From: Escherichia coli
Lineage (GTDB): Bacteria; Pseudomonadota; Gammaproteobacteria; Enterobacterales; Enterobacteriaceae
Assembly (NCBI RefSeq): GCF_011045215.1
Contig: NZ_CP049201.1
Length of the DNA stretch: 64,000 bases
Direction: 5' to 3' (one strand)
Shown here: positions 1 through 64,000 of the stretch, piece by piece
Layout of the letters: each line of letters opens with the position of its first letter
How positions within the stretch are numbered: the stretch's first letter is position 1
Notes under the pieces: model-generated
Seen by the model: the letters and a program-made list of their open reading frames with translations, nothing else
What the model was told of the DNA's origin: nothing
The model's database searches: none
Translations under genes and position numbers: made by a program

Positions 1-420
1 TCTGAACCGTGGCTGGAAGACGAGCTGGTGGTTTTCGCCGCGCCGACTTCGCCGTTGGCCCGTGGTCCGGTCACCTTAGAACAGCTGGCCGCTGCGCCGT
101 GGATCCTGCGTGAACGCGGTTCCGGCACGCGGGAGATTGTCGATTATCTGTTGCTGTCACATTTACCGAAGTTTGAGATGGCGATGGAATTAGGTAACTC
201 CGAGGCAATCAAACATGCGGTGCGTCATGGGTTGGGAATTAGTTGCCTGTCGCGACGTGTGATTGAAGATCAATTGCAGGCAGGCACATTAAGTGAAGTT
301 GCGGTCCCTCTGCCGCGCCTGATGCGTACGTTGTGGCGTATACATCATCGGCAAAAACACCTTTCCAACGCGCTACGGCGCTTTCTGGACTATTGCGATC
401 CCGCAAATGTGCCGCGTTAA
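1..420 (+). CDS. yeiE: LysR-family transcriptional regulator, C-terminal part (5' end lies outside the window)
   Basis: Open frame runs from the window edge to the stop at 420; translation looks like a LysR effector-binding domain; sits upstream of lysP as in K-12. Confidence 0.65.
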
Positions 421-624
421 GTTGCTGTACAAGAACATGCTGGTGCTGTGTCGATTTCGTGACGCAGCGCCTTCAGCATGCATTCGCCAGAAAAGAGATT
501 GGCTGCTTTACTTATAATCCCTGGGCGATCATGAAGGTGTCTTATAACCGTGTATTTCTGCCGGAAGGATTGCCAATCGTCTGCTACAATCGCGCCTCAT
601 TTTTTAGATGGATAGCATTTTTGT

Positions 625-2094
625 ATGGTTTCCGAAACTAAAACCACAGAAGCGCCGGGCTTACGCCGTGAATTAAAGGCGCGTCACCTGACGATGATTG
701 CCATTGGCGGTTCCATCGGTACAGGTCTTTTTGTTGCCTCTGGCGCAACGATTTCTCAGGCAGGTCCGGGCGGGGCATTGCTCTCGTATATGTTGATTGG
801 CCTGATGGTTTACTTCCTGATGACCAGTCTCGGTGAACTGGCTGCATATATGCCGGTTTCCGGTTCGTTTGCCACTTACGGTCAGAACTATGTTGAAGAG
901 GGCTTTGGCTTCGCGCTGGGCTGGAACTACTGGTACAACTGGGCGGTGACTATTGCCGTTGACCTGGTTGCAGCTCAGCTGGTCATGAGCTGGTGGTTCC
1001 CGGATACACCGGGCTGGATCTGGAGTGCGTTGTTCCTCGGCGTTATCTTCCTGCTGAACTACATCTCTGTTCGCGGCTTTGGTGAAGCGGAATACTGGTT
1101 CTCACTGATCAAAGTCACGACAGTTATTGTCTTTATCATCGTTGGCGTGCTGATGATTATCGGTATCTTCAAAGGCGCGCAGCCTGCGGGCTGGAGCAAC
1201 TGGACAATCGGCGAAGCGCCGTTTGCTGGTGGTTTTGCGGCGATGATCGGCGTAGCTATGATTGTCGGCTTCTCTTTCCAGGGAACCGAGCTGATCGGTA
1301 TTGCTGCAGGCGAGTCCGAAGATCCGGGGAAAAACATTCCACGCGCGGTACGTCAGGTGTTCTGGCGAATCCTGTTGTTCTATGTGTTCGCGATCCTGAT
1401 TATCAGCCTGATTATTCCGTACACCGATCCGAGCCTGCTGCGTAACGATGTTAAAGACATCAGCGTTAGTCCGTTCACCCTGGTGTTCCAGCACGCGGGT
1501 CTGCTCTCTGCTGCGGCGGTGATGAACGCAGTTATTCTGACGGCGGTGCTGTCAGCGGGTAACTCCGGTATGTATGCGTCTACTCGTATGCTGTACACCC
1601 TGGCGTGTGACGGTAAAGCGCCGCGCATTTTCGCTAAACTGTCGCGTGGTGGCGTGCCGCGTAATGCGCTGTATGCGACGACGGTGATTGCCGGTCTGTG
1701 CTTCCTGACCTCCATGTTTGGCAACCAGACGGTATACCTGTGGCTGCTGAACACCTCCGGGATGACCGGTTTTATCGCCTGGCTGGGGATTGCCATTAGC
1801 CACTACCGCTTCCGTCGCGGTTACGTATTGCAGGGACACGACATTAACGATCTACCGTACCGTTCAGGTTTCTTCCCACTGGGTCCGATCTTCGCATTCA
1901 TTCTGTGTCTGATTATCACTTTGGGCCAGAACTACGAAGCATTCCTGAAAGATACCATTGACTGGGGCGGCGTAGCGGCAACGTATATTGGTATCCCGCT
2001 GTTCCTGATTATTTGGTTCGGCTACAAGCTGATTAAAGGAACCCACTTCGTACGCTACAGCGAAATGAAGTTCCCGCAGAACGATAAGAAATAA
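625..2094 (+). CDS. lysP: Lysine-specific permease (APC family amino acid transporter)
   Basis: 489 aa ORF, highly hydrophobic multi-helix protein; length and position next to cirA match K-12 LysP. Confidence 0.9.
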   Translation: MVSETKTTEAPGLRRELKARHLTMIAIGGSIGTGLFVASGATISQAGPGGALLSYMLIGLMVYFLMTSLGELAAYMPVSGSFATYGQNYVEEGFGFALGWNYWYNWAVTIAVDLVAAQLVMSWWFPDTPGWIWSALFLGVIFLLNYISVRGFGEAEYWFSLIKVTTVIVFIIVGVLMIIGIFKGAQPAGWSNWTIGEAPFAGGFAAMIGVAMIVGFSFQGTELIGIAAGESEDPGKNIPRAVRQVFWRILLFYVFAILIISLIIPYTDPSLLRNDVKDISVSPFTLVFQHAGLLSAAAVMNAVILTAVLSAGNSGMYASTRMLYTLACDGKAPRIFAKLSRGGVPRNALYATTVIAGLCFLTSMFGNQTVYLWLLNTSGMTGFIAWLGIAISHYRFRRGYVLQGHDINDLPYRSGFFPLGPIFAFILCLIITLGQNYEAFLKDTIDWGGVAATYIGIPLFLIIWFGYKLIKGTHFVRYSEMKFPQNDKK

Positions 2095-2113
2095 GTTTCT
2101 CCCTTCCTTGCTA

Positions 2114-2141
2114 AGCCCTCTCAACCGAGAGGGCTTTTTCA
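2114..2141 (+). terminator. Rho-independent terminator downstream of lysP
   Basis: Hairpin agccctctc-aacc-gagagggct followed by a TTTTT run. Confidence 0.6.
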
Positions 2142-2189
2142 ATTCCATTTCCCTTACAAATCATGCGGATATAAAATTTAACATTTGGA

Positions 2190-2218
2190 TTGATAATTGT
2201 TATCGTTTGCATTATCGT
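2190..2218 (+). promoter_or_regulatory. Putative Fur box(es) in the cirA promoter
   Basis: tgataattgttatcgtttgcattatcgtta resembles overlapping GATAATGATAATCATTATC-type Fur sites, about 170 bp upstream of cirA; cirA is classically iron/Fur regulated. Confidence 0.5.
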
Positions 2219-2385
2219 TACGCCGCAATCAAAAAAGGCTGACAAATCAGAGGCTGGTCCGGCTTTCTGGGATGATCACCTGCATACAAATAAGTCCACC
2301 GCGATGCTGCCGTACGCAAGGGGACGTGAAGAAGATGTGAGCGATAACCCATTTTATTTTCGTAGTTACCTCATGGAGATATGGA

Positions 2386-4365
2386 ATGTTTAGGTTGAAC
2401 CCTTTCGTACGGGTCGGGCTGTGTTTGTCCGCTATTTCTTGTGCATGGCCTGTGTTAGCGGTCGATGATGATGGCGAAACGATGGTTGTCACTGCATCTT
2501 CCGTTGAACAAAACCTTAAAGATGCACCCGCCAGTATCAGCGTCATTACCCAGGAAGACCTGCAGCGAAAACCGGTACAGAATCTGAAGGATGTCCTCAA
2601 AGAAGTGCCTGGCGTACAACTGACGAACGAAGGGGATAACCGTAAGGGCGTTAGTATTCGTGGTCTGGACAGCAGCTACACCCTGATTCTTGTCGACGGT
2701 AAACGCGTTAACTCCCGCAATGCCGTCTTCCGCCACAATGATTTCGATCTGAACTGGATCCCGGTCGATTCCATCGAACGTATTGAAGTGGTCCGTGGCC
2801 CGATGTCGTCGCTGTACGGTTCCGATGCGCTCGGCGGTGTAGTGAATATCATCACCAAAAAAATCGGTCAGAAATGGTCGGGTACCGTTACCGTCGATAC
2901 CACCATTCAGGAACATCGCGATCGCGGTGATACCTATAACGGTCAGTTCTTTACCAGTGGACCATTAATTGATGGTGTGCTGGGAATGAAAGCCTACGGC
3001 AGCCTGGCAAAACGTGAAAAGGATGACCCGCAAAACTCAACGACCACCGATACCGGAGAAACGCCGCGTATTGAAGGATTCTCCAGCCGCGACGGCAATG
3101 TCGAATTTGCCTGGACACCGAATCAAAATCACGATTTTACTGCCGGATACGGTTTCGACCGTCAGGATCGTGATTCCGACTCGCTGGACAAAAACCGCCT
3201 GGAACGCCAGAACTACTCCGTCAGCCATAATGGGCGTTGGGATTACGGCACCAGCGAACTGAAATACTACGGTGAGAAAGTCGAGAACAAAAACCCTGGC
3301 AACAGCAGCCCGATAACTTCCGAAAGCAATACGGTCGACGGCAAATACACGTTGCCGCTGACGGCGATTAATCAGTTTCTCACGGTTGGCGGTGAATGGC
3401 GTCACGACAAACTTAGCGATGCGGTGAACCTGACCGGGGGAACCAGCTCCAAAACGTCTGCCAGCCAGTACGCGCTGTTTGTGGAAGATGAATGGCGGAT
3501 CTTCGAGCCGCTGGCGCTGACGACCGGCGTGCGTATGGACGATCACGAAACCTACGGTGAACACTGGAGTCCGCGTGCCTACCTGGTTTATAACGCCACC
3601 GACACCGTAACGGTGAAAGGGGGCTGGGCGACGGCATTTAAAGCACCTTCTCTGTTGCAACTTAGCCCTGACTGGACGAGCAATTCCTGCCGTGGCGCAT
3701 GTAAGATTGTGGGTAGCCCGGATCTGAAACCAGAAACCAGCGAAAGTTGGGAGCTGGGGCTTTACTACATGGGTGAAGAAGGCTGGCTGGAAGGGGTTGA
3801 ATCCAGCGTTACCGTTTTCCGTAACGATGTGAAAGATCGTATCAGCATCAGCCGTACGTCTGACGTCAATGCTGCACCAGGCTACCAAAACTTTGTCGGT
3901 TTTACAGCGAACGGTGTGCCGGTATTTAGCTACTACAACGTTAACAAAGCACGTATTCAGGGCGTGGAAACCGAGCTGAAAATTCCGTTCAACGATGAAT
4001 GGAAACTGTCACTCAACTACACCTACAACGATGGTCGTGATGTCAGCAACGGCGAAAACAAACCGCTATCCGATCTGCCGTTCCATACCGCTAACGGTAC
4101 GCTGGACTGGAAACCGCTGGCGCTGGAAGACTGGTCATTCTATGTTTCTGGTCACTATACCGGGCAGAAACGAGCCGACAGCGCGACGGCTAAAACACCG
4201 GGCGGTTATACCATCTGGAATACCGGCGCGGCCTGGCAGGTGACTAAAGACGTCAAACTGCGCGCAGGCGTGCTGAACCTTGGCGACAAGGATCTCAGTC
4301 GTGACGACTACAGCTATAACGAAGACGGACGTCGTTACTTTATGGCAGTGGATTATCGCTTCTGA
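2386..4365 (+). CDS. cirA: TonB-dependent outer-membrane receptor for catecholate siderophores / colicin I receptor
   Basis: 659 aa ORF with N-terminal signal peptide, TonB-box-like ETMVVTAS, and C-terminal ...[10 protein letters not shown] ending in an aromatic residue typical of OM beta-barrels. Confidence 0.9.
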
Positions 4366-4396
4366 TGAGAAGATGCCCGGCGAACCGGGCGGACTT

Positions 4397-5266
<870 letters not shown>

Positions 5267-5490
5267 TCATCATACCGTTTATTCAATGTGCTGTGAGTAA
5301 CTTTCACTTCCGTATTTGCATAACGATGTTTTAACATCTGCTGATGAAAGGCAGCGGCAATTACAATAATTATCGCTGTGAATACTGGATTATGTGCGCC
5401 GCCTCACGCACAATAATCAGGCTGTAAATCAGCTTAATAACTTTGCCCCCACGCAGGGCGGAGGCGTCACACCTGCAGGAGAAATCATAA

Positions 5491-6159
5491 ATGCCATCAC
5501 TCAGTAAAGAAGCGGCCCTGGTTCATGAAGCGTTAGTTGCGCGAGGACTGGAAACACCGCTGCGCCCGCCCGTGCATGAAATGGATAACGAAACGCGCAA
5601 AAGCCTTATTGCTGGTCATATGACCGAAATCATGCAGCTGCTGAATCTCGACCTGGCTGATGACAGTTTGATGGAAACGCCGCATCGCATCGCTAAAATG
5701 TATGTCGATGAAATTTTCTCCGGTCTGGATTACGCCAACTTCCCGAAAATCACCCTCATTGAAAACAAAATGAAGGTCGATGAAATGGTCACCGTGCGCG
5801 ATATCACTCTGACCAGTACCTGTGAACACCATTTTGTTACCATCGATGGCAAAGCGACGGTGGCTTATATCCCGAAAGATTCGGTGATCGGTCTGTCAAA
5901 AATTAACCGTATTGTGCAGTTCTTTGCCCAGCGTCCGCAGGTGCAGGAACGTCTGACGCAGCAAATTCTCATTGCGCTACAAACGCTGCTGGGCACCAAT
6001 AACGTGGCTGTCTCTATCGACGCGGTGCATTATTGCGTGAAGGCGCGTGGCATCCGCGATGCAACCAGTGCCACGACAACGACCTCTCTTGGTGGATTGT
6101 TCAAATCCAGTCAGAATACGCGCCACGAGTTTCTGCGCGCTGTGCGTCATCACAACTGA
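5491..6159 (+). CDS. folE: GTP cyclohydrolase I
   Basis: 222 aa ORF, length and neighbourhood match FolE. Confidence 0.9.
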
Positions 6160-6175
6160 TTTAAAGGCAGGAACC

Positions 6176-7333
6176 ATGGAGCGCAACGTCACGCTCGATT
6201 TTGTTCGCGGCGTCGCCATTCTGGGGATCCTGCTATTAAACATCAGCGCCTTTGGGCTACCAAAGGCGGCTTATCTTAATCCCGCCTGGTACGGTGCTAT
6301 TACGCCGCAGGATGCATGGACCTGGGCATTTCTCGATCTCATCGGCCAGGTGAAATTCCTCACGCTTTTTGCGCTGCTGTTTGGTGCGGGCCTGCAAATG
6401 TTGCTGCCCCGTGGCAGACGCTGGATCCAGTCGCGGTTAACGCTATTAGTCTTGCTGGGCTTTATTCACGGTTTATTGTTCTGGGACGGCGATATTCTGC
6501 TGGCTTACGGGCTGGTGGGCTTAATCTGCTGGCGGCTGGTGCGCGATGCGCCATCGGTAAAAAGCCTGTTTAATACCGGCGTCATGCTTTATCTGGTGGG
6601 GCTTGGCGTTTTGCTGTTATTGGGGTTGATTTCCGATACCCAGACCAGCCGCGCCTGGACGCCGGATGCATCGGCTATTTTGTATGAAAAATACTGGAAG
6701 CTTCACGGCGGCGTTGAAGCGATCAGTAATCGTGCCGATGGTGTTGGCAACAGTTTACTGGCACTGGGCGCACAGTATGGCTGGCAACTGGCAGGGATGA
6801 TGCTCATTGGTGCGGCGCTGATACGCAGCGGCTGGCTGAAAGGGCAGTTCAGCTTACGTCACTATCGTCGTACTGGTTTTGTGCTGGTGGCGATTGGGGT
6901 GACCATTAACCTTCCTGCCATCGCCCTGCAATGGCAGCTGGACTGGGCGTATCGCTGGTGTGCCTTCTTACTTCAAATGCCGCGGGAACTGAGTGCGCCG
7001 TTTCAGGCGATTGGCTATGCGTCGCTGTTTTATGGCTTCTGGCCGCAATTGAGCCGCTTTAAGCTGGTGCTTGCGATCGCCTGCGTCGGACGGATGGCGC
7101 TGACCAACTATCTATTGCAAACGCTGATTTGTACCACGCTTTTTTACCACCTCGGTTTGTTTATGCATTTTGACCGCCTGGAGCTGCTGGCGTTTGTTAT
7201 TCCGGTATGGCTGGCGAATATCCTCTTCTCTGTTATCTGGCTGCGTTACTTCCGCCAGGGGCCGGTGGAATGGCTCTGGCGTCAGTTAACTTTGCGTGCT
7301 GCCGGACCGGCAATATCTAAAACATCAAGATAA
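6176..7333 (+). CDS. yeiB: Inner-membrane protein, DUF418 family
   Basis: Track ORF 6047..7333 overlaps the folE 3' end; the internal Met (MERNVTL...) at 6176 gives 385 aa, which is the K-12 YeiB length. Polytopic membrane protein. Confidence 0.75.
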   Translation: MERNVTLDFVRGVAILGILLLNISAFGLPKAAYLNPAWYGAITPQDAWTWAFLDLIGQVKFLTLFALLFGAGLQMLLPRGRRWIQSRLTLLVLLGFIHGLLFWDGDILLAYGLVGLICWRLVRDAPSVKSLFNTGVMLYLVGLGVLLLLGLISDTQTSRAWTPDASAILYEKYWKLHGGVEAISNRADGVGNSLLALGAQYGWQLAGMMLIGAALIRSGWLKGQFSLRHYRRTGFVLVAIGVTINLPAIALQWQLDWAYRWCAFLLQMPRELSAPFQAIGYASLFYGFWPQLSRFKLVLAIACVGRMALTNYLLQTLICTTLFYHLGLFMHFDRLELLAFVIPVWLANILFSVIWLRYFRQGPVEWLWRQLTLRAAGPAISKTSR

Positions 7334-7474
7334 CGATCTGGATCACATTCGTTAACAAAACGGCTGTAACCGTTTCCATTGCTGTGACTCGATTCACGAA
7401 GTCCTGTATTCAGTGCTGACAAAATAGCCGCCAGCAAGCAGTCATTTACTGCAATCTCATAACAGGTAGTGAAT

Positions 7475-8515
7475 ATGATCACCATTCGTGATGTAGCGCG
7501 TCAGGCTGGCGTCTCTGTGGCAACGGTTTCCCGGGTGCTCAATAACAGCACGCTGGTCAGTGCCGATACGCGTGAAGCAGTAATGAAAGCCGTGAGTGAG
7601 CTGGATTATCGGCCAAACGCCAATGCCCAGGCGCTGGCAACTCAGGTTAGCGACACCATTGGCGTGGTGGTGATGGACGTTTCTGATGCGTTTTTCGGCG
7701 CGCTGGTAAAAGCGGTGGATCTGGTCGCCCAGCAGCATCAGAAATACGTGCTAATCGGCAATAGCTATCATGAAGCGGAAAAAGAACGTCACGCCATTGA
7801 GGTGTTAATTCGCCAGCGTTGTAATGCGTTGATTGTTCACTCAAAAGCATTGAGTGACGATGAACTGGCGCAATTTATGGATAACATTCCCGGTATGGTG
7901 TTAATCAACCGCGTTGTGCCGGGGTACGCCCATCGTTGCGTTTGCCTGGATAATCTCAGCGGTGCCCGAATGGCGACGCGCATGTTGCTGAATAACGGTC
8001 ATCAACGTATTGGTTATCTTTCTTCCAGTCACGGCATTGAAGATGACGCCATGCGTAAAGCAGGCTGGATGAGTGCGTTGAAAGAGCAGGATATTATTCC
8101 GCCGGAAGGCTGGATTGGCACTGGCACGCCGGACATGCCGGGCGGTGAGGCGGCGATGGTTGAACTGCTGGGGCGCAATCTACAACTTACCGCTGTATTT
8201 GCTTATAACGACAATATGGCCGCTGGCGCACTGACAGCATTAAAAGATAATGGCATTGCGATTCCGTTACATCTCTCAATCATCGGTTTCGATGATATTC
8301 CCATCGCCCGTTACACCGACCCGCAATTAACGACCGTGCGTTATCCCATTGCTTCAATGGCTAAATTAGCCACCGAACTGGCCTTGCAGGGTGCAGCAGG
8401 CAATATTGATCCTCGTGCCAGCCACTGTTTTATGCCGACGTTAGTGCGTCGCCATTCTGTCGCAACGCGCCAGAATGCGGCGGCGATCACTAACTCAACA
8501 AATCTGGCGATGTAA
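7475..8515 (+). CDS. galS: LacI/GalR-family repressor (mgl/gal isorepressor)
   Basis: N-terminal HTH ([24 protein letters not shown]) plus periplasmic-binding-protein-like sugar domain; directly upstream of mglBAC. Confidence 0.85.
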
Positions 8516-8527
8516 CCGCTTTCAATC

Positions 8528-8543
8528 TGTGAGTGATTTCACA
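8528..8543. promoter_or_regulatory. Putative CRP binding site in the galS-mglB intergenic region
   Basis: tgtgagtgatttcaca is a perfect TGTGA-N6-TCACA palindrome; the mgl promoter is known to be cAMP-CRP dependent. Which promoter it serves was not resolved. Confidence 0.4.
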
Positions 8544-8794
8544 GTATCTTAACAATGTGATAGCTATGATTGCACCGTTTTAACGTTGTAACCCGTATGT
8601 AACAGTGAATAATCACTTTCACCGAGGTAATAGCGTCATAACAACAATTAAAGCCGTTTTCTGGAGCGTTACCGGGCATGGAAGAACGAATTTTACAAAG
8701 TGAGCTTCGGCGTTCAGTAACACTTCATTAACTCTACTGCCCCGCCGAGCATTTATCTCAAGCACTACCCTGCATAAGAAAAACCGGAGATACC

Positions 8795-9793
8795 ATGAAT
8801 AAGAAGGTGTTAACCCTGTCTGCTGTGATGGCCAGCATGTTATTCGGTGCCGCTGCACACGCTGCTGATACTCGCATTGGTGTAACAATCTATAAGTACG
8901 ACGATAACTTTATGTCTGTGGTGCGCAAGGCTATTGAGCAGGATGCGAAAGCCGCGCCAGATGTTCAGCTGCTGATGAATGATTCTCAGAATGACCAGTC
9001 CAAGCAGAACGATCAGATCGACGTATTGCTGGCGAAAGGGGTGAAGGCACTGGCAATCAACCTGGTTGACCCGGCAGCTGCGGGTACGGTGATTGAGAAA
9101 GCGCGTGGGCAAAATGTGCCGGTGGTATTCTTTAACAAAGAACCGTCTCGTAAGGCGCTGGATAGCTACGACAAAGCCTACTACGTTGGCACTGACTCCA
9201 AAGAGTCCGGCATTATTCAGGGCGATTTGATTGCTAAACACTGGGCGGCGAATCAGGGTTGGGATCTGAACAAAGACGGTCAGATTCAGTTCGTACTGCT
9301 GAAAGGTGAACCGGGCCATCCGGATGCAGAAGCACGTACCACTTACGTGATTAAAGAGCTGAACGACAAAGGCATTAAAACTGAACAGTTACAGTTAGAT
9401 ACCGCAATGTGGGACACCGCTCAGGCGAAAGATAAGATGGACGCCTGGCTGTCTGGCCCGAACGCCAACAAAATCGAAGTGGTTATCGCCAACAACGATG
9501 CGATGGCAATGGGCGCGGTAGAAGCACTGAAAGCACACAACAAGTCCAGCATTCCGGTGTTTGGCGTCGATGCTCTGCCAGAAGCGCTGGCGCTGGTGAA
9601 ATCCGGTGCACTGGCGGGCACCGTACTGAACGATGCTAACAACCAGGCGAAAGCGACCTTTGATCTGGCGAAAAACCTGGCCGATGGTAAAGGTGCGGCT
9701 GATGGCACCAACTGGAAAATCGACAACAAAGTGGTCCGCGTACCTTATGTTGGCGTAGATAAAGACAACCTGGCTGAATTCAGCAAGAAATAA
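8795..9793 (+). CDS. mglB: Periplasmic galactose/glucose-binding protein
   Basis: 332 aa ORF with signal peptide ending ...AHAADTRIG; first gene of the ABC transporter operon. Confidence 0.9.
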
Positions 9794-9801
9794 GACTGAT
9801 T

Positions 9802-9824
9802 GGGCGCAGTCTATTACTGCGCCC
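9802..9824 (+). other. Intra-operon stem-loop between mglB and mglA
   Basis: Hairpin gggcgcagt-ctatt-actgcgccc immediately after the mglB stop; may act as an RNA stabiliser or partial terminator giving differential expression. Confidence 0.45.
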
Positions 9825-9853
9825 TTATTGTATGACCAACAAGGTAAAATTAT

Positions 9854-11374
9854 ATGGTCAGCTCAACGACTCCGTCCTCCGGGGAATACTTGTTGGAAAT
9901 GAGCGGTATCAGCAAGTCCTTTCCTGGTGTTAAGGCACTTGATAACGTTAATTTAAAAGTCCGGCCACATTCTATCCATGCATTAATGGGGGAAAACGGT
10001 GCAGGAAAATCGACATTATTAAAATGCCTGTTTGGTATTTATCAAAAAGACTCCGGCACCATTTTATTCCAGGGTAAAGAGATCGATTTTCATTCTGCCA
10101 AAGAAGCACTGGAAAATGGTATTTCGATGGTACACCAGGAGTTAAACCTGGTATTACAACGTTCGGTGATGGATAACATGTGGCTGGGGCGATATCCCAC
10201 CAAAGGCATGTTTGTCGATCAGGACAAAATGTACCGCGAAACCAAAGCGATTTTTGATGAACTGGATATTGATATCGATCCGCGTGCGCGCGTTGGCACA
10301 TTATCCGTTTCGCAAATGCAGATGATCGAAATCGCCAAAGCGTTTTCCTATAACGCGAAAATTGTGATTATGGATGAACCGACTTCTTCGTTAACCGAAA
10401 AAGAGGTCAATCATCTATTCACTATTATTCGTAAATTAAAAGAGCGCGGCTGCGGCATTGTCTATATCTCGCATAAAATGGAAGAGATCTTCCAGCTATG
10501 TGATGAAGTCACGGTACTGCGCGACGGTCAGTGGATAGCCACCGAACCGCTGGCAGGGCTGACGATGGACAAGATCATCGCCATGATGGTTGGGCGTTCT
10601 CTGAACCAACGTTTCCCGAATAAAGAAAACAAACCCGGCGAAGTGATCCTCGAAGTGCGTAACCTCACGTCGCTGCGCCAGCCGTCGATTCGCGATGTCT
10701 CGTTTGACCTGCATAAAGGGGAGATCCTCGGTATTGCCGGACTGGTGGGGGCGAAACGTACCGATATTGTTGAGACGTTATTTGGTATTCGCGAGAAATC
10801 GGCTGGCACCATTACGTTGCACGGCAAAAAGATCAATAACCATAATGCCAACGAAGCCATAAACCACGGATTTGCACTGGTAACTGAAGAGCGCCGCTCA
10901 ACGGGAATTTATGCCTATCTGGATATTGGCTTTAACTCGTTAATTTCCAATATTCGCAACTACAAAAATAAAGTTGGTTTACTGGATAACTCGCGGATGA
11001 AAAGCGATACCCAGTGGGTCATTGATTCGATGCGGGTAAAAACACCGGGGCATCGGACGCAAATAGGTTCGCTCTCAGGTGGCAATCAGCAAAAAGTGAT
11101 TATTGGTCGCTGGCTGTTAACGCAACCAGAAATATTAATGCTCGATGAACCGACGCGCGGTATTGATGTTGGGGCGAAGTTTGAGATTTATCAGTTAATT
11201 GCCGAACTGGCGAAGAAAGGCAAGGGGATTATTATTATCTCCTCTGAAATGCCAGAGTTGTTAGGGATAACAGACCGTATTCTGGTTATGAGCAATGGCC
11301 TCGTTTCCGGAATTGTCGATACAAAAACAACAACGCAAAACGAAATTCTGCGTCTTGCGTCTTTGCACCTTTAA
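9854..11374 (+). CDS. mglA: Galactose/methyl-galactoside ABC transporter ATP-binding protein (duplicated ABC domain)
   Basis: 506 aa ORF with Walker [10 protein letters not shown] and a second ABC half with signature LSGGNQQK. Confidence 0.9.
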
Positions 11375-11389
11375 GATTAGGGGCTTCCC

Positions 11390-12400
11390 ATGAGTGCGTT
11401 AAATAAGAAAAGTTTTCTTACTTACCTGAAAGAGGGCGGTATTTACGTCGTTCTTTTAGTTTTGCTGGCGATTATTATTTTCCAGGACCCAACATTTTTA
11501 AGTCTGTTGAACTTAAGTAATATTCTCACCCAGTCATCGGTGCGTATTATTATCGCGCTCGGCGTGGCAGGGTTAATTGTCACCCAGGGGACCGACCTTT
11601 CTGCAGGTCGTCAGGTGGGGCTGGCGGCAGTAGTAGCGGCGACGTTATTGCAGTCCATGGATAACGCCAACAAAGTGTTCCCGGAAATGGCGACGATGCC
11701 GATTGCGCTGGTTATTCTGATTGTCTGTGCCATTGGTGCGGTGATCGGTTTGATCAACGGTCTGATTATCGCTTATCTCAACGTGACGCCGTTCATTACC
11801 ACGCTTGGCACGATGATCATCGTCTATGGCATCAACTCGCTCTATTACGACTTTGTCGGGGCGTCGCCAATTTCTGGTTTTGACAGTGGCTTCTCTACCT
11901 TTGCTCAGGGCTTTGTCGCGCTGGGGAGTTTCCGTCTCTCTTACATCACCTTCTACGCGTTGATTGCGGTGGCGTTCGTCTGGGTGTTGTGGAACAAAAC
12001 CCGCTTCGGTAAGAACATTTTTGCCATTGGCGGTAACCCGGAAGCGGCAAAAGTATCTGGTGTCAACGTCGGCCTGAACCTGCTGATGATCTACGCGTTG
12101 TCTGGTGTGTTCTATGCCTTCGGCGGGATGTTAGAAGCCGGACGTATCGGTTCTGCCACCAACAACCTCGGCTTTATGTATGAACTGGATGCTATCGCGG
12201 CGTGCGTGGTAGGCGGTGTATCGTTCAGCGGCGGTGTGGGGACGGTGATTGGCGTGGTGACCGGGGTAATTATTTTTACCGTCATCAACTATGGCCTGAC
12301 GTATATCGGCGTAAACCCATACTGGCAGTACATCATCAAAGGGGCGATTATTATCTTCGCCGTAGCGCTGGATTCACTGAAATACGCGCGTAAGAAGTGA
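11390..12400 (+). CDS. mglC: Galactose/methyl-galactoside ABC transporter permease
   Basis: 336 aa polytopic membrane protein immediately after mglA. Confidence 0.9.
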   Translation: MSALNKKSFLTYLKEGGIYVVLLVLLAIIIFQDPTFLSLLNLSNILTQSSVRIIIALGVAGLIVTQGTDLSAGRQVGLAAVVAATLLQSMDNANKVFPEMATMPIALVILIVCAIGAVIGLINGLIIAYLNVTPFITTLGTMIIVYGINSLYYDFVGASPISGFDSGFSTFAQGFVALGSFRLSYITFYALIAVAFVWVLWNKTRFGKNIFAIGGNPEAAKVSGVNVGLNLLMIYALSGVFYAFGGMLEAGRIGSATNNLGFMYELDAIAACVVGGVSFSGGVGTVIGVVTGVIIFTVINYGLTYIGVNPYWQYIIKGAIIIFAVALDSLKYARKK

Positions 12401-12452
12401 TATGATTGTGGTCCGCATTCGGTCATAAACGCACATAACATCATGATCTGTG

Positions 12453-12870
12453 TGGTTTTGTAGGCCGGATAAGGCGTTCACGCCGCATCCGGCGACAGGA
12501 GCCAAATGCCGGATGCAACGCTGGCGCGTTTTATCCGGCCTACAATGAGCTCAACATACTGATTTGTATGGTTTTGTAGGCCGGATAAGGCGTTCACGCC
12601 GCATCCGGCGACAGGAGCCAAATGCCGGATGCAACGCTGGCGCGTTTTATCCGGCCTACAATGAGCTCAACATACTGATTTGTATGGTTTTGTAGGCCGG
12701 ATAAGGCGTTCAAGCCGCATCCGGCGACAGGAGCCAAATGCCGGATGCAACGCTGGCGCGTTTTATCCGGCCTACAATGAGCTCAACATACTGATTTGTA
12801 TGGTTTTGTAGGCCGGATAAGGCGTTCAAGCCGCATCCGGCGACAGGAACCAAATGCCGGATGCGTCTCT
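12453..12870. repeat. Tandem BIME/REP array, about 3.6 copies of a 116-bp unit
   Basis: Unit beginning tggttttgtaggccggataaggcgttca(c/a)gccgcatccggcgacagga... recurs at 12453, 12569, 12685 and 12801 with near-perfect identity; each unit holds two inverted REP palindromes. Confidence 0.85.
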
Positions 12871-12874
12871 GGTT

Positions 12875-14116
12875 TTACAACGTTACCGGGTGTTCTTTCT
12901 CGCCTTTCTTAAACTTCACTTCCCCGAGCTCAATACAACCCACCGGGCAGACGTGACCACAAAGCAGACAACCCACACATTTCTCGGTATTACAATGCGG
13001 TGTGCGGGTTTTCTCGCTCCATTCCATCGCCTGGTGACCGCCGTCGTAACAGGAAATATAACAGCGTCCACAGCCAACACATTTATCAAGATTGATACGG
13101 GGATAGACAATATAACTGCGGTCTAAATCTTCCGCCGGGACAATATTGTTATTCGCCAGACCTACCATCTCCTGCAACGAATCAAATCCCTGATCGGCGA
13201 GATAATGCGATAACCCGCTCGCCATATCTTCTACGATGCGATAGCCGTACTGCATAATGCCGGTGGTGACCTGTAACGTTGCTGCGCCGAGCAATAAAAA
13301 CTCCGCCGCATCCTCCCAGGTTTCAATGCCGCCGATACCGCTGATTGGGAAATCGCGCAGTTCTGGATGGGTGCGCATTTGCTGAATGAAGCGCAGGGCG
13401 ATCGGTTTTACCGCTTTACCGGAATATCCGGAAATACTCGATTTTCCGTTAACGATCGGCATACCGATTTTCTGATTAAGATCGATATTGGTGATGGATT
13501 TAACAGTGTTAATCGCCGCAATGCCATCTGCGCCGCCGCGCTTCGCCGCCAGCGCCACTTCGCACATATCACCGATATTCGGCGTCATCTTCGCCAGCAT
13601 TGGCAGCGTGGAACCCCGTTTCACTGCCCGACAATATTTTTCTACCAGCTCCGGGCTTTGCCCGACATCGCTACCCATCGCATGAGAAGTCATTTGCGGA
13701 CAGGAGAAGTTACACTCGATCATATCCGCGCCAGCTTCTTGCACCAGGCGCGCCAGCTCCTCCCATTGCTGCTCATTTTCCCCCATGATCGAAGCGATCA
13801 ATACTTTGTCCGGGTAATCTTCCTTCAGCCGACGCAGGGCGGCCAGATTCTCTTCCAACGGATGTTCAGCAATCTGCTCCATATTTTTGAAGCCGATAAA
13901 ACCGATATCTTCTTTCACCAGATGATCAAAACGCGGCGAGACTTCGTTGGCGATAAAAAAGCCGATCGTTTTAAACACCACGCCGCCCCAACCTGTGTCG
14001 TAGGCTTTGGCACACATCTCATAGCAGTTGCCTACCGGCGAAGAAGAGAGGCAGAACGGGTTGGGAAACTTCACGCCGCAAAAAGTAATCGAAAGATCTT
14101 TCGTTAACATGAGCAA
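12875..14116 (-). CDS. preA: NAD-dependent dihydropyrimidine dehydrogenase subunit PreA (DHOD-like TIM barrel plus 4Fe-4S ferredoxin domains)
   Basis: 413 aa ORF with C-terminal Cys clusters ([23 protein letters not shown]); overlaps the preT stop by 13 nt. Confidence 0.85.
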
Positions 14117-15342
14117 GCTCCCTCTAAATAGTGATGAATCGCCTCGGCGGCTTCTTTCCCGGTTTTCACGGCATAGACCACGGTTTTGTCACCCTCAACA
14201 ATATCGCCAGCAGCAAAGACTTGCGGATCGCGGGTCTGATAATTTTGTGTTTTGATGGTGTTACGCTGCGGCTCTAACTCCGCAAAGGCATCCAGTCTGG
14301 CATGCTGACCGACGGCGAGAATAATTTTATCTGCCACCATCGTCAGTTCGCCCGATAACCGTACATGCTTAAATGTGACTTTATTGCCTTCCACGGCTAC
14401 TGGCGTGAATCCATCGATGATCGAAACGCCCAGCTCCCGGGCGCTGGCAAACTCTTTTTCGCTTGCCGGAAACTCATCTAACTCTTCACGCGCTACGCAA
14501 GTTACCGCCTGACAGCCGAGAACTTTCAGCGTGCTGGCTACGTCCATCGCGACATCACCGCCGCCGATAATTAATGCGCTTTGTGGAATGCTGATATCGC
14601 CTTGCGCCTGTCGTGCACGTAGCAGGAAGTCGACGGCAATCTCAACGTCGCTATGCTCAAACAGCGGTAGCCCGGAACCGCTTGATAACCCCACGGTGAC
14701 CAGTACCGCGCGGTTTTCCGCTTTCAGTTGCTCCAGGGTGAGTGTTTTACCGATTTCGTTATTGCACTTAATGGTCACGCCCATTTTTTCAATACGGGCG
14801 ATCTCTGCATCCAGCACTGATTGCGGTAACCGGAATTGCGGAATACCGTTACGCAACCAGCCACCGGGGTGCGCTTCTTTCTCATAAATCGTGACGTCAT
14901 AACCCTGGTTTGTCAGTGTCACACTGGCCTGCAACCCGGCAGGACCTGCGCCAATAATCGCGACTTTGCCGAGCGTTTTAGTACCGGGCTGATAAATTTC
15001 CATCCCGGTTTGTTGTTCAAAATCAGTAACAAAACGCTGTAAGCGGCCGATATCAATGGGAGCATCAACCCCGGCACGGGTACAACCGCTTTGGCATAAT
15101 TTCTCCGTCGGGCACACTCTGGCACAAACGGCACCGAGGGCATTATTTTCGCGAATTGTCTCGGCAGCGCCTTTAAAATTACGAAAGTAGATTGAGCGAA
15201 TAAATTTCCCCGGATCGGTCTGTGCCGGGCAAGCCTGACTACAGGGAGCGTCGTGACATAATAAACAGCGAGAGGCTTCTTTAATCGCCAGTAAAGGCGT
15301 AAGAGCCGGAGTGAGTTCATCCAGATAATTTTGTTGCGGCAT
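14104..15342 (-). CDS. preT: Dihydropyrimidine dehydrogenase subunit PreT (FAD/NAD(P)-binding oxidoreductase)
   Basis: 412 aa ORF with Rossmann motif IIGAGPAG and an N-terminal Cys-rich region. Confidence 0.85.
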
Positions 15343-15535
15343 GTGATCTTCCTTAATGCTATGAGTAATTAAGGCGAACGCTAAATAAATATTGCGTGCT
15401 GATATTAAGGCTATGCGCGTGGGGAAATTTAAACTGTGAAAGGATTCACAAATAGCTGCGGTTCAGAATGTTATATCCGCAGCTTATTGAGTGTAGTAAT
15501 AATTATTCTCAATAATTAACAGAAAAGAGAAAATA

Positions 15536-17531
<1,996 letters not shown>

Positions 17532-17660
17532 GGCGTTGCCTCATAATCATGTAATGGGATAACAGTTTACGAACCCGTTATGGCTTTATATGTGATCTGA
17601 ATCTCATTAATTATGCAACGCGTGAAACTTACATCAAAAATGCGCGACGCATCGCAAATT

Positions 17661-18787
<1,127 letters not shown>

Positions 18788-18989
18788 TTAATTCGTAAAA
18801 CGTGCTACCGATCACATTAAGAAATCAGCGCTTATTTTTTCGCTCCCCGGTATTACGCAATGAGCAGCGAACTCAGGCATACATCAAGCATAGAGAGGGA
18901 TTGCAGTTTGCAGCAATCCCTCTTTGCAGACCTTTAATCCGCTGACCATAGGCGCTAACATAGCGCCTCATTTTTTTGCGGGTGATGAT

Positions 18990-19940
18990 ATGCGTGTGTT
19001 ACTGGCACCGATGGAGGGTGTGCTTGATTCTCTGGTGCGTGAATTGCTGACCGAAGTTAACGACTACGATCTGTGCATCACCGAGTTCGTCCGCGTGGTG
19101 GATCAACTGCTGCCGGTAAAAGTCTTTCATCGCATTTGCCCTGAGTTACAAAACGCCAGCCGGACACCATCCGGTACGCTGGTGCGCGTTCAGTTGTTAG
19201 GTCAGTTCCCACAATGGCTGGCAGAGAACGCCGCCCGTGCGGTGGAGTTAGGTTCCTGGGGCGTGGGTCTCAATTGCGGCTGCCCGTCGAAAACGGTCAA
19301 CGGTAGCGGTGGTGGGGCGACGTTACTCAAAGATCCTGAACTCATCTACCAGGGGGCAAAAGCGATGCGTGAAGCTGTACCGGCGCATTTGCCCGTCAGC
19401 GTGAAAGTGCGTCTGGGCTGGGACAGCGGTGAGAAGAAATTTGAAATCGCCGATGCGGTTCAACAGGCTGGCGCTACGGAGCTGGTGGTGCATGGGCGGA
19501 CAAAAGAGCAGGGTTACCGCGCGGAGCATATTGACTGGCAGGCGATTGGCGAGATTCGCCAGCAGCTGAATATTCCGGTGATTGCCAACGGTGAAATCTG
19601 GGACTGGCAGAGTGCGCAACAATGCATGGCGATCAGCGGCTGCGACGCAGTGATGATTGGTCGCGGGGCGCTCAATATTCCCAACCTGAGCCGGGTAGTA
19701 AAATATAACGAACCGCGAATGCCGTGGCCGGAGGTGGTTGCTTTGCTGCAAAAATATACCCGTCTGGAAAAGCAGGGCGATACCGGGTTATATCACGTAG
19801 CGCGGATTAAACAGTGGTTGAGTTATTTGCGTAAAGAATACGATGAAGCAACGGAATTATTTCAGCATGTTCGGGTGTTGAATAATTCCCCTGATATTGC
19901 AAGGGCTATTCAGGCAATTGATATCGATAAGCTGCGATAA
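18990..19940 (+). CDS. dusC: tRNA-dihydrouridine(16) synthase
   Basis: Dus-family TIM-barrel flavoenzyme; internal start [11 protein letters not shown]... fits better than the track start at 18924. Confidence 0.85.
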
Positions 19941-20029
19941 TAGTGGAATCGCAGTTTATCAGAGACAATGAATCGCTTATTCAGCTTCATCATCTTGTTG
20001 CGCTCCTTTCATGAGCTAAGCCACATATT

Positions 20030-20240
20030 GCCACTGGCGCAAGGAGCGCGCAGGGGGAGGACAATCGCCTCCTCCCCCTGCACCCCCGGGCTCTGGCGAA
20101 CAAAATCGCCGCTGCGCGGTACCTTCAGCTTATCCCCTTCGGCTACCGGGTCGGGCGCGAGGAAACGTCCTTGTAAGACGCGCCCTCAGCCCACATCCAT
20201 GTGGGCTGCCCCGGCCTTCGGGGAACGCTTCAGCAATTTT
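20030..20240. repeat. GC-rich palindrome-dense intergenic element of unknown class
   Basis: Several perfect hairpins in about 210 bp: cagggggagga-caatcgcc-tcctccccctg, ggcgcg...cgcgcc, gcccaca-tcca-tgtgggc, cccg-gcctt-cggg. Confidence 0.4.
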
Positions 20241-20327
20241 GACGCCACCAACACCGGAGCTGTTTGCAAATCAAGTACACAAAATATCTAGTTCCTGACC
20301 TGACAACTTATATGTCATATCTGATTT

Positions 20328-20411
20328 TTAAAATATCATCTTAAATACGCCAGTCACCACCAGTAGCCCAATCAGGAAAATAATCAATACAGCCCAGAGT
20401 ATAATTTTCAT
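20328..20411 (-). CDS. yohP: 27-aa small hydrophobic membrane protein
   Basis: Reverse-strand ORF MKIILWAVLIIFLIGLLVVTGVFKMIF with SD aaggaa 7 nt upstream; matches my recollection of E. coli YohP. Below the ORF-track size cutoff. Confidence 0.55.
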   Translation of the reverse strand: MKIILWAVLIIFLIGLLVVTGVFKMIF

Positions 20412-20634
20412 TGGCGTTCCTTTATTTGTGAGTGCTGAATAAGTATAGGAAAAAACGAAGCCCTTTGCCGTTATCCATAAACGATTAAGATAAATCGGAA
20501 GATATCATTCGCTTAGTGTATATTTTTCTGGATATGTCGTTTTATTGCTACTGATGTATTGCCACGCGAAACTAAAAAATATATCGCAACACACGGTAAT
20601 CTCCGCGCACCTTTTCTTACCTGATTATTCCCCC

Positions 20635-22071
20635 ATGAATCGTGATTCCTTTTATCCAGCCATCGCCTGTTTTCCGCTGTTACTGATGCTGACCGGGTGT
20701 GCGCCTATGCATGAAACCCGCCAGGCGTTAAGCCAGCAAACGCCCGCTGCACAAGTTGATACCGCATTACCCACGGCGCTGAAAAATGGTTGGCCAGACA
20801 GCCAATGGTGGCTGGAGTATCACGATAATCAGCTCACTTCCTTAATTAACAATGCACTACAGAACGCACCGGATATGAAGGTGGCTGAACAGCGCATTCA
20901 GCTAGCTGAAGCCCAGGCGAAGGCAGTTGCTACTCAGGATGGTCCGCAGATCGACTTTTCTGCGGATATGGAGCGGCAAAAAATGTCGGCAGAAGGGCTA
21001 ATGGGGCCGTTTGCTCTGAACGATCCGGCCGCAGGTACGACCGGTCCGTGGTACACCAACGGAACTTTTGGCTTAACGGCGGGCTGGCATCTCGATATCT
21101 GGGGAAAGAATCGGGCGGAGGTTACTGCCCGCCTGGGTACGGTTAAAGCACGGGCGGCGGAACGCGAGCAAACCCGCCAATTGCTGGCTGGCAGCGTAGC
21201 CCGCCTGTACTGGGAGTGGCAAACCCAGGCGGCGTTAAACACGGTCTTGCGGCAAATCGAAAAAGAGCAGAACACCATTATCGCGACCGATCGCCAGCTA
21301 TATCAGAACGGGATTACTTCTTCAGTTGAAGGTGTGGAAACCGATATTAATGCCAGCAAAACCCGGCAGCAGCTCAACGATGTCGCGGGGAAAATGAAAA
21401 TTATTGAGGCACGGTTAAGCGCACTTACAAATCACCAGACAAAGTCATTGAAGCTTAAACCGGTCGCGTTGCCGAAAGTGGCAAGCCAGCTTCCTGATGA
21501 ACTGGGGTACTCCTTACTGGCCCGGCGGGCAGATTTGCAGGCGGCGCACTGGTACGTTGAGTCATCGCTAAGCACCATTGATGCGGCAAAAGCGGCATTT
21601 TATCCTGACATCAACCTGATGGCCTTTCTGCAACAGGATGCGTTGCACTTAAGCGATCTGTTCCGTCATTCCGCGCAGCAAATGGGTGTTACGGCAGGCC
21701 TGACGCTACCCATTTTCGATAGTGGTCGTCTTAACGCCAATCTCGATATCGCAAAAGCCGAAAGCAACTTGTCTATCGCCAGCTACAACAAAGCGGTGGT
21801 TGAAGCGGTAAATGACGTGGCGCGGGCGGCCAGCCAGGTTCAGACACTGGCGGAGAAAAACCAGCATCAGGCGCAAATTGAGCACGATGCCTTGCGTGTG
21901 GTAGGTCTTGCGCAGGCGCGCTTTAACGCGGGCATCATTGCTGGTTCCCGCGTCAGCGAAGCCAGAATCCCCGCGCTGCGTGAGCGGGCCAATGGCCTGT
22001 TATTGCAAGGGCAGTGGCTGGATGCCTCCATTCAACTCACTGGTGCGTTGGGCGGGGGTTACAAACGCTGA
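20635..22071 (+). CDS. mdtQ: Outer-membrane efflux factor lipoprotein (NodT/OprM family)
   Basis: Internal start MNRDSF... gives 478 aa with lipobox LLLMLTGC; OMF-like coiled-coil/barrel composition. Confidence 0.75.
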   Translation: MNRDSFYPAIACFPLLLMLTGCAPMHETRQALSQQTPAAQVDTALPTALKNGWPDSQWWLEYHDNQLTSLINNALQNAPDMKVAEQRIQLAEAQAKAVATQDGPQIDFSADMERQKMSAEGLMGPFALNDPAAGTTGPWYTNGTFGLTAGWHLDIWGKNRAEVTARLGTVKARAAEREQTRQLLAGSVARLYWEWQTQAALNTVLRQIEKEQNTIIATDRQLYQNGITSSVEGVETDINASKTRQQLNDVAGKMKIIEARLSALTNHQTKSLKLKPVALPKVASQLPDELGYSLLARRADLQAAHWYVESSLSTIDAAKAAFYPDINLMAFLQQDALHLSDLFRHSAQQMGVTAGLTLPIFDSGRLNANLDIAKAESNLSIASYNKAVVEAVNDVARAASQVQTLAEKNQHQAQIEHDALRVVGLAQARFNAGIIAGSRVSEARIPALRERANGLLLQGQWLDASIQLTGALGGGYKR

Positions 22072-22123
22072 TGATATGTGCCTTCTATACTTAACGTTTA
22101 TTCAGCGTTAAGTGGAGAACTCG

Positions 22124-22885
22124 ATGGCACAGGTCGCGATAATTACCGCCTCCGATTCGGGGATCGGCAAAGAGTGCGCGTTATTACTGGCGCAGCAGGG
22201 GTTTGATATTGGCATTACCTGGCACTCAGATGAAGAAGGGGCAAAAGATACCGCGCGTGAGGTAGTTAGCCACGGCGTACGTGCGGAGATCGTGCAGCTG
22301 GATCTCGGTAAACTGCCAGAAGGTGCGCAGGCGCTGGAGAAACTCATTCAACGGCTGGGGCGTATTGATGTGCTGGTGAATAATGCGGGCGCAATGACCA
22401 AAGCGCCGTTTCTTGATATGGCTTTCGATGAGTGGCGCAAGATTTTTACCGTTGATGTCGATGGTGCATTTTTATGCTCACAAATTGCGGCCCGCCAGAT
22501 GGTGAAACAAGGGCAGGGCGGTCGCATCATCAACATTACGTCGGTACATGAACATACGCCGCTGCCGGATGCCAGCGCCTACACAGCCGCTAAACATGCG
22601 CTCGGTGGGTTAACCAAAGCGATGGCGCTGGAGCTGGTCAGGCATAAGATTTTGGTGAACGCAGTCGCGCCTGGGGCGATCGCCACGCCAATGAATGGCA
22701 TGGATGACAGCGACGTGAAGCCCGACGCGGAGCCTTCGATTCCTCTGCGGCGTTTTGGTGCAACGCATGAGATTGCCAGCCTGGTAGCGTGGCTGTGCTC
22801 AGAGGGCGCAAATTACACCACCGGGCAGTCGTTGATAGTGGATGGCGGCTTTATGTTGGCGAATCCGCAGTTCAACCCAGAATAG
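22124..22885 (+). CDS. yohF: Short-chain dehydrogenase/reductase
   Basis: TASDSGIGK Rossmann motif and YTAAK catalytic motif. Confidence 0.8.
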   Translation: MAQVAIITASDSGIGKECALLLAQQGFDIGITWHSDEEGAKDTAREVVSHGVRAEIVQLDLGKLPEGAQALEKLIQRLGRIDVLVNNAGAMTKAPFLDMAFDEWRKIFTVDVDGAFLCSQIAARQMVKQGQGGRIINITSVHEHTPLPDASAYTAAKHALGGLTKAMALELVRHKILVNAVAPGAIATPMNGMDDSDVKPDAEPSIPLRRFGATHEIASLVAWLCSEGANYTTGQSLIVDGGFMLANPQFNPE

Positions 22886-22928
22886 CGCAGTGAGGTGCGT
22901 GGTTATTTCAATGGGTAAAATTTTGGTA

Positions 22929-23006
22929 GGCATGATAAGACGCACAAGCGTCGCATCAGGCATGGTGCCCCGGATGTCGGATGCGGCGCGAACGCCTTAT
23001 CCAGGG
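22929..23006. repeat. BIME (two REP palindromes)
   Basis: ggcatgataagacgcacaagcgtcgcatcaggcatg plus cggatgtcggatgcggcgcgaacgccttatccagg between convergent yohF and yohD. Confidence 0.6.
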
Positions 23007-23014
23007 CAATGGTT

Positions 23015-23593
23015 TTACGCCTGATTATCCGGCTTTTTCTTCCCGCGTCGTTTCAGCCACCAGCGCACGCCTACCACCAGAACCACGACCAGAATCAACC
23101 AGACCCAGTGCTTCAAATGCTGGTCGAGATTGTGCAACCACGGCGCAATCACCTGACCACCAGCGTAACCGATAGTGGTAAAAATCAACGCCCAGGCAAA
23201 TGCGCCGAGAATATTCAGTGGCAGAAAGATTTTCGGCGGCAGCAGGCTGGCACCAATCAGCGTCGGGCCAATCACCCGAAAGCCATACATAAAACGCGTA
23301 CCAATGACAAACAGATACGGATGGCGTTGGATAAGTTTCTGCGCCCGCTCAATTTTATCCTGATGTTTCGAGAAACGGCGTAACAGCTTGCCGCCAAACC
23401 GCCGTCCGCACAGATAGAGCACCTGGTCGCCAATCATGCCGCCAAGCGCCACAGAAAGTACCACCAGCGGGAACTTTAATAGCCCCTGATGCGCCGCAAC
23501 GCCTCCCAGCAAAGTCACGGTTTCACCTTCCGCCAGGCTACCGATCACCAGCGCGGCATAACCATATTGTGAGATGAGTGTATTGAGATCCAT
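23015..23593 (-). CDS. yohD: DedA-family inner-membrane protein
   Basis: Internal start MDLNTLISQYGYAALVIGSL... gives 192 aa; DedA-like. Confidence 0.75.
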   Translation of the reverse strand: MDLNTLISQYGYAALVIGSLAEGETVTLLGGVAAHQGLLKFPLVVLSVALGGMIGDQVLYLCGRRFGGKLLRRFSKHQDKIERAQKLIQRHPYLFVIGTRFMYGFRVIGPTLIGASLLPPKIFLPLNILGAFAWALIFTTIGYAGGQVIAPWLHNLDQHLKHWVWLILVVVLVVGVRWWLKRRGKKKPDNQA

Positions 23594-23762
23594 AGGCCAG
23601 TCTGTCTCCCTTTGGTTGCCTGTAAGCATACACCCTGTAAATCATTCACGCTGAAAAAGGACATACATAAGACGGTGCAAATTACATGAGCGAACAAAAA
23701 ATAATCACAAGCTGACTTATACTTGAACTGTCAGGTTCATGAACTCACAACAAGGGGGCGGT

Positions 23763-24350
23763 ATGAGCCATGTCTGGGGACTGTTTTCCCATCCCGATCG
23801 TGAAATGCAGGTGATTAATCGCGAAAACGAAACGATTTCTCACCATTACACCCACCACGTTTTGCTGATGGCGGCGATTCCGGTGATTTGCGCCTTCATT
23901 GGCACTACACAGATTGGCTGGAATTTTGGCGATGGCACTATCCTGAAGTTATCCTGGTTTACCGGACTGGCGCTGGCTGTCCTGTTTTATGGCGTTATGC
24001 TCGCTGGGGTCGCGGTGATGGGGCGGGTCATCTGGTGGATGGCGCGTAATTATCCGCAGCGTCCGTCACTTGCGCACTGCATGGTCTTCGCGGGCTACGT
24101 TGCAACTCCGCTGTTTTTAAGCGGTCTGGTGGCGCTTTATCCGCTGGTCTGGTTGTGTGCGCTGGTCGGCACGGTGGCACTGTTTTACACCGGTTACCTG
24201 CTTTACCTTGGTATTCCGAGCTTCCTGAATATCAACAAAGAGGAAGGCCTTAGCTTCTCCAGTTCGACGCTGGCGATTGGCGTGCTGGTACTGGAAGTGC
24301 TGCTTGCCCTTACCATTATACTATGGGGCTACGGTTATCGTTTGTTCTAG
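23763..24350 (+). CDS. yohC: Yip1-family inner-membrane protein
   Basis: Internal start MSHVWGLF... gives 195 aa polytopic membrane protein. Confidence 0.7.
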   Translation: MSHVWGLFSHPDREMQVINRENETISHHYTHHVLLMAAIPVICAFIGTTQIGWNFGDGTILKLSWFTGLALAVLFYGVMLAGVAVMGRVIWWMARNYPQRPSLAHCMVFAGYVATPLFLSGLVALYPLVWLCALVGTVALFYTGYLLYLGIPSFLNINKEEGLSFSSSTLAIGVLVLEVLLALTIILWGYGYRLF

Positions 24351-24523
24351 AAAGTTCTTTGACGTTGCATTGCTGGCGTAAATGTCAGCAATGCAGCATT
24401 TCCTCACGATTCTCCTTTGACGATCGCACTTTTTGCTCGTTATGATGGCGTCGCTAGCCTCAGTAAATCCTTACTCCGGCGGTGCGCAACCCGTGCGCGT
24501 GAACCACTATCTGAATGCTCATC

Positions 24524-25456
24524 ATGCCGAAATTTCGAGTTTCTTTATTTAGCCTGGCCCTGATGCTGGCTGTGCCTTTGGCACCGCAGGCCGTTGCGAA
24601 AACGGCAGCCGCTACCACCGCTTCACAACCGGAAATTGCCTCCGGTAGCGCGATGATTGTTGATCTGAATACCAACAAAGTGATCTATTCGAACCACCCG
24701 GATCTGGTGCGTCCGATTGCGTCTATCAGCAAATTAATGACCGCGATGGTTGTGCTGGATGCACGACTGCCGCTGGATGAAAAACTAAAAGTGGATATCA
24801 GCCAGACGCCGGAGATGAAAGGGGTCTATTCGCGCGTACGACTGAACAGCGAAATCAGCCGTAAAGATATGCTGTTGCTTGCGTTGATGTCTTCAGAAAA
24901 CCGCGCGGCGGCAAGCCTTGCGCACCATTATCCCGGTGGTTACAAAGCCTTTATTAAGGCGATGAATGCGAAAGCGAAATCGCTCGGAATGAACAACACG
25001 CGCTTTGTTGAACCGACCGGATTGTCGGTGCATAACGTTTCAACCGCCCGTGACTTAACCAAACTGCTTATTGCCAGCAAACAATATCCGTTGATCGGGC
25101 AGTTAAGTACTACCCGGGAAGATATGGCAACCTTCTCTAACCCGACGTATACGCTGCCGTTCCGCAATACTAATCATCTGGTGTATCGCGATAACTGGAA
25201 TATCCAGCTAACCAAAACCGGCTTTACCAATGCGGCGGGCCATTGTCTGGTGATGCGTACGGTTATCAATAATAAACCGGTGGCGCTGGTAGTGATGGAT
25301 GCGTTTGGCAAATATACCCATTTTGCCGATGCCAGCCGCCTGCGTACCTGGATTGAAACCGGTAAAGTGATGCCTGTTCCGGCAGCAGCGTTGAGCTATA
25401 AAAAACAAAAAGCCGCCCAAATGGCGGCGGCGGGGCAGACGGCACAGAACGATTAA
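24524..25456 (+). CDS. pbpG: D-alanyl-D-alanine endopeptidase (PBP7)
   Basis: Signal peptide, SISKLMT (SxxK) and SENRAA (SxN) penicillin-binding motifs. Confidence 0.85.
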
Positions 25457-25460
25457 GTGA

Positions 25461-25497
25461 ATTACGGATGGCGATACTCTGCCATCCGTAATTTTTA
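25461..25497. terminator. Bidirectional rho-independent terminator between pbpG and dld
   Basis: Hairpin attacggatggc-gatactct-gccatccgtaat followed by TTTTT. Confidence 0.6.
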
Positions 25498-27210
25498 CTC
25501 CACTTCCTGCCAGTTTTTCCGCTTACTGGTTTTACCGATCCCCGGATTCATACTGTTGGTCGGATCGTTCTCGCGATAAAACTTCTGCAACGTCTCCGGT
25601 GCTTTATACAAATGACCGACGTTATGCTCGGCAGGGTATTGCGCACCGCGCTGCTGAAGCAGTTCCAGCATCTGTTCTTTCAACGCATGCACATCCACGC
25701 CTTTTTTCACTATGTAATCCTGATGGAAGACATAGCACATAAAATGGCCGTAATAGAGCTTGTGCACCAGCTGGCTGTCGATCTCCGGCGGTAAATGCTC
25801 ATACCACTCGGTGTCGTTACGCCGCAGAGCGATATCCAGCGCCAGAATGTCTTCGACTTCATCGGAATGCACCGCCTGATAACGAATTGCTGCGCCCGCA
25901 GCGGCGAAACGGTGTAAAAACGCTTTGCTGCCTTCCTCCGGCGTACAGACAAAGAAATCGCCCTCGGCCTGTTTGAAATAATCCACCAGCCACGATTTGG
26001 CTTCACCAACGCCATCGCCCGCCATTTTTAACAGCAGATGATGCTCGTATTTATCGCGCCAGTTTTTCATGCGCGGCGGTAAATGGCTGGGGAACAGGTG
26101 ACCGAATTTTTGCATCGCACGGTCAGTAAAATGCGGACGGAAGAATTTCACTTTCTCCAGCATCGCATCGGTGCGTCCCTTGAGATTAAAGAAGAACGGC
26201 ATCTTGTCGGTGCCTAACTTATCAATCATCAGGAAGGTGTCTTTGCCGTATTTTTCCGCAATATCGTAGATATCCCGGTGCATATATTCCCCGGCAACCG
26301 GCAGATTTTCGAAGTTAGCCAGAATATGACGGCGGATTTCGGTCAGCACTTCCGGCTGGTTGGTGCCGATATAAAACACCTGCTGATTTTTTTCCGCTTC
26401 GAAGGTATCAAGACGTACTGCAAAGACGGCCAGCTTCCCGGCGCAACCAGAAGATTCAAATAACCGATCCGGATCGGCGTTATAACGTGCGGGCGTGTCG
26501 GCTTCAATATCACGAACGCGGTGGACATAGTCATAATCGTGGGCGTGACGACCATCGTGACGCACATCGTCATCTTTGATGCGATCGTCATCCAGCTTGC
26601 TAAGGATCTGCTCCGGCGTTTCGCCCAGATCAATCCCGAGATGGTTCACCAGCGTCAGCTTGCCATCTTCATTTATACGCGCGAATAACGACATTTCGGT
26701 ATACGCCGGGCCACGTTGCACCAGCGAGCCGCCGGAGTTGTTACAAATACCGCCGATGACCGATGCGCCTATACACGATGATCCAATCACCGAGTGCGGT
26801 TCGCGTCCCAGCGGTTTGAGGGCTTTTTCCAGCGAATAAAGCGTGGTGCCCGGATAGGCCAGCACCTGTTCGCCCTTGCCGAGAACGTGCAGCTTGTCGA
26901 GACGCAGGGTGCTGATGATAACGACATCTCGATCATAGTCGTTACCGTTTGGCGTCGATCCTTCGGTCAGGCCTGTATTGGCAGCCTGCATCAGAATAAT
27001 TTTGTCGGCGGTGACGCAGGCTTTCAGCACCCGCCACAATTCCAGTAGTGAGCCAGGGAAAACGACAGCCAGCGCGTCGCCCTGACCAGAACGGAAGCCC
27101 TTGCGATAGCGGGCCGTTTTTGCGGGATCGGTGAGCAGGTGTGAATGACCGACCAGACGGGCAAGTTCATTCAAAAAGGCTTTATTATCAGTTGTTGTCA
27201 TGGAAGACAT
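25495..27210 (-). CDS. dld: FAD-dependent D-lactate dehydrogenase (membrane-associated, respiratory)
   Basis: Internal start MSSMTTTDNKAF... gives 571 aa, the K-12 Dld length. Confidence 0.85.
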   Translation of the reverse strand: MSSMTTTDNKAFLNELARLVGHSHLLTDPAKTARYRKGFRSGQGDALAVVFPGSLLELWRVLKACVTADKIILMQAANTGLTEGSTPNGNDYDRDVVIISTLRLDKLHVLGKGEQVLAYPGTTLYSLEKALKPLGREPHSVIGSSCIGASVIGGICNNSGGSLVQRGPAYTEMSLFARINEDGKLTLVNHLGIDLGETPEQILSKLDDDRIKDDDVRHDGRHAHDYDYVHRVRDIEADTPARYNADPDRLFESSGCAGKLAVFAVRLDTFEAEKNQQVFYIGTNQPEVLTEIRRHILANFENLPVAGEYMHRDIYDIAEKYGKDTFLMIDKLGTDKMPFFFNLKGRTDAMLEKVKFFRPHFTDRAMQKFGHLFPSHLPPRMKNWRDKYEHHLLLKMAGDGVGEAKSWLVDYFKQAEGDFFVCTPEEGSKAFLHRFAAAGAAIRYQAVHSDEVEDILALDIALRRNDTEWYEHLPPEIDSQLVHKLYYGHFMCYVFHQDYIVKKGVDVHALKEQMLELLQQRGAQYPAEHNVGHLYKAPETLQKFYRENDPTNSMNPGIGKTSKRKNWQEVE

Positions 27211-27405
27211 TTTCCACTCCTTGTGGTGGCGAAAAAATATCACAAACTAGAATAGCGCCTTGTATGACAATTCAGCGAGTGAATATTTTGAAAATTCAGA
27301 CAATAAACTGAGCATTCTTTTTCTCTCTCCATCATGCTTATGGCAAACTACGGTTTTTGCACCATTTTCGCTGCCACGTCGGGCAACAAAGGAAGAAAAA
27401 TCCAT

Positions 27406-29703
27406 ATGAAATGGCTATGTTCAGTAGGAATCGCGGTGAGTCTGGCCCTGCAGCCAGCACTGGCGGATGATTTATTCGGTAACCATCCATTAACGCCTGA
27501 AGCGCGGGATGCGTTCGTCACCGAACTGCTTAAGAAAATGACAGTTGATGAGAAAATTGGTCAGCTGCGCTTAATCAGCGTCGGCCCGGATAACCCGAAA
27601 GAGGCGATCCGCGAGATGATCAAAGACGGTCAGGTTGGGGCGATTTTCAACACCGTAACCCGTCAGGATATCCGCGCCATGCAGGATCAGGTGATGGAAT
27701 TAAGCCGCCTGAAAATTCCTCTTTTCTTTGCTTACGACGTGCTGCACGGTCAGCGCACGGTGTTCCCGATTAGCCTCGGTCTGGCCTCGTCTTTTAACCT
27801 CGATGCAGTGAAAACGGTCGGACGTGTCTCTGCTTATGAAGCGGCAGATGATGGCCTGAATATGACCTGGGCACCGATGGTCGATGTCTCGCGCGATCCG
27901 CGCTGGGGACGTGCTTCCGAAGGTTTTGGCGAAGATACGTATCTCACCTCAATAATGGGTAAAACCATGGTGGAAGCGATGCAGGGTAAAAGCCCGGCAG
28001 ATCGCTACTCGGTGATGACCAGCGTCAAACACTTTGCCGCATACGGTGCGGTAGAAGGCGGTAAAGAGTACAACACCGTCGATATGAGTCCGCAGCGCCT
28101 GTTTAATGATTATATGCCGCCGTACAAAGCGGGGCTGGACGCAGGCAGCGGCGCGGTGATGGTGGCGCTGAACTCGCTGAACGGCACGCCAGCCACCTCC
28201 GATTCCTGGCTGCTGAAAGATGTTCTGCGCGACCAGTGGGGTTTTAAAGGCATCACCGTTTCCGATCACGGTGCAATCAAAGAGCTGATTAAACATGGCA
28301 CGGCGGCAGACCCGGAAGATGCGGTGCGCGTGGCGCTGAAATCCGGAATCAACATGAGTATGAGCGACGAGTATTACTCGAAGTATCTGCCTGGGTTGAT
28401 CAAATCCGGCAAAGTGACGATGGAAGAGCTGGACGATGCTGCCCGCCATGTACTGAACGTTAAATATGATATGGGATTGTTTAACGACCCATACAGCCAT
28501 TTGGGGCCGAAAGAGTCTGACCCGGTGGATACCAATGCCGAAAGCCGCCTGCACCGCAAAGAAGCGCGTGAAGTGGCGCGCGAAAGCCTGGTGTTGCTGA
28601 AAAACCGTCTCGAAACGTTACCGCTGAAAAAATCCGCCACCATTGCGGTGGTTGGCCCGCTGGCGGACAGTAAACGTGACGTGATGGGCAGCTGGTCCGC
28701 AGCCGGTGTCGCCGATCAATCTGTTACTGTGCTAACAGGGATTAAAAATGCCGTCGGTGAAAACGGTAAAGTGCTGTATGCCAAAGGGGCGAACGTTACC
28801 AGTGACAAAGGCATTATCGATTTCCTGAATCAGTATGAAGAAGCGGTCAAAGTCGATCCGCGTTCGCCGCAAGAGATGATTGATGAAGCGGTGCAGACGG
28901 CGAAACAATCTGATGTGGTGGTGGCTGTGGTCGGTGAAGCTCAGGGGATGGCGCACGAAGCTTCCAGCCGTACCGATATTACTATTCCGCAAAGCCAACG
29001 TGACTTGATTGCGGCGCTGAAAGCCACCGGTAAACCGCTGGTGCTGGTGCTGATGAACGGGCGTCCGCTGGCGCTGGTGAAAGAAGATCAGCAGGCTGAT
29101 GCGATTCTGGAAACCTGGTTTGCGGGGACTGAAGGCGGTAATGCAATTGCCGATGTATTGTTTGGCGATTACAACCCGTCCGGCAAGCTGCCGATGTCCT
29201 TCCCGCGTTCTGTCGGGCAGATCCCGGTGTACTACAGCCATCTGAACACCGGTCGTCCGTATAATGCCGACAAGCCGAACAAATACACTTCGCGTTATTT
29301 TGATGAAGCTAACGGGGCGCTTTATCCGTTCGGCTATGGTCTGAGCTATACCACTTTCACCGTCTCTGATGTGAAACTTTCTGCGCCGACCATGAAGCGT
29401 GACGGCAAAGTGACGGCCAGCGTGCAGGTGACGAACACCGGTAAACGCGAAGGGGCCACGGTAGTGCAGATGTACTTGCAGGATGTGACGGCTTCCATGA
29501 GCCGTCCAGTGAAGCAGCTGAAAGGCTTTGAGAAAATCACCTTGAAGCCGGGCGAAACTCAGACCGTCAGCTTCCCGATTGATATCGAGGCGCTGAAGTT
29601 CTGGAATCAACAGATGAAATATGACGCCGAGCCTGGCAAGTTCAATGTCTTTATCGGCACTGATTCCGCACGCGTTAAGAAAGGCGAGTTTGAGTTGCTG
29701 TAA
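27406..29703 (+). CDS. bglX: Periplasmic beta-glucosidase (GH3)
   Basis: Internal start MKWLCSVGIAVSLALQPALA (signal peptide) gives 765 aa; GH3 architecture. Confidence 0.85.
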   Translation: MKWLCSVGIAVSLALQPALADDLFGNHPLTPEARDAFVTELLKKMTVDEKIGQLRLISVGPDNPKEAIREMIKDGQVGAIFNTVTRQDIRAMQDQVMELSRLKIPLFFAYDVLHGQRTVFPISLGLASSFNLDAVKTVGRVSAYEAADDGLNMTWAPMVDVSRDPRWGRASEGFGEDTYLTSIMGKTMVEAMQGKSPADRYSVMTSVKHFAAYGAVEGGKEYNTVDMSPQRLFNDYMPPYKAGLDAGSGAVMVALNSLNGTPATSDSWLLKDVLRDQWGFKGITVSDHGAIKELIKHGTAADPEDAVRVALKSGINMSMSDEYYSKYLPGLIKSGKVTMEELDDAARHVLNVKYDMGLFNDPYSHLGPKESDPVDTNAESRLHRKEAREVARESLVLLKNRLETLPLKKSATIAVVGPLADSKRDVMGSWSAAGVADQSVTVLTGIKNAVGENGKVLYAKGANVTSDKGIIDFLNQYEEAVKVDPRSPQEMIDEAVQTAKQSDVVVAVVGEAQGMAHEASSRTDITIPQSQRDLIAALKATGKPLVLVLMNGRPLALVKEDQQADAILETWFAGTEGGNAIADVLFGDYNPSGKLPMSFPRSVGQIPVYYSHLNTGRPYNADKPNKYTSRYFDEANGALYPFGYGLSYTTFTVSDVKLSAPTMKRDGKVTASVQVTNTGKREGATVVQMYLQDVTASMSRPVKQLKGFEKITLKPGETQTVSFPIDIEALKFWNQQMKYDAEPGKFNVFIGTDSARVKKGEFELL

Positions 29704-29777
29704 TGCTTTAGCAAGGGCGCGACGTTTGCGCCCTTTGCCTGATGTTCATATCTTAACTTGCTGAATTTTCGCCCTTT

Positions 29778-29811
29778 GTAGGCCGGATAAGGCGCTCGCG
29801 CCGCATCCGGC
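29778..29811. repeat. REP element
   Basis: gtaggccggataaggcgctcgcgccgcatccggc downstream of bglX. Confidence 0.6.
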
Positions 29812-29954
29812 AGGAAACGCCGGACCGAATATGCCTCTTAAGTATTTATCTGATTCAGCAACTGAATCCGTCCGCTCAGGCTAACTCTGTCATTATCAAC
29901 TATGCTTTTCTCTTAATTCGCTGAAAACAACAGTAAAAGAATGAGGAAAGCATC

Positions 29955-30872
29955 ATGCCACTCTCAAAGGTCTGGGCAGGTTCACTGGTTATGTTGGCAG
30001 CCGTGAGCCTGCCGCTACAGGCAGCTTCTCCCGTTAAAGTCGGTTCAAAAATCGATACTGAAGGCGCGCTGCTCGGCAATATCATTTTGCAGGTACTGGA
30101 AAGCCACGGCGTACCGACGGTCAATAAAGTGCAACTCGGAACGACTCCTGTGGTGCGCGGGGCGATTACTTCCGGTGAACTGGATATCTATCCGGAATAT
30201 ACCGGTAATGGCGCTTTCTTCTTTAAAGATGAAAACGATGCGGCATGGAAAAACGCGCAGCAAGGTTACGAGAAAGTCAAAAAACTCGATGCAGAGCAAA
30301 ACAAGTTAATCTGGCTGACGCCCGCACCTGCAAATAACACCTGGACCATCGCCGTGCGTCAGGATGTGGCAGAGAAAAACAAACTCACTTCGCTTGCTGA
30401 CCTGAGTCGTTATCTGAAAGAGGGCGGCACCTTCAAACTGGCAGCCTCGGCAGAGTTTATCGAACGCGCCGATGCCTTACCCGCGTTTGAAAAAGCCTAT
30501 GGCTTTAAGCTCGGTCAGGATCAGTTGCTGTCACTGGCCGGCGGCGACACGGCGGTAACGATTAAAGCCGCTGCCCAACAAACATCCGGCGTTAATGCGG
30601 CGATGGCTTACGGTACCGACGGCCCGGTCGCGGCACTGGGGCTGCAAACCTTAAGCGATCCGCAAGGCGTGCAACCTATCTACGCGCCTGCGCCAGTGGT
30701 GCGTGAATCGGTGTTGAAGGAGTATCCGCAAATGGCACAGTGGCTACAGCCAGTCTTCGCCAGCCTCGATGAAAAGACGTTACAGCAACTGAATGCCAGT
30801 ATTGCCGTTGAAGGACTTGATGCCAAAAAAGTGGCTGCCGACTACCTGAAACAAAAAGGGTGGACGAAGTAA
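29955..30872 (+). CDS. osmF: Periplasmic glycine betaine/osmoprotectant-binding protein
   Basis: 305 aa with signal peptide; first gene of a four-gene ABC transporter cluster. Confidence 0.8.
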   Translation: MPLSKVWAGSLVMLAAVSLPLQAASPVKVGSKIDTEGALLGNIILQVLESHGVPTVNKVQLGTTPVVRGAITSGELDIYPEYTGNGAFFFKDENDAAWKNAQQGYEKVKKLDAEQNKLIWLTPAPANNTWTIAVRQDVAEKNKLTSLADLSRYLKEGGTFKLAASAEFIERADALPAFEKAYGFKLGQDQLLSLAGGDTAVTIKAAAQQTSGVNAAMAYGTDGPVAALGLQTLSDPQGVQPIYAPAPVVRESVLKEYPQMAQWLQPVFASLDEKTLQQLNASIAVEGLDAKKVAADYLKQKGWTK

Positions 30873-30878
30873 TTACCC

Positions 30879-32036
30879 GTGGCTTATTTCCGTATTAATC
30901 CTGTTCTGGCGCTGCTGCTGTTGCTGACGGCAATCGCAGCGGCGCTGCCGTTTATCAGTTACGCGCCTAATCGTTTAGTCTCGGGTGAGGGGCGTCATCT
31001 CTGGCAGCTGTGGCCGCAAACGATCTGGATGCTGGTGGGCATCGGTTGCGCCTGGCTGACAGCCTGTTTTATTCCCGCTAAAAAAGGCAGCATTTTTGCA
31101 CTCATTCTGGCGCAATTCGTCTTCGTATTGCTGGTGTGGGGAGCTGGAAAGGCGGCGACCCAACTGGCGCAAAATGGCAGTGCGCTGGCGCGTACCAGCC
31201 TCGGCAGTGGTTTCTGGCTGGCTGCGGCGCTGGCATTGCTGGCCTGTAGCGATGCCATCCGCCGAATCTCCACGCATCCGCTGTGGCGCTGGTTGTTGCA
31301 TATGCAGATTGCCATTATTCCGCTGTGGTTGCTGTACTCCGGTACGCTTAACGATCTCTCGCTAATGAAAGAATACGCTAACCGTCAGGATGTGTTTGAC
31401 GACGCGCTGGCACAACATCTGACGTTGCTATTTGGTGCGGTGCTGCCTGCGTTAGTGATTGGTGTGCCGTTGGGCATCTGGTGCTACTTTTCCACCGCGC
31501 GGCAGGGGGCGATTTTTTCTCTGCTCAATGTCATTCAGACCGTGCCTTCGGTGGCGCTATTTGGCCTGTTGATTGCGCCACTTGCCGCGCTGGTTACGGC
31601 CTTTCCGTGGCTCGGGAAGCTCGGCATAGCAGGAACCGGAATGACACCCGCACTGATTGCGCTGGTGCTCTATGCCTTGCTGCCGCTGGTGCGCGGCGTG
31701 GTAGTCGGCTTGAACCAGATCCCGCGCGATGTGCTGGAGAGCGCCAGAGCGATGGGCATGAGCGGGGCGCAGCGTTTCCTGCATGTTCAGTTACCACTGG
31801 CGTTACCGGTATTTCTGCGCAGCCTGCGGGTGGTAATGGTGCAAACTGTAGGCATGGCGGTGATTGCGGCGTTAATCGGCGCAGGCGGGTTTGGTGCGCT
31901 GGTTTTCCAGGGGCTGCTAAGCAGCGCCATTGATTTAGTGTTGCTGGGGGTGATCCCGGTAATTGTCCTGGCGGTGCTGATCGATGCGCTGTTCGATTTA
32001 CTTATCACACTGTTGAAGGTGAAACGTAATGATTGA
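30879..32036 (+). CDS. yehY: Osmoprotectant ABC transporter permease
   Basis: 385 aa polytopic membrane protein; 8 nt overlap with yehX. Confidence 0.8.
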
Positions 32037-32955
32037 ATTTAGCCATGTCAGCAAACTGTTTGGCGCACAAAAAGCCGTTAACGATCTCAATCTCAATTTT
32101 CAGGAAGGGAGTTTTTCGGTGCTGATTGGCACATCTGGCTCCGGCAAATCCACCACCCTGAAAATGATTAACCGCCTGGTGGAGCATGACAGCGGAGAGA
32201 TCCGCTTTGCCGGAGAAGAAATTCGCTCGCTGCCAGTACTGGAGTTGCGCCGCCGTATGGGCTATGCCATTCAATCTATTGGCCTGTTTCCCCACTGGAG
32301 CGTGGCACAAAACATTGCCACCGTGCCGCAATTACAAAAATGGTCGCGGGCGAGGATTGACGATCGTATCGACGAATTAATGGCGCTACTGGGGCTGGAG
32401 TCAAATTTACGTGAGCGTTATCCACATCAGCTTTCCGGTGGTCAGCAGCAACGTGTGGGAGTGGCGCGTGCACTGGCTGCCGATCCGCAAGTCTTACTGA
32501 TGGATGAACCTTTTGGCGCACTGGACCCGGTAACGCGCGGCGCGTTGCAACAAGAGATGACGCGCATTCACCGTTTGCTGGGGCGCACTATTGTGCTGGT
32601 CACTCATGATATTGATGAGGCGCTACGGCTGGCAGAACATCTGGTATTGATGGATCACGGTGAAGTGGTGCAGCAGGGGAATCCGCTGACGATGCTGACT
32701 CGTCCGGCGAATGATTTTGTCCGCCAGTTTTTTGGACGTAGTGAACTGGGTGTGCGCCTGCTTTCGTTACGTAGTGTGGCGGATTACGTGCGTCGCGAAG
32801 AACAAGCAGAAGGTGAGGCACTGGCAGAAGAGATGACGCTACGCGATGCGCTCTCTCTGTTTGTCGCGCGGGGATGCGAGGTGCTGCCGGTGGTGAACAC
32901 GCAGGGCCAGCCTTGCGGCACGCTGCATTTTCAGGATCTGCTGGTGGAGGCGTAA
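32029..32955 (+). CDS. yehX: Osmoprotectant ABC transporter ATP-binding protein
   Basis: Walker [10 protein letters not shown], signature LSGGQQQRV, Walker B LLMDEP. Confidence 0.85.
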
Positions 32956-32959
32956 GCGT

Positions 32960-33691
32960 ATGAAGATGTTGCGCGATCCGCTGTTCTGGCTCATTGCTTT
33001 GTTTGTGGCACTGATTTTCTGGCTGCCTTACAGCCAGCCGCTGTTTGCTGCCTTGTTCCCACAACTGCCACGACCCGTTTATCAGCAAGAAAGTTTTGCA
33101 GCTCTGGCACTGGCTCATTTCTGGCTGGTGGGAATTTCGAGTTTGTTTGCGGTGATCATTGGTACTGGTGCCGGAATTGCTGTCACTCGCCCGTGGGGCG
33201 CGGAATTTCGCCCACTGGTGGAAACTATTGCCGCCGTTGGACAGACTTTTCCGCCCGTCGCGGTGCTGGCGATCGCCGTTCCGGTGATCGGGTTTGGTCT
33301 GCAACCAGCGATTATCGCCTTGATCCTTTACGGTGTGCTGCCCGTCCTGCAGGCGACACTTGCCGGGCTGGGAGCGATTGATGCCAGCGTGACAGAAGTT
33401 GCGAAAGGTATGGGAATGAGTCGTGGTCAGCGACTGCGTAAGGTCGAGCTACCGCTGGCGGCTCCGGTGATTCTGGCGGGCGTGCGAACTTCGGTGATTA
33501 TCAACATTGGTACGGCGACGATCGCCTCAACGGTAGGGGCCAGCACGCTGGGTACGCCCATCATCATCGGGCTTAGCGGATTTAATACCGCGTATGTGAT
33601 CCAGGGGGCGTTACTGGTGGCACTGGCGGCGATCATCGCAGACCGCCTGTTTGAAAGGCTGGTGCAGGCGCTTAGCCAGCACGCAAAATAA
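32960..33691 (+). CDS. yehW: Osmoprotectant ABC transporter permease
   Basis: 243 aa membrane protein, completes the transporter. Confidence 0.8.
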
Positions 33692-33838
33692 AGGTATAAC
33701 CTGCGAGCATGACGCCACCAATTCCGCCTAACGCCATAAACAGGAACAGGGCGATGACCCCAATTTTAGCTATGCGCATAATGCACTCCTTATGTTAACG
33801 AAAGGATTGTACAGTAAAGCGCATTTGTTAACGAATCA

Positions 33839-34570
33839 TTAAATGCCGAGTGGGAAAATATCATAGCCTTGTTCTTGCCAACTGGTGAGTTGCTGTTGTT
33901 GGGCGGAGGTTCGATTTTCACCGCACCACACCAGCAATGTACGGCCTTCGAACAGTTCAGGGCGTAGTTGATTGAGCGAGTGGGCGAGGACATCAATGCG
34001 CCATCCTTGTTGACTGGCAATCCAGCCCTCCAGCCACAGACGGGTGGTATCGTGAATATTCCAGCCAACCACCAGCGCATCTTTACCCTGTTTTTTACGT
34101 GCCGAAGCCAGACAGATGGCGATGTAGTTGATCAGTACGCCGTCGAGGATCGCCAGCAGCGCCTGGAGAGTCGGTTGTTGGCACTGAAGCCGTCGGCGCA
34201 GAGGAATAAACAGATGCGTGGTGAGCGTCTGGGCGGGGTAATCCTGACCGCGCTCTTTGATCCACGTTCGCAGGCTATGCAGATTGCCGCTTTGCAAGTA
34301 AGTCAGTAATGTTTCTTGCTGATCGCGCCAGCCGTTCTGCACATCAACATTTTCATTACTGAGCAGCATTTTAACTTTGCTGACCTGCACGCCGTTGTCG
34401 ATCCAGCGTTTGATCTCGCGGATCCGGTCAATATCGGCATCGTTGAACAGCCGATGACCGCCGTCTGTCCGTTGCGGTTTCAGCAATCCGTAACGCCTCT
34501 GCCACGCGCGTAACGTGACAGGGTTAATATCACAAAGCAACGCCACTTCACCAATTGTGTAAAGCGCCAT
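33839..34570 (-). CDS. mlrA: MerR-family transcriptional regulator (curli/csgD regulator MlrA)
   Basis: N-terminal MerR HTH (MALYTIGEVALLCDINPVTLRAWQRRYGL); 243 aa. Confidence 0.8.
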   Translation of the reverse strand: MALYTIGEVALLCDINPVTLRAWQRRYGLLKPQRTDGGHRLFNDADIDRIREIKRWIDNGVQVSKVKMLLSNENVDVQNGWRDQQETLLTYLQSGNLHSLRTWIKERGQDYPAQTLTTHLFIPLRRRLQCQQPTLQALLAILDGVLINYIAICLASARKKQGKDALVVGWNIHDTTRLWLEGWIASQQGWRIDVLAHSLNQLRPELFEGRTLLVWCGENRTSAQQQQLTSWQEQGYDIFPLGI

Positions 34571-34791
34571 CGTCTCACCCTTGCTCGCGAGGTCCCGGTT
34601 TAACTTTAGACGCAGTTTTGCGAACCAGGTAGTTTTACCCGTTTTTTGTGCATCTATAGGGTGATTTTATTTTTGCCAGGCGATTTTGAGTGATCGTACT
34701 CACGAATTCTCATTTTTCTGCAAGAGTTCAAAGAAAGTTAAACGCAGGCAATGTATGTTACGCGTTTTAAAGGGAAGTGTGGTTTGCGGGT

Positions 34792-36477
34792 ATGTACGAT
34801 TTTAATCTGGTGTTGCTGCTGCTTCAGCAGATGTGCGTTTTTTTAGTCATTGCATGGTTAATGAGTAAAACGCCATTATTCATACCGTTAATGCAGGTCA
34901 CGGTTCGTCTGCCGCATAAATTTCTCTGCTACATCGTCTTTTCCATCTTCTGCATCATGGGCACCTGGTTTGGGTTGCACATTGACGATTCTATTGCCAA
35001 TACCCGTGCGATAGGCGCGGTAATGGGCGGCTTACTCGGCGGTCCGGTCGTCGGTGGGCTGGTTGGCCTGACCGGCGGGTTACATCGATATTCGATGGGG
35101 GGCATGACCGCGCTAAGTTGCATGATCTCGACCATCGTTGAAGGATTGCTCGGCGGCCTGGTACACAGCATCCTGATCCGTCGCGGGCGCACTGATAAAG
35201 TCTTTAACCCCATTACCGCTGGTGCCGTCACGTTCGTCGCTGAAATGGTGCAAATGCTGATCATCCTGGCGATCGCCCGACCTTATGAAGATGCGGTGCG
35301 TCTGGTGAGTAATATTGCTGCGCCAATGATGGTCACCAATACCGTCGGCGCGGCGCTGTTTATGCGTATATTGCTCGATAAACGCGCGATGTTTGAAAAA
35401 TACACTTCGGCTTTTTCTGCCACTGCGCTGAAAGTGGCAGCCTCGACGGAAGGCATTTTGCGCCAGGGGTTTAACGAAGTGAACAGCATGAAAGTGGCAC
35501 AGGTGCTGTATCAGGAGCTGGATATTGGTGCAGTCGCGATTACCGATCGAGAGAAATTGCTGGCCTTTACCGGAATTGGTGACGATCACCATTTACCCGG
35601 CAAACCGATTTCTTCGACTTACACCTTAAAAGCGATTGAAACCGGTGAAGTGGTCTACGCTGATGGCAACGAAGTACCTTATCGTTGCTCTTTGCATCCG
35701 CAATGCAAACTGGGGTCGACGCTGGTAATTCCGTTGCGTGGTGAAAATCAGCGGGTGATGGGCACCATCAAATTGTATGAAGCCAAAAACCGTTTATTTA
35801 GTTCAATCAACCGCACGTTGGGTGAGGGGATTGCGCAATTGCTTTCGGCGCAGATCCTTGCCGGGCAATATGAGCGGCAAAAAGCGATGCTCACCCAGTC
35901 AGAGATCAAACTGCTTCACGCCCAGGTGAATCCCCATTTTTTGTTTAATGCGCTTAACACCATTAAAGCGGTGATCCGCCGCGACAGCGAACAGGCCAGC
36001 CAGCTGGTGCAGTATCTTTCCACTTTTTTCCGCAAAAACTTAAAGCGGCCTTCGGAGTTTGTTACTCTCGCCGACGAAATTGAACATGTGAACGCTTATC
36101 TGCAAATTGAAAAGGCGCGCTTCCAGTCGCGGTTGCAGGTCAACATTGCTATTCCGCAAGAATTATCCCAGCAGCAATTGCCCGCGTTTACCCTGCAACC
36201 GATAGTGGAAAACGCCATTAAACATGGGACATCACAACTGCTGGATACAGGGCGAGTGGCAATCAGCGCCCGACGTGAGGGGCAACATTTGATGCTGGAG
36301 ATCGAAGACAATGCCGGTTTGTATCAACCGGTAACCAATGCCAGTGGGCTGGGGATGAATCTGGTGGATAAGCGTTTACGTGAACGGTTTGGCGATGACT
36401 ATGGGATAAGCGTCGCCTGTGAGCCTGATAGTTACACCCGAATAACGTTACGACTACCATGGAGGGACGAGGCATGA
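34792..36477 (+). CDS. btsS: LytS-type sensor histidine kinase (pyruvate-responsive BtsS)
   Basis: 5TM-LytS N-terminus, GAF-like middle and His-kinase region ([16 protein letters not shown]). Confidence 0.8.
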
Positions 36478-37193
36478 TTAAAGTCTTAATTGTCGATGAT
36501 GAACCGTTAGCACGGGAGAACCTGCGCGTATTTTTGCAGGAGCAGAGCGATATTGAAATCGTTGGAGAGTGTTCAAACGCCGTGGAAGGGATCGGCGCGG
36601 TGCATAAACTGCGCCCGGATGTGCTGTTTCTCGATATCCAGATGCCGCGCATCAGTGGTCTGGAAATGGTGGGGATGCTTGACCCGGAACATCGTCCGTA
36701 TATCGTTTTTCTCACCGCGTTTGACGAATACGCTATTAAAGCCTTTGAAGAACATGCCTTTGATTATCTGCTGAAGCCAATTGATGAAGCGCGACTGGAG
36801 AAAACGCTGGCGCGATTGCGTCAGGAGCGCAGCAAGCAGGATGTTTCGTTGTTACCGGAAAATCAACAGGCGCTGAAATTTATCCCTTGTACGGGGCATA
36901 GTCGGATTTATTTGCTGCAAATGAAAGATGTGGCATTTGTCAGCAGTCGGATGAGCGGTGTCTACGTTACCAGCCACGAAGGGAAAGAGGGCTTTACCGA
37001 ATTGACATTACGTACCCTGGAAAGTCGTACACCACTACTGCGCTGCCATCGTCAGTATCTGGTTAACCTCGCGCATTTACAGGAGATTCGTCTGGAAGAT
37101 AACGGCCAGGCCGAGTTGATTTTGCGTAATGGCTTAACCGTGCCGGTCAGCCGCCGTTATCTGAAAAGCTTAAAAGAGGCGATTGGCCTGTAA
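36474..37193 (+). CDS. btsR: LytTR-family response regulator (BtsR)
   Basis: Receiver domain ([11 protein letters not shown]...DIQMP) plus LytTR DNA-binding domain; ATGA start/stop overlap with btsS. Confidence 0.8.
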
Positions 37194-37239
37194 AAGACTG
37201 CTAAAATGGCTTTTTGCCTCATCAACACCTGAAGGCCTC

Positions 37240-37710
37240 ATGCTAAGTAACGATATTCTGCGCAGCGTGCGCTACATTTTGAAAGCCAATAATAATGACC
37301 TGGTGCGTATTCTGGCGCTGGGTAATGTCGAAGCCACCGCGGAACAGATCGCCGTCTGGCTACGTAAAGAAGACGAAGAGGGTTTTCAGCGTTGTCCGGA
37401 CATTGTTTTGTCGTCATTCCTCAATGGCCTGATTTATGAAAAACGCGGCAAGGATGAGTCTGCTCCGGCACTGGAGCCGGAACGTCGCATTAATAACAAC
37501 ATCGTGCTGAAAAAATTACGCATCGCGTTTTCGCTGAAAACCGATGACATTCTGGCGATCCTCACCGAACAGCAGTTCCGCGTTTCGATGCCGGAAATTA
37601 CAGCGATGATGCGCGCACCGGATCATAAAAACTTCCGCGAATGCGGCGATCAATTTTTACGTTATTTTCTGCGTGGACTGGCAGCGCGCCAGCATGTGAA
37701 GAAAAGCTAA
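37240..37710 (+). CDS. yehS: DUF1456 protein
   Basis: Internal start MLSNDILRSV... gives 156 aa (the K-12 YehS length); shows an internal duplication-like pattern. Confidence 0.6.
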   Translation: MLSNDILRSVRYILKANNNDLVRILALGNVEATAEQIAVWLRKEDEEGFQRCPDIVLSSFLNGLIYEKRGKDESAPALEPERRINNNIVLKKLRIAFSLKTDDILAILTEQQFRVSMPEITAMMRAPDHKNFRECGDQFLRYFLRGLAARQHVKKS

Positions 37711-37750
37711 GACGGGTATGGCGGCCATGCGAAACATGGCCGCCGACAGA

Positions 37751-38212
37751 TTATTTCACTTCTTTAAAACCAGCGGCTTTCATCACCTGTTCCATTTGCG
37801 CCATAGTGATACCTTTTTTGGCATCTTCAGCAGAAACGTTGATTCCTGAAATACCCTGCAGGGCTTTAAAATCCACTTTTTCCATATCGATAGTCACGTT
37901 TTCCTGCGCGTAGGTATCGGTATAGGTTAATTTTTCTTCAACACCCGCGATGTTTTTGTATTTGGCGCTTAACGGCTCAAGTGTCTTGGCAGCATCTTCT
38001 TTGGTGGTAGCACCAATGGAGGCAAATTGAATTTTGGTTTCAGAAGATTGCTTAAGCACCTTGTCACCTTTGTAGACATAGGTAATGGCAATTTCAGTGC
38101 CGTTCAGATTGGCGCTGAATTTCTTCGATTCTTCTTTGTCACCGCAGCCAGCAAGAGAGAAAACCAGAACAGATGCAACAACAAGGGAAAACAGCTTATT
38201 GAAAGCCTTCAT
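37751..38212 (-). CDS. yehR: Lipoprotein (DUF1307)
   Basis: Signal peptide with lipobox LAGC; 153 aa from internal start MKAFNK.... Confidence 0.65.
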   Translation of the reverse strand: MKAFNKLFSLVVASVLVFSLAGCGDKEESKKFSANLNGTEIAITYVYKGDKVLKQSSETKIQFASIGATTKEDAAKTLEPLSAKYKNIAGVEEKLTYTDTYAQENVTIDMEKVDFKALQGISGINVSAEDAKKGITMAQMEQVMKAAGFKEVK

Positions 38213-38336
38213 GTAAAACTCCATTTTATTTAATCAAGGAACTGGTGACTCTCACCAGGGGCTATATAGGATATGCCTAATACCGTGGCGTGAGCAGTCC
38301 GGAACTGGAGTAGAACTCTTAGTAAAAAGCACTATT

Positions 38337-40340
38337 TCATCCTTGTTGCTGAAGCATGGGGAATAATTGTTCGCACAGCAAAACACCGTTATTCATTGCT
38401 TCTACCCGTGCCTCGCTTTCTGTATTACGAAATTGTCCCAACACATGTGCCAGCCGATAAAAACCCACCGCGGTGAGGTCATTCGCCAGCAACTCTGCCT
38501 GACCAATAGCACTCTGTTCCTGATAGCGCCAGCCGTTATGGAGCAGTTGAATAAGTAATGCCTGGCAGCGCATCAGCAACTGATGAGCAGTAGACGGCAC
38601 AGGCAGAACGCTGGCAGAAGGTAGTGATGCCACCACAGGCGCAGTTTCTGCGTCCAGCGCCCAGGCACGAGTCTTTGTCATCATTACCTGTGGTTCCAGT
38701 GTCAATTGCCCATCAACAAAACTGACAAAGCCAGAAACCAGACACACGGGGTCGTCTGTTTGTTGCAAAAGCGCCGCCATGCGTTCAACGGCATAAGGCG
38801 CGCTGGCTGAGGCTGGCAGTGATAACGTCAGCAGATTATCTTCACCTTCGCCGCTGATTACCTGCGCATCCAGCGTTTGGCGGCTGCTATCCCAACCGAG
38901 TGAAATACACTCAGCGACCGGCAGAATAAATAAGTTATCGACCTGATTAAGAGGCCGTATGCAGGCGGGGGGACGCTGGCGTAAATATTCCCGCAAAGCC
39001 ACAATGCCCGGCTGGCGCAACGGCGCGCTCAACATTTGCCAGGCATCTGGCGACAGTGGAACAACACTACTCAAGCGGTTACGGGTCGCGAACAGCAGTT
39101 CGCCTTCGGCACTGCGACGCGCTGCTTGTGAAACAATTTGTCCACCTGCCAGTGCGCCAGCCTGAAAACTAAACAGCCGACGTTTTGCCGCGGGAGCGTT
39201 TTCTTGTTCGCTTCTCGGCCAACTACGCGAAAGATGCAAAATACTGCCGGTGTCGGGATCGGTAAACCAGATGCGTAAACCATAATGCTTAATATCCTGC
39301 CAGCAACGCATACCTAAAGACACCAGCCGCAGATGATCAAGCTTTGCTTCTCCGGCAATGCCAGAGCCAACGCCCGTGCGCCACGGCACAGGAGGAACTT
39401 CACCAACACTGTCGCGCCGGGCCATCTCTTGTGCGCAATTTAATCGACTGTTTAATGCCGCAAGCTGACGTAAGCATTCTCCGGCATGATAGTGGCTGGC
39501 GCGAGTGTGGAAGGCATCAACGCTTGCCCGTAGCTGTCGTAGTGATTCACTCACCCATCGCCAGTTGCAGCGTTCCGCCGCCTGCTGTGCGCGGCTGAAA
39601 GCGGCCTCGTAATGGATTGGCGGCTGGCTGATGCCGCCCAGCCATAATGCCTGACTTAATTGCTGAACATATTGACGACATGTTTTGCCTTCTTCGCTGG
39701 CAAACGGATCGTCAGATGATGTGACGTGTTCGCTGCGCATCTGCCAGATTAAATGAGTAAATTCCGCTTGCTGAGTTTTGGCCTCGACGAAGGCCTGCAC
39801 AGCCAGTACGACATGTTCGCAAAGTGTGCCTTCAATACAATCACAGCGGGCGAAGCGAATGCTGCTGCGGGAATAAAAACGCACATCACTCATCGGTAAG
39901 CGGGCTGAGGGAATTTTGCCAGGCGCACAGAACAACTCAATGGTGATGCCTTTAGCGACCAGCGCCTGTGCGCGTTTGCGGGTGGCATCGGGAAGGGTAG
40001 CCAGTTCTTCCAGCCAGATTGCCGGATCCCATTCCTCTTCTTTTCCCGTAGGCTGGGCGGTAGCACAAAGTCGTTGATAACTTAACACCAGCATCACGCG
40101 ATGACGGCACATGCCGCTGGCCCCGCAGCTGCACTGAGCCTCTTTCAGTGCCTGGCCGTTCGCCAGCTGGGTACGGACACCGTCACTGAAGGTGGCGATT
40201 AAAGCGCCGTTCTCATGGCTGATCTCCGGGACGTTGCCATTTTCCAGTTCCTTAAGACTGCGCTTAACAAAACCGGCATTGCTTAACGCTGTCAGGGCCT
40301 GCGGTGTCAGTTCTAATAATTCCGGACGTAGTGAATTCAT
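38337..40340 (-). CDS. yehQ: SWIM zinc-finger protein, last gene of the yehLMPQ module
   Basis: Two CxC-x(n)-CxH SWIM-type motifs (CSCGASGMCRHRV and CDCIEGTLCEHVV) near the N-terminus. The start is uncertain: ATG 40340 makes an ATGA overlap with the yehP stop, ATG 40364 is the alternative. Confidence 0.7.
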   Translation of the reverse strand: MNSLRPELLELTPQALTALSNAGFVKRSLKELENGNVPEISHENGALIATFSDGVRTQLANGQALKEAQCSCGASGMCRHRVMLVLSYQRLCATAQPTGKEEEWDPAIWLEELATLPDATRKRAQALVAKGITIELFCAPGKIPSARLPMSDVRFYSRSSIRFARCDCIEGTLCEHVVLAVQAFVEAKTQQAEFTHLIWQMRSEHVTSSDDPFASEEGKTCRQYVQQLSQALWLGGISQPPIHYEAAFSRAQQAAERCNWRWVSESLRQLRASVDAFHTRASHYHAGECLRQLAALNSRLNCAQEMARRDSVGEVPPVPWRTGVGSGIAGEAKLDHLRLVSLGMRCWQDIKHYGLRIWFTDPDTGSILHLSRSWPRSEQENAPAAKRRLFSFQAGALAGGQIVSQAARRSAEGELLFATRNRLSSVVPLSPDAWQMLSAPLRQPGIVALREYLRQRPPACIRPLNQVDNLFILPVAECISLGWDSSRQTLDAQVISGEGEDNLLTLSLPASASAPYAVERMAALLQQTDDPVCLVSGFVSFVDGQLTLEPQVMMTKTRAWALDAETAPVVASLPSASVLPVPSTAHQLLMRCQALLIQLLHNGWRYQEQSAIGQAELLANDLTAVGFYRLAHVLGQFRNTESEARVEAMNNGVLLCEQLFPMLQQQG

Positions 40341-41473
40341 GACTGAAGATTCTCCGCAAGCCATGATGCCAGCTCGCCCGGTGTCATGGCGGCTATTTGT
40401 GCGCCGACATTTACCAGCGCCTGGGCCGTATCGTGGTCATAGCAAGGCGTTGCTGTGCTATCGAGCGCTGCCAGTCCCAGCACTTTGATGCCGCTCTGGA
40501 CACACTTTTTCACCTGATGCGTCAGTAATGATGATGAACCCCCTTCGTAAAAATCGCTCACGAGGATAATGACGCTTTTCGCTGGTTGTTCAATAAGTTG
40601 CCGACCATATTCCACGGCACTGGCGATATTGGTTCCGCCGCCTAATTGCACTTTCATTAATAACTCTACCGGATCGGCAACGTCTGCCGTGAGATCAACC
40701 ACGCTGGTGTCAAACGCCACCAGATGGGTACGAATGCCGGGTAACTGCCATAAACAGGCCGCCATCACCGCAGAGTGGATCACCGAATCGACCATCGAGC
40801 CGCTTTGATCAACCAGTAAGACCAGTTGCCATTGTTCGCTTTGGCGTTTAATGCGGCTGTTAAAGCGGGGGGATTCGATATACAACTTGCCGTGTTGCGG
40901 GTGCCAGTGTTGCAGGTTGGCGCGCAGAGTACTTTTGAAATCAAAGTTTCGCGCCAGTGGAATAAATGAGCGGCGACGGCGATCGCGGACACCAGAAAAA
41001 GCCTGACGAACTTCCTTTGCCAGTCGAGCCATAATTTCTTCAACAACCTGGCGCACTATCCGGCGGGCGGCAGCCAGTACTTCGGGATTCATCAGATGTT
41101 TGGTGTGCAAAACGGCGCGTAGCAGGCTTTCAGAAGGCTGCATACGTTCCAGCACGTCGAGATTCGTCACCACATCTTCAATGCCATAGCGCAGTACGGC
41201 ATCGCTTTCCAGCCGCTCAATCACCTGTTGCGGAAACAGCGTGTGAATACTGTTGATCCACTCAGGGGTGGTGAGATTTGAGCCACCTAATCCACCGGAG
41301 CGTTCACCACGCTGGAGCCGTTCAGGATCGCGCCCATACAGCCACTCCAGCGCGTGGTCTACCTGCCGGGCATTGTCATCCAGCCCACAAAGGGTCGTTT
41401 CTGCCGCTTCGCCAAGAATTAATCGCCAGCGTTGTAGCTCACGGGTAGTCAGAAGATCGTTCAGTTCAGACAT
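40337..41473 (-). CDS. yehP: von Willebrand factor A (VWA) domain protein
   Basis: MIDAS-type motif LVLLVDQSGSM...T...D and a VWA-like fold signature; internal start MSELNDLL gives 378 aa and an 8-nt overlap with the yehM stop. Confidence 0.7.
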   Translation of the reverse strand: MSELNDLLTTRELQRWRLILGEAAETTLCGLDDNARQVDHALEWLYGRDPERLQRGERSGGLGGSNLTTPEWINSIHTLFPQQVIERLESDAVLRYGIEDVVTNLDVLERMQPSESLLRAVLHTKHLMNPEVLAAARRIVRQVVEEIMARLAKEVRQAFSGVRDRRRRSFIPLARNFDFKSTLRANLQHWHPQHGKLYIESPRFNSRIKRQSEQWQLVLLVDQSGSMVDSVIHSAVMAACLWQLPGIRTHLVAFDTSVVDLTADVADPVELLMKVQLGGGTNIASAVEYGRQLIEQPAKSVIILVSDFYEGGSSSLLTHQVKKCVQSGIKVLGLAALDSTATPCYDHDTAQALVNVGAQIAAMTPGELASWLAENLQS

Positions 41474-43745
41474 GGAAAACTCCCCAGTGTTGCAGCGATG
41501 CCAGTGCCTGCTGTTCGAGTTGTTGATGATGTGCAATGGCTTGCGGAGGATAATGCAACGGCATTTGCAGCGCTGAAACAGGAAGCTGCGCAAGCTGGTA
41601 ATGCTCAAGCACCTGATGCGCCAGTGTCCCGCGTTCTCGTGGCGGTAGCCAGGCCATCGCCGCGCGCAAATCGGGCAAGGCGTTAATAAAATCGTCGTCA
41701 CTCAGTTGATTTAAATGACTACTGAAACCGGCGATAAATGCTGGTTGGCAGGCCAATTGATGACGGGCGAGCGCCAGCAAACCGTGCAGCGCCTCGCCGG
41801 ATTGTGCCGGGGATAACTGCGCCAGCATCGTCAGCGCCGCTTCGGCACTGGCGTTGGGATGTTCCAGACGCATCAGTGCGCCAAGAGCCGCGCCGCGATC
41901 CAGCGCCGGGACATGAATCGCCTGACTGCGGCGCTCCAGTAAGGCTACCGCCGCAGAAAGAAAAACGCCGGGTAAATTAACGCCGCTATGTAGATCGCGC
42001 AGGATATGGCAAAGCGCCTGCCAGCTATGCATGTGAGCGTGAAACTCCTTTTCATCTGGTCTGCCGTTAGATTCACACAGCCACAGCGTGCGATCGATAG
42101 CCGCGCATAACGTCGTTTGTAATATCTGCGCGCCTTGCATACCGCTAATTTCATCCAGCCGCCATAAGGCATATAGCACTTCCAGCGCCTGGCCCATTTC
42201 GGCAAATTGATTTTCCTGGGCGATTAATAATGTGAGTTGCTCCAGTAATTGCTCACTAAAGCTCGCCAGGCCCGCTAACGCCGCCTGGCTTAGACATGCG
42301 GTAATGCTGCCGATTCCACCCGCGTCCAGCATATCGGCTTCTAATTTATTGCGTGCGGCTTCCTGGAGCGTGGCACCAAAGCAGGCGGCCTCAATTAATG
42401 CCGCATGCTGGCTAAGCGGCTGGGTTAATTTCCACTGTTCTTCACCGTTACCCGCAAGCGTCAGTGTACTTCCGTGCTGGCGCACAATGCCGGGAATCTC
42501 CAGTATTGCCAGCCGATGTAACACCTGACTTTGCGCTAGTCCATTGGGGTTAAAGCGATTTAAGGTAAGCTCCACCGGAAGAGAGATTGCGGTACGTTCC
42601 AGTTCGCAGGTGACATCTTTTGGCAGAGGCGGTTGTGGCGTAGAAGGGGCAAGTTTACCGAATCCGTCACCCGCTAATGTGTCTATCAACGTTAGCAGAA
42701 TCGGATCGGTGTCGGGATGAATAACTCCGCGATAGCTCCACGGCAACGGCGCGTTCAGGGCTTCTTTAATCAGCGAGCCTGCTATGGCATCCAGCCAGTC
42801 AGTGCGTAACGGTAGTTTATGTCCGCGCAACTGTGCCAGCGCCATCGCATGCAGATGAGCGGCAGCCATATCCGCGGTCGAAGCAGGCAAGTGGTGTTGG
42901 CGCAAACGGGTAAGAACCGTTTTTAGCAGTTGTTCTCCCGCCTGCTGTAAGCCCCACTGCCAGCACCAGCTTTGCCAGACCGGGGCAGGCATTCCTGAAA
43001 GGTATCCTGCCAGCACATCAAGGCGCTTTTCACTGTAGGGTGTGAGATAACAACCTGTAACGGCATCTGCCAGCGAGGGCAATTCTGGCTTGTTAATGTC
43101 CTGCGGGCATTCGCGCCACATTTTTGCCAGTGCCGGAGCGTGCCAGCCACCGCAGACGACTAACACGTCGCCATTATTTTGCTGCACCGCCCATGCAATC
43201 CAGCGAGCCATAAAGGCTTCGCGCTGACGATTGAGTGCATCGCCGGGGAAATCGCCCCGCAGTTGGGCAAAATAGTGCGCCAGTGCAGAGGGTAATGCAG
43301 TTTGCTGGCTTTCATCTTCGAACAAGTGATCCCACAGGGTATCGCTGTTATCCATGCGGGAGGCACGCAGCAGCAAGGTCTGGCTTTCCTCTTGCGTTTC
43401 AGGCGAATCGTCCTCTTCTTCACTCTGTGCCCAGCAAGGCAAATCGATGAAGTAAGTTTGTGCCTGAATACGACGAGCGGCTTGTAGCGCCTGCCACTCC
43501 GGCGAAAATTCAGCAAATGGCGTCCAGGCACCACGCCCGGGGGCTGCACCGTCCTGATACTGGCAATAACTGTAAATAGCTACCGGAAGCTGGTGGGCTA
43601 AAAACAGTTCGTCTACCCGGTCATTAAAATCAGCCGGGCCTTCAATCAACACGTATCGTGGCCGCTGGCTTTCGATTAACGATTTCACCAGCCGGGCGCA
43701 GGCCGGACTATGATGCCGGATGCCGACAATTAACGGCTCGCTCAT
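41466..43745 (-). CDS. yehM: Large (759 aa) protein of unknown function in the MoxR-VWA module
   Basis: Internal start MSEPLIVGIRHH... sits 10 nt after the yehL stop; no domain recognisable by eye. Confidence 0.7.
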   Translation of the reverse strand: MSEPLIVGIRHHSPACARLVKSLIESQRPRYVLIEGPADFNDRVDELFLAHQLPVAIYSYCQYQDGAAPGRGAWTPFAEFSPEWQALQAARRIQAQTYFIDLPCWAQSEEEDDSPETQEESQTLLLRASRMDNSDTLWDHLFEDESQQTALPSALAHYFAQLRGDFPGDALNRQREAFMARWIAWAVQQNNGDVLVVCGGWHAPALAKMWRECPQDINKPELPSLADAVTGCYLTPYSEKRLDVLAGYLSGMPAPVWQSWCWQWGLQQAGEQLLKTVLTRLRQHHLPASTADMAAAHLHAMALAQLRGHKLPLRTDWLDAIAGSLIKEALNAPLPWSYRGVIHPDTDPILLTLIDTLAGDGFGKLAPSTPQPPLPKDVTCELERTAISLPVELTLNRFNPNGLAQSQVLHRLAILEIPGIVRQHGSTLTLAGNGEEQWKLTQPLSQHAALIEAACFGATLQEAARNKLEADMLDAGGIGSITACLSQAALAGLASFSEQLLEQLTLLIAQENQFAEMGQALEVLYALWRLDEISGMQGAQILQTTLCAAIDRTLWLCESNGRPDEKEFHAHMHSWQALCHILRDLHSGVNLPGVFLSAAVALLERRSQAIHVPALDRGAALGALMRLEHPNASAEAALTMLAQLSPAQSGEALHGLLALARHQLACQPAFIAGFSSHLNQLSDDDFINALPDLRAAMAWLPPRERGTLAHQVLEHYQLAQLPVSALQMPLHYPPQAIAHHQQLEQQALASLQHWGVFHV

Positions 43746-43755
43746 GCATCTTTCC

Positions 43756-44844
43756 TCACGGCAGGCGGTGGCGGGCTTGATAATAAGCCTGCCAGTGAGC
43801 TTCTTTATGTGTGGCGACACGCTGTTCGAAGTAACGGCGCAGACGAGCGCGATCTTCTTCGTTATCTTTGACGATGGTTCCGGCAATACAGTCCACCAGG
43901 TCGGCAGGCTCCCCCGCGCGATTCGCTAAAAACCAGGCGCGGACGCCCACGGCGTGGGCCACGTTCACGGCTTCAGCGGTGGACATAATCGCTGTTAGTG
44001 TATCCATTGACGTTTTCTTTTCGCCGTTGGCACGCAGATCGCGGAAGGTGCGGACCAGTAACTCCAGTACCGCGTCAGGCACTTTATGCGGAATACCGCT
44101 ATGGGCCAGCAAACGCGCCGAAGCACTGGCGACAAGCTCCAGCTCTTGGGCGAAATCCATAATCGGAAAGACAGTTTCAAAATCGAAGCGACGCTTTAGC
44201 GCAGCACTCATTTCATTGACGCCGCGATCGCGGGTATTGGCAGTGGCAATAATATTAAAGCCTTCTCGCGCATAGAGCTGACTGGCTTCACCAGTGAGTT
44301 CCGGCACCGTCATCACCCTGTCAGAAAGCATACCTAACAGACAGTCTTGCACTTCCAGCGGTGTACGCGTTATCTCTTCAAAACGGACGATTTTGCCGTC
44401 GCGCATTCCCTGGTAAAGCGGGGCAGGGACCAGCGCTTCCGTTGATGGACCATGATTGATAAGCAGGGCGTAGTTCCAGCCGTACTTGATTTGATCTTCG
44501 GTAGTAGATGCGCCGCCCTGGATGGTTAACCCGGCATCGCCGCTAATAGAGGTTGCCAGTAATTCAGACAGGAGAGATTTTGCGGTGCCAGGTTCCCCCA
44601 CCAACATCAAACCGCGTCCGGTGGCAAGAGTGACTAACATACGTTCGACAGCGGAGGGACTAATCACCACTTTACGGCTAATATTTTGCGCGCTATCGCC
44701 AAGGATAAAAGCACGGGCCGCAGGCAAACTTAACTGCCAACCGGGCGGGCAAGGTGCGTTATCATTTTGTTTTAATTTTGCCAGTTCATCGGCGTATAAC
44801 ACAGCAGCAGGCGGACGCTGCAGATGATTATTCTGCGGTGACAT
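43756..44844 (-). CDS. yehL: MoxR-like AAA+ ATPase
   Basis: Walker A GEPGTAKS is encoded at 44575..44598 (read directly from the DNA); Walker B-like and sensor regions follow; internal start MSPQNNH... preceded by an SD gives 362 aa. Confidence 0.8.
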   Translation of the reverse strand: MSPQNNHLQRPPAAVLYADELAKLKQNDNAPCPPGWQLSLPAARAFILGDSAQNISRKVVISPSAVERMLVTLATGRGLMLVGEPGTAKSLLSELLATSISGDAGLTIQGGASTTEDQIKYGWNYALLINHGPSTEALVPAPLYQGMRDGKIVRFEEITRTPLEVQDCLLGMLSDRVMTVPELTGEASQLYAREGFNIIATANTRDRGVNEMSAALKRRFDFETVFPIMDFAQELELVASASARLLAHSGIPHKVPDAVLELLVRTFRDLRANGEKKTSMDTLTAIMSTAEAVNVAHAVGVRAWFLANRAGEPADLVDCIAGTIVKDNEEDRARLRRYFEQRVATHKEAHWQAYYQARHRLP

Positions 44845-44952
44845 ATATTCATCCCTGAAATGTATTAATGAAATAAACGATATTTTACGCGCAATAAATG
44901 TTTGGCGCATTAGTTGTTTGAGCGAAAAATATCTGGAAAGCAGATTACAGTA

Positions 44953-44990
44953 AATAAAAAAACCTGCTGGTGAGGCAGGTTCTTTTATTT
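44953..44990. terminator. Bidirectional rho-independent terminator in the yehK-yehL intergenic region
   Basis: 7-bp stem aacctgc/gcaggtt flanked by an A run upstream and a T run downstream, so it gives a U tract on either strand. Confidence 0.5.
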
Positions 44991-45276
44991 ACTATTTTCA
45001 GGCCTAACACCACAGCCTGTGCAACATCGTGTTCCAACGAACGAATTATAACCACGGCTGGACCCCGTTGCAATTAAGATAATGAGATTTATAATCCAGA
45101 CCGTTGGGACGTTGCGCCGGATCGAACCTATTTCAAGTCCTGGCTACCGGACGGGTGGTGCTGCAGGTGGTGCCCTGATCCGGAGTGCAACATCGTGGTC
45201 CAACATACGTAAACCAGTATCGACAGGCAGTGTAAGGGTAAGGTGCTGGTGTTGCGCTCCTTAATAAGGAGAGCGG

Positions 45277-45366
45277 ATGGACTCGCTGACACAAAAGTTA
45301 ACCGTGCTCATTGCTGTACTGGAGCTATTAGTAGCTCTGTTACGTTTGATTGATTTGTTGAAGTAA
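45277..45366 (+). CDS. Unannotated 29-codon hydrophobic/amphipathic peptide ORF (candidate small toxin-like membrane peptide)
   Basis: ATG preceded by SD aaggag (5 nt spacing); MDSLTQKLTVLIAVLELLVALLRLIDLLK; putative promoter ttgcaa-N16-tataat at 45068..45095; hairpin aaggggga-N7-tccccctt at 45389..45411. Confidence 0.35.
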   Translation: MDSLTQKLTVLIAVLELLVALLRLIDLLK

Positions 45367-45475
45367 CGGGCAAATTGAAACGCATCTAAGGGGGAAAACC
45401 GCTTCCCCCTTTAATAAAGCTATACTCGTCATACTTCAAGTTGCATGTGCTGCGACTTGAATTATCTAGAGTATA

Positions 45476-45793
45476 TTATTCTATTTCTTGGTTGAATATA
45501 TTCTGTAGTTCACGATTAAAAATTGCTATTACAGTTTCAGGTGATTCACCTCGTAATTTCCGCTCATCAATACACTCATCTCTTATATAAATCAACGCAT
45601 CATTTATTAGCGGGTCAGCATCTTCTCGATCACGTTGATGAAATGTTGGATGTAGCCGGAATCGCTCCAGTCGATAGACGGAACCTGTAAATAATTCAGA
45701 GCATTTATGGATCTCAAGTCTGAAGGAAAACGGATCTTCAGGTACAGGGACCTCATAATCGTAAATAGCAACCAGCTCTTTTTGCACGATCAT
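45476..45793 (-). CDS. yehK: Small acidic protein of unknown function
   Basis: 105 aa ORF 60 bp downstream of yehI on the same strand. Confidence 0.6.
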   Translation of the reverse strand: MIVQKELVAIYDYEVPVPEDPFSFRLEIHKCSELFTGSVYRLERFRLHPTFHQRDREDADPLINDALIYIRDECIDERKLRGESPETVIAIFNRELQNIFNQEIE

Positions 45794-45853
45794 CGCTTTC
45801 CCCGCTGGTAAGTCGTGTTGATAACGGGCAGTTGCATCACTGCCCGCTGTGTT

Positions 45854-48800
45854 TTAATGGAAAATGACGTCAGCTGCGCTTAACGCCTCACTCAAATCAA
45901 ACACATCGAGTTCGGCAAAAGTGACGGATTTATTGTTACGGTAAACCCGAAGAGAATGGAAGCTCATCAGCGCTTTGCTATCAGCACTGTAGTGGTTAAA
46001 ACCGGGTGAAAACTTAAGGACCAGCCGGTACTCACCCAGGTCATAGACAAATGCGTCCTCATAGCCTGACTCCCAGCCTTTGTATCGCATTCCCATAAGT
46101 TGCCCAACGGTAGCGGATTTACCTTCCCAGCGAGTCAGGCTGTTACTGGTTGACTCGTCAGGTGTGAGCAGCACCGTGCGGCGCGACAACTGGCGAAAAG
46201 GCGGCATAATTTCGTAATCGGCAAAAAGCTGTGCAAATTCACTGCGCATTTCTACTGTCATTTCTAACGGGTGGGCAATGCCAATCAGAGCGTCCGCAGG
46301 CAGGTCAATTGGCTCATCTTGCGCATTGCAGAACTCCCCCTCTGCGGCCACACGAAAGGCGTTGAGTAAACAACGCGGTTCATTTGCCGGATAAACCCCC
46401 CATATTAATCGCTGGGTAACCAGACGGGTAAAGGGATGATTAACAAACAGAGAATGAAAATCTGCCAGCGACCAGCGTCGGGTGGTACGTAGGGCCGTTT
46501 CAAGACGCGGGAGCAGGTTTTTGCTCACCTGAGTGGCATCTTTTTTTAGCCCTTTTAGTTGGGCCAGTGCCTCGGGCGCTTTCAGTTGATCGTCATCGGC
46601 GCGCAACCGGGGAACGCTTTTCTGGCGAACGTTTTGCTGATCAAAGATAATCGGGTTGAGGTTTTCATCGAAGCGAACGGTAAACTGCCGGGGACCAAAA
46701 TCAAAAATCAACGCCTGCGGATCATCAAGGCCAAGGGTTGGGACTAATCTGTCCGCTAGCTCTTCCTGGCTTAGCCCGCGATTTTCTGCGACCACCTGAA
46801 GAAATTCCGCCGCGTTATCACGTAAGGGGCGGGATTTAGCCCGTTGCGATATATGATGCAGCTGTATCAGCGCCATATCATTATTCATCAGGGTAAGGAT
46901 GTTCAGGCCGCTGACAGCACGGGCAGATTTGCCTTCTTGTGGCCAGGCGAGGATCTGTGTCGTCAGATCCCGTGCCGTGCTTTCGTCACCAAAGAGACTT
47001 AACGCCAGAAATGCCCAGTTGTCTTTTGCGGGGGCACCAGCTTGTTGCCACGCAGTGAAGAGATCCCAGGCAAAAGCTGCCAGCGTTTGTGGCTGGCAGA
47101 ACGTTTTCAGTTGTTCCAGCCCGCTATAAAAACGTCCCCCCTGGGTAAAGCGCAGCATTTCGCCGAAAATTTCCAGAGCGTCATCGGTAACAGTTTGATT
47201 ATTAGTGATAAGGCGCGGCCTGGACCACATTTGCGGATGCCAGAAATCAGGGGCTTTTGGAATGCGTGCCGGGTAAATCTCTATTGGACTCTGTTTAAGT
47301 AATTGTTCCAGGGCAGGCCATAGATCTGTACGCTGCCAACGATTGGCTAAAGTTTGTAGCAATTCGCCATGCCCATGTTCGTAAAGTAAACGCAGGGCAA
47401 GTAATGCAGCTTCGCTTTTATCGCTGGATTTGGTGAAGACAAGAGGGATAAGTGCAGTAGCCGTATGTTCCGGCCAATGTAAAATCCACTGGCGAGCCAG
47501 ATTACGCTGGCCCGCAAAACGGTGCCAGACGCGGGCAATGGGCAGGGCCAGTTCTGTTGCGCCGAAATTTAAAATTAACGGAAATGTTTCTTTTGGACGA
47601 TGTGAAAAAGCCAACAGCAGACCTGGTAGCGCATCCAATCCGAGGATACTGAGAAAATAGTCCTCACCCGCGAACAGATGCTTTTTCTCATTGATACGCA
47701 GCCAGAAGGTCAAAGCTATCTCACGCGGCAACTGTGCCAATAAATACAGGTTCCAGACACTCTTTTCCGGACGATAACGTGAGTAGTTGTCATTTTCCCA
47801 TATGTTAATTAACGCTTCTACGTGACCACTGCGAAGCGCCTGTTCTGCTAATGGTGCTTCCGGGGAGTTCCAGCCATTCAGGATCTCTTCAACCCGCCCC
47901 TGGTAGTAATGCCACTCAACAATGAGTGAATTGCGTGCAGCATCCAGTTTTCCGGGGAGTATATAATTCAAAAACAGCCATACATCATCCCCAAAACCCA
48001 GTTCCTGTAATACAACTCGCCCACTTTTTTGTTCCATGCGTTCCGCAAGAGATTCCGTGCTGAAATAACGGGCAGGCTCAGTGGCGGCAAGCCTCTCTCG
48101 TTCGCCTGGTTGCCAGTAAACTTGCGGAGTTAATTCGAGCCGTGCCAAATCAAGACGTGGAGCTGTCATTTTTTTCTTACTACGCCACGGTGGTGAAACG
48201 AGGATTTCAGGCAGATTGCTGTTATCGGTGCCATCAATAACCGGTTTTGGCAGTGCCGATAAATAACTCTTCAGCACTGCCCTGGCTTGAGTACTTAACC
48301 ACGGCATCACTTCTGCTGCCAGTTGTGGCTGCGATGCCATCAGCGTTTGTAACAGCGTACGCCAGTATTCATCGCGTGCTTTTTGCTGTGCAGGCAGCTT
48401 TTTGTCTTCGATGATTGGATAACCAGGGCGGGCTGGTGGTTCTGTTAACGCCAGCAGTTCTGCCAGTGCGGCGAGCGTCGCATGGGGGAAGTTTTTATGG
48501 TATTTAGCTACACGTTGCAGGCTGGGTTTGTTTTTATCAGCCACCAGTAGCAAGGTGCGGATGACTTGCGGATGGTTAATTTGTACCAGCAGACTGCCGC
48601 AATCTTCTTTATAGGCATACATCGCGAGGCGCGGAATGGCTGCCAGTCCTTGTTCGCGCAAAAGGGCGGCGCAGGCCGCGTAGCCGAAGTGGTTTTCATG
48701 CGACATGTAGCTGGCTTCTCGATCGCTAAATATATCCTGGCTCCAGTAGTGTTCGAGTTTTCTCACCGCTGTGGGGTCATTAGCTACAACTTTTAACCAC

Positions 48801-49486
48801 TCCTTAGAATGAAAATGAGTTCGCGGGCATTCAAGGCCTACCAACTCATTGGCTATTTCTGGTTTTTCCGGGAGGATCAGCGCAATAAAAGGGCGGCGAA
48901 CTTTGGTTATTCCTGGTAGTGCGGCAATGAGTTTGTCGGCGCAACGCTGCCAGCAGCTTTCCTCTGCCAGAGAGAGGTGTTTACGCAGTCGGAGATCGAA
49001 TTCGTTATAGGTTTCTGAGCGATAACCATAGCCATAGTCCTCGTTCTGATACTGCAATGTGACTACCAGAGGATCACTCTCATAACACCGTGCAATAAAC
49101 TGGCGTGCAATCACCACCTCAGTCGCATATTCCAGCCCCTCTTGTTGGACGATTTCGTCGAGCAACTGTTGGCTGTCATTTTGCGCGATACAGGCTAGCG
49201 CCGCCATTGTCCGGGCCGGGATTGAGGGTTTGTGTTCGCCGATCAAGTTGATGGCCTGCGTGATGGCGGACTGCCACTCCAGTGAAAAATTTTCATAACG
49301 CCAGACAATGTTTTTTTTCTTCTCAGCTTTTTGTAGCAATTCATCACCCAGTGTCTGAATGATGCTTTCAGTGATAACAGGCACTGGTTCGCCCGGCCAA
49401 TTGCGATGGCTGAGTGGTGTTTTACCCTTTTTATATTTCAGTTCCAGTTGGGCGTTATCAGCCAGCCACGGTAATTCCTTGTCCAT
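45854..49486 (-). CDS. yehI: Giant DUF4132-family protein (MolR paralog lacking the N-terminal WGR segment)
   Basis: 1210 aa; C-terminal ~450 aa aligns by eye with the C-termini of the two upstream paralogs. Confidence 0.8.
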   Translation of the reverse strand: MDKELPWLADNAQLELKYKKGKTPLSHRNWPGEPVPVITESIIQTLGDELLQKAEKKKNIVWRYENFSLEWQSAITQAINLIGEHKPSIPARTMAALACIAQNDSQQLLDEIVQQEGLEYATEVVIARQFIARCYESDPLVVTLQYQNEDYGYGYRSETYNEFDLRLRKHLSLAEESCWQRCADKLIAALPGITKVRRPFIALILPEKPEIANELVGLECPRTHFHSKEWLKVVANDPTAVRKLEHYWSQDIFSDREASYMSHENHFGYAACAALLREQGLAAIPRLAMYAYKEDCGSLLVQINHPQVIRTLLLVADKNKPSLQRVAKYHKNFPHATLAALAELLALTEPPARPGYPIIEDKKLPAQQKARDEYWRTLLQTLMASQPQLAAEVMPWLSTQARAVLKSYLSALPKPVIDGTDNSNLPEILVSPPWRSKKKMTAPRLDLARLELTPQVYWQPGERERLAATEPARYFSTESLAERMEQKSGRVVLQELGFGDDVWLFLNYILPGKLDAARNSLIVEWHYYQGRVEEILNGWNSPEAPLAEQALRSGHVEALINIWENDNYSRYRPEKSVWNLYLLAQLPREIALTFWLRINEKKHLFAGEDYFLSILGLDALPGLLLAFSHRPKETFPLILNFGATELALPIARVWHRFAGQRNLARQWILHWPEHTATALIPLVFTKSSDKSEAALLALRLLYEHGHGELLQTLANRWQRTDLWPALEQLLKQSPIEIYPARIPKAPDFWHPQMWSRPRLITNNQTVTDDALEIFGEMLRFTQGGRFYSGLEQLKTFCQPQTLAAFAWDLFTAWQQAGAPAKDNWAFLALSLFGDESTARDLTTQILAWPQEGKSARAVSGLNILTLMNNDMALIQLHHISQRAKSRPLRDNAAEFLQVVAENRGLSQEELADRLVPTLGLDDPQALIFDFGPRQFTVRFDENLNPIIFDQQNVRQKSVPRLRADDDQLKAPEALAQLKGLKKDATQVSKNLLPRLETALRTTRRWSLADFHSLFVNHPFTRLVTQRLIWGVYPANEPRCLLNAFRVAAEGEFCNAQDEPIDLPADALIGIAHPLEMTVEMRSEFAQLFADYEIMPPFRQLSRRTVLLTPDESTSNSLTRWEGKSATVGQLMGMRYKGWESGYEDAFVYDLGEYRLVLKFSPGFNHYSADSKALMSFHSLRVYRNNKSVTFAELDVFDLSEALSAADVIFH

Positions 49487-49495
49487 GCTCTTTCC

Positions 49496-52400
49496 TTATT
49501 CAAACAGGGCTTCAATATCGTTAATTAGCTCGCTGGCGGTGATGGCATCGAGTACGGAGAACAGCGCTTCCTGTGTTGAATTACTCCCCCAGCCATAGCT
49601 TTCCGCTTTGCCTTCCCATAGCCACAGCTTGCTTAAGAGCTGCTCAGCGCTAAGTTCGGCTGGTGACATACCCACTGCAAAGCCTTCATCGATTTCCATG
49701 ATTAACGACCAGCGGCCCAGAGGTTTGATCATCCAGCCGATCCAGCCTCCATCCTGTGGTTCGCCCTTTATCCAGCCTTTATTCGCCAGCCCCATTACCC
49801 GACCGCTCGGGCATTTTCTGCCTGCCCAGCGGGTCAGTTCGCTGGCGTTGCGCTCGGCTTCTGTCAGGGCGTAACTGTTACGGTCAAGCTGGCGGAACGG
49901 TGGTAACAGTTCGTAGTCGGCAAAAAGCTGACCAAAGGCGGCAGCATCCGTCGGTGATATTTCCAGAACGTGAGGAATACCAATAGAGATATCGCCTTCC
50001 GGCAGGGTGAAAAGATCATCGTCAGCGGTGCTGTAGCTGTTATCTTCCGCTACGCGAAAGCAAGCCTGCAGCTGGTTTTCGGCGCTATAAACGCCCCAAA
50101 TCAGACGGCGGGTTAAGTGGCGAACCAGCGGATGCTCAACCAGGAAGAGCTGAAAGTTTTCCGGTGACCAGCGGCGACGCAGGCACATGGCGGATTCCAG
50201 CCTTGCTACCTGCTGGGCGGCGACGGTACGCGCATCTTTTTTCAGCAGTTTGTAGCGGTTAACAGCATCGTTCGCCTGTGATTCATCATCGCTTTTGTTT
50301 GGTTTGGGCAGGTCTTTCAGACGGCTGCCAGAAACATCACGCACAAACGGTTTTAAGGTTTCATCAAAGCTGACGGTGAACTGGCGTGAGCCGAAATCCA
50401 GCAGCAACGAACCGTTATCATCCAGACCGAGATCCGGTGCTAACCGATCTTCAAGCTCTGCCACCGTGAGTTCGCGGCTTTCGGCAATGTCGGCAATTTT
50501 TTCTTTTGCCCGCTCCTGTAATGCTTTGAATTTCAGTTTCTGGGCAATACCGTTAAGCTGCATCAGGGCGATATCACTACCGATAGCGGCGAGAATATCC
50601 AACCCAACGGTGGCGCGTTTATGCTGGGATTCACCAGGCCAGGCGCGTATTAATGGCGTCAGTTTGCGGGCGGTGTCATCGTTACCAAGAACGCCTAACG
50701 CAGTGAACGCCCAACTCTCTTTCGACGGTGCGCCCGCAGTCAGCCAGGCGGTAAACAGATCCCAGGCAAATTCAGCCAGTGAGTCGGCGGTACAGGCATC
50801 TTTCACCTGCAATAATCCCGGATACAGGGCCTCTTCCTGAGGGAAGCGGAGCATTTCACCGAGGTGCTGGAGTGCGCTATCTGGCAGTACCTTGCTGCTA
50901 TTTTTGAGTTTCGGGCGAGTCCATAATGGAGGTTGATAAAACAACGGTAAAGGGGGGATTTTCGCCGGGTATTTACCCACAGGACTGTTGTCGTTATTTT
51001 TATTTTGAGTTTCCCAGGGCGGCGAGACTAGTACCATTGGTAGAATTTCTGAGTTTGCAAAATCTTCATTGCGACTATTCAGCAATTGCTGACATTGTTG
51101 CAATAAATTTACCGCTTGCGACGATAATCCGATGACTAATTTTTCGACCAATAAAGGATTTGCATTAAGTAATGAAACCAGCAACGTATGTTTGCGTTTA
51201 TCATCTTTTTTTACCAATGCTTCGGCTAATGCCGCTATCGTGGCAGAAGGAAAATTTTCGGCACTTTTTATTAGTCGTTCATAACAGCGTTTATTAGTAT
51301 CGGCGGCTTCGATGAGTGCCGTAATGGCCAACGGATGATTAATACATTTCAGTACGTCACCGCAATTATCTTCTTCAGCATAGGGAGCCAGGCGAGCCAG
51401 TGCCGCTATACCTTGCTCCCGTAATACCGTAGCTGACCAACTGGCACCATAGGTGTTAAATACATCAATGTATTGATAGTTCTCCAGTATTTCGAGCGTG
51501 AATGGATCTGTCGCTACCAGTTTCAACATTTCAAGTTGTGGAACATCTGCGACCTGGTGTAAACGATGTACGATCTCATGGGCCACTTCGGGTATTTCTG
51601 GCATTAAAATGGCAATTAACGGTTGGCGATAGAGTGATATATCTGGTAACGCAACGAGTAATTTTGCAATGCAATTTTGCCATACTTCTTCTTCTGCTAG
51701 TGATAAATGTTTACGCAGACGTAAACTAAATTTGTCGTTATTCCTTCTATAACTGTCCTTGCTGCTATCTGCATAATTAATAAAGAAAGTCAAATGTTCA
51801 TCTTTATAGTCAAAATCGAAATCAATTTGCCACCAGAAGATGACAGTTTCAGTTGCGTATTCGATACCGAAGGTGCTTACAATTTCATCCAGCAACTCGG
51901 ATGAGGTTTCATCATTCCAGCCCTGACAAAAACATATTTCCAGAAAAGTAAGTACCGCCATAGTACGCGCGGGTATCTTAGTCTTTTGGGCCTTAATTAA
52001 GCTGATTGCCTGGCTAATCGCATCAGCCCATTCATCAGAGCATGAGCTGTAATCGAAAGTCAGATTTTTATAATAATGATAAGTACGATTTGCCAATCGG
52101 GAAATTAAATTTTGTTTCTCGGGTTTGGTTGGTTTTTTTACTGGCTCTCCCGGCCAAAGGCGGTGGCTGAGGGCATGGCGGGCAATATTCGGGGGAAGAA
52201 TAATGGGATCGTTGTCTGCCAGCCAGGGTAAACCATTAGTTGCTGCCTGGCGATTTATTGAGGCTTTTTCCTCTGTGACCAGGACTTTCTTTGCTGAGGC
52301 ATCATGTGAGTGAGCGTTAGCGTCTACTTGCTCCACATACCCCTTCTTCACCTTCTCCGCAATCAGCTTCAGTGCTGCTTTTTCCGCCGCCGCAGTATCT

Positions 52401-52528
52401 GCAAAGCTTTTTACCTGACTTTGCCCGTTGGTACCGACTTTACCCCAGTTAATATGCAGCTCGTTTCCCTGCTGCTCCACCGCCCAGAATTTATGTGATT
52501 TTTCGTCCTGATAAATATAGGTTTTCAT
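49496..52528 (-). CDS. WGR-domain / DUF4132 protein, middle MolR-family paralog
   Basis: 1010 aa; N-terminal 65 aa nearly identical to the upstream paralog; C-terminal half ~70% identical to it; central part AT-rich and divergent. Confidence 0.75.
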   Translation of the reverse strand: MKTYIYQDEKSHKFWAVEQQGNELHINWGKVGTNGQSQVKSFADTAAAEKAALKLIAEKVKKGYVEQVDANAHSHDASAKKVLVTEEKASINRQAATNGLPWLADNDPIILPPNIARHALSHRLWPGEPVKKPTKPEKQNLISRLANRTYHYYKNLTFDYSSCSDEWADAISQAISLIKAQKTKIPARTMAVLTFLEICFCQGWNDETSSELLDEIVSTFGIEYATETVIFWWQIDFDFDYKDEHLTFFINYADSSKDSYRRNNDKFSLRLRKHLSLAEEEVWQNCIAKLLVALPDISLYRQPLIAILMPEIPEVAHEIVHRLHQVADVPQLEMLKLVATDPFTLEILENYQYIDVFNTYGASWSATVLREQGIAALARLAPYAEEDNCGDVLKCINHPLAITALIEAADTNKRCYERLIKSAENFPSATIAALAEALVKKDDKRKHTLLVSLLNANPLLVEKLVIGLSSQAVNLLQQCQQLLNSRNEDFANSEILPMVLVSPPWETQNKNNDNSPVGKYPAKIPPLPLFYQPPLWTRPKLKNSSKVLPDSALQHLGEMLRFPQEEALYPGLLQVKDACTADSLAEFAWDLFTAWLTAGAPSKESWAFTALGVLGNDDTARKLTPLIRAWPGESQHKRATVGLDILAAIGSDIALMQLNGIAQKLKFKALQERAKEKIADIAESRELTVAELEDRLAPDLGLDDNGSLLLDFGSRQFTVSFDETLKPFVRDVSGSRLKDLPKPNKSDDESQANDAVNRYKLLKKDARTVAAQQVARLESAMCLRRRWSPENFQLFLVEHPLVRHLTRRLIWGVYSAENQLQACFRVAEDNSYSTADDDLFTLPEGDISIGIPHVLEISPTDAAAFGQLFADYELLPPFRQLDRNSYALTEAERNASELTRWAGRKCPSGRVMGLANKGWIKGEPQDGGWIGWMIKPLGRWSLIMEIDEGFAVGMSPAELSAEQLLSKLWLWEGKAESYGWGSNSTQEALFSVLDAITASELINDIEALFE

Positions 52529-52540
52529 TGTTAAATCCTT

Positions 52541-55500
52541 TTAATCAAACAGTGATTCAATGTCGTTAATCAGCTCGCTGGCGGTGATGTCGTCGAGCAT
52601 GGAGAAAGTGGGTGAGGATTGTTTACCATAGCGATCATAAGGGGCGGTGATTTTTACGCTTTCGACAGGCAGCAGGTCGCTATACCCCGTTTCGCCATAA
52701 ATTAATGAAAAAGGTTCCGTTTCAAGTTCGAGAGCACCATAAGGGGTAGATTTGCGCATCGCATAGACGCTGCCGCTTTCTTCCAGACGTTGCCAGCCTC
52801 GGCGTTCCAGCCCGACAATGCGTCCGGCCTGGCAGAGACGTCCGTTCCAGCGTGACAATTCATGGACATTACGTTCGTTATCAGCAAGGTGGTAACTACC
52901 ACGTTCGAACTGTTGGAAAGGGGGAAGCAGTTCGTAATCAACGTAAATTTGCCTGAATGCAGCGGCGGATTCAGGGGGGATTTCCAGCACATGCGGTATA
53001 CCGATGTTTCCTGCTGGCAGCGTGAATAACTCATCCTGCGCATCGCTGTAAGTGCTGTCTTCTGCCACGCGAAAACAGGTGATAAGAGCGTTTTCATCGT
53101 TATAACCCCCCCATAACAGCCGTCGGGTTAAGTGACGTACCAGCGGATGCTCCACCAGAAACAGGCGGAACTGCTCTGCCGTCCAGCGTCTGCGCTGGCA
53201 CATAGCCTGTTCCAGACGGGTAATTTGCTGGCTGGCGATAGCACGAACATCTTTTTTCAACTGTTTGAAGAGATTAACTGCGTCAGTTGCCAGTGTTTTA
53301 TCATCGCTCTGGTTTGGCTTAGGTAAATCTTTCAGGACTTTGCCGTTTGCATCGCACACTACAGGTTTTAAGGTTTCGTCAAAACCAACGGTGAATTTGC
53401 GGGGGCCGAAATCCAGTGTCAGCGAGCCACTGCTATCAAGCCCTAAATCTGGAGCCAGGCGGTCTTCCAGTTCAGCCATAGTCAGCCCACGGTTTTCAGC
53501 AACTATGTTGATTTTCTCGCGGGCATGTTCCTGTAATGCTTTGAATTTAATTTTTCGCGCGATGCCATTAAGCAGCATTAGCGCAACATCGCTGCCAATA
53601 TCAGCTAATACATCCAGCCCGGACACCGCCCGTTTATGCTGGGATTCCCCAGGCCAGGCGCGGATAAGCGGGGTTAATTTACGCGCGGTGTCGTCATTGC
53701 CTAAAATCCCAAGCGAAGTAAATGCCCAGTTTTCTTTTGCGGGTGCGCCAGCTTCTGTCCAGGCGGTATACAGATCCCAGCCAAATTCAGCCAGTGATTC
53801 GCGGGTGAAGATTTCTCTAATGATATCCAGCCCAGCGTAGGCGGTAATGTCGCGAGGAAAGCTCAGCATAGTGCCGAGGTGGCGCATAGCGTCATCTGAC
53901 AGAGGCAGGTTGTTACTTTTAAGCCGTGGTCTGCGCCACAAGGTGAACTGATAAAAGCCGGACAGTGGGGCGATTTTAGCGGGATATTCTTCCAGTGGGT
54001 CGCTATCGAACAATGTTGCCAGCGCAGCTAAAACATCAGGTTGGTTGTATCCCTGGGCGATTTCCTCAATCGTTTCTCGCTGGTTTAAATTCACCAGCAG
54101 ACGAAGCGCCTGGCGGGCACAATCACGATCTTTTCCCTGTTTGCCCAGGGCCACAGGAAGTAGCCCGGCGGCGGCATGGCGTGGGTAGTCAGTTAGCCAG
54201 TTTCGCGCATCTTCATAAGACATTTTTTTCTGTAGCTGTTGCGCCATCGGTAAGGCCAGTTCACTGACACCGAGGAAGAAGGTGAAGAAGCACAGGCGTC
54301 GTGGATTACGTTGCAGACAGGTCATAAATGCAGGTATGGCGGCGCTACCAAAAATTGCCAGAATATTTTCCTCACCAGAGTAGTTATCTTCTTTGACTAT
54401 CTGGTTAAGAAAAGAAATGGCCTGTTGACCAGGCAGGTAACAGAGGGCCATGAGATCCCAGCTTTTGTATGCATTGTTATGGTATTGCGCAAATTCAGCA
54501 TTGAGTGCTGGAAAATCGAAGCGTAGCAGGGCATCAACGGCGCTTTGTGGGGCCGGAATTTTTTCGTATATTTTCTCTCCGCTTTCCCGCCATTTTTCAA
54601 AACCAAGATGCCACAGTATTTGTTGCTCCGGTGTAAGCGGTATTAATTGTTTCTCCCAGCTTGCTTTTTTCATCGGCGGCAGGTCGGTAAACAATGTTTG
54701 TTTTGTCGCCTGCTGTTGGGCTATTTGCTGGAAGCGGGTGACAAGGTAAGTACGGGTTAGTCTTTTGGCAATCTCGGGAGTGACATCAGAAACAGAAGGA
54801 ACTGGAAGCACAGGAAGATCAAACACAGGCGTATTTTTCTTTTTCTCTTTGGTCATCCAGGGCGGCGAAACAAGCAGTTGTGGCAACATATCCGCAGTGG
54901 CGTATTCACACACTTCAGTCACAGGTTGCAGGCGACATTCAGATAAGATGCCAGCGGCTTTGGCATTCACCCAGGGAATGACGTCGCATACTAACTCTGG
55001 CGTGGCGGTAATCAGTTTGACAAGCGCTTTACGCCACTCTTTATCTTCATGTATTGCCAGCAAAGTAGCATAAGCCGCAATAGCCGCAGCGGGATGCTTT
55101 TGACTGGCCTTGCTTAAGTATTCCAGGTGCTTTTTCTTACCAATTACACCGAGGATCAGAATTTGAATCGCATCCGGGTGATTAGTTTTCCATAGCCATT
55201 TGACAAGATTTTCAGTCTCGCTGATGCGTTCGAAGAGATAAGTGGGATTGTCAGAATGGTCTTCCGTAAACTCAAGAAGTATCCGGCTTACACCGCGCAC
55301 CCCATTATTTGCCAACAACATTGCCAGATAAGCGCGAAAATTACGAAAATCACGATACAACGGTGGGAAGTCGTATTTTTCCACTGTACTCAGAGCAGTA
55401 TCATCGGTTATCACCAGTCTTAACCAGGCCATCGCCGGGACGTTTTGGTCTGCATAGCGTAGAGCTATAGCATGGGCGATATCCGGGCGTTCAGGGAGCA

Positions 55501-56350
55501 GTAACGCCGCAAAAGGTTGCCGTGCGGGGGATAGCGTCGGAATGGCGGTGAGTACTTTATCTACACAGCGTTGCCACTCATCTTCTGAAGCGAGTGAAAG
55601 ATGATGACATAGACGTTGATGCCAACTAGGTAGCGATTCTGCTTCGTGATTAGGTGGAATGATGGTGGTTACTGCGCCTTTTACTGGTTTATATTTGAGT
55701 TGAAGGGCAAAAAGGGCGATTTCAACGGCGCTTTCCAGACCACAGCGAATGACTAAGTCATCGACCAGTTCATCTGCAGAGTAAGAGTTCCAAAAACTCC
55801 AGAGCAATGCTGCATCAGATTGCGCACTCCCTGTCTGTTGATTATCCAGAATTCGCCTTTGTAACTCAGCAAAAGCCTGCTGCCAGTTTTCAGGATAAGA
55901 GCGGTAATTGTTGTCGGGATCATATGCCCTGGTGTTATCTGCAATACGCTTCCATATCTCACCGTCTTTGCGCAGATAATTGATCTCTCTGGGGCGAGAG
56001 CGATGAGGAAAAGCAAATCGGTTAATATCGTCAGTTACCGGAATAACTGCATCATCAGCCAGCCACGGGCGTTGGTTTTTACTCTCAGGGGAAGATTCAA
56101 CTTCAGGAGTGGCTTTGGTGATGGGGGAGATATGCACGTTTGCTGAAGCATTTTCCACATAGCCTTTTTTCGTTTTCTCTGCGATCAGCTTAAGCTCCGC
56201 TTTTGCCGCTGCCGCAGCATCTGCAAAACTTTTTATCTGGCTTTGCCCTTTGGTGCCAACTTTTCCCCAACTGATATGCAACTCGTTTCCCTGTTGCTCC
56301 ACCGCCCAGAATTTATGTGATTTTTCGTCCTGATAGATAAAGTGTCTCAT
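52541..56350 (-). CDS. molR: WGR-domain / DUF4132 protein, intact MolR-like
   Basis: 1269 aa uninterrupted ORF starting MRHFIYQDEKSHKFWAVEQQGNELHISWGKVGT... (WGR-like); lies between metG and yehI, where K-12 carries a molR pseudogene as I recall. Confidence 0.75.
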   Translation of the reverse strand: MRHFIYQDEKSHKFWAVEQQGNELHISWGKVGTKGQSQIKSFADAAAAAKAELKLIAEKTKKGYVENASANVHISPITKATPEVESSPESKNQRPWLADDAVIPVTDDINRFAFPHRSRPREINYLRKDGEIWKRIADNTRAYDPDNNYRSYPENWQQAFAELQRRILDNQQTGSAQSDAALLWSFWNSYSADELVDDLVIRCGLESAVEIALFALQLKYKPVKGAVTTIIPPNHEAESLPSWHQRLCHHLSLASEDEWQRCVDKVLTAIPTLSPARQPFAALLLPERPDIAHAIALRYADQNVPAMAWLRLVITDDTALSTVEKYDFPPLYRDFRNFRAYLAMLLANNGVRGVSRILLEFTEDHSDNPTYLFERISETENLVKWLWKTNHPDAIQILILGVIGKKKHLEYLSKASQKHPAAAIAAYATLLAIHEDKEWRKALVKLITATPELVCDVIPWVNAKAAGILSECRLQPVTEVCEYATADMLPQLLVSPPWMTKEKKKNTPVFDLPVLPVPSVSDVTPEIAKRLTRTYLVTRFQQIAQQQATKQTLFTDLPPMKKASWEKQLIPLTPEQQILWHLGFEKWRESGEKIYEKIPAPQSAVDALLRFDFPALNAEFAQYHNNAYKSWDLMALCYLPGQQAISFLNQIVKEDNYSGEENILAIFGSAAIPAFMTCLQRNPRRLCFFTFFLGVSELALPMAQQLQKKMSYEDARNWLTDYPRHAAAGLLPVALGKQGKDRDCARQALRLLVNLNQRETIEEIAQGYNQPDVLAALATLFDSDPLEEYPAKIAPLSGFYQFTLWRRPRLKSNNLPLSDDAMRHLGTMLSFPRDITAYAGLDIIREIFTRESLAEFGWDLYTAWTEAGAPAKENWAFTSLGILGNDDTARKLTPLIRAWPGESQHKRAVSGLDVLADIGSDVALMLLNGIARKIKFKALQEHAREKINIVAENRGLTMAELEDRLAPDLGLDSSGSLTLDFGPRKFTVGFDETLKPVVCDANGKVLKDLPKPNQSDDKTLATDAVNLFKQLKKDVRAIASQQITRLEQAMCQRRRWTAEQFRLFLVEHPLVRHLTRRLLWGGYNDENALITCFRVAEDSTYSDAQDELFTLPAGNIGIPHVLEIPPESAAAFRQIYVDYELLPPFQQFERGSYHLADNERNVHELSRWNGRLCQAGRIVGLERRGWQRLEESGSVYAMRKSTPYGALELETEPFSLIYGETGYSDLLPVESVKITAPYDRYGKQSSPTFSMLDDITASELINDIESLFD

Positions 56351-56490
56351 TCTGCATCCCTGTAATTTTATCCAGTTAAATGCAGATGCTACCAGTATTT
56401 ATGCGGGTTAGAGAGAGACAAAATCGCAAGAAAACAACTTTAGGAATTTATAAAGAAAAGGCGCTGTCGATGCAGCGCCTTGAAGGGGGA

Positions 56491-58524
56491 TTATTTCACC
56501 TGATGACCCGGTTTAGCACCAGCATCCGGGCTTAGCAGGAAAATATCTTTCCCGCCAGGACCGGCAGCCATCACCATGCCTTCAGAGATACCGAAGCGCA
56601 TTTTACGTGGTGCCAGGTTAGCCACCATAATGGTGTGACGACCAATCAGTGCCTGCGGATCCGGGTAAGCAGAACGAATGCCGGAGAAGACATTACGCTT
56701 TTCGCCGCCGAGATCCAGCGTCAGGCGTAGCAGTTTGTCAGAACCTTCAACAAACTCTGCGTTTTCAATCAGCGCCACGCGCAGGTCAACTTTGGCGAAG
56801 TCGTCAAAGGTGATGGTTTCCTGAATCGGATCATCTGCCAGTGGGCCAGTAACTGGCGCGGCAGCTGCTTTCACTTCTTCTTTAGACGCTTCCACCAGTG
56901 CTTCAACCTGCTTCATATCGATGCGGTTATATAGCGCCTTGAACGGATTCACTTTGTGGCCCAGCAGCGGTTGCTGGATACCATCCCAGGTCAGTTCCGT
57001 ATTGAGGAATGCTTCTGCACGCTCGGTCAGTTTCGGCAGTACCGGCTTCAGGTAAGTCATCAGCACGCGGAACAGGTTTATGCCCATCGAGCAAATTGCC
57101 TGCAGGTCAGCATCGCGGCCTTCCTGTTTCGCTACCACCCACGGAGCCTGTTCATCGACATAGCGGTTAGCCAGATCAGCCAGCGCCATAATTTCGCGCA
57201 CTGCTTTACCAAATTCGCGGCTTTCCCACGCTTCACCAATCACTTCAGCGGCATCAGTGAAGGTTTTGTACAACTGCGGGTCAGCCAGTTCGCTTGCCAG
57301 CACACCGTCAAAACGCTTGTTGATAAAGCCCGCATTACGAGAGGCCAGGTTAACCACTTTATTAACGATATCGGCATTCACGCGCTGAACGAAATCTTCC
57401 AGGTTGAGATCGATATCATCAATGCGCGAAGAGAGTTTCGCAGTGTAGTAGTAACGCAGGCTGTCGGCGTCAAAATGATTCAGCCAGGTGCTGGCTTTAA
57501 TAAAGGTACCGCGAGACTTGGACATTTTCGCGCCGTTCACCGTCACATAGCCGTGAACAAACAGGTTGGTCGGCTTGCGGAAGTTGCTACCTTCCAGCAT
57601 TGCTGGCCAGAACAGGCTGTGGAAGTAAACGATATCTTTACCGATGAAGTGGTACAGCTCGGCGGTGGAGTCTTTCTTCCAGTATTCATCGAAGCTTACG
57701 CTATCGCCGCGCTTGTCGCACAGATTCTTGAAAGAACCCATATAGCCAATCGGTGCGTCCAACCAGACGTAGAAATATTTGCCCGGCGCGTTCGGAATTT
57801 CAAAACCGAAATAAGGGGCATCGCGGGAGATATCCCACTGTTGCAGGCCAGATTCAAACCACTCCTGCATTTTATTTGCCACCTGCTCCTGCAACGCACC
57901 GCTGCGGGTCCATGCCTGCAGCATTTCGCTGAAAGAGGGCAGATCAAAGAAGAAGTGTTCAGAATCACGCATTACCGGGGTGGCGCCAGAAACCACCGAT
58001 TTCGGCTCGATCAGTTCAGTCGGGCTGTAGGTCGCACCGCAGACTTCGCAGTTATCGCCGTATTGATCCGGGGATTTACATTTCGGGCAGGTGCCTTTCA
58101 CAAAACGGTCCGGCAGGAACATGCCTTTTTCCGGATCGTACAGCTGAGAGATGGTGCGGTTTTTAATAAAACCGTTTTCTTTCAGGCGAGAGTAGATAAG
58201 TTCTGACAACTGGCGGTTCTCTTCGCTGTGCGTCGAGTGATAGTTGTCATAGCTGATGTTAAAGCCTGCGAAATCAGTCTGATGCTCCTGACTCATTTCG
58301 CCAATCATCTGCTCCGGGGTGATACCAAGCTGCTGAGCTTTCAGCATGATCGGTGTACCGTGGGCATCGTCGGCGCAGATGAAGTTGACCTCGTGGCCGC
58401 GCATTCGCTGGTAACGGACCCAGACATCAGCCTGGATGTGCTCCAGCATATGGCCGAGGTGGATTGAGCCGTTAGCGTACGGCAGTGCGCACGTCACCAG
58501 AATTTTCTTCGCGACTTGAGTCAT
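56491..58524 (-). CDS. metG: Methionyl-tRNA synthetase
   Basis: Class I HIGH motif ([11 protein letters not shown]), KMSKS motif, zinc knuckle CPKCK...CEVCG, C-terminal tRNA-binding domain; 677 aa from internal start MTQVAKK.... Confidence 0.9.
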
Positions 58525-58655
58525 AGTAGGCATTACTTCTTAATAGTGAAAAGGGGTTAGATAGTACCAAATGGGAAAATGTTAAGTAAGTACTTCTCTA
58601 TATTCTTCAGGTAAACTATCAGCTGATGGTTTATCTATACAAAAAAGGAGTCGGG

Positions 58656-59765
58656 ATGAACGAACAATCCCAGGCCAAATCACCAGAAGCCTTGCGCGCA
58701 ATGGTCGCCGGGACACTGGCCAATTTTCAGCACCCAACCCTGAAGCATAACCTCACCACGCTGAAAGCGTTGCACCATGTCGCCTGGATGGACGACACGT
58801 TGCATGTGGAACTGGTTATGCCATTCGTCTGGCATAGCGCGTTTGAAGAGTTAAAAGAGCAATGTAGCGCCGAACTGCTGCGTATCACCGGGGCGAAAGC
58901 TATCGACTGGAAACTGTCGCACAATATCGCCACCTTAAAACGCGTGAAGAATCAGCCGGGTATTAATGGCGTGAAGAACATCATTGCGGTCAGTTCCGGT
59001 AAAGGCGGCGTGGGTAAATCCTCCACGGCGGTAAACCTGGCGTTGGCACTGGCGGCGGAAGGGGCGAAAGTCGGCATTCTGGACGCCGATATCTACGGTC
59101 CATCAATTCCCACCATGCTGGGCGCAGAAAATCAGCGTCCAACTTCGCCGGACGGTACCCATATGGCACCGATTATGTCTCATGGCCTGGCAACCAATTC
59201 AATTGGTTATCTGGTCACTGACGACAATGCGATGGTGTGGCGTGGACCGATGGCGAGCAAGGCGTTAATGCAGATGTTGCAGGAAACCTTGTGGCCGGAT
59301 CTCGACTATCTGGTGCTTGATATGCCGCCAGGCACCGGTGACATTCAATTGACGCTGGCGCAAAACATTCCAGTAACTGGTGCAGTCGTGGTCACCACCC
59401 CGCAGGACATCGCGTTGATCGATGCGAAAAAAGGCATTGTGATGTTCGAGAAAGTCGAGGTTCCGGTGCTCGGTATTGTCGAGAACATGAGTGTGCATAT
59501 TTGCAGTAACTGTGGTCACCATGAACCGATTTTCGGTACCGGTGGTGCAGAGAAACTGGCTGAAAAATACCATACACAGCTGCTGGGGCAGATGCCGTTA
59601 CACATCTCCTTACGTGAGGATCTCGATAAAGGCACGCCAACGGTTATCAGCCGTCCGGAGAGCGAATTTACCGCTATCTACCGCCAGCTGGCTGACCGCG
59701 TTGCAGCTCAGCTCTACTGGCAGGGTGAAGTCATTCCAGGCGAGATTTCCTTCCGCGCGGTCTAA
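58656..59765 (+). CDS. apbC: Fe-S cluster carrier ATPase (Mrp/NBP35 family)
   Basis: Deviant Walker A SGKGGVGKSST and CxxC motif (CSNCGH); 369 aa from internal start MNEQSQ.... Confidence 0.85.
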   Translation: MNEQSQAKSPEALRAMVAGTLANFQHPTLKHNLTTLKALHHVAWMDDTLHVELVMPFVWHSAFEELKEQCSAELLRITGAKAIDWKLSHNIATLKRVKNQPGINGVKNIIAVSSGKGGVGKSSTAVNLALALAAEGAKVGILDADIYGPSIPTMLGAENQRPTSPDGTHMAPIMSHGLATNSIGYLVTDDNAMVWRGPMASKALMQMLQETLWPDLDYLVLDMPPGTGDIQLTLAQNIPVTGAVVVTTPQDIALIDAKKGIVMFEKVEVPVLGIVENMSVHICSNCGHHEPIFGTGGAEKLAEKYHTQLLGQMPLHISLREDLDKGTPTVISRPESEFTAIYRQLADRVAAQLYWQGEVIPGEISFRAV

Positions 59766-60026
59766 CGCCTATTAACCATTCTGGTTATTCTTCATACACC
59801 GCAGAGATGTTATATTGATGCGGTGTATTTGTTTTTGCCGCATTAATGAACACTTATTTAATACTGCGAATATTCAGTGGATCTTAGTCCGAAACTGTAC
59901 AAAGTCGATTGATCGTACAGGCAATGCTTCATTATCATCCTTCGTGCTGTGTAGTGGATGTACAGCTATAGTTTGTTATGCACTCATTCTATCCAGGCAT
60001 AACCTTTACTACAGGGATAACGTTCA

Positions 60027-60308
60027 ATGAATAAGTATTGGCTGTCAGGAATTATTTTTCTTGCCTATGGATTGGCTTCTCCCGCGTTCTCTTCAGAGAC
60101 TGCAACATTAACGATTAATGGCAGGATCAGTCCCCCAACATGCAGTATGGCTATGGTTAATAGTCAACCTCAACAGCATTGTGGTCAGTTAACGTATAAT
60201 GTCGATACCCGTCATCAGGTTTCTTCGCCCGTCAAAGGTGTAACGACAGAAGTGGTTGTTGCAGGTAGTGATAGCAAACGTCGAATCGTGTTAAATCGCT
60301 ACGATTAA
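60027..60308 (+). CDS. yehE: Small secreted protein (DUF2574), upstream of the yeh fimbrial genes
   Basis: 93 aa with signal peptide. Confidence 0.6.
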   Translation: MNKYWLSGIIFLAYGLASPAFSSETATLTINGRISPPTCSMAMVNSQPQQHCGQLTYNVDTRHQVSSPVKGVTTEVVVAGSDSKRRIVLNRYD

Positions 60309-60340
60309 TTTGGCAACCTGATTTTAATTGCATTTAGAAA

Positions 60341-60378
60341 GCCGAAATCATTTATATAAATGATTTCGGCTTTTTTTA
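60341..60378 (+). terminator. Rho-independent terminator after yehE
   Basis: Hairpin gccgaaatcatttatataaatgatttcggc followed by TTTTTTT. Confidence 0.7.
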
Positions 60379-60379
60379 T

Positions 60380-60600
60380 TGATATCAACAATACCATTTA
60401 CATAAATCTACATTAATTAATAGATGCGATAAATATTTAATACTCTTAAGTATTTGTTGTATTTATATTGCAATGGTTAATTTGTTTTAAATCAATAAAA
60501 CAATATGTTTACATTGCGGCAACTTTTTTGATGTGAGAAATTTGTTTCCAAGAGATACAGACTCTTAACAACCAAAAATAAATTTTATTAAGGAACATAT
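60380..60600. promoter_or_regulatory. AT-rich curved-DNA-like promoter region of the yeh fimbrial operon (likely H-NS target)
   Basis: Roughly 80% A+T with phased A/T tracts directly upstream of yehD. Confidence 0.4.
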
Positions 60601-60601
60601 T

Positions 60602-61144
60602 ATGAAACGTTCAATTATTGCTGTCGCTGTCTTTTCTTCTTTTTTTATGAGCGCTGGAGTATTTGCTGCAGACGTTGATACCGGAACATTAACTATTAAA
60701 GGGAATATTGCAGAATCTCCGTGTAAATTCGAAGCGGGTGGTGATTCAGTAAGTATTAATATGCCGACTGTACCAACCACTGTCTTTGAAGGTAAAGCTA
60801 AATATTCTACCTATGATGATGCAGTCGGTGTAACCAGCAGCATGTTAAAAATTAGCTGCCCGAAAGAAGTTGCTGGTGTAAAACTCTCGTTGATTACCAA
60901 CGATAAAATAACTGGTAACGATAAGGCGATAGCCAGTAGCAACGATACTGTGGGTTACTATCTCTATTTAGGTGATAACAGCGATGTCCTGGATGTTTCT
61001 GCACCTTTTAATATTGAGAGTTATAAAACAGCGGAAGGTCAATATGCTATTCCGTTTAAAGCAAAATACCTGAAACTGACAGATAACTCAGTGCAATCAG
61101 GTGATGTATTATCTTCTCTGGTTATGCGTGTGGCGCAGGATTAA
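60602..61144 (+). CDS. yehD: Fimbrial major subunit (pilin)
   Basis: 180 aa with signal peptide and Cys pair typical of chaperone-usher pilins. Confidence 0.75.
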   Translation: MKRSIIAVAVFSSFFMSAGVFAADVDTGTLTIKGNIAESPCKFEAGGDSVSINMPTVPTTVFEGKAKYSTYDDAVGVTSSMLKISCPKEVAGVKLSLITNDKITGNDKAIASSNDTVGYYLYLGDNSDVLDVSAPFNIESYKTAEGQYAIPFKAKYLKLTDNSVQSGDVLSSLVMRVAQD

Positions 61145-61224
61145 TAAATAAAATTGCAAGTTTCTCCAGGTAATAAACATGGCCGCTATCCCCATGGCGG
61201 CTTTTTAATTTAAGAGGCATTAAG

Positions 61225-61899
61225 ATGAAAGGATTATTATCTTTACTCATTTTTTCTATGGTCCTTCCTGCACATGCCGGAATTGTTATCTACGGGACGC
61301 GCATTATTTACCCGGCAGAAAATAAAGAAGTTATGGTGCAGTTGATGAACCAGGGAAACCGTTCTTCGCTGCTGCAGGCGTGGATTGATGATGGCGATAC
61401 GTCGTTACCACCAGAAAAAATTCAGGTTCCTTTCATGTTAACGCCACCAGTGGCAAAAATAGGGGCAAATTCCGGCCAGCAAGTAAAAATCAAAATTATG
61501 CCGAATAAACTGCCCACTAATAAAGAAAGCATTTTTTATCTGAATGTTCTGGATATTCCACCAAATAGTCCAGAACAAGAAGGTAAGAATGCACTGAAGT
61601 TTGCGATGCAAAACAGAATCAAATTGTTTTACCGGCCGGCGGGTATTGCTCCGGTAAATAAAGCGACCTTTAAAAAGTTACTGGTAAATCGCAGTGGCAA
61701 TGGATTGGTGATAAAAAATGACTCAGCTAATTGGGTGACGATTTCGGATGTCAAAGCTAATAATGTTAAAGTCAATTATGAAACTATTATGATTGCCCCC
61801 TTAGAAAGTCAGAGTGTTAATGTCAAAAGTAATAATGCAAATAACTGGTATCTGACCATTATCGATGACCACGGCAACTATATTAGTGACAAAATTTAA
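61225..61899 (+). CDS. yehC: Periplasmic fimbrial chaperone (PapD-like)
   Basis: Signal peptide then GTRIIYP.. motif characteristic of PapD-family chaperones. Confidence 0.75.
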   Translation: MKGLLSLLIFSMVLPAHAGIVIYGTRIIYPAENKEVMVQLMNQGNRSSLLQAWIDDGDTSLPPEKIQVPFMLTPPVAKIGANSGQQVKIKIMPNKLPTNKESIFYLNVLDIPPNSPEQEGKNALKFAMQNRIKLFYRPAGIAPVNKATFKKLLVNRSGNGLVIKNDSANWVTISDVKANNVKVNYETIMIAPLESQSVNVKSNNANNWYLTIIDDHGNYISDKI

Positions 61900-61914
61900 T
61901 TGCAGGAGCTGCCT

Positions 61915-64000
61915 ATGTTGAGAATGACCCCACTTGCATCAGCAATCGTAGCGTTATTGCTCGGCATTGAAGCTTATGCAGCTGAAGAAACCTTTGATAC
62001 CCATTTTATGATAGGTGGAATGAAAGACCAGCAGGTTGCAAATATTCGTCTTGATGATAATCAACCCTTACCGGGGCAGTATGACATCGATATTTATGTC
62101 AATAAGCAATGGCGCGGGAAATATGAGATTATTGTTAAAGACAACCCGCAAGAAACATGTTTATCAAGAGAAGTTATCAAGCGGTTAGGCATTAATAGCG
62201 ATAACTTCGCCAGCGGTAAGCAATGTTTAACATTTGAGCAACTTGTTCAGGGTGGGAGCTATACCTGGGATATCGGGGTTTTTCGTCTCGATTTCAGTGT
62301 CCCGCAGGCCTGGGTGGAAGAACTGGAAAGTGGCTATGTTCCACCGGAAAACTGGGAGCGGGGTATTAATGCGTTTTATACCTCTTATTATGTGAGTCAG
62401 TATTACAGTGACTATAAAGCGTCGGGTAATAGTAAGAGTACATATGTACGTTTTAACAGCGGGTTAAATTTACTGGGGTGGCAACTGCATTCTGATGCCA
62501 GTTTCAGTAAAACAAATAACAATCCAGGGGTGTGGAAAAGCAATACCCTGTATCTGGAACGTGGATTTGCCCAACTTCTCGGCACGCTTCGCGTGGGTGA
62601 TATGTACACATCAAGCGATATTTTTGATTCTGTTCGCTTCAGAGGTGTGCGGTTGTTTCGTGATATGCAGATGTTGCCTAACTCGAAACAAAATTTTACG
62701 CCACGGGTGCAGGGGATTGCTCAGAGTAACGCGCTGGTAACTATTGAACAGAATGGTTTTGTGGTTTATCAGAAAGAGGTTCCTCCTGGCCCGTTTGCAA
62801 TTACAGATTTGCAGTTGGCCGGTGGTGGAGCAGATCTTGATGTCAGCGTGAAAGAGGCGGACGGTTCGGTAACCACCTATCTGGTGCCTTATGCAGCCGT
62901 GCCAAATATGCTGCAACCCGGCGTGTCGAAATATGATTTTGCGGCGGGTCGTAGCCATATTGAAGGGGCGAGCAAACAAAGTGATTTTGTCCAGGCGGGT
63001 TATCAGTATGGTTTTAATAACTTATTGACGCTGTATGGTGGCTCGATGGTCGCGAATAATTATTACGCGTTCACTTTGGGGACTGGCTGGAATACACGCA
63101 TTGGTGCCATTTCCGTCGATGCCACGAAGTCGCATAGTAAACAAGACAACGGCGATGTGTTTGACGGGCAAAGTTATCAAATTGCCTACAACAAATTTGT
63201 GAGCCAAACGTCGACGCGTTTTGGTCTGGCGGCCTGGCGTTATTCGTCGCGTGACTACCGGACATTTAACGATCACGTTTGGGCAAACAATAAAGATAAT
63301 TATCGCCGTGATGAAAACGATGTCTATGACATTGCCGATTATTACCAGAATGATTTTGGTCGCAAAAATAGCTTTTCCGCCAATATGAGCCAGTCATTGC
63401 CAGAAGGTTGGGGTTCTGTGTCATTAAGTACGTTATGGCGAGATTACTGGGGGCGTAGCGGCAGTAGTAAGGATTATCAGTTGAGTTATTCCAACAACCT
63501 GCGACGGATAAGCTATACCCTCGCGGCAAGCCAGGCTTATGACGAGAATCATCATGAAGAGAAACGTTTTAATATTTTTATATCGATTCCCTTTGATTGG
63601 GGTGATGACGTTTCGACGCCTCGTCGGCAAATATATATGTCTAACTCAACGACGTTTGATGATCAGGGGTTTGCCTCAAATAATACGGGATTATCAGGAA
63701 CAGTAGGGAGTCGGGATCAGTTCAATTATGGTGTCAACCTGAGTCATCAACATCAGGGAAATGAAACGACAGCTGGAGCGAATTTAAACTGGAACGCGCC
63801 GGTGGCAACAGTGAATGGCAGTTATAGTCAGTCGAGTACTTATCGACAGGCTGGAGCCAGTGTTTCAGGGGGCATTGTCGCCTGGTCGGGTGGCGTTAAT
63901 CTGGCGAACCGTCTTTCCGAAACGTTTGCTGTGATGAATGCGCCAGGAATTAAAGATGCTTATGTCAATGGGCAAAAATATCGCACAACAAACCGTAATG
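61915..64000 (+). CDS. yehB: Fimbrial outer-membrane usher (PapC/FimD family), 3' end lies outside the window
   Basis: ATG at 61915 opens a frame that runs uninterrupted to the window end (no stop, hence absent from the ORF track); usher-like signal peptide and beta-rich composition. Confidence 0.75.
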   Translation, partial: MLRMTPLASAIVALLLGIEAYAAEETFDTHFMIGGMKDQQVANIRLDDNQPLPGQYDIDIYVNKQWRGKYEIIVKDNPQETCLSREVIKRLGINSDNFASGKQCLTFEQLVQGGSYTWDIGVFRLDFSVPQAWVEELESGYVPPENWERGINAFYTSYYVSQYYSDYKASGNSKSTYVRFNSGLNLLGWQLHSDASFSKTNNNPGVWKSNTLYLERGFAQLLGTLRVGDMYTSSDIFDSVRFRGVRLFRDMQMLPNSKQNFTPRVQGIAQSNALVTIEQNGFVVYQKEVPPGPFAITDLQLAGGGADLDVSVKEADGSVTTYLVPYAAVPNMLQPGVSKYDFAAGRSHIEGASKQSDFVQAGYQYGFNNLLTLYGGSMVANNYYAFTLGTGWNTRIGAISVDATKSHSKQDNGDVFDGQSYQIAYNKFVSQTSTRFGLAAWRYSSRDYRTFNDHVWANNKDNYRRDENDVYDIADYYQNDFGRKNSFSANMSQSLPEGWGSVSLSTLWRDYWGRSGSSKDYQLSYSNNLRRISYTLAASQAYDENHHEEKRFNIFISIPFDWGDDVSTPRRQIYMSNSTTFDDQGFASNNTGLSGTVGSRDQFNYGVNLSHQHQGNETTAGANLNWNAPVATVNGSYSQSSTYRQAGASVSGGIVAWSGGVNLANRLSETFAVMNAPGIKDAYVNGQKYRTTNRN

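Follow-up and report, generated by a model that had tools for sequence, protein, structure and literature searches.

Between the convergent genes mglC and preA, the window (the whole 64,000-nucleotide stretch of Escherichia coli DNA analysed here) carries a run of nearly identical repeats, which raises the question of what kind of element this is, how its copies arose, whether their number is real and what they may do. The reading that we hold to be highly probable is that the feature is a copy-number-expanded allele of a BIME resident at the mglC/preA site, which grew in place and whose function would be that described for its class. Both this kind of element and the copy-number polymorphism of such arrays are already known, and the case is mildly notable for its record copy number, for an L-like linker with an IHF core inside a Y/Z2 tandem and for repeated independent duplications. 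It serves as a clear worked example of BIME growth, in which whole 116-bp units were added in register, independently in several lineages, atop an old element shared with Escherichia whittamii.

Location and composition of the array

The one array detected by Tandem Repeats Finder lies at 12437-12864, with a period of 116, 3.7 copies, 98% matches, no indels and a score of 807, and a repeat search of the region returned 204-nt direct copies at 116/116 spacing together with many inverted pairs. The array lies inside a gap of 474 bp that runs from the stop of mglC to the stop of the convergent preA, with the stop codon of preA 10 bp beyond the array end (Table 1). The earlier note on this DNA had given limits of 12453-12870, only a few bases off the true ones, and its placement of the repeats downstream of mglC agrees with the annotation of the adjoining open reading frame as MglC in every matching E. 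coli record.

With the GTAG at 12460, in the first REP, taken as the start of unit 1, the array comprises three full units and a partial fourth of 57 bp, which is made up of Y, S and 9 nt of Z2. Unit 2 is the same as unit 1, with 0 differences over 116 bp, unit 3 departs from both by one substitution (C>A at 12713), and the partial unit shows 1-2 substitutions relative to the others (the C>A of unit 3, plus a G>A at 12849). The description of four units that differ by one or two substitutions was thus right about their near-identity (0-2 differences), but the fourth unit is only partial. The 32-bp linker was observed in three exact copies against 0 expected in shuffles, so the repeat did not arise by chance.

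Within each unit the order is a Y-type REP of 34 nt (GTAGGCCGGATAAGGCGTTCACGCCGCATCCGGC), a head-to-head S linker of 14 bp, a Z2-type REP of 36 nt and a tail-to-tail linker of 32 bp, here called L' (AATGAGCTCAACATACTGATTTGTATGGTTTT). The whole array reads Y1-S-Z2-L', Y2-S-Z2-L', Y3-S-Z2-L', Y4-S, ending in 9 nt from the head of a Z2; in all, 7 of its REP hairpins are complete and there are 3 L' linkers. A REP, or palindromic unit, is an imperfect palindrome of 30-40 nt with a conserved GTAG by the foot of its stem, situated outside genes. Each of the seven complete units in the window, at 34 nt (Y) or 36 nt (Z2), has the GTAG/CTAC, and all lie between the stops of mglC and preA. The first Y REP folds at -19.5 kcal/mol on the + strand and -21.3 kcal/mol on the - strand and the first Z2 REP at -20.5 kcal/mol, while REP hairpins on either strand, each of which has a single internal mismatch, range from -19.5 to -21.3 kcal/mol. 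Folding of the entire gap compared with shuffles gave z = -15.5 for the + strand and -14.8 for the - strand.

Table 1. Features of the mglC/preA gap and its neighbours (positions in the window)
Feature	Position	Strand	Description
mglC	11390..12400	+	galactose/methyl-galactoside ABC transporter permease; last gene in mglBAC; stop TGA at 12398-12400; ORF and annotation in every matching E. coli record
Leader	12401..12459	+	59 nt, from mglC stop to first REP
Degenerate half-linker, left edge of array	12437-12459	+	AACATCATGATCTGTGTGGTTTT; 23 nt; decayed right part of the 32-bp linker, 4 mismatches in the TRF register
Y-type REP no. 1	12460..12493	-	+ strand reads GTAG...CATCCGGC; classical GCCGGATG...CCTAC orientation on - strand
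S linker no. 1	12494..12507		head-to-head, 14 bp, GACAGGAGCCAAAT
Z2-type REP no. 1	12508..12543	+	36 nt, GCCGGATGCAACGCTGGCGCGTTTTATCCGGCCTAC
L' linker no. 1	12544..12575	-	tail-to-tail, 32 bp; - strand AAAACCATACAAATCAGTATGTTGAGCTCATT; IHF core AATCAGTATGTTG at 12552-12564
Unit 2	12576..12691		Y2 12576-12609, S2 12610-12623, Z2-2 12624-12659, L'2 12660-12691; same as unit 1
Unit 3	12692..12807		Y3 12692-12725 (C>A at 12713), S3 12726-12739, Z2-3 12740-12775, L'3 12776-12807
Partial unit 4	12808..12864		Y4 12808-12841 (A variant), S4 12842-12855 GACAGGAACCAAAT (G>A at 12849), Z2 head GCCGGATGC 12856-12864
Rfam naRNA4 (RF02564), full-length matches	12463-12540, 12579-12656, 12695-12772	+	85.8, 85.8 and 78.7 bits; gathering score 59.5; model 1-77
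Rfam naRNA4 (RF02564), partial match	12811-12874	+	38 bits, truncated fourth block
preA	12875..14116	-	NAD-dependent dihydropyrimidine dehydrogenase subunit; convergent with mglC; ORF and annotation in every matching E. coli record

Several other kinds of element were considered and rejected. A scan of the array for intrinsic (Rho-independent) terminators found stable REP hairpins with no T-run, and hence no U-tract in the transcript, behind them; the sole candidate was a weak alternative pairing of 6 pairs inside each Z2, followed by CGTTTTATCC. A coding array was discarded, since the repeats offer only mechanical open reading frames of 25-47 aa with TTG or GTG starts and 116 is not divisible by 3. 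A CRISPR-like array or a MITE was rejected by inspection, as the sequences between repeats are identical and neither a terminal inverted repeat nor a target-site duplication was seen.

Elsewhere in the window, REP-like sequences occur with no tandem repeat: a single Z2-S-Y BIME at 22927-23003 (GTAGGCATGATAAGACGCACAAGCGTCGCATCAGGC ... GTCGGATGCGGCGCGAACGCCTTAT), a lone Y REP at 29778-29811 and a degenerate Y REP at 16604-16639. The window also holds a full-length match to the Rfam OrzO-P antitoxin RNA (RF02083) at 44956-45031 (-; 99.9 bits, gathering score 60), which indicates a putative zor-orz type I toxin-antitoxin locus, and a match to the Rfam Peptidase-S11 cis-regulatory RNA motif (RF03039) at 24439-24519 (+; 72.8 bits, gathering score 34.8).

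Alleles of the site across strains

The site was surveyed with a 1,100-bp query that spans the array and its flanks against 5,426 complete E. coli genomes, and gap lengths were confirmed on fetched representatives. A gap of 50 bp, as in HS-02, holds no array, and one of 70 bp, as in 55989, holds a small hairpin, GCCGGATGC-GCT-GCATCCGGC, and no BIME. At 126 bp (wlxctx60) there is only a Y, at 242 bp (K-12) one full unit and the partial one, at 358 bp (ETEC6335 and S30) two full units and the partial one, and at 474 bp (the window) three full units and the partial one, so that the gaps of 126, 242, 358 and 474 bp equal 126 + 116n with n = 0-3. An irregular form of 258 bp, with the order Z2-L-Z2-L-Y, is found in GPEC1354 and GF60. 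The right-hand end of the partial unit is common to every array-type allele compared.

The frequencies of these forms are very uneven. About 51% of the 5,426 genomes have the K-12 form of 242 bp and about 47% have no array (gap of 50-70 bp), and an evenly spaced sample of 59 chromosomes contained the K-12 form 29 times, the 70-bp form 26 times and the other forms once each. Array-type alleles are represented by the 2,877 genomes that cover at least 80% of the 1,100-bp query. The 358-bp form, which has one unit more than K-12, occurs in three assemblies in 5,426, namely ETEC6335, S30 and one assembly of Nissle 1917; these same assemblies, with two linkers each, are the best matches to a query of two units plus linker, for which no single full-length match exists among the 5,426 genomes. 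The form seen in the window (three full units plus the partial one) is present in none of them, and the array, with two units more than K-12, has the record copy number among these complete E. coli genomes. The comparison of copy number across strains that had been proposed in the earlier note accordingly gives 0, 1 or 2 full units elsewhere at the same site against 3 in the window. The gap length (50, 70, 126, 242, 258, 358 or 474 bp) could serve as a small strain-typing marker.

The linker offers an independent count of units. A 40-nt query made of the linker with its CTAC/GTAG ends matched 2,883 places in 2,825 of the 5,426 E. coli genomes (median 1 and maximum 3 per genome), which leaves 58 places in total beyond one per genome, and there were no matches on plasmids in these genomes. 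The 32-bp linker is therefore, as judged from these matches, specific to the mglC/preA locus and no genome-wide motif. The maximum of three separate matches to the 40-nt query was reached in one genome, and a high-identity 116-bp tandem with three linkers occurs in none of the genomes. Patterns of two or three linkers at 116-bp spacing gave 0 matches in JGI metagenome contigs, in a scan run without a positive control.

Two observations bear on the background of the window allele. Between 13000 and 33000 of the window, the best identity to any of the 5,426 complete RefSeq E. coli genomes is 98.8% over 20 kb, and the array with 30 bp either side of the gap is, base for base, that of ETEC6335 except for the extra unit; hence the source lineage, which may be Shigella or one that is seldom sampled, lies outside the collection, or the region is mosaic. 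In addition, 55989 and about half of the E. coli genomes carry the 70-bp 'empty' allele, in which a perfect hairpin, TTGCCGGATGC-GCT-GCATCCGGCAA, is followed by TCGGTGCCAAATGCCGGATGC, and the GCATCCGGC / S-like / GCCGGATGC end of the 55989 allele is common to the right end of the array. These shared sequences suggest that the BIME was built onto, or replaced, the small hairpin of the empty allele.

Outside E. coli, a near-exact linker pattern had 0 matches in a scan of genome contigs, and a degenerate linker core was found there in Escherichia whittamii only. Between mglC and preA, strain Sa2BVA5 of this species (NZ_JACSQI010000005.1) carries one Z2-L'-Y-S-truncated-Z2 element, which is built like a BIME-1 but with Z2 as the partner REP and is probably near the ancestral state of the array. 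The single copy at the same site implies that the element is old and that its tandem growth in E. coli is recent.

Origin and reality of the additional units

In each expanded allele the units bear the SNPs of their own lineage. Both units of S30 have the K-12-lineage SNPs GCAAC and AATAAG, the units of ETEC6335 have GCGAC and AATGAG, and those of the Nissle 1917 assembly CP007799 have AATGAGCAC and GGAACC throughout, which means that the duplications were independent, recent and in place. Of the two histories proposed earlier for the near-identity of the units, recent amplification is supported by the series of unit numbers across strains and by the lineage-specific SNPs of the added units, whereas ongoing concerted evolution is not needed, since independent in-place duplications fit recent amplification better.

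Along the array of the window the order of SNPs is C,C,A,A in Y and G,G,G,A in S. Relative to ETEC6335 there is one extra unit only, in which the A variant of Y, as in the last unit, is paired with the G variant of S, as in the earlier units; read by its SNPs, unit 3 is thus a recombinant unit in which the A variant of Y is joined to the G variant of S. A single misaligned exchange in a 358-bp allele of the ETEC6335 type would convert it into the window allele, and the exchange point would fall within 20 bp, between the SNP in the Y loop (unit position 22) and the SNP in S (position 42). Growth in place would then mean that whole units are duplicated in register, between copies that are sisters or misaligned. 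The route could be unequal homologous recombination or replication slippage, with a possible part for the REP-associated transposase TnpA-REP, and homologous unequal exchange or slippage is sufficient to account for the sequences.

A stronger role for the transposase would have units added by the TnpA-REP/RAYT tyrosine transposase through cleavage at iREP or linker C|T sites, followed by strand transfer or rolling amplification, which we consider unlikely. Every step of the 126/242/358/474 series is a seamless in-register gain of 116 bp, and the new units are simple recombinants of their neighbours, for which homology-driven exchange is enough; moreover, we know of no in vivo evidence of TnpA-REP-driven amplification. 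On the other hand, the irregular 258-bp alleles of GPEC1354 and GF60 (Z2-L-Z2-L-Y) do not resemble the outcome of simple in-register exchange and may fit the activity of the enzyme better, and TnpA-REP cleaves and recombines BIMEs in vitro (Ton-Hoang et al., PMC3333891).

A different objection concerns the assembly itself: the array could be real but its copy number inflated, the true allele having one or two units fewer. The copy number of the window is found in no other of the 5,426 genomes and had no metagenome match, so that one assembly stands behind it, and units 1 and 2 agree at every one of their 116 bp, a length that short reads lacking spanning pairs cannot resolve. There is also a precedent at the same array. 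The Nissle 1917 assembly CP007799 (5.44 Mb; NZ_CP007799.1 5244350-5245458) has two full units with norR as the right-hand neighbour, in disagreement with other Nissle assemblies (CP022686/NZ_CP022686.1, CP035486 and derivatives) and related B2 strains, which have one full unit and preA as the neighbour. This discordance would reflect either a misassembly or a rearrangement with its breakpoint at the array; it marks the array as a weak point for assemblies, with one Nissle 1917 assembly discordant exactly there, and on the sequences compared it makes concern over an artefact legitimate. However, tandem repeats are usually collapsed by assemblers rather than expanded, expanded alleles are present in two further assemblies of different lineages, which indicates that expansion occurs at the site, and the order of SNPs in the window is the exact prediction of one unequal crossover from an ETEC6335-type allele. 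With these points taken together, we judge inflation by assembly to be quite improbable, and the copy-number-expanded resident BIME is retained as the preferred reading.

The 32-bp linker and its IHF core

The L' linker resembles the L motif of BIME-1 elements. In the same orientation relative to Y, the reverse complement of the linker can be aligned to this motif in the katE-chbG BIME-1 (AAAACCGTGCAAATTCAATATATTGCAG against AAAACCATACAAATCAGTATGTTGAG), and 2 of 2,000 shuffles scored as high as this alignment, although the right third of the L motif is not conserved in the window linker. The BIME-1 sequence used for comparison was found in E. coli genomes with 98% identity along all of its 98 nt, and each genome has no fewer than 40 matching places.

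The sequence AATCAGTATGTTG, which fits the IHF core consensus WATCARNNNNTTR perfectly, is present in all three linkers. About 5 occurrences of this 13-nt core are expected by chance per 64 kb, and the three matches in the linkers, being one match copied three times, are weak evidence of IHF binding when taken from sequence. According to the literature IHF binds the L motif of BIME-1 and not BIME-2 (PMC3333891). As the tail-to-tail linker in the window is L-like and has a perfect IHF core, the suggestion of IHF binding in the earlier note may still hold, and the L'-type linkers are regarded as predicted sites that IHF may bind.

Possible functions

The functions considered here (protection of mRNA 3' ends, attenuation, and binding of gyrase or IHF) are those that the literature on the class would predict for this array. 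REP hairpins reportedly shield upstream mRNA from 3' exonucleases, and BIMEs are said to attenuate transcription. In the window, each REP hairpin of about -20 kcal/mol, lacking a U-tract on either transcript, would block 3'-to-5' exonucleases, so that the 3' ends of the mglBAC and preTA mRNAs would be protected and read-through into the opposing operon attenuated. The Y REPs would be preferred sites of gyrase binding and cleavage at a place where convergent transcription piles up positive supercoils, and the L'-type linkers may each bind IHF. By analogy with the class, the position between convergent operons fits roles at RNA ends and in the relief of supercoils. More units would provide more redundant hairpins and sites, with no sign of a qualitatively new activity, and because about 47% of E. 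coli genomes do without the array, any role that it has must be dispensable.

For the class as a whole, the properties that the earlier note had ascribed to arrays of this kind (gyrase and IHF binding, stabilisation of mRNA and proneness to rearrangement) are established (PMC3333891, PMC6379681). BIME-2 elements are enriched in gyrase cleavage sites, with y preferred over z2, and this enrichment is independent of transcription (PMC6379681). The text of the Sutormin supplement on gyrase cleavage makes no mention of mglC, preA or yeiA, and no paper was found in the literature searched that deals with mglC together with the term 'extragenic palindromic'. RNAs from the K-12 array REP325 bind HU, and two such hairpins are enough to condense DNA together with this protein (Qian et al. 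2015, PMC4550694).

These last findings give rise to the view of the array as a cluster of naRNA4-like RNA genes, in which Y-S-Z2 transcripts would bind HU and bridge cruciform DNA and expansion would raise the RNA dose. The three full-length RF02564 matches (79-86 bits against the gathering score of 59.5) lie on the sense strand of mglC, so that the mgl promoter could transcribe them, and REP325 repeats of the same Y/Z2 build yield the HU-binding RNAs (PMC4550694). However, the model in effect recognises any Y-S-Z2 pair, and queries that contain the REPs of this array find about 23-35 places in each E. coli genome, which means that a naRNA4 match shows shared architecture and not shared function. 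The lack of the array in about 47% of E. coli genomes also speaks against an important dose-dependent role, and we regard a cluster of RNA genes as very unlikely. Although Rfam naRNA4 calls three 'sRNA genes' here, they are read as Y-S-Z2 units of a BIME, with no evidence of a dedicated RNA gene.

It would also be conceivable, by analogy with the class, that the array is an architectural element tunable by copy number, with a gyrase-preferred Y REP and an L-derived IHF site in each unit, whose expansion would be adaptive and not the result of neutral slippage. If this were true, gain and loss of units would set the insulation between mglBAC and preTA (relief of supercoiling, read-through and stability of mRNA 3' ends), by means of a combination of Y REP and L-derived IHF site in one unit that the BIME-1/BIME-2 classification treats as atypical. 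We attach only the slightest probability to such adaptive tuning, and functions expected of the class are retained for the expanded resident BIME.

Comparison with known BIME arrays

Previous identification of the repeats as a BIME array is well founded, since its REP hairpins are by turns of the Y type and, in opposite orientation, of the Z2 type, with fixed linkers between them, and the naRNA4 model scores above its gathering score in three units. BIME-2 elements consist of y and z2 in tandem with an S linker; their copies are well conserved within a locus and their copy number differs between strains (PMC3333891), and variation in BIME copy number between strains is likewise described in a passage of a further paper, which cites Bachellier 1997 (PMC1187871). 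The window array has y and z2 in alternating inverse orientation, in tandem copies (3.7 copies of 116 bp) with a short head-to-head S linker of 14 bp, and by these features it is of the BIME-2 type, a long-known and ordinary kind of E. coli intergenic repeat.

BIME-1 elements (RIB/RIP) have one Y and one Z1 in single copy with a flanking L, and the window element shares with them only the L-like linker: its partner REP is the 36-nt Z2 in place of the short Z1 of katE-chbG, and it is tandemly repeated with S linkers. In the alignment, the Y segment (that of unit 3 was used) equals the Y of the katE-chbG BIME-1 except at the C>A site of unit 3, and as this site is the sole difference between unit 3 and Y1 or Y2, the latter two should be identical to the BIME-1 Y. 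Builds that mix BIME-1 and BIME-2 are 'atypical BIMEs' in the Bachellier scheme (PMC3333891). The tail-to-tail motifs that flank BIME-2 units are of type s, l or r. Depending on how the sequence of the linker is classed, the array would be either a BIME-2, if the linker is taken as 'l', or an 'atypical BIME', a chimera of BIME-1 and BIME-2, if it is taken as L.

The K-12 array REP325, a BIME-2 between yjdM and yjdN, has the same plan as the window array, with Y and Z2 in alternating inverse orientation, a short head-to-head S, a fixed tail-to-tail linker and near-identical tandem copies. Rfam naRNA4 (RF02564), which was built on REP325 units, matches both, and in the window its covariance model recognises three Y-S-Z2 blocks on the sense strand of mglC. 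As fetched from K-12, REP325 has a period of 100, 5.8 copies and 96% matches. The period of 116 in the window in place of 100 arises because the tail-to-tail linker is 32 bp there against 17 bp in REP325; the longer linker is L-like, occurs at the mglC/preA locus only and is unlike that of REP325. The S linkers, which resemble each other by eye, are of 14 bp in the window (GACAGGAGCCAAAT) and 13 bp in REP325 (AACGGTGCCGACT), and Y1 and Y2 differ from the REP325 Y, also by eye, at one loop base. The Z2 is identical to that of REP325 at 31 of 36 positions. Four of the five differences make up two compensatory pair swaps (T4-A29 to G4-C29 and G10-C23 to A10-T23) and the fifth lies in the loop, and through the two swaps the Z2 of the window has a Y-like foot (GCCGGAT/ATCCGGC), in which it differs from that of REP325.

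The BIME between mglC and preA (yeiA) of K-12 MG1655 occupies the same site with the same flanks, its left leader and truncated right-hand Z2 end are identical to those of the window, and its unit sequence is the same save for 2-3 SNPs. The two differ in extent, MG1655 having one full unit and the partial one, with 3 REPs in 242 bp, whereas the window has three full units and the partial one, with 7 REPs in 474 bp.

Follow-up and report, generated by a model that had tools for sequence, protein, structure and literature searches.

The G+C-rich, hairpin-dense segment that lies between dusC and yohP in the Escherichia coli DNA analysed here (a stretch of 64,000 nucleotides, hereafter the window) is almost certainly a copy of the TRIP1 repeat, at the site designated TRIP1c. 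The element has already been described and catalogued and is no new kind of element; new here are its homologues in other genera, the covariation of a 13-helix fold, the strand bias of that fold, its TwoAYGGAY architecture and the invariant GGA loops of two of its hairpins. The best overall explanation, to which a probability of roughly 0.6 is given, is that TRIP1c is a selfish structured repeat whose RNA, made by read-through, would carry a dual CsrA-type site.

The TRIP1c copy and its locus

Positions 20030–20240 have a G+C content of 65.9%, against 50.7% for the whole window and 34–40% for the immediate flanks, and they contain several perfect stem-loops and fold beyond shuffled sequences, much as the preliminary description had it (a hairpin-dense element of about 65% G+C between dusC and yohP). 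The interval that it delimited, 20030–20240, is indeed the core of the element and is too narrow on both sides: similarity to other copies spans approximately 19986–20289, a length of about 300 bp with a G+C content of 59%. These limits were set by megablast similarity to copies at other loci, in which query positions 47–350 correspond to window positions 19986–20289. The element is placed between two convergent genes, starting 45 nt past the stop codon of dusC (whose ORF ends at 19940) and lying, at its other end, 39 nt past that of yohP (20328–20411). An imperfect 13-bp hairpin at 19926–19960 spans the dusC stop (codons near 19925–19940). On the far side of yohP, mdtQ (yohG; 20545–22071, plus strand) is intact here and in strain E308 and is annotated as a pseudogene in K-12 MG1655.

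A megablast search with window positions 19940–20330 matched 5425 of the 5426 complete E. coli genomes, at one to eight places per genome (median 3); the 64-kb window itself contains a single copy. Matches away from this locus, such as that between aqpZ and lysO in K-12, are 88–93% identical over 19986–20289. The window copy shares 90.5% identity with K-12 TRIP1a (304 bp aligned) and 89.0% with K-12 TRIP1c (272 bp aligned). In the account of Li et al. (2024, Genes 15:236, PMC10888264), which credits the first report of the repeats to Rudd 1999, TRIP1a is located at aqpZ–ybjE (lysO); TRIP1b, which has an internal 125-bp deletion, at putP–efeU; TRIP1c 43–44 bp downstream of yohI (dusC), between yohI and yohP/mdtQ (yohG); TRIP1d at alx–sstT; and TRIP1e at copA–ybaP. 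The copies are there given a G+C content of 62–65% and no assigned function, and are described as substrates for chromosomal inversions (PMC10888264).

The properties that mark a TRIP1 repeat (high identity along 80% or more of the K-12 reference copies, site, G+C content, a stable fold and presence in multiple copies) were all found in the window copy, which shares with TRIP1c its locus, its position after the dusC stop, its size class, its G+C content and its multi-copy state, and differs from the K-12 copy in being inverted relative to it. The suggestion that the segment could be a miniature repeat element is thereby borne out, the repeat being dispersed, multi-copy and previously named; the copy-number and K-12 comparisons that had been proposed were run, and show the element to be repeated within genomes and present in K-12, inverted. 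It is neither single-copy nor covered by a well-supported gene. A literature search found TRIP1 repeats in no paper besides that of Li et al. 2024, which treats them as an E. coli DNA repeat; their spread across genera and the reading in terms of TwoAYGGAY and GGA loops are absent there.

Two further kinds of copy were set aside. The 88-kb E. coli plasmid pMTY11352_3 (NZ_CP134387.1, 72272–78440) carries a captured chromosomal block, ybjX-ybjD-aqpZ-TRIP1a-lysO-hcp-hcr, and the copy examined on it is part of that captured aqpZ–lysO segment. Copies on viral contigs, which have a tRNA gene next to them, probably represent flanking host sequence.

The flanks at dusC–yohP are colinear with those of K-12, and the element between them matches on the opposite strand, at 89% identity. 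The orientation seen in the window occurs in 1998 of the 5426 complete E. coli genomes, including O157:H7, NU14 and APEC IMT5155, and the inverted, K-12-type orientation in approximately 3400, which are most of the others and include K-12, W3110, HS and O104:H4. Genomes of the K-12 type were recognised by a match through the two flanks only, spanning 981–983 bp, and make up nearly all remaining rows in an evenly spaced sample. In the sampled rows orientation seems to track strain background, with O157:H7, NU14 and APEC IMT5155 on one side and K-12, HS and O104:H4 on the other. An empty dusC–yohP site was found in none of 60 sampled E. coli genomes. The idea of a strain-specific insertion is thus contradicted, as the site is occupied in every sampled genome, K-12 included, and only the orientation differs; the two orientations are two old alleles. 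The last codons of dusC also vary by allele (ending IDIDKLR before the stop here and IDIEKL in K-12), so that the allele boundary extends into the gene.

Both orientations are found at four orthologous loci: dusC–yohP, aqpZ–lysO, alx–sstT and a locus flanked by genes for proteins of 617 and 527 residues. At the junctions examined, the micro-flanks of opposite-orientation alleles are not homologous, one of them having a REP sequence there, and a clean inversion in place was rejected on that ground. The pattern suggests that copies turn over or re-insert at intergenic hot spots, and does not look like a clean flip. At alx–sstT, the site of TRIP1d, K-12 has BoxC-like repeats instead of the element, which leaves no clean empty site from which exact boundaries could be read.

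These BoxC-like repeats (CCCTCACCC...CCCTCTCCC...GGGAGAGGG; locus L072, positions ~1290–1440, for K-12 alx–sstT) also occur directly 3' of many copies of the second subfamily described below, in Enterobacter (for example at loci L021, L022, L035 and L060), and many of the subfamily-II copies so followed are preceded by CCCCAGTAATTTTT...AGCGAT. TRIP-like and BoxC-like repeats thus form composite blocks in shared intergenic hot spots.

Homologues and the conserved 13-helix fold

One genome per species was scanned for sequences fitting a pattern derived from both loops of the element. The scan returned 65 loci, comprising 51 true homologues (73–97% identity) and 14 chance matches, close to the number of chance matches estimated beforehand. 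The homologues come from Escherichia species, Citrobacter, Enterobacter, Pseudescherichia, Pseudocitrobacter, Leclercia, Silvania, Kluyvera and Raoultella; some Enterobacter genomes contain several copies, and TRIP1-like homologues are multi-copy across the Enterobacteriaceae. Their alignment (A2) resolves two subfamilies, and an HMM search of the fetched loci revealed a third, more divergent one, whose members often adjoin a copy in the opposite orientation. Four such subfamily-III copies, all on the plus strand of their loci (L018, 2176–2432; L045, 4061–4316; L068, 5632–5884; L023, 6940–7202), each have a copy of subfamily I or II on the opposite strand, approximately 10–50 nt away.

An identical 79-nt insertion occupies the same position of the element in three genera, Pseudescherichia, Escherichia (E. 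whittamii) and Enterobacter (L013, L032 and L062), corresponding to A2 columns 204–279, and a related piece is present in L023. The insertion consists of four small hairpins, one of which has an additional GGA loop (GCCCCAGGGAUGGGGC), and may represent either a mini-element nested in the repeat or a separate subfamily that is propagating. In two Enterobacter genomes, a C4 antisense RNA of the phage P1/P7 type scores above the Rfam threshold within a few hundred bases of TRIP-like copies (L010, 863–949, plus strand; L059, 3656–3739, plus strand).

The predicted RNA fold of window positions 19985–20270 has an energy of −145 kcal/mol on the minus strand (z = −5.8) and −126.7 kcal/mol on the plus strand (z = −4.9), and none of 200 shuffled sequences equalled the energy of the element on either strand. 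The fold is laid out as a long closing stem, P1, of approximately 25 pairs, which surrounds two hairpins with GGA loops (A and B) and is followed by two further helices (Table 1). Compensatory changes occur in P1; in the hairpin of the 3' domain, where GGGGGAGGA/TCCTCCCCC in some copies answers to GGGGGCGGC/GCCGCCCCC in others; in hairpin A (helix 6), with double changes at 6 of 8 pairs; and in the terminal helix (helix 13), with double changes at 6 of 7 pairs, which reads GCGCUCC/GGAGCGC in E. coli and CGUUCAC/GUGAACG in subfamily II. A motif resembling CA(C/A)AT(A/G)TTC lies some 20–25 nt past the terminal helix (window ~19975–19985; A2 columns 430–445), at a fixed distance in all subfamilies; it could mark where the element truly ends on its 3' side, or else a site of targeting or cleavage.

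Table 1 Coordinates of the TRIP1c element and the parts of its predicted fold in the window
Feature	Position	Strand	Basis
Whole TRIP1c repeat element	19986–20289	− (strand with the conserved fold)	Similarity to copies at other loci; alignment
5' arm of long closing stem P1	20226–20259	−	Inverted repeat (imperfect long-range pair 20101–20116/20226–20241); minus-strand MFE; helices 1–3 with compensatory changes
3' arm of closing stem P1	20084–20116	−	Inverted repeat; minus-strand MFE; covariation
Hairpin A, 9–10-bp stem, loop CAUGGAUG (ACAUGGAUGU)	20187–20208	−	Perfect 10-bp inverted repeat (20187–20196/20199–20208); helix 6 covariation
Hairpin B, GGGCGCG/CGCGCCC stem around UUACAAGGACGU	20153–20185	−	Sequence (7-bp stem, GGGCGCG at 20153–20159 with CGCGCCC at 20179–20185, by eye); MFE; ACANGGAYGT match
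12-bp G+C-rich hairpin of the 3' domain	20050–20081	−	Perfect 12-bp inverted repeat (20050–20061/20070–20081); helices 11–12
Terminal helix GCGCUCCUU...AAGGAGCGC, enclosing a 32-nt loop	20000–20049	−	Perfect 9-bp inverted repeat (20000–20008/20041–20049); helix 13

Analysis of A2 with RNAalifold, followed by a count of pairs, gave 59 pairs in 13 helices. Paired cells make up 97.4% of the total, compared with 39–45% in controls in which the partners were slid by one to three columns; 30 pairs have changed on both sides, compared with 9–15 in the slid controls; and the covariation score is 0.282, compared with 0.04–0.06. None of 500 shuffles reached the observed pairing or covariation values. 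The two strands are not equivalent: G-U combinations outnumber A-C combinations by 50 to 20, favouring the minus strand of the window, for which the alifold energy is −65.6 as against −50.6 for the plus strand. The G-U excess and the energy asymmetry together indicate a folded single strand, which may be RNA or single-stranded DNA; G-U accounts for only 1.8% of paired cells, a low value for a typical structured RNA, the pairing being nearly all Watson–Crick. Selection probably acts on a strand-specific folded nucleic acid, and the conserved feature of the TRIP1 family is the 13-helix fold and not a protein.

A 107-residue ORF (19968–20291) spans the element, but no frame crosses the core without interruption in more than 3 of the 21 distinct copies of subfamily I, and the variable columns, each counted once, fall on the three codon positions as 47/35/37, with no three-base periodicity. 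A pairwise count of 102/47/48 was rejected as an artefact, the same window-specific changes having been counted repeatedly. Neither this ORF nor a 27-residue antisense ORF matches NCBIfam. The latter (19910–19993, minus strand, MMKLNKRF...), which is antisense to the 3' end of dusC, is probably spurious: the AAAGGAG and AUG at 19993–20008 on the minus strand resemble a ribosome-binding site and start for it, but the AAGGAG is an arm of a helix, which in subfamily II has covaried to GUGAACG, and the same AUG is followed in K-12 by only three codons (AUG-AGA-GAC-UGA). That the segment lacks coding capacity, as had been proposed from its sequence, is therefore upheld; with frames closed in most subfamily-I copies, a 125-bp internal deletion in TRIP1b and stem substitutions that are compensatory, a protein-coding gene in this or any other frame can for practical purposes be dismissed, even though the ORF covers the element.

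The interval 19850–20500 contains no sigma-70-like promoter and no intrinsic terminator, apart from one weak promoter-like site (20312–20339) outside the element, and no hairpin in the element is followed by a run of T. That the element might act as an sRNA, as had been suggested, is possible in view of its strongly conserved, strand-biased fold, though it has no promoter or terminator of its own.

The element had been said not to resemble the REP consensus seen elsewhere in the window, and this is correct: the consensus matches at five positions (12481, 12597, 16627, 22949 and 29799), none of them in the element, and the Rfam naRNA4 (CssrE) model, whose hits are taken as REP/BIME, matches nearby loci and not the element. 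With REP/BIME, ERIC and BoxC sequences the family shares a palindromic, non-coding character, a place beside gene 3' ends and variability between strains, and it often adjoins them. It differs from REP in having no REP match, in being much longer, in forming a multi-helix junction rather than one hairpin and in its low copy number.

The GGA loops, their likeness to CsrA sites, and TwoAYGGAY

As the first scan had selected on the loops, metagenomes were rescanned with a loop-free search, which gave 120 hits in 45 distinct variants, 43 of them true and 2 chance matches. In all 43 distinct true variants GGA is present in both hairpins, and six full-length copies found by HMM likewise keep GGA in both loops. 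Any of the four bases (U, G, C or A) may precede GGA, and the stems vary with compensation; the pair closing the loop of hairpin B covaries, from ACA..UGU to GCA..UGC. The loops have the contexts CA-N-GGA-UG and ACA-N-GGA-Y-GU. The pattern ACANGGAYGT occurs exactly twice in the 64-kb window, both times inside the element, with a spacing of 28 nt.

These contexts resemble the binding site of CsrA, for which the SELEX consensus is RUACARGGAUGU and a 6-nt loop closed by AC/GU is preferred. A CsrA dimer bridges sites 10–63 nt apart, so the 28-nt spacing of the two loops could be spanned by one dimer. SELEX work also suggests that long, stable stems may hinder CsrA binding, and the hairpin stems of the element are long and stable. 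In comparison with CsrB, CsrC and RNAs of the RsmZ type, the element shares GGA in hairpin loops, the ACA..GGA..GU context and a spacing that a dimer can bridge, and differs in having only two good sites, long stable stems, no dedicated promoter in the scanned interval and dispersed, mobile-like copies. CsrB and CsrC have about 9–22 CsrA sites.

In the supplementary gene table of the K-12 CsrA CLIP analysis, dusC and ybjE are marked 'No' in four columns read as CLIP-related, which lends no support to a CsrA role and counts against one; repeat-derived reads may have been lost or discarded in that analysis. The literature on CsrA CLIP and on yohP leaves the element unmentioned. The element RNA could equally well bind CsrA in vitro or fail to do so; that such binding is its physiological role is doubtful.

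No Rfam family covers the element at curated thresholds; a sub-threshold match to TwoAYGGAY is the one that recurs, matches to miRNA and snoRNA families (E > 1) being noise. Against the Rfam family TwoAYGGAY (RF01731), whose gathering threshold is 43 bits, the window copy scores 25.4 bits, and the three other full-length E. coli copies tested (K-12 TRIP1a, K-12 TRIP1c and TRIP1d) score 30.6–33.1 bits; in all four the match extends over the full model and falls on one and the same strand. A score of 49.2 bits, which exceeds the threshold, is reached by the subfamily-III copies of L018 and L045, in Pseudocitrobacter and Kluyvera.

TwoAYGGAY was described by Weinberg et al. 2010 as two hairpins with AYGGAY loops and a P1 stem of up to 24 bp, distributed in Clostridia, gamma-proteobacteria and the human gut. 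The seed copies from Psychromonas are multi-copy and have, in ACAUGGAUGU and UACAGGGACGUA, loops near-identical to those of the window copy. Loop A of the element, AUGGAU, fits AYGGAY; loop B, which is AAGGAC here and AGGGAU in K-12, has a purine at the Y position, and the TwoAYGGAY seed sequences also include CAGGGAU and ACAGGGAC loops. The two elements share adjacent A-N-GGA-Y hairpins inside a long P1, multi-copy occurrence in genomes and a gamma-proteobacterial distribution; the window copy is much more G+C-rich and has approximately 110 nt of extra 3' structure, comprising two helices. By architecture it is a relative or variant of TwoAYGGAY, and by the Rfam criterion it is not a member. 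The paper on RMfam proposed that TwoAYGGAY binds CsrA, and Rfam clan CL00106 holds both TwoAYGGAY and CsrB.

Explanations for the family

Under the preferred explanation, the family would survive as a non-autonomous and selfish repeat, kept in the form of a folded strand and turning over, in either orientation, at a small number of intergenic hot spots beside gene 3' ends; it would also serve as a substrate for homologous recombination. As the element has no evident promoter, its transcription would come by read-through. The gene directly upstream of the folded strand is yohP in this strain and dusC in K-12, and read-through would come from these; yohP is induced in stationary phase and starvation. 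In the resulting RNA, two GGA hairpins of the CsrA type would be exposed at a spacing of about 28 nt, and the RNA may bind or titrate CsrA or alter the fate of the mRNA that carries it.

A serious rival takes TRIP1 to be purely a mobile or recombining element at the level of DNA, its hairpins being sites for a transposase or recombinase on folded single-stranded DNA, with the conserved loops CATCCATG and ACRTCCYTGTAA on the other strand acting in the manner of REP/RAYT or IS200/IS605 ends, and the likeness to CsrA sites coincidental. It has a real, if minority, chance of being correct. Where the copies belong to a mobile element, their covariation can arise from selection for mobility and need not point to a host function, and much of what has been described suits such an element: the multiple copies, whose presence or absence varies by locus and species, the two orientations at four orthologous loci with differing micro-flanks, the clustering with BoxC-like repeats, with REP and with a second, oppositely oriented TRIP-like copy, the same 79-nt insertion in three genera, the almost exclusively Watson–Crick pairs and the absence of a promoter. 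The orientation of copies relative to the upstream gene is mixed (29 co-oriented, 19 not), which fits a selfish element acting at the DNA level as well as it fits RNA. The hallmarks of a MITE are nonetheless missing, as no inverted repeat joins the ends of the element and no target-site duplication was found at the junctions examined, and no transposase-like neighbour recurs among the flanking ORFs. That G-U outnumbers A-C, and that the energies are asymmetric, favours one folded strand, though the same would be seen with folded single-stranded DNA. The strict invariance of GGA beside a free base N, within an ACA...GU frame and in both loops, is in contrast what characterises a CsrA/Rsm site.

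Alternatively, the element could be a passive structure at gene 3' ends, comparable to REP/BIME, that blocks 3' exonucleases or insulates the convergent dusC and yohP and has no specific partner. Its position shortly past both stop codons and its very stable folding on both strands agree with this, as does the finding that, at 33 of 46 loci, a convergent gene has its 3' end 21–140 nt away from one end of the element. Such a role is nevertheless quite improbable, as it leaves the invariant GGA loops, the conserved multi-helix junction and the strand asymmetry unexplained, and no hairpin is followed by a T-run.

A programmed switch, in which a site-specific invertase flips the element between its convergent neighbours, is very improbable. 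It would account for both orientations at dusC–yohP and at three other loci, but orientation seems to follow strain background in the sampled rows; moreover, the 89% identity of the alleles, their differing micro-flanks and the absence of boundary inverted repeats indicate an old dimorphism or re-insertion, not active switching.

TRIP1 has been without a proposed function for 25 years, and annotation pipelines leave the region blank; its link to TwoAYGGAY and to invariant GGA loops provides a testable hypothesis. In its furthest form, which is speculative and unlikely to hold as a whole, TRIP1 and TwoAYGGAY would be mobile cassettes with a high-affinity dual CsrA site, whose landings in 3' UTRs would tie mRNAs to the Csr system or add small sponges, the orientation of each copy picking the transcript that carries it. 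If this is true, the site would be carried in this strain, as in O157:H7 and B2-type strains, by yohP, which encodes a small membrane protein and is induced by starvation, and in K-12 by dusC. The two orientation alleles at this convergent gene pair constitute a natural experiment on the expression of yohP and dusC.

Follow-up and report, generated by a model that had tools for sequence, protein, structure and literature searches.

A 27-codon reading frame of Escherichia coli is the small membrane protein gene yohP and lies beside a structured element related to TwoAYGGAY RNA

The short hydrophobic reading frame described here, on the minus strand of the window (the whole 64 kb stretch of E. 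coli DNA that was analyzed), is judged from its sequence to be the gene yohP: all of the sequence-level defining features are present and nothing counts against this identity. Confidence is very high that 20328..20411 (minus strand) is yohP and that it acts as in the published account, the promoter being a presumptive one. The gene is already known, since it has been named and experimentally studied and is found in almost every E. coli genome. In the published biology, this 27-residue peptide lowers the membrane potential, so that cells in stationary phase turn down their metabolism and come to tolerate stress, and YohP also serves as a published model for signal recognition particle (SRP)–dependent post-translational insertion and for mRNA targeting. 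The spacer on the 3' side of yohP holds a structured element that occurs in two orientations among E. coli strains. This element could bear on how the yohP transcript is interpreted in strains other than K-12 and on what TwoAYGGAY RNAs do, and it and its two orientations may be worth more than the reading frame itself. The features discussed are collected in Table 1.

Table 1. Positions of yohP, its signals and the other features of the window
Feature	Position	Strand	Basis or remark
yohP CDS	20328..20411	-	27 sense codons + TAA; ORF listing, identity to annotated YohP, family models
Shine-Dalgarno-like AAGGA	20418..20422	-	6 nt upstream of ATG; identical in all 7 Escherichia loci
CTATACT (-10 TATACT preceded by C)	20442..20448	-	~30 nt upstream of ATG; same in 7 loci; putative yohP promoter
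dusC	18990..19940	+	Convergent downstream neighbor; annotation transferred from NZ_CP059283.1 by offset + ORF list
mdtQ	20635..22071	+	Divergent upstream neighbor; intact 478-codon ORF
TwoAYGGAY-related structured repeat, ~270 nt	19991..20257	-	Weak RF01731 match, 21-copy alignment, single-sequence fold
Hairpin CAGCCCAC-ATGGAT-GTGGGCTG, AYGGAY loop	20187..20208	-	Invariant in all aligned element copies
YohO	33672..33779	-	35-aa ORF; NCBIfam NF010225
OrzO-P antitoxin RNA	44956..45031	-	Rfam RF02083, 99.9 bits
29-aa hydrophobic ORF MDSLTQKLTVLIAVLELLVALLRLIDLLK	45277..45366	+	Preceded by a Shine-Dalgarno motif; beside OrzO-P
naRNA4/CssrE	12463..12772	+	Three tandem Rfam RF02564 matches, 79-86 bits, 116 nt spacing
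Peptidase-S11 RNA motif	24439..24519	+	Rfam RF03039; candidate cis-regulatory leader

Identity of the reading frame

The frame begins with an ATG at 20411..20409 and ends with a TAA at 20330..20328, and the translation of 20328..20411 on the minus strand is MKIILWAVLIIFLIGLLVVTGVFKMIF. The original prediction had placed a 27-codon hydrophobic ORF at 20328-20411 on the reverse strand, and the sequence bears out its coordinates, codon count and strand. It also bears out the description of the product as a peptide with a single transmembrane helix: K2 and K24 stand at either side of one hydrophobic helix, which contains G15 and G21 and has a 19-residue Kyte-Doolittle (KD) maximum of 2.96. The peptide is identical at 27 of 27 residues both to the annotated YohP protein WP_000691708.1 and to the product of K-12 gene b4679. 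Curated family models agree with this assignment. The NCBIfam equivalog model for the small membrane protein YohP, NF011345, matches residues 1-27 over its positions 1-27 with 67.3 bits (E = 7.7e-19) against a curated cut-off of 58 bits, which makes the window peptide a member of the family (its type sequence, in fact), and the Pfam family PF25659 (YohP) scores 50.6 bits (E = 1.8e-13), above its gathering score of 27 bits. A sequence search of the PDB with the YohP peptide found no solved structure.

The annotation of other genomes points the same way. In a collection of 15 billion proteins, the exact peptide MKIILWAVLIIFLIGLLVVTGVFKMIF is found on at least 1000 contigs under the name "protein YohP [Escherichia coli]," and its UniRef-derived name reads "n=32 Tax=Enterobacteriaceae." The gene order yohK, yohJ, dusC, yohP, mdtQ, yohF, yohD is seen in the 99.7% identical record NZ_CP059283.1 and again in K-12 MG1655, in which yohP is b4679; in the window, the frame likewise sits between dusC and mdtQ, with yohJK and yohF beyond, a layout that PMC12719787 describes as well. 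Of its neighbors, mdtQ (an outer-membrane efflux component) is intact in the window, whereas it is a pseudogene in K-12 MG1655, and intact mdtQ alleles are reported from other strains (PMC12719787 supplement).

The gene is also nearly universal in the species. A megablast search with 20100..20700 matched 5,425 of 5,426 complete E. coli genomes, and the features under the matches listed are annotated "yohP: small membrane protein YohP" and mdtQ. A narrower query, the 123 nt that run from the -10 element through the stop codon, has a match in 5421 of the 5426 genomes and is at least 99% identical in 5354 of them; the matches occur at a median of one place per genome (two at most), are always chromosomal and are annotated as yohP. 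Taken together, the 27/27 identity, the family models, the synteny and the annotation mean that the frame is yohP itself. The original prediction had called it "YohP-like"; the resemblance was correctly seen, but the peptide is the same as YohP rather than merely similar to it. The accompanying suggestion of an under-annotated novelty does not hold: both NCBIfam (with an equivalog) and Pfam have a family devoted to YohP, RefSeq annotates the gene in E. coli genomes, that of K-12 among them, and several papers deal with it specifically. The remark that the frame falls below the length cutoff of the ORF track is plausible, the default minimum of the ORF tool being 60 aa.

Chance and conservation

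Could a random short frame be hydrophobic simply because the local composition is T-rich? Short frames are plentiful: 498 ATG-initiated ORFs of 15-60 aa occur in the 64 kb window, and 73 ORFs with a length of 20 aa or more overlap the 4 kb that surround yohP. A frame of 27 codons is therefore no evidence by itself, which is why it was compared with the other ORFs of the window and with shuffled sequence. An SD-like motif precedes only 25 of the 498 ORFs, and yohP has one; its 19-residue KD value of 2.96 is the highest of all 498. The highest hydrophobicity maximum in 20 block-shuffled windows was 2.57, so that every shuffle fell below the value of yohP.

For conservation, the locus in the window was aligned with six others (three from records named E. 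coli, the K-12 locus, and those of E. whittamii and of Escherichia sp. E1V33, which belongs to a cryptic clade), and the peptide is identical in all seven. The only changes in the coding sequence are in the third position of Ala7, from GCT to GCA or GCC, which is synonymous, and in the stop codon, from TAA to TAG. By comparison, the 230 nt upstream of yohP carry up to about 14 substitutions across the same loci, so the coding sequence is the more conserved at the nucleotide level. The original prediction would have been contradicted by a lack of conservation of the frame in related genomes; instead, the frame is conserved in 7 of 7 Escherichia loci, and the Salmonella orthologue has been tagged. 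Conservation across genera is drawn from the fetched Escherichia loci, the curated family models, the UniRef-derived name and the Salmonella literature. A chance origin of the frame is refuted by this conservation and by the published detection of tagged protein in both E. coli and Salmonella, with the matches to curated family models counting against it as well; its probability is negligible.

Expression of yohP

The good Shine-Dalgarno sequence mentioned in the original prediction is present as AAGGA (20422..20418), 6 nt from the ATG, an ideal spacing. Farther upstream lies the motif CTATACT. A C directly before the -10 hexamer is a hallmark of sigma-S (RpoS) promoters. CTATACT is thus probably the sigma-S-type -10 element of yohP, as suggested by the sigma-S consensus together with the RpoS dependence of the Salmonella orthologue. 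A scan with the sigma-70 consensus found no site on the yohP strand, so the promoter call depends on how the CTATACT motif is read. No intrinsic terminator was found on either strand by a scan from dusC to mdtQ.

Experiments by others fit a gene that is switched on late in growth. Chromosomal SPA-tagged YohP becomes more abundant between late exponential and stationary phase, and also in minimal medium and when oxygen is limited (PMC12719787; PMC12542507). In Salmonella, the small RNA STnc1330 contains the yohP orthologue, and 3xFlag-YohP is high in stationary phase and almost undetectable in a delta-rpoS strain (PMC5437024); the level of STnc1330 RNA falls about 61-fold when RpoS is missing (PMC5001712). 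Earlier reports of YohP induction by SDS/EDTA and by H2O2 were not reproduced (PMC12719787).

The history of STnc1330 raises the question of whether the yohP transcript is mainly a regulatory small RNA, with the reading frame secondary to it (a dual-function RNA). The Salmonella transcript was at first listed as an RpoS-dependent sRNA that does not code for protein, the nucleotides of the coding sequence are more conserved than the flanks within Escherichia, and the mRNA itself holds information for its localization to the membrane. The coding sequence is rich in U (40.5%) and poor in C (10.7%), the window as a whole having 50.7% GC, and the RNA comprising the 5'UTR and the coding sequence (20328..20436, minus strand) has a minimum free energy of -13.3 kcal/mol compared to a shuffle mean of -19.2 (z = +2.1). 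Of 200 shuffles, 199 gave a more stable fold, so that this RNA does not resemble a structured sRNA. Moreover, the protein is abundant and its expression suffices for the phenotypes, and the YohP and STnc1330 literature cited here reports no base-pairing target. A primarily regulatory role for the RNA is accordingly very improbable, and yohP is treated below as a protein-coding gene.

How YohP would work

The published account, applied to this locus, would begin with nutrient exhaustion or entry into stationary phase, when the sigma-S-type promoter would give rise to a short mRNA. The AAGGA and the ATG at 20411 would allow this mRNA to be translated (protein production is known from published tagging), and the product would be a peptide of 27 residues, consisting of little more than a single transmembrane helix. 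YohP is too short for co-translational targeting, so recognition by SRP and FtsY would be post-translational; these would bind the finished protein and pass it to SecYEG or YidC. It has been reported that SRP binds YohP post-translationally and that SRP and FtsY are required for insertion by either SecYEG or YidC (PMC7549839). Alternatively, YohP could be synthesized from membrane-bound mRNA, a route that would need the U-rich coding sequence and would bypass SRP when ppGpp inhibits it. The yohP mRNA reaches the membrane without translation by means of information in the coding sequence, namely its uracil content and predicted stem-loops, and YohP made from membrane-bound mRNA inserts without SRP (bioRxiv 10.1101/2022.11.21.517368). 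The U-rich, C-poor coding sequence and the weak folding measured here agree with the mRNA-targeting account.

Once in the inner membrane, YohP dimers would partly dissipate the membrane potential, and this depolarization would lead to the phage-shock response, an increase in (p)ppGpp, a condensed nucleoid and reduced metabolic activity. SDS-resistant YohP dimers depend on the glycine motif and on K24, and nucleoid condensation upon YohP production is reported as well (PMC12542507). Upon YohP production, membrane potential and fluidity decrease, cardiolipin increases, PspA and PspC are induced and (p)ppGpp rises, and there are fewer metabolic enzymes, a state termed "metabolic silencing" (PMC12719787; PMC12542507). 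Most of these physiological effects come from premature expression from a plasmid in exponential phase, a limitation named by the authors themselves (PMC12719787). Cells that lack yohP withstand ciprofloxacin and oxidative stress less well (PMC12719787; PMC12542507); the phenotypes of the deletion are only mild, and the proteome is hardly affected (PMC12719787).

YohP might instead serve one particular larger membrane protein, as its accessory subunit or its regulator in the manner of AcrZ, MgtS and MgrB, rather than perturb the membrane in general. This is the usual mode of the small membrane proteins that have been characterized (PMC12719787), and the complete invariance of the sequence across Escherichia would suit a specific interaction surface. 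However, the depolarization, the induction of the Psp system and the changes in lipid composition and fluidity indicate an effect on the bilayer, and the YohP literature cited here reports no partner. The mild deletion phenotype fits an action through a partner and an action on the bilayer alike and does not discriminate between them. Action through a dedicated partner is unlikely on this evidence, and an effect on the bilayer is preferred.

The depolarizing activity also brings to mind the toxins of type I toxin-antitoxin systems, and yohP could in principle be the toxin of such a module, held in check by an antisense RNA. The size of YohP, its single helix, the flanking lysines and the depolarization recall toxins of the TisB type, a parallel drawn by the authors of PMC12719787, and a sigma-70-like site at 20312..20339 (plus strand) would start an antisense transcript that enters yohP at its 3' end. 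Yet promoter-like sites on that scale are expected by chance (1 found against 1.1 expected), and Rfam detects no antitoxin RNA at the locus, even though it does detect OrzO-P elsewhere in the window. An antisense RNA antitoxin beside the ORF is thus found neither by Rfam nor by the promoter scan, and an antisense antitoxin for yohP was rejected, the sole promoter-like site on the opposite strand being what chance would give. Native YohP also reaches high levels without cell killing (PMC12719787). It is highly doubtful, then, that yohP is a toxin of this kind, and a non-lethal small membrane protein of stationary phase is the reading kept here.

A structured element 3' of yohP

The element begins about 70 nt past the yohP stop codon, has the same direction as yohP and takes up most of the spacer between yohP and dusC. 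That this spacer holds a repeat follows from two observations: only 2,002 genomes cover at least 80% of the longer megablast query, and the 3' flank of yohP has a median of 3 matched places per E. coli genome. A BLAST search within the window found no second copy. The core of the element is GC-rich, and its single-sequence fold is far more stable than that of shuffles (z = -4.2).

At gathering thresholds, Rfam has no match at the yohP locus. The TwoAYGGAY model, RF01731, nevertheless scores 25.4 bits on the window copy (20235..20109; E = 0.17), below its gathering score of 43 bits, so the copy does not qualify for the family on that measure. An alignable enterobacterial copy (L020) scores 51.5 bits over the full model and passes the threshold. 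Altogether, 21 enterobacterial copies align over about 270 nt, with a consensus of 66 pairs in which 98.4% of cells are paired. Fourteen of these pairs are maintained through two-sided changes, a number reached by 0 of 500 shuffles, and in a control in which the 3' partners were slid by 1-3 columns, only 0-3 such pairs were seen. Helices 1-3, with 17 pairs, make up the closing P1 stem, and 6 of their pairs show two-sided changes, that is, covariation. About 56 G-U cells on the minus strand favor that strand as the RNA strand, which is also the Rfam orientation and the strand of yohP in the window.

The first hairpin of the element has an ATGGAT loop, which fits the AYGGAY pattern. The second loop is ACAAGGAC in the window, ACAGGGAT in most Escherichia copies and ACATGGATGT in L009 and L020, so the window copy has one AYGGAY loop and not two. 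In light of the loss of AYGGAY from the second loop and an extra 3' domain, the window copy is a diverged relative of TwoAYGGAY and, by the Rfam threshold, not a member.

The hairpin sequence is found well beyond E. coli. In a scan of representative genomes, AGCCCACAYGGAYGTGGGCT occurs in Escherichia species, Kluyvera, Pseudocitrobacter and another Enterobacteriaceae genome, as well as in three metagenome-assembled genomes (MAGs) of Proteobacteria (Thiotrichaceae, Gammaproteobacteria and "Proteobacteria bacterium") and in Lachnospiraceae MAGs; the exact hairpin is absent from all of the Salmonella representative genomes scanned. Three of the Lachnospiraceae loci (L021, L022 and L024) hold true TwoAYGGAY RNAs according to an Rfam scan (72-79 bits). 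Their first hairpin, CAGCCCACATGGATGTGGGCTG, has 26 of 27 nt in common with the E. coli element, and the remaining sequence is unrelated. A hairpin shared in this way with gut Clostridia suggests either a strongly constrained binding site or horizontal spread. Related copies of the element are found at loci L002-L011, L015-L018, L020 and L025-L031, and further copies lie in the aqpZ-lysO spacer and in the asmA-yegH spacer, the latter being of a divergent subtype and truncated in K-12. The curated K-12 annotation has no feature at any of the three K-12 element sites.

Two orientations of the element

In K-12, the element is inverted relative to both flanking genes (window 19941..20327 compared to L002 3067..3438). 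Of 5425 complete E. coli genomes, 2002 have the arrangement seen in the window, counted where at least 80% of 20100..20700 is covered, and 3317 have the K-12 arrangement with the inverted element, counted where at least 80% of a 601-nt K-12 query is covered; together they account for 98% of E. coli. The arrangement of the window is also that of E. whittamii and Escherichia sp. E1V33. Between the window and K-12, the core of the element is 89% identical, yohP 100% and the end of dusC 94%. A simple recent inversion was considered and is not favored, as the cores are about 11% apart compared to less than 1% for the flanking genes and the junctions between core and genes are unalignable. The difference could equally have come about by independent insertion, by replacement or by an ancient inversion.

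In strains arranged like the window, yohP and the element are on the same strand, about 70 nt apart and with no intrinsic terminator between them, so the yohP transcript may carry the element. It is conceivable, though the chances are put at the lower end, that the sigma-S-driven yohP transcript of such strains has an RNA of the TwoAYGGAY class as its 3' UTR or releases it by processing, and that in strains of the K-12 type the element would instead follow dusC. If this were true, K-12, which has been used for all YohP work, would have a yohP transcript different from that of more than one in three natural E. coli strains, and the element would be an orientation-dimorphic, possibly mobile structured RNA that gut Clostridia have too.

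Other short genes and RNAs in the window

A cut-off of 60 aa for ORFs hides real genes, which here include yohP, yohO and a ZorO-like toxin. For this reason, short hydrophobic frames preceded by a Shine-Dalgarno sequence need to be checked against small-protein family models before they are called new. The yohO frame, also below that cut-off, scores 80.1 bits with its NCBIfam model (cut-off 57). The 29-aa ORF MDSLTQKLTVLIAVLELLVALLRLIDLLK has no NCBIfam model match and is presumably a ZorO-like toxin; with the neighboring OrzO-P RNA, the stretch 44956..45366 looks like a type I toxin-antitoxin locus of the zorO/orzO kind. Elsewhere in the window, the naRNA4/CssrE matches (12463..12772) are a REP-derived array of nucleoid-associated RNA genes, and the candidate Peptidase-S11 leader scores 72.8 bits against a gathering score of 34.8.

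Comparison with known systems

The closest counterpart of the gene is yohP of K-12 (b4679), which has the same 27 residues, coding nucleotides, Shine-Dalgarno sequence, -10 motif and dusC/mdtQ neighborhood. The surroundings differ, however, since mdtQ is a pseudogene in K-12 and intact in the window and the 3' element has the opposite orientation in K-12 and is about 11% diverged. STnc1330 of Salmonella enterica is reported in the literature to be a yohP orthologue with a ribosome-binding site and a -10 region, RpoS-dependent and expressed in stationary phase, and its tagged protein is made (PMC5437024; PMC5001712).

Like YohP, type I toxins such as TisB, and presumably the ZorO-like peptide of this window, are small, have a single helix with positive charges on either side and reduce the membrane potential. 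YohP differs from them in that no antitoxin RNA is detected, it is non-lethal at native levels and its control is transcriptional and linked to growth phase. The size class, the single helix and the stress-linked expression are common to YohP and to YohO, YncL, AcrZ and MgtS, and their sequences are unrelated; of these, AcrZ and MgtS work via defined partners, whereas no partner is reported for YohP.

As for the element, TwoAYGGAY RNA (RF01731) has the same long closing stem around two hairpins, the first of them with an ATGGAT loop. Unlike RF01731, the enterobacterial copies continue on the 3' side into an additional conserved domain of some 100 nt, in which two more helices covary. The range of taxa in which the element is found, gamma-proteobacteria and gut Clostridia, agrees with the original description of TwoAYGGAY RNA.

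Follow-up and report, generated by a model that had tools for sequence, protein, structure and literature searches.

Intact mdtQ as the probable ancestral state in Escherichia coli, with a recent, lineage-confined loss in K-12

The state of MdtQ (YohG) in E. coli is known to be divided, the gene being intact in O157:H7, in B strains and in most isolates, and a pseudogene in K-12. The stretch of 64,000 nucleotides of E. coli DNA analysed here (contig NZ_CP049201.1, hereafter the window) carries an uninterrupted copy, which raises three connected questions: whether the product is a complete outer-membrane factor, which kind of pump it would serve, and whether the intact copy sets this strain apart or K-12 is the exception.

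The gene and its signal peptide lie as follows.

20635..22071, + strand: mdtQ (yohG) CDS, 478 aa plus stop, NodT-family outer-membrane-factor lipoprotein.
20635..20700, + strand: lipoprotein signal peptide, codons 1-22, lipobox L-T-G-C with Cys22 at 20698-20700.

The reading frame runs from an ATG at 20635 to a TGA ending at 22071 (1437 nt), and its 478 codons hold zero internal stops. There is an alternative in-frame TTG at 20545 that would give a longer ORF; the ATG appears the better start, as RefSeq annotations of syntenic genes use it and the MdtQ family model NF008524 aligns from residue 1. The N-terminus, MNRDSFYPAIACFPLLLMLTGC, matches a PROSITE-type lipobox pattern, applied as a regular expression, at LMLTGC, with Arg3 in the n-region, a hydrophobic core and Cys22, the last being invariant across an alignment of 62 homologous sequences. 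The +2 residue is Ala, which is consistent with a predicted sorting to the outer membrane. An earlier note on this DNA had claimed an uninterrupted ORF with a lipoprotein signal at exactly these positions, and both its description and its coordinates are confirmed by the above.

HMM profiling places the protein in the MdtQ family. The NCBIfam MdtQ equivalog model NF008524 gives 1021.2 bits, against a curated cut-off of 650, and aligns end to end (residues 1-478, model positions 1-478 of 478); the more general NodT outer-membrane-factor model TIGR01845 gives 274.1 bits (cut-off 210.05) over model positions 4-460 of 460. Pfam OEP (PF02321) is found twice, as tandem repeats (E 4.6e-30). The NCBIfam runner-up is MdtP with 355 bits, followed by CusC (99) and TolC (53). 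MdtP (YjcP, encoded in the ytcA-mdtNOP operon) is hence the closest E. coli paralogue family, both being NodT-type lipoproteins, but the score against its model NF007390, 354.8 bits over residues 17-477, stays under the cut-off of 597 and makes the window protein a paralogue and not a member; the TolC score (model TIGR01844) is far under its cut-off of 225. The strain has the standard E. coli outer-membrane-factor set of four, namely TolC, CusC, MdtP and MdtQ.

Within the MdtQ family, the window protein shares 97% identity with the best-matching database cluster and lies 3-10 residues away from the copies of nine non-K-12 E. coli genomes sampled across the identity range (FG92-1, BLR(DE3), PapRG-06-3, O55:H7 CB9615, 100416, EC45, AR_0058, WP7-S18-ESBL-09 and AR435), with corresponding gene order, lipobox and length. 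It differs from the E. coli form in that the lipobox reads LTGC and not LAGC, a variant also present in three of the nine, FG92-1 among them.

Among solved structures, VceC of Vibrio cholerae comes closest in sequence (PDB 1YC9, E 1.5e-39, query residues 51-477), and OprM, CmeC, SilC, CusC, OprN, MtrE and OprJ rank after it. An AlphaFold2 model built from the 62 homologs has a mean pLDDT of 85.7 and a pTM of 0.80, with strands at 105-116, 139-153, 325-336 and 348-357 and long helical hairpins whose helices reach up to 73 residues. Foldseek relates this model with probability 1.00 to VceC, OprN, CmeC, CusC, OprM, MtrE and TolC, the TM values being about 0.75-0.86 for VceC, OprN, CusC and OprM. 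VceC, a channel-tunnel protomer, is the best solved relative by fold too (TM 0.75/0.86, rmsd 3.9 Å), although MdtQ is only 25% identical to it. With TolC of E. coli, MdtQ shares the presumed duct role and, by prediction, a homologous fold (Foldseek E about 1e-14, TM about 0.68), whereas the identity drops to about 12-13% and TolC is not lipidated; TolC is the main duct for those E. coli pumps with a known outer-membrane partner. The modelled protomer would thus have the TolC-like fold, that is four beta-strands, long alpha-helical hairpins and an equatorial domain. Full-length matches to NF008524 and TIGR01845 together with the predicted fold indicate that the ORF is not cut short when compared with functional outer-membrane factors.

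Judging from these homologs, MdtQ would be lipidated at its N-terminus, and three protomers would form an outer-membrane beta-barrel continued by a long periplasmic alpha-helical tunnel. The tunnel would dock onto a periplasmic adaptor and an inner-membrane transporter, substrates then leaving the cell through MdtQ. Trimer formation, outer-membrane location, efflux role and partner class are what we infer from the related proteins. Concerning the partner, the first place to look for it is the neighbourhood of the gene, which includes the following.

20328..20411, - strand: yohP, 27-aa small membrane protein, divergent from mdtQ (syntenic annotation and direct reading).
22124..22885, + strand: yohF, SDR oxidoreductase, 52 nt downstream of mdtQ (ORF and RefSeq syntenic annotation).

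The gene order dusC, yohP, mdtQ, yohF, yohD, yohC, pbpG makes the window collinear with both FG92-1 and K-12. The syntenic regions of these two genomes, which together cover nearly the whole window, have no gene annotated as an adaptor or pump, and the lone window stretch with no counterpart in either carries DUF4132 genes. This is a difference from MdtP, as no adaptor or transporter gene adjoins mdtQ. With neither encoded nearby, MdtQ must be the channel of a pump whose genes lie at another place in the genome. Salmonella and Citrobacter have mdtQ in the corresponding chromosomal position, likewise with no pump genes adjoining, so the orphan status is older than the split of these genera. In Citrobacter the gene upstream of mdtQ differs and yohF is absent; an adh_short gene also lies 3' of a 59%-identical mdtQ homolog, and in the window yohF is possibly co-transcribed with mdtQ.

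More distant relatives give a hint of the partner. Of the nearest ones drawn from a search of 1.84 billion cluster representatives, the four on contigs long enough to show their gene context are the following.

P0127, 42% identity to MdtQ: ytcA, AaeA-like adaptor, FUSC, OMF.
P0129, 37% identity to MdtQ: ytcA, AaeA-like adaptor, FUSC, OMF.
P0125, 41% identity to MdtQ: FUSC, OMF.
P0131, 39% identity to MdtQ: MFS, OMF, EmrA-like adaptor.

The contigs of P0121, P0125 and P0126 span just 2-3.5 kb, and their operon context is partial or none. The nearest operon-linked relatives match the layout of the E. coli MdtP operon, ytcA-mdtNOP. From these operons, and from MdtP being the next-best model, we infer as the MdtQ partner an adaptor of AaeA/MdtN/EmrA type with a FUSC (aromatic-acid-exporter) or MFS transporter, and not an RND pump. 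VceC is the outer-membrane factor of the VceCAB pump of V. cholerae, which we take to be of the MFS (EmrAB) type; vceC presumably shares an operon with the genes for the adaptor and the transporter. The gene context of the relatives narrows the candidates and does not settle the identity of the pump.

A more specific proposal may be considered at this point. AaeAB is tabulated as 'AaeAB-?', its outer-membrane component unknown, in a 2021 Chem Rev article (PMC8277102). In natural E. coli, MdtQ could be the missing duct of a pump lacking an identified exit channel, likeliest this FUSC-type AaeAB, in which case the frameshift private to K-12 would have hidden the pairing from the decades of genetics done in that strain, and a conserved 11-mer upstream of mdtQ (described below) would be the induction site; we put this forward as a speculation that is improbable as a whole. 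The E. coli work on AaeAB was reportedly done in K-12, and if that work used a host without MdtQ, then MdtQ is not strictly required for AaeAB.

The same gene contexts bear on what is exported. MdtQ may be a duct for something other than drugs, be it in type I secretion or in the export of a metabolite or siderophore, and the 'multidrug resistance' label would then be misleading. Outer-membrane factors are common to efflux pumps and type I secretion systems (PMC8277102), and the phenotypes reported for yohG/mdtQ are slight, consisting of greater sensitivity to puromycin, acriflavine and tetraphenylarsonium (PMC11762307, PMC9241588). The nearest operon-linked relatives adjoin FUSC/ArAE-type exporters, and AaeAB, the known E. 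coli member of that class, exports the aromatic acid p-hydroxybenzoate and not antibiotics (PMC8277102). Such a role would leave the channel mechanism unchanged and would refine rather than contradict the reading of the locus as an intact outer-membrane factor. NodT-type lipoprotein factors are typically efflux components and not type I secretion ducts, which counts against it, and we consider a non-drug duct rather unlikely.

Returning to MdtQ as a working outer-membrane factor, it has to be asked whether the gene is in use. An intact frame could also belong to a cryptic gene, that is a silent, unexpressed relic with no working partner that is decaying as it did in K-12. The absence of adjoining pump genes in E. 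coli, Salmonella and Citrobacter fits such a relic, and so do the expression signals: a consensus scan for sigma-70 promoters and terminators over 19900-23100 returned fewer promoter-like sites than shuffled sequence, none of them well placed for mdtQ, and no obvious Shine-Dalgarno sequence is seen within 20 nt 5' of the ATG. The loss of the gene is also tolerated. K-12, which is without MdtQ, is not known to have a major efflux defect. Truncated mdtQ is a recurrent finding among certain isolates of Salmonella Typhi and Paratyphi A (PMC9241588). Taken together, the two suggest that the function is dispensable in some settings, and that function has been described as not elucidated (PMC11762307).

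The pattern of substitution, however, is unexpected for a relic. By the Nei-Gojobori method, dN/dS against Salmonella and Citrobacter amounts to 0.05-0.07, at saturating synonymous divergence and with the length kept at 478-479 aa, and among E. coli alleles to 0.05-0.16, values that speak for strong purifying selection. The substitutions that set the window protein apart, Q82K, Q206R and R417H, none of which is present in the nine sampled E. coli, do not touch conserved positions, as 0 of 3 fall at invariant or near-invariant columns of the homolog alignment, and H417 is the residue state of Salmonella and Citrobacter MdtQ. Retention is nearly complete as well, the 1.9-kb mdtQ region being present at a coverage of at least 80% in 5,407 of 5,426 complete E. 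coli genomes. A further point against a silent gene is the conservation across genera of an upstream element.

20555..20577, + strand: upstream block TGTATTGCCAC...ACTAAAA, 58-80 nt 5' of the mdtQ ATG, conserved.

Its 11-mer TGTATTGCCAC (20555-20565) is invariant, 77-80 nt 5' of the ATG, in E. coli, Salmonella, Citrobacter and one metagenomic contig that encodes a 59%-identical protein, while the remaining intergenic DNA diverges among the compared loci. The block is a candidate promoter -35 element (TTGCCA) or operator. We also considered a MarA/SoxS/Rob marbox within it, and the match by eye (about 10 of 14 specified positions) was too weak for any claim. On these grounds the silent relic is very improbable. 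The suggestion of the earlier note that the strain retains a functional outer-membrane factor for an unknown pump is supported by the full-length HMM matches, the predicted fold and the purifying selection.

In an Rfam scan of 19900-22200 the mdtQ leader found no match; the sole hit was a sub-threshold TwoAYGGAY (E 0.49) inside a TRIP1-type repeat. This repeat, at 19980-20251 between dusC and yohP, aligns to K-12 MG1655 at 89% identity, though inverted relative to its flanks, with the orientation in FG92-1 equal to that in the window. The same position is TRIP1c in the TRIP1 paper (PMC10888264). A 107-aa ORF at 19968-20291 within the repeat is spurious.

With MdtQ read as an intact and selected outer-membrane factor, it remains to locate what happened in K-12. 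The RefSeq records of K-12 HMS174 and MG1655, which are base-identical across mdtQ, give the gene as a 1436-nt pseudogene labelled 'frameshifted'. A four-way alignment of the window, K-12, FG92-1 and the B strain BLR(DE3) locates the lesion, as it contains a single indel, GCTGAAAATGG in K-12 against GCTGAAAAATGG (A5) in the other three, at the following position.

20782..20786, + strand: A5 homopolymer (codons K50/N51), A4 in K-12, -1 frameshift.

The deletion of one A from this run changes the frame and brings a stop at codon 70. The window gene is free of this K-12-type lesion, the A5 being kept at codons 50/51. When the missing A is restored, the K-12 sequence encodes exactly the BLR protein and is one synonymous site apart from the BLR gene, hence the loss of the A is recent. 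The earlier note had taken the K-12 gene for a pseudogene, and the annotation and the alignment agree with it, K-12 not being equally intact. A sequencing or annotation artefact that would leave K-12 as intact as the window can be rejected practically with certainty. A degree of noise in assembly is suggested by one MG1655 assembly used, in which btsS and yehI are given as frameshifted too, but A4 occurs in identical form in 355 independent assemblies, with laboratory-strain names or sources for all 60 of those listed, and MG1655 and HMS174 agree over the gene, whose in-frame translation stops at codon 70.

The distribution of the two alleles was obtained with short probes. Among 5,410 complete genomes of the species, those 355 contain an exact match to a 70-nt K-12 probe spanning the lesion (A4), and most of the matches listed are named K-12 derivatives. 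The 71-nt A5 version of the window is found exactly in 4,599 of 5,411. All nine of the sampled non-K-12 genomes have an intact mdtQ of 478 codons that carries a protein accession and is not flagged as a pseudogene. Beyond the species, full-length MdtQ protein clusters comprise thousands of members, from E. coli, E. albertii, Salmonella (81-82% identity) and Citrobacter (80-82%).

Intact mdtQ is therefore ancestral and near-universal in E. coli, K-12 being the exception. We conclude with high confidence that the locus is the intact, ancestral mdtQ (yohG) allele, encoding a NodT/OprM-type outer-membrane factor, and that the K-12 pseudogene is a recent loss confined to that lineage. The distinctiveness that the earlier note implied for the intact copy is not borne out by these counts. 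Intact mdtQ outside K-12 is also already documented and not new, a 2025 review giving the gene as conserved in the E. coli core genome although annotated as a pseudogene (PMC11762307). It should be noted that K-12 is the atypical genotype here, and a correct annotation is nearly all that the finding adds. As K-12 carries the frameshift, neither the function of MdtQ nor its partner can be studied in that strain unless the A5 run is repaired.

Several other features of the window deserve a mention. A second gene that is intact in the window and broken in K-12 is found at 38337-40364 (- strand), an uninterrupted ORF of 675 aa with a SWIM zinc finger, yehQ-like; in the K-12 MG1655 record yehQ is a pseudogene with an internal stop. 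At 45854-56350 (- strand) three intact DUF4132 genes follow one another in tandem, encoding 1210, 1010 and 1269 aa, and the second and third have an N-terminal WGR domain as well, where K-12 has yehI and a molR pseudogene only. The segment 50888-56154 has no K-12 counterpart except for a 203-bp match at 52327-52529, so that in K-12 molR seems to be the product of a deletion in, or a fusion of, two paralogues.

Over the 1.9 kb of the mdtQ region, no genome is closer to the window than FG92-1. Over a larger stretch of 23 kb (15400-38400) the best identity among the 5,426 complete RefSeq E. coli genomes is just 98.9%, hence the lineage of the source strain has no close relative in that collection. 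Positions 37939-38777 of FG92-1 L004 correspond to about 38422-56271 of the window, about 18 kb from yehQ to molR being missing in FG92-1, and an IS1 copy at the FG92-1 junction suggests an IS1-mediated deletion in that genome. Finally, a tandem array with REP-like GCCGGATAAGGCG palindromes at 12437-12864, between mglC and preA, repeats a 116-bp unit 3.7 times at 98% identity; the copy number seems to be lower in FG92-1.

Follow-up and report, generated by a model that had tools for sequence, protein, structure and literature searches.

The genes yehL, yehM, yehP and yehQ of Escherichia coli can tentatively be read as the constant core of a module of five parts that is widely conserved and in which MolR/YehI-type genes encoded upstream supply the variable fifth part. 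The module may be an ATP-driven MoxR/MIDAS remodeller directed at nucleic-acid-bound targets; this is the best reading of the locus, if one that stays somewhat short of probable. It is preferred because the gene order is conserved, YehM and YehP also occur as fusions, the ATPase and MIDAS motifs hardly vary and YehL resembles midasin. It is also based on the SWIM and OB-like parts of YehQ, the WGR domain in half of the DUF4132 paralogs, the C-terminal helix motif that these share and the LexA box of molR. Finally, it draws on the lack of any other conserved family in the flanks, the regulon of related genes in Deinococcus, the de-repression in hns/stpA mutants and the low dN/dS.

Organization of the locus

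The window is the whole stretch of 64,000 nucleotides that was analysed. Its relevant features are as follows.

yehQ, 38337..40340, minus strand: 667 aa, SWIM zinc finger(s)
yehP, 40337..41473, minus strand: 378 aa, VWA/MIDAS adaptor, CoxE-like
yehM, 41466..43745, minus strand: 759 aa, DUF5682
yehL, 43756..44844, minus strand: 362 aa, MoxR-class AAA+ ATPase of the YehL subfamily
yehK, 45476..45793, minus strand: 105-aa ORF between yehI and yehL, of doubtful membership in the module
yehI, 45854..49486, minus strand: 1210 aa, DUF4132 paralog without a WGR domain
Extra WGR and DUF4132 paralog, 49496..52528, minus strand: 1010 aa, no full-length K-12 counterpart
molR, 52541..56350, minus strand: 1269 aa, intact WGR and DUF4132, first gene of the array
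LexA (SOS) box-like CTG-N10-CAG, 56360..56375, no strand assigned: just upstream of the molR start codon

An earlier, sequence-only reading described four minus-strand genes with near-zero or overlapping junctions, and the list of open reading frames and the sequence bear this out. The TGA of yehL (43758-43756) is separated from the ATG of yehM (43745) by a 10-nt gap that contains GGAAAG. The yehM and yehP genes overlap by 8 nt (yehP ATG at 41473, yehM TGA ending at 41466), and yehQ starts at 40340 on the TGA of yehP in an ATGA overlap. The motifs reported at the same time, GEPGTAKS in YehL, DQSGSM in YehP and CSCGASGMCRH and CDCIEGTLCEH in YehQ, are all present. Translational coupling of all four genes is supported by -4/-1 overlaps that recur in orthologous loci of other phyla, and the same four genes are annotated by RefSeq in more than 5,200 E. 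coli genomes. The genes and their coupling are thus real, far beyond chance.

The order [DUF4132 x1-3]-YehL-YehM-YehP-YehQ, on one strand and with coupled junctions, was found in about 80 species of five phyla and on two plasmids. The taxa with this order are Enterobacterales, Burkholderiales, Xanthomonadales, Myxococcota, Actinomycetota and Acidobacteriota. One plasmid belongs to Bacillus mycoides; the other, from Iodobacter, is mobilizable and 76.8 kb long, and there the immediate neighbours of the module are a type I R-M system, IS elements and an integrase. With few exceptions, the loci examined have a DUF4132 gene ahead of yehL, and no further gene family is conserved in their flanks. The unit had been taken to comprise four genes, which proved too narrow, as WGR/DUF4132 genes (here molR, the 1010-aa paralog and yehI) co-occur in nearly every locus.

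The ATPase and MIDAS pair

The assignment of YehL as a MoxR-class AAA+ ATPase is upheld by its match to Pfam AAA_5 (1.6e-33; AAA_3 is far poorer at 0.014) and by its conserved AAA+ motifs. Walker A (GEPGTAKS), the Walker B-like VRFEEITR, sensor-1 (TAN) and RDRGVNEMSAALKRRF vary little or not at all among 74 orthologs, and the same is true of ALKRRF; an arginine finger is present. The Walker B residues are E-E, not D-E. Identity to orthologs from Actinomycetota and Burkholderiales is 60-77%. In the Snider and Houry classification, as cited in PMC3893208, YehL gives its name to the YehL subfamily of MoxR. YehP, which was likewise correctly recognized as a VWA/MIDAS protein, matches Pfam VWA_CoxE at 6.7e-72 and has a complete MIDAS (DQSGS ... 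GGGT ... DFYEGG) that is invariant in 73 orthologs. In every complete locus yehP lies two genes downstream of yehL, the genomic pairing expected of MoxR and VWA proteins. YehM-YehP fusion proteins occur in five separate clusters at 50% identity. A profile-HMM check had been proposed for all four products; Pfam returned AAA_5, VWA_CoxE and SWIM, and for YehM the DUF5682 family.

As in RavA-ViaA, CbbQ-CbbO, NorQ-NorD and CoxD-CoxE, the gene of a MoxR AAA+ protein is coupled here to that of a VWA protein in which the MIDAS is complete. However, the module has three conserved partners that these pairs lack (YehM, YehQ and the WGR/DUF4132 proteins), no enzyme client is encoded next to it, and YehL belongs to the AAA_5 (dynein/midasin type) class much more clearly than to AAA_3. 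The closest solved sequences are the AAA modules of midasin/Rea1 (5e-10 to 8e-9), a eukaryotic ribosome assembly protein with a C-terminal MIDAS. An AAA_5 ring, a MIDAS and a long helical linker or scaffold are common to both systems. Midasin pulls its partner through a MIDAS-Glu contact, and by analogy the module might follow the same logic; the difference is that midasin is a single chain of 5000 residues with six AAA modules, whereas the parts of the module are separate proteins.

The pair could also be a classical maturation chaperone of the CoxD/CoxE, NorQ/NorD and CbbQ/CbbO kind, which equips an enzyme with its metal or cofactor, perhaps in a molybdenum-related process. We consider this improbable. 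The membership of YehP in VWA_CoxE, the intact and coupled YehL/YehP pair and the weak NCBIfam matches to GvpN and cobaltochelatase agree with it, but no metalloenzyme or cofactor-biosynthesis gene is conserved beside the module in 80 loci, and what the extra partners add is a hydrolase fold and domains of the kind that handle nucleic acid (SWIM, OB-like, WGR), not cofactors. Moreover, K-12, in which molR and yehQ are pseudogenes, has been much used for molybdoenzyme work, which also counts against it. The name molR, which would favour such a role, goes back to genetic work on molybdate utilisation from 1990, as cited in PMC8533742.

The ternary conflict systems vWA-MoxR-VMAP and MoxR-vWA-beta-propeller (PMC10910872; Pfam bpMoxR) are also built from a MoxR and vWA core plus extra components, the kind of architecture invoked by the sequence-only reading, and they share with the module an enrichment in Actinomycetota and Myxococcota. 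They differ in that the accessory proteins of the module belong to other families, and PADLOC matched none of six proteins searched. Membership in these systems is not supported: YehL matches bpMoxR weakly and partially (0.0021, residues 51-102, about 50 residues), no beta-propeller was found in Pfam scans of YehM, YehP and YehQ or in two models, and general Pfam scans named no VMAP or effector-associated domain.

YehM

YehM matches Pfam DUF5682 at 6e-99, and its earlier description as a large partner of unassigned kind is supported. [quoted passage not shown] The likeness is structural only, as Pfam and PDB sequence searches for TIKI-type relatives came back empty; YehM has no detectable sequence similarity to any member of the TIKI/TraB-PrgY/ChaN/erythromycin-esterase superfamily (PMC6254334). 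In contrast to these proteins, the YehM domain is fused to a helical scaffold of 500 residues and is encoded inside a MoxR-VWA operon. H11, E35, E83, E176 and H202 are conserved in distant homologs and are candidates for the catalytic 2His/2Glu residues of the superfamily; YehM is possibly a hydrolase. ChaN and PMT, which have TIKI-type folds, are non-enzymes, and this was counted against the hydrolase idea. The fold also occurs in the toxin effectors HopBA1 and RRSP. The TIKI-type fold, the His/Glu motifs and the HEAT-like scaffold are new domain assignments.

YehQ

The description of YehQ as a double-SWIM protein holds throughout the family for one finger only. The first (Pfam 9.7e-4; C70, C72, C78 and H80) is invariant in 22 orthologs. 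The ligands of the second (Pfam 0.21) are kept in Proteobacteria and in two of the four aligned Myxococcota/delta-type loci; its cysteines are lost in Actinomycetota and in the other two, and a double SWIM is therefore not a feature of the family. The protein is laid out as SWIM finger(s), a helical bundle, a probable tandem OB fold and a C-terminal helical bundle. OB-like matches to RPA, Stn1, Teb1, POT1 and CTC1 came from two programs and were below threshold (Foldseek E at least 0.026). The single universal SWIM finger and the probable tandem OB fold are again new assignments.

In PARP-type WGR proteins and in OB proteins of the RPA/CST/POT1 type, these domains are DNA-end and ssDNA-binding modules. 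The WGR domain recurs in MolR-type proteins (Pfam 1.4e-18 for the 1010-aa paralog), and YehQ probably has OB-like folds; both are predicted to bind DNA. Unlike PARPs, the module proteins have no PARP catalytic domain, and the OB similarity of YehQ is below significance.

The DUF4132 array and its regulation

All 40 aligned DUF4132 paralogs, YehI included, match the DUF4132 profile; WGR is found in 20 and is absent from the other half, to which YehI belongs. RefSeq names the latter 'DUF4132 domain-containing protein YehI', and its N-terminus begins at LPWLAD, a motif found directly after the WGR domain in the other paralogs. The 1010-aa paralog matches WGR at 1.4e-18 and DUF4132 at 8.6e-52, and K-12-like strains match it over the C-terminal half only, within a chimeric pseudogene. 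The N-terminus of MolR is near-identical to the WGR of this paralog, and its C-terminal helix motif ...ITASELINDIESLFD is common to nearly all DUF4132 paralogs. The molR gene is intact in PapM-32-1 and a pseudogene in K-12. Its product's old name, 'molybdate metabolism regulator', prompts a link to molybdenum. In Deinococcus, genes encoding WGR and DUF4132 lie within the radiation-response regulon (PMC8533742). Among loci compared across taxa, yehK was seen only in Escherichia, and family searches, PADLOC included, gave no match for it.

The LexA box-like sequence AACTGGATAAAATTACAGGG lies 10-25 nt upstream of the molR ATG and fits the pattern with one mismatch. Since the pattern is matched 18 times in the window against 17 expected, with no excess over chance, the assignment rests on PMC6590174, in which molR is among the LexA-regulated genes with a known SOS box. 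LexA-type boxes were looked for upstream of the array at orthologous loci in other taxa and were not found; SOS control may therefore be confined to Escherichia. The 631-nt spacer between yehK and yehL contains a zorO-orzO toxin-antitoxin locus and terminator-like hairpins, and transcription from molR may not extend to yehLMPQ. Both yehL and yehM are de-repressed in hns/stpA mutants, i.e., they are silenced by H-NS (PMC3686432).

Conservation, selection and the question of defence

Of 5426 E. coli genomes, 5202 (96%) carry the core, at one locus between yehR and metG. Across Escherichia species, dN/dS is 0.04-0.14 for all four genes, which are therefore under purifying selection. This largely refutes the idea that they are decaying cargo of an old horizontal transfer without a current function in E. 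coli, which we regard as very improbable. Such decay would fit with yehQ and molR being pseudogenes in K-12, so that the five-part machine is broken in this laboratory strain, with truncated YehQ and YehM in about 10% of database members, with the deletion of the region in Shigella sonnei lineages 2 and 3 (PMC12795559) and with the H-NS silencing (PMC3686432). However, full-length forms of YehQ and YehM dominate, and the catalytic motifs are invariant across phyla.

A more serious, if still unlikely, alternative is an immune system against phages or mobile elements, in which the variable WGR/DUF4132 proteins would detect nucleic acid or proteins of foreign origin, the MoxR-VWA core would pass the signal on and YehM, as a TIKI-type hydrolase, would be the effector. 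Several observations are in line with it. The DUF4132 arrays differ from one E. coli strain to another, in gene number as well as in sequence, around a constant core: at least 80% of 49496-56350, which holds the two extra paralogs of the window, is carried by only 530 of the 5426 genomes, and the K-12 copy is chimeric. Between strains, yehQ and yehM show 94-95% nucleotide identity, compared with 97.5-99.4% for most flanking genes. The module is self-contained, its contexts are unrelated between genera, plasmid-borne copies exist (the Iodobacter one with the neighbours described above), and most hosts are Actinomycetota, Myxococcota and Burkholderiales with large genomes. The fold shared with HopBA1 and RRSP and the silencing by H-NS (PMC3686432) would also be consistent with defence.

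Against this, PADLOC gave no family at E <=0.01 for YehL, YehM, YehP, YehQ, YehK or YehI. The resemblance to NTP-dependent conflict systems that the sequence-only reading had put forward is thus an analogy only, given this result, the weak bpMoxR match and the fixed position of the core among housekeeping neighbours in 96% of genomes. Nor does the module behave as a mobile defence island: besides the single E. coli locus, 30 flanking proteins from 16 genera include no genuine defence protein, the three with PADLOC matches owing these solely to generic domains of sigma factors, permeases and kinases. Among the neighbourhoods, only that of the Iodobacter plasmid copy, with its adjacent type I R-M system, runs counter to this. 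The core is highly conserved under strong purifying selection, unlike most defence genes, it contains no recognisable nuclease, TIR, pore or NADase effector, and its absence from verified phage genomes was also counted against defence.

Proposed mechanism

In the preferred five-part reading, YehL would form a MoxR-type AAA+ ring with YehP as its VWA adaptor. The MIDAS metal of YehP may grip a partner or target by an acidic residue, as in CbbQ-CbbO, NorQ-NorD, RavA-ViaA and midasin. YehM would bind YehP and contribute the helical scaffold and a TIKI/TraB/erythromycin-esterase-type hydrolase centre. YehQ, through its SWIM finger and probable tandem OB fold, and the WGR domain of MolR-type proteins would bring the complex to its nucleic-acid site, which is probably DNA that is single-stranded or broken. 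The one to three WGR/HEAT-like/DUF4132 proteins are seen as interchangeable and may dock via their conserved C-terminal SE[LI]xxD helix as alternative sensors or adaptors. ATP hydrolysis would then remodel a protein bound at the nucleic-acid site, and YehM possibly cleaves that protein. In E. coli, the array would be turned on from the LexA-controlled molR promoter, with yehLMPQ additionally silenced by H-NS.

The earlier statement that no function could be assigned still applies to the biological role, for which a function in DNA damage or stress seems to us slightly more likely than one dedicated to phage defence.

The yehLMPQ Block in E. coli

The yehLMPQ genes lie in a chromosomal segment with the order btsSR-yehS-yehR-yehQPML-yehK-yehI-...-metG. 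The sequence-only reading had described them as translationally coupled, which is borne out by their junctions: yehL and yehM are 10 nt apart, yehM and yehP overlap by 8 nt, and yehP and yehQ share an ATGA overlap. The motifs it had quoted (GEPGTAKS, DQSGSM and two CxC..CxH) were all found, and Pfam families were matched by all four products. The RefSeq annotation of the block contains the same gene calls.

Genes of the yehLMPQ block and the DUF4132 array in the window
38337..40340, minus strand: yehQ, 667 aa, Pfam SWIM (9.7e-4 and 0.21)
40337..41473, minus strand: yehP, 378 aa, Pfam VWA_CoxE (6.7e-72)
41466..43745, minus strand: yehM, 759 aa, Pfam DUF5682 (6e-99)
43756..44844, minus strand: yehL, 362 aa, Pfam AAA_5 (1.6e-33)
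45854..49486: yehI, DUF4132 without WGR
49496..52528: extra paralog, 1010 aa, WGR and DUF4132
52541..56350: molR, WGR and DUF4132

At least 80% of the block is present in 5202 of the 5426 complete E. coli genomes, chromosomally in all but three places. The observation itself is not new, because the genes and the YehL subfamily have long been known. The new elements are the five-part definition, a probable TIKI-type fold for DUF5682, a putative OB-like centre in YehQ, a conserved helix proposed for docking and the defect in K-12, none of which was found in the literature searched; nor was any functional study of yehL, yehM, yehP, yehQ, DUF5682 or DUF4132.

A Five-Part Module Across Phyla

Through an alignment of YehM homologues, 80 loci were fetched, one genome per species, and the window proteins were mapped onto them. 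On one strand, one to three DUF4132 genes are followed by YehL, YehM, YehP and YehQ. The four genes stand as a coupled unit, but the unit is not limited to four, as the upstream DUF4132 genes recur with the core in nearly every locus. This order was found in Enterobacterales (Escherichia, Klebsiella, Erwinia and Serratia). It also recurs in Massilia, Variovorax and Burkholderia (where the DUF4132 gene is placed after yehQ), in Stenotrophomonas, Tahibacter, Myxococcota and one Thermoanaerobaculia MAG, and in many Actinomycetota, among them Lentzea, Actinomadura, Glycomyces and Microbispora. The -4/-1 start/stop overlaps among the four core genes are kept across the orthologous loci. Two plasmids, one from Bacillus mycoides and a mobilizable one of 76.8 kb from Iodobacter, carry all five genes. 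Clustering of all flanking ORFs of the 80 loci revealed no sixth component and no recurrent DNA-repair or defence neighbour beyond within-genus synteny.

A few loci depart from the common arrangement. In a few Burkholderiales, Neisseriales and Rhodocyclales, 0.8–1.5 kb of extra DNA interrupts an otherwise overlapping operon, between yehM and yehP in loci L024, L026 and L028, and between yehP and yehQ in L074. In one locus (L083; GCA_022841245.1, JALHRW010000058.1, 3227..23468) the system occurs twice in tandem: the first copy has a YehM-YehP fusion, and in the second a HEAT_2 protein takes the position of the DUF4132 gene. The gene for an ATP-dependent DNA ligase, a single case among the loci, is divergently oriented upstream of this system.

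The Components

To our knowledge, E. coli has just two MoxR ATPases, of which YehL is one. Its identity between E. coli and other phyla is 60–77%, all of its ATPase motifs are invariant, or nearly so, in the ortholog alignment, and the closest solved sequences are the AAA modules of midasin/Rea1. In the literature YehL is the founding member of a MoxR ATPase subfamily that bears its name, and no function is given (PMC3893208). The MIDAS of YehP is likewise complete and invariant in the ortholog alignment.

DUF5682, the family of YehM, comprises about 3,300 clusters at 50% identity (matched at E ≤ 0.001). The motifs G8-x-x-H11, IE35GP, SPE83, ID101LP, R175E176 and G199-x-x-H202 are invariant in 20 proteobacterial-type homologues. 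In 12 distant homologues, including one from Bacillus, H11, E35, E83, R175/E176 and H202 are retained, both glycines vary, and the L of IDLP varies in one sequence. By structural similarity, YehM probably has a TIKI-type fold and is a predicted hydrolase, with these conserved residues as candidates for catalysis. The remainder of the protein is a HEAT/MIF4G-like helical scaffold. Natural YehM-YehP fusions occur in five separate 50%-identity clusters, which argues for physical contact between the two proteins.

YehQ had been read as a double-SWIM protein. The first finger is indeed invariant, but the second is not a family feature: its cysteines are missing from Actinomycetota and, of the four Myxococcota/delta-type loci aligned, from two. 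The predicted structure has a high pLDDT (89), and sub-threshold structural matches to an OB fold point to YehQ as a likely, still putative, ssDNA-binding subunit with an OB-like centre. Searches of PDB sequences with YehM, YehQ and DUF4132 profiles, and with the single YehP sequence, yielded weak alphaRep/HEAT matches and otherwise nothing significant.

The fifth component is present threefold in the window, as molR, the 1010-aa paralog and yehI. DUF4132 was matched by all 40 aligned paralogs and WGR by 20 of them; the middle region has weak HEAT-like (alphaRep) matches, and a C-terminal helix, LDP[IV]xASE[LI][IL]xD[LM]xxL, is found in nearly all 40. At least 80% of both extra window paralogs is present in just 530 of the 5426 E. 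coli genomes, and most sampled genomes without them have a single K-12-type gene. The GC content of the window falls to 0.41 near 51000–52000.

Proposed Mechanism

The analysis shows how the module is built and conserved, which folds and motifs are assigned to its proteins, and which of them are fused; that they form a complex, target DNA and catalyse a reaction is inferred, as is the biological role. The best-supported mechanism is drawn by analogy with CbbQ-CbbO, NorQ-NorD, RavA-ViaA and midasin. The YehL ring would act through the MIDAS adaptor YehP; YehM, bound to YehP, would contribute a probable hydrolase centre along with the scaffold; nucleic acid would be targeted by YehQ and the WGR domains; and the DUF4132 proteins would be exchangeable adaptors or sensors that dock by their acidic C-terminal helix. 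A rival explanation is that of a classical metal-insertion chaperone. As a whole, the module is a variant of the MoxR-VWA kind, with three accessory families that have no counterpart in the MoxR systems studied so far.

Regulation and the yehK-yehL Spacer

A LexA-box-like sequence, AACTGGATAAAATTACAGGG, lies directly upstream of the molR start codon. The pattern alone occurs at chance frequency across the window, and the SOS-box assignment rests on a published list of LexA-regulated genes, in which molR appears as one whose SOS box is known (PMC6590174). BglJ-RcsB, too, acts on the molR promoter, as an activator (PMC3950696), and the radiation-response regulon of DdrO in Deinococcus includes one WGR protein and one DUF4132 protein (PMC8533742). 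No LexA boxes (gamma/beta consensus and actinobacterial Cheo box) were found upstream of the arrays in the 80 loci, and the SOS link is therefore not generalisable.

The yehK-yehL spacer measures 631 nt in the window versus 306 nt in K-12-like strains, which are without the insert:

44956..45031, minus strand, and 45277..45366, plus strand: zorO-orzO type I toxin-antitoxin locus

The antitoxin sRNA OrzO-P scores 99.9 bits against Rfam, a ZorO-like toxin ORF of 29 aa (MDSLTQKLTVLIAVLELLVALLRLIDLLK) lies on the opposite strand, and divergent promoter-like sites are located at about 45045–45095. In a lineage-specific deletion of Shigella sonnei, zorO is listed beside yehL and yehM (PMC12795559). 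A sigma-70-like promoter was looked for without success in 44845..44955, the stretch between the terminator-like hairpin of OrzO (44961–44981) and the start codon of yehL. In this strain, yehLMPQ may be transcribed by read-through or from a weak H-NS-silenced promoter. In hns/stpA mutants, yehL and yehM are de-repressed, and the H-NS site is intergenic (PMC3686432).

Is the Module a Defence System?

The sequence-only reading was upheld in part, and its link to NTP-dependent conflict systems is one of analogy. A dedicated immune system is not favoured, and we consider it unlikely. PADLOC finds no defence model for the six proteins YehL, YehM, YehP, YehQ, YehK and YehI, to which an NCBIfam scan gave just weak generic ATPase/VWA names. 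The module is near-universal in E. coli at one locus, its core is strongly conserved, and it is absent from verified phage genomes. Its neighbours, in E. coli and in other genera, are housekeeping genes; among 30 flanking proteins from 16 genera (RpoH, KefC, a TonB receptor, malic enzyme and a GGDEF protein among them), the only PADLOC matches were to generic sigma-factor, permease and kinase domains, which speaks against a defence role. On the other side, the DUF4132 array is highly polymorphic, and yehQ and yehM are 94–95% identical in nucleotides between strains versus 97.5–99.4% for most flanking genes. The module shifts contexts and reaches plasmids, one copy of which (Iodobacter) adjoins a type I R-M system, IS elements and an integrase, and the fold predicted for YehM is common to toxin effectors.

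Several apparent links to mobile elements were rejected. YehM, YehP, YehQ, YehK, YehI and the paralogs (38337..56350) each match small, high-numbered PHROG families over their full length, near-identically and with huge scores. Such families probably stem from chromosomal E. coli genes swept into prophage predictions, so the matches were dropped as evidence of phage origin; the viral family library is likely contaminated with such genes. The sole match in a phage collection is an ‘UNVERIFIED’ faecal contig with YehL, YehM and YehP homologues, which is probably bacterial. Several E. coli ‘plasmid’ matches are chromosome-sized (4.8–4.9 Mb), and the rest are E. coli records of 0.18–1.4 Mb with near-identical copies of the chromosomal locus; all were disregarded.

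The Defect in K-12 and Its Meaning

In K-12, a stop codon interrupts yehQ and a frameshift disrupts molR; every gene is intact in a strain with a DUF4132 array 99.9% identical to that of the window. The K-12 ‘molR’ pseudogene (24832..28627 of the collected locus L001) is a chimera of the genes at 49496..56350 of the window. Its 5' end resembles molR and its 3' half the 1010-aa paralog (94% nt each), and its middle is just about 70% similar to either, which suggests that recombination between tandem paralogs produced it. A decaying relic is largely excluded, because the genes are under purifying selection within Escherichia, with dN/dS values of 0.04–0.06 for yehL, 0.04–0.08 for yehP, 0.09–0.14 for yehM, 0.08–0.11 for yehQ and 0.15–0.29 for yehI. 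Clusters of YehM- and YehQ-type proteins consist mostly of full-length forms. The pseudogenes yehQ and molR of K-12 may be the reason why phenotype reports are missing.

A bolder proposal, which we put forward as doubtful, is that of an unrecognised, phylum-spanning nucleic-acid surveillance machine. Exchangeable, fast-diversifying WGR/HEAT/DUF4132 receptors would sense DNA that is damaged or foreign, or proteins bound to DNA, and recruit the midasin-like MoxR/MIDAS motor, upon which the TIKI-type protease YehM would cleave the trapped target. Such a machine would remove DNA-protein crosslinks or stalled complexes, or be a new immune system, and would have been missed as K-12 has two of its genes inactivated.

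YehL gives its name to a whole subfamily of MoxR ATPases that has had no assigned function since the classification of the family. An annotated four-gene oddity now becomes a defined five-component system, consisting of a motor, a MIDAS adaptor, a predicted hydrolase, a putative ssDNA-binding subunit and proposed swappable WGR/DUF4132 receptors with a conserved helix for docking. Surprising biology is not yet in evidence, and the function of the YehL subfamily is made directly testable. Should its targets prove to be invading DNA, or proteins bound to DNA after damage, the system would represent a new mechanistic class in bacterial genome maintenance or immunity.

What the first reader, a model, noticed from the sequence alone, without database searches (positions are those of the whole stretch)
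44953..44990. Bidirectional terminator marks yehLMPQ as a transcription unit separate from molR-yehI-yehK
A strong hairpin with A and T runs on both sides sits 110 bp upstream of the yehL start codon. Readthrough from yehI-yehK into yehL should therefore be blocked, and yehLMPQ must have its own promoter in the short interval 44845..44952. This fixes the operon boundaries of the candidate system.
Basis: inference. Interest (0 to 1): 0.35.

Follow-up and report, generated by a model that had tools for sequence, protein, structure and literature searches.

The report
Terminator of the OrzP antitoxin RNA
The hairpin is real, but it is the already-described transcription terminator of OrzP, a small antitoxin RNA belonging to the zor-orz toxin-antitoxin module that sits between yehK and yehL in nearly all E. 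coli, so the finding is ordinary.

Summary
The hairpin at 44961..44981 with flanking A and T runs is real and far stronger than chance (minus strand -26.3 kcal/mol, z = -10.5). It is not a free-standing operon boundary. It is the 3' stem-loop and U-tract of the OrzO-P antitoxin sRNA (Rfam RF02083, 44956..45031 minus strand, 99.9 bits against a gathering score of 60).

- divergent TTGCAA/TATAAT promoters;
- a predicted 84-85-nt Orz RNA;
- a 174-nt zor leader that pairs 18/19 with the Orz 5' end;
- the 29-aa ZorP ORF (45277..45366) and its own terminator.

An identical Orz sequence in MG1655 gives a published Term-seq 3' end 111 nt upstream of yehL, which corresponds to window 44955. It also gives a northern band that disappears in a deletion mutant.

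The hairpin is invariant in all eight orz copies aligned, including copies that are not next to yehL. An orz sequence occurs in 5228 of 5426 complete E. coli genomes.

Insulation of yehL from upstream transcription is a plausible by-product. A yehL promoter inside 44845..44952 is unproven: the best sigma-70 match is 8/12. Read-through from the orz promoter is not excluded.

Verdict: already known, low interest.

The parts
44961..44981 (-). Terminator stem-loop of the Orz sRNA: AACCUGC-CUCACCA-GCAGGUU, extended by A/U pairing to 44948..44995. This is the hairpin of the finding.
   Evidence: z = -10.5. It forms the second helix of the Rfam OrzO-P model. It is invariant in 8 orz copies.
44952..44960 (-). 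U-tract after the stem (the UUUUUUUAUUU run begins within the stem extension). The mapped RNA 3' end corresponds to 44955.
   Evidence: Sequence. MG1655 Term-seq 3' end at 2204485 (+), 111 nt upstream of yehL, on identical sequence (PMC7815308 supplementary files 1 and 3).
44955..45039 (-). orzP-type antitoxin sRNA gene, predicted 84-85 nt. The 5' end is inferred from the -10 box and the published length of about 85 nt.
   Evidence: Rfam RF02083 at 44956..45031, 99.9 bits, E = 1e-16. Identical to the MG1655 and O157-like P copies. Transcripts of about 85 nt reported in PMC2887945. OrzPmg northern in PMC11264685.
45045..45073 (-). orz promoter, TTGCAA-17-TATAAT.
   Evidence: 10/12. Same hexamers as reported for more than 99% of loci in PMC11264685 Table 3.
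45068..45095 (+). zor promoter, TTGCAA-16-TATAAT, sharing its -35 region with the orz promoter.
   Evidence: 10/12. PMC11264685 Table 3.
45103..45276 (+). Predicted 174-nt zor 5' UTR. The Orz pairing site is at 45185..45203.
   Evidence: A start at 45103 gives the published 174-nt UTR (PMC5397157 abstract). Pairing is 18 of 19 with Orz 45037..45019, 74-92 nt upstream of the ATG, against the published 72-92 nt.
45277..45366 (+). zorP-type toxin ORF, 29 aa: MDSLTQKLTVLIAVLELLVALLRLIDLLK.
   Evidence: The window DNA is identical through the first 81 nt of this ORF (one synonymous difference after that) to the yehL-proximal unit of the O157-like locus, whose ORF translates to this peptide (L003 2578..2667). 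T3S relative to ZorO defines ZorP (PMC11264685).
45388..45411 (+). zor terminator hairpin (GGGGGAA...UUCCCCC followed by UUUAAU), lying between the convergent zor and yehK genes.
   Evidence: -14.6 to -15.3 kcal/mol. Its position fits the published zorO transcripts of about 280-310 nt.
44845..44952 (-). yehL upstream interval, 31% G+C. Promoter or leader status unresolved.
   Evidence: No sigma-70 match of 9/12 or better; best 8/12. Highly conserved across Escherichia.
43756..44844 (-). yehL (MoxR-type AAA ATPase), first gene of yehLMPQ.
   Evidence: RefSeq annotation of near-identical loci.
45476..45793 (-). yehK, last gene upstream of the spacer.

Best explanation
The hairpin is the Rho-independent terminator of OrzP, the antitoxin sRNA of a single zorP/orzP type I toxin-antitoxin unit inserted between yehK and yehL.

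Shown here:
- RNA polymerase has a promoter-like site for orz at 45073..45045 (TTGCAA-17-TATAAT).
- The hairpin and U-tract that follow are the 3' helix of the Rfam OrzO-P model.
- The Orz 5' end can pair 18/19 with the zor leader at 45185..45203.

Inferred from the promoter position and published transcript length: transcription starts near 45038/45039 on the minus strand and gives an RNA of about 85 nt.

Taken from the literature on identical sequence: the RNA ends within the U-tract at about 44955.

Taken from the literature on the zorO/orzO paralogue: pairing leads to RNase III-dependent, Hfq-independent repression of the 29-aa membrane toxin.

Inferred: because the terminator lies on the same strand as the yeh genes, it also stops most transcription arriving from yehK or from the orz promoter before it reaches yehL. 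This insulation is a side effect, not the reason the hairpin exists.
For: - Rfam RF02083 full-length match at 44956..45031 (-), 99.9 bits against a gathering score of 60. The finding's hairpin is its 3' helix.
- Divergent 10/12 promoters with the published hexamers.
- Pairing of 18/19, 74-92 nt upstream of the zor ATG, matching the published 72-92 nt.
- The ZorP ORF.
- The family was described precisely 'between yehI and yehL', with sRNAs of about 85 nt that have predicted promoters and terminators (PMC2887945).
- OrzO antitoxin activity has been shown (PMC3919570).
- The MG1655 copy is identical in sequence. It gives a Term-seq 3' end at 2204485, which corresponds to window 44955, and a northern band lost in the deletion mutant.
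- The hairpin and both flanking tracts are invariant in 8 copies of both O and P types, from E. coli to E. whittamii. The sRNA body varies between the types, and the sequence further downstream is unrelated in copies that are not next to yehL.
- An Orz gene was found next to yehL in all 10 loci examined.
- An orz sequence is present in 5228 of 5426 complete genomes.
Against: - No expression data exist for this particular strain. The Orz 5' end is inferred from promoter position and published length, not mapped here.
- Term-seq read counts at the K-12 site are modest, about 1000.
- Repression by pairing was demonstrated for zorO/orzO, not directly for the P pair.
- RefSeq annotates neither gene.
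Confidence: 0.93

Rival explanations
1. One reading: a dedicated bidirectional terminator whose role is to end the molR-yehI-yehK operon and set off yehLMPQ, which then starts from its own promoter in 44845..44952.
For: - The hairpin is on the yeh-coding strand, is strong, and is the best intrinsic terminator between yehK and yehL. The zor terminator read on the minus strand has a poor U-tract (UUAGAUGCGUUUC).
- In orz-only strains such as MG1655, no other terminator was identified in the spacer aligned here.
- The interval downstream of the hairpin is highly conserved across Escherichia, as a promoter or leader would be.
Against: - The hairpin is the 3' helix of a known sRNA that has its own promoter 85 nt upstream.
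- It recurs unchanged at the end of the yehK-proximal orz copy, where zor, not yehL, follows.
- No gene converges on it from the plus-strand side.
- Both 3' ends found near it in the Term-seq tables are on the yeh-coding strand.
- No sigma-70 match of 9/12 or better lies in 44845..44952.
Confidence: 0.05
2. Leader or attenuator reading: the orz promoter together with a leaky Orz terminator is the main source of yehLMPQ transcription. Orz would then double as the terminated 5' leader of yehL, and no separate yehL promoter would exist.
For: - Orz and yehL are co-directional and only about 110 nt apart in all 10 loci examined.
- The orz promoter is strong (10/12), while the interval before yehL has only 8/12 matches.
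- Adams et al. list the 3' end among ends upstream of an ORF (-111, yehL).
- About a third of genomes keep orz, with promoter hexamers 99-100% conserved, although the toxin is gone. Toxin control cannot explain that.
Against: - A 7-bp stem extended by A/U pairing, followed by seven U, predicts efficient termination.
- No read-through data were obtained.
- Weak or activator-dependent promoters commonly score 8/12 or less, so the absence of a consensus match is weak evidence.
- In Fozo 2010, Orz levels fall in stationary phase. Nothing is known here about yehL expression that could be compared with this.
Confidence: 0.1
3. Chance palindrome, or a copy of a dispersed repeat such as REP or ERIC.
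For: The region is AT-rich, and a dispersed palindromic repeat does lie nearby at 45416..45476.
Against: - No shuffle out of 200 folds as well.
- Only 1-3 copies per genome, tracking the orz copy number.
- Full-length covariance-model match.
- A 3' end is mapped there in vivo.
Confidence: 0.01

Closest known systems
OrzO/OrzP antitoxin sRNAs of the zorO-orzO / zorP-orzP type I toxin-antitoxin loci (Rfam RF02083; Fozo et al. 2010, Wen et al. 2014, Shore et al. 2024)
   Same: Same chromosomal site (yehK/yehI-yehL spacer), promoter hexamers, RNA sequence (identical to the O157-like P copy and to MG1655 OrzPmg), terminator, pairing site in the zor leader, and 29-aa ZorP toxin.
   Different: Nothing of substance. 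This window carries a single P-type unit rather than the tandem O+P pair of O157:H7 or the orz-only remnant of K-12. One base differs at 44946, 9 nt past the RNA 3' end.
IstR-1/tisB and OhsC/shoB (divergently encoded type I antitoxin sRNAs of E. coli)
   Same: The sRNA is transcribed divergently from the toxin gene, is short, ends in an intrinsic terminator, and uses its 5' end to pair with about 18-20 nt of a long toxin 5' UTR (stated in PMC2887945 and PMC3919570).
   Different: Unrelated sequences and toxins, at different chromosomal sites. No Rfam match to those families was found here.
Bidirectional intrinsic terminators between convergent genes (general class; recalled from the SEnd-seq literature, not read here)
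   Same: Symmetric hairpin with an A-tract on one side and a T-tract on the other, so both strands can fold into hairpin plus U-run.
   Different: The hairpin is not between convergent genes. The flanking units (orz and yehL) are co-directional, the plus-strand U-tract is interrupted by C and A, and no plus-strand 3' end is documented. The hairpin at 45388..45411, between the convergent zor and yehK, fits that class better.

Membership tests
OrzO-P antitoxin sRNA (Rfam RF02083) | Covariance-model score at or above the curated gathering score, over the full model length. | tested here: met
   99.9 bits against 60, model positions 1-76 of 76, E = 1e-16.
OrzO-P antitoxin sRNA (Rfam RF02083) | Encoded divergently from a 29-aa zor toxin ORF in the yehI/yehK-yehL spacer, with TTGCAA/TATAAT promoters. 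| tested here: met
   ZorP ORF at 45277..45366. Promoters. Location, matching PMC2887945 and PMC11264685 Table 3.
OrzO-P antitoxin sRNA (Rfam RF02083) | [quoted passage not shown] | tested here: met
   18 pairs of 19 with one internal mismatch (13 of them continuous), 74-92 nt upstream of the ATG. Criterion taken from PMC11264685 and PMC3919570.
OrzO-P antitoxin sRNA (Rfam RF02083) | Expressed as an RNA of about 85 nt that represses zor toxicity. | not testable with these tools
   Published for identical or paralogous sequences only: northern in EDL933 and MG1655, and rescue assays for OrzO.
Intrinsic (Rho-independent) terminator | Stable GC-containing stem-loop immediately followed by a U-tract on the transcribed strand. 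| tested here: met
   Minus strand: 7-bp stem plus UUUUUUUAUUU, -26.3 kcal/mol with the A/U extension, z = -10.5.
Intrinsic (Rho-independent) terminator | An RNA 3' end within the U-tract in vivo. | not testable with these tools
   Not testable for this strain. For the identical MG1655 sequence, a Term-seq 3' end at 2204485 corresponds to window 44955.
Bidirectional terminator | Terminates converging transcripts on both strands, with 3' ends on both strands and transcription units facing it from both sides. | tested here: inconclusive
   The plus strand also folds (z = -6.3), but its U-tract is CUUUUAUUU. No plus-strand gene faces the hairpin. Both K-12 Term-seq ends found near it are on the yeh-coding strand.

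The most novel reading that the evidence does not exclude
The orz promoter plus a partly leaky Orz terminator act as the promoter-leader of yehLMPQ. Expression of this MoxR-ATPase/VWA gene set would then be coupled to antitoxin transcription. This coupling, or the insulation the terminator gives, would explain why about a third of E. coli genomes keep an intact, expressed orz after losing the zor toxin.
Probability: 0.1. Interest if true: 0.5.

Novelty: already known. Interest (0 to 1): 0.1.

Why it matters
For the first-stage 'candidate system', the useful correction is anatomical. molR-yehI-yehK and yehLMPQ are separated not by a bare terminator but by a complete, independently transcribed type I toxin-antitoxin unit, which RefSeq leaves unannotated. 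Any model of yeh operon structure, promoters or regulation has to take that unit into account.

The hairpin itself adds nothing new. Its RNA, its family model and its in vivo 3' end are all published.

The one open point with some value is whether Orz transcription or termination affects yehLMPQ expression. That bears on the published puzzle of why toxin-less orz genes are conserved.

Tried and rejected
- NCBIfam scan of the 29-aa ZorP peptide: no family. Identity therefore rests on the DNA alignment and peptide match to the O157-like copy and on the literature.
- Transcription-start data for yehL could not be obtained. Thomason 2015 is not held. The Cappable-seq GTF is stored truncated at about 12% of its length and cannot reach 2.2 Mb. 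Conway 2014 has no supplements held.
- A word-start search for 'yehL' returned only unrelated papers. A whole-word search gave only an in vitro sigma-S run-off entry for the antisense strand of the yehI-yehL spacer. That entry may reflect the retained zor promoter in K-12 and says nothing about yehL.
- A genome-contig scan with YehK, meant to find relatives without zor-orz and so the ancestral spacer, returned only three Escherichia loci, all with orz. The ancestral state could not be seen.
- Rejected: dispersed repeat (copy number 1-3). Rejected: the Thr/Trp leader Rfam matches (26 and 22 bits, far below their gathering scores), which only recognise the generic terminator shape. Rejected: the plus-strand OrzO-P match (26 bits), which is the palindromic echo of the terminator.

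Full report
**Observation**

The plus strand at 44953..44990 reads AAATAAAAAAACCTGCTGGTGAGGCAGGTTCTTTTATTT. Folded as RNA in a 54-nt context, both strands form strong hairpins, and no shuffle out of 200 does as well on either strand:

| Strand | Energy (kcal/mol) | z-score | Shuffle mean |
|---|---|---|---|
| Minus | -26.3 (21-pair extended hairpin) | -10.5 | -5.6 +/- 2.0 |
| Plus | -22.2 | -6.3 | -7.1 +/- 2.4 |

The core is a 7-8-bp stem at 44961..44981. On the minus strand it is followed by UUUUUUUAUUU, and on the plus strand by CUUUUAUUU.

**What the hairpin belongs to**

A scan of 43500..46500 against Rfam gives a full-length match to RF02083, the OrzO-P antitoxin RNA family, at 44956..45031 on the minus strand. 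The score is 99.9 bits against a gathering score of 60, E = 1e-16. The second helix of the model is exactly the hairpin of the finding (repeated on the whole window). The weaker Thr-leader, Trp-leader and plus-strand OrzO-P matches at the same place are far below threshold. They only recognise the generic or palindromic terminator shape.

**Anatomy of the spacer**

The 631 bp between the yehK stop (45476) and the yehL start (44844) hold a complete type I toxin-antitoxin unit.

- **Promoters.** The consensus scan finds two divergent, partly overlapping promoter-like sites. One is TTGCAA-17-TATAAT on the minus strand (45073..45045) and the other is TTGCAA-16-TATAAT on the plus strand (45068..45095), each 10/12. 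These are the same hexamers reported as conserved in more than 99% of zor/orz loci (PMC11264685 Table 3).
- **Orz RNA.** A minus-strand start near 45038/45039 with an end at 44955 gives an RNA of 84-85 nt. The published size is about 85 nt (PMC2887945).
- **zor leader.** A plus-strand start at 45103 gives the published 174-nt zor 5' UTR (PMC5397157).
- **Toxin ORF.** The ORF at 45277..45366 encodes MDSLTQKLTVLIAVLELLVALLRLIDLLK. The window DNA is identical through the first 81 nt of this ORF, with one synonymous difference after that, to the yehL-proximal unit of an O157-like genome, whose ORF gives this peptide. The T3S difference from ZorO defines ZorP.
- **Pairing.** Orz positions 45037..45019 pair with zor leader positions 45185..45203 at 18 of 19 positions, 13 of them continuous. 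The site is 74-92 nt upstream of the ATG. The published site is 72-92 nt upstream, and the pairing satisfies the published functional threshold of 17 pairs with one mismatch.
- **zor terminator.** A second hairpin at 45388..45411, followed by UUUAAU, lies at the expected 3' end of the zor mRNA of about 310 nt.
- **Repeat.** A short palindromic dispersed repeat lies between that hairpin and yehK, at 45416..45476.

**Comparative evidence**

| Locus | Spacer length | Content |
|---|---|---|
| MG1655 and K-12-like strains | 306 bp | Both promoters, an identical Orz gene and the terminator; 325 bp carrying most of the zor leader, the toxin ORF and its terminator are missing |
| O157-like strain | 1240 bp | Two tandem units: ZorO next to yehK, ZorP next to yehL |
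| Escherichia sp. E1V33, MOD1-EC7003 and E. whittamii (YehK 78-92% identical) | not measured | One or two units each |

In an alignment of eight orz copies, the segment AAATAAAAGAACCTGCCTCACCAGCAGGTTTTTTTATTT is invariant. The sRNA body differs between the O and P types. Beyond about 35 nt past the hairpin, the sequence is unrelated in the copies that are not followed by yehL. The hairpin therefore travels with the orz gene, not with the yeh operon boundary.

Even the two weakest megablast matches examined still contain a full Orz gene next to yehL. That makes 10 of 10 loci examined.

Across the 5426 complete E. coli genomes:
- An orz sequence is present in 5228, at 1-3 copies per genome.
- The zor leader plus ORF is present in 3397.
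- About a third are therefore orz-only, in line with the published figure of more than 30%.

RefSeq annotates neither gene in any record examined.

**Published experimental evidence on identical sequence**

- Fozo et al. 2010 described this repeat family 'between yehI and yehL'. They found the sRNAs from free-energy minima with predicted promoters and terminators, and detected transcripts of about 85 nt.
- Wen et al. 2014 showed that OrzO rescues ZorO toxicity through its 5' end. The effect depends on RNase III and not on Hfq.
- Shore et al. 2024 showed by northern blot that the MG1655 orz-only copy, OrzPmg, is expressed and that the band is lost in a deletion mutant.
- Adams et al. 2021 list a Term-seq 3' end at MG1655 2204485 (+), classed as 'orphan', 111 nt upstream of yehL. 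The listed flanking sequence ends ...CAGCAGGTTTTTTTA. With the yehL start at 2204596, this corresponds to window 44955, the A after the seven U.
- A second 3' end at 2204446, corresponding to window 44994, appears in another growth condition. From their position in the supplementary file I infer that 2204446 is on the LB OD 0.4 sheet and 2204485 on the LB OD 2.0 sheet.
It shows termination at the hairpin on the yeh-coding strand. The RNA that ends there is Orz.

The conclusion that yehIK and yehLMPQ are separate transcription units is probably right. Transcription leaving yehK would have to cross a palindromic repeat, the zor terminator in reverse (poor U-tract on that strand), an antisense passage through zor against a strong opposing promoter, and finally the Orz terminator.

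The hairpin is nevertheless not 'the' operon boundary. The 'bidirectional' label rests on symmetry alone:
- no plus-strand gene faces the hairpin;
- the plus-strand U-tract is interrupted;
- both K-12 Term-seq ends found near it are on the yeh-coding strand.

The deduction that yehL must have a promoter in 44845..44952 is not secure either. That 108-bp interval (31% G+C) has no sigma-70 match of 9/12 or better. The best candidates are 8/12: TTTACT-17-TATTTT and GCGCCA-15-TAAAAT. A strong co-directional promoter, P-orz, lies just upstream, so terminator read-through is an untested alternative. I could not obtain any transcription-start data for yehL.

**Verdict**

The feature is real, functional and already described: the OrzP terminator within a zorP/orzP type I toxin-antitoxin unit. 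Novelty is 'already known' and interest is low.

The most novel reading not excluded is that P-orz plus a leaky terminator drives or gates yehLMPQ, which would give a reason for the conservation of toxin-less orz genes. I put this at about 10%.

Noticed in passing
window 45416..45476: A short palindromic element lies between the zor terminator and the yehK stop (-19.9 kcal/mol, z = -4.0). This stretch of the query matches several places per E. coli genome (median 5 places for the 901-bp query), so it is a dispersed repeat. From memory it resembles a short ERIC/IRU form; this was not tested. It also gives a sub-threshold isrH Rfam match (22 bits). The 325-bp K-12 deletion ends inside it.
   Followed up: partly
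window 49496..52528 (-): The molR/yehH reading frame is intact here (1010 aa), whereas MG1655 annotates yehH as a pseudogene.
   Followed up: no
window 44956..45031 and 45277..45366; loci L001-L004, L008, L009: RefSeq/PGAP annotates neither the Orz sRNA nor the 29-aa Zor toxin in any record examined, although the Rfam model scores 88-101 bits on each. BLAST rows report 'none' under the matches.
   Followed up: yes
L004 (MG1655) 14291..14596; equivalent to window 45068..45140: In orz-only K-12 the zor promoter is retained and now points into the antisense strand of yehK. An in vitro run-off microarray study lists an antisense signal for the yehI-yehL intergenic probe set (PMC3141248). This may be that orphan promoter.
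   Followed up: partly
window 12463..12772 (+) and 24439..24519 (+): Three tandem naRNA4 (RF02564) copies and one Peptidase-S11 RNA motif (RF03039) score above their gathering thresholds.
   Followed up: no
window 38337..40364 (-): The reading frame at the yehQ position runs to 38337. If it starts near 40340, it would be about 50 aa longer than the 614-aa YehQ annotated in MG1655. Not checked.
   Followed up: no
L005 (Escherichia sp. E1V33) 3335..3408: In this species the orz copy directly upstream of yehL is of the O type rather than the P type, yet the junction to the yehL leader is the same. This suggests unit loss or recombination between tandem copies.
   Followed up: partly
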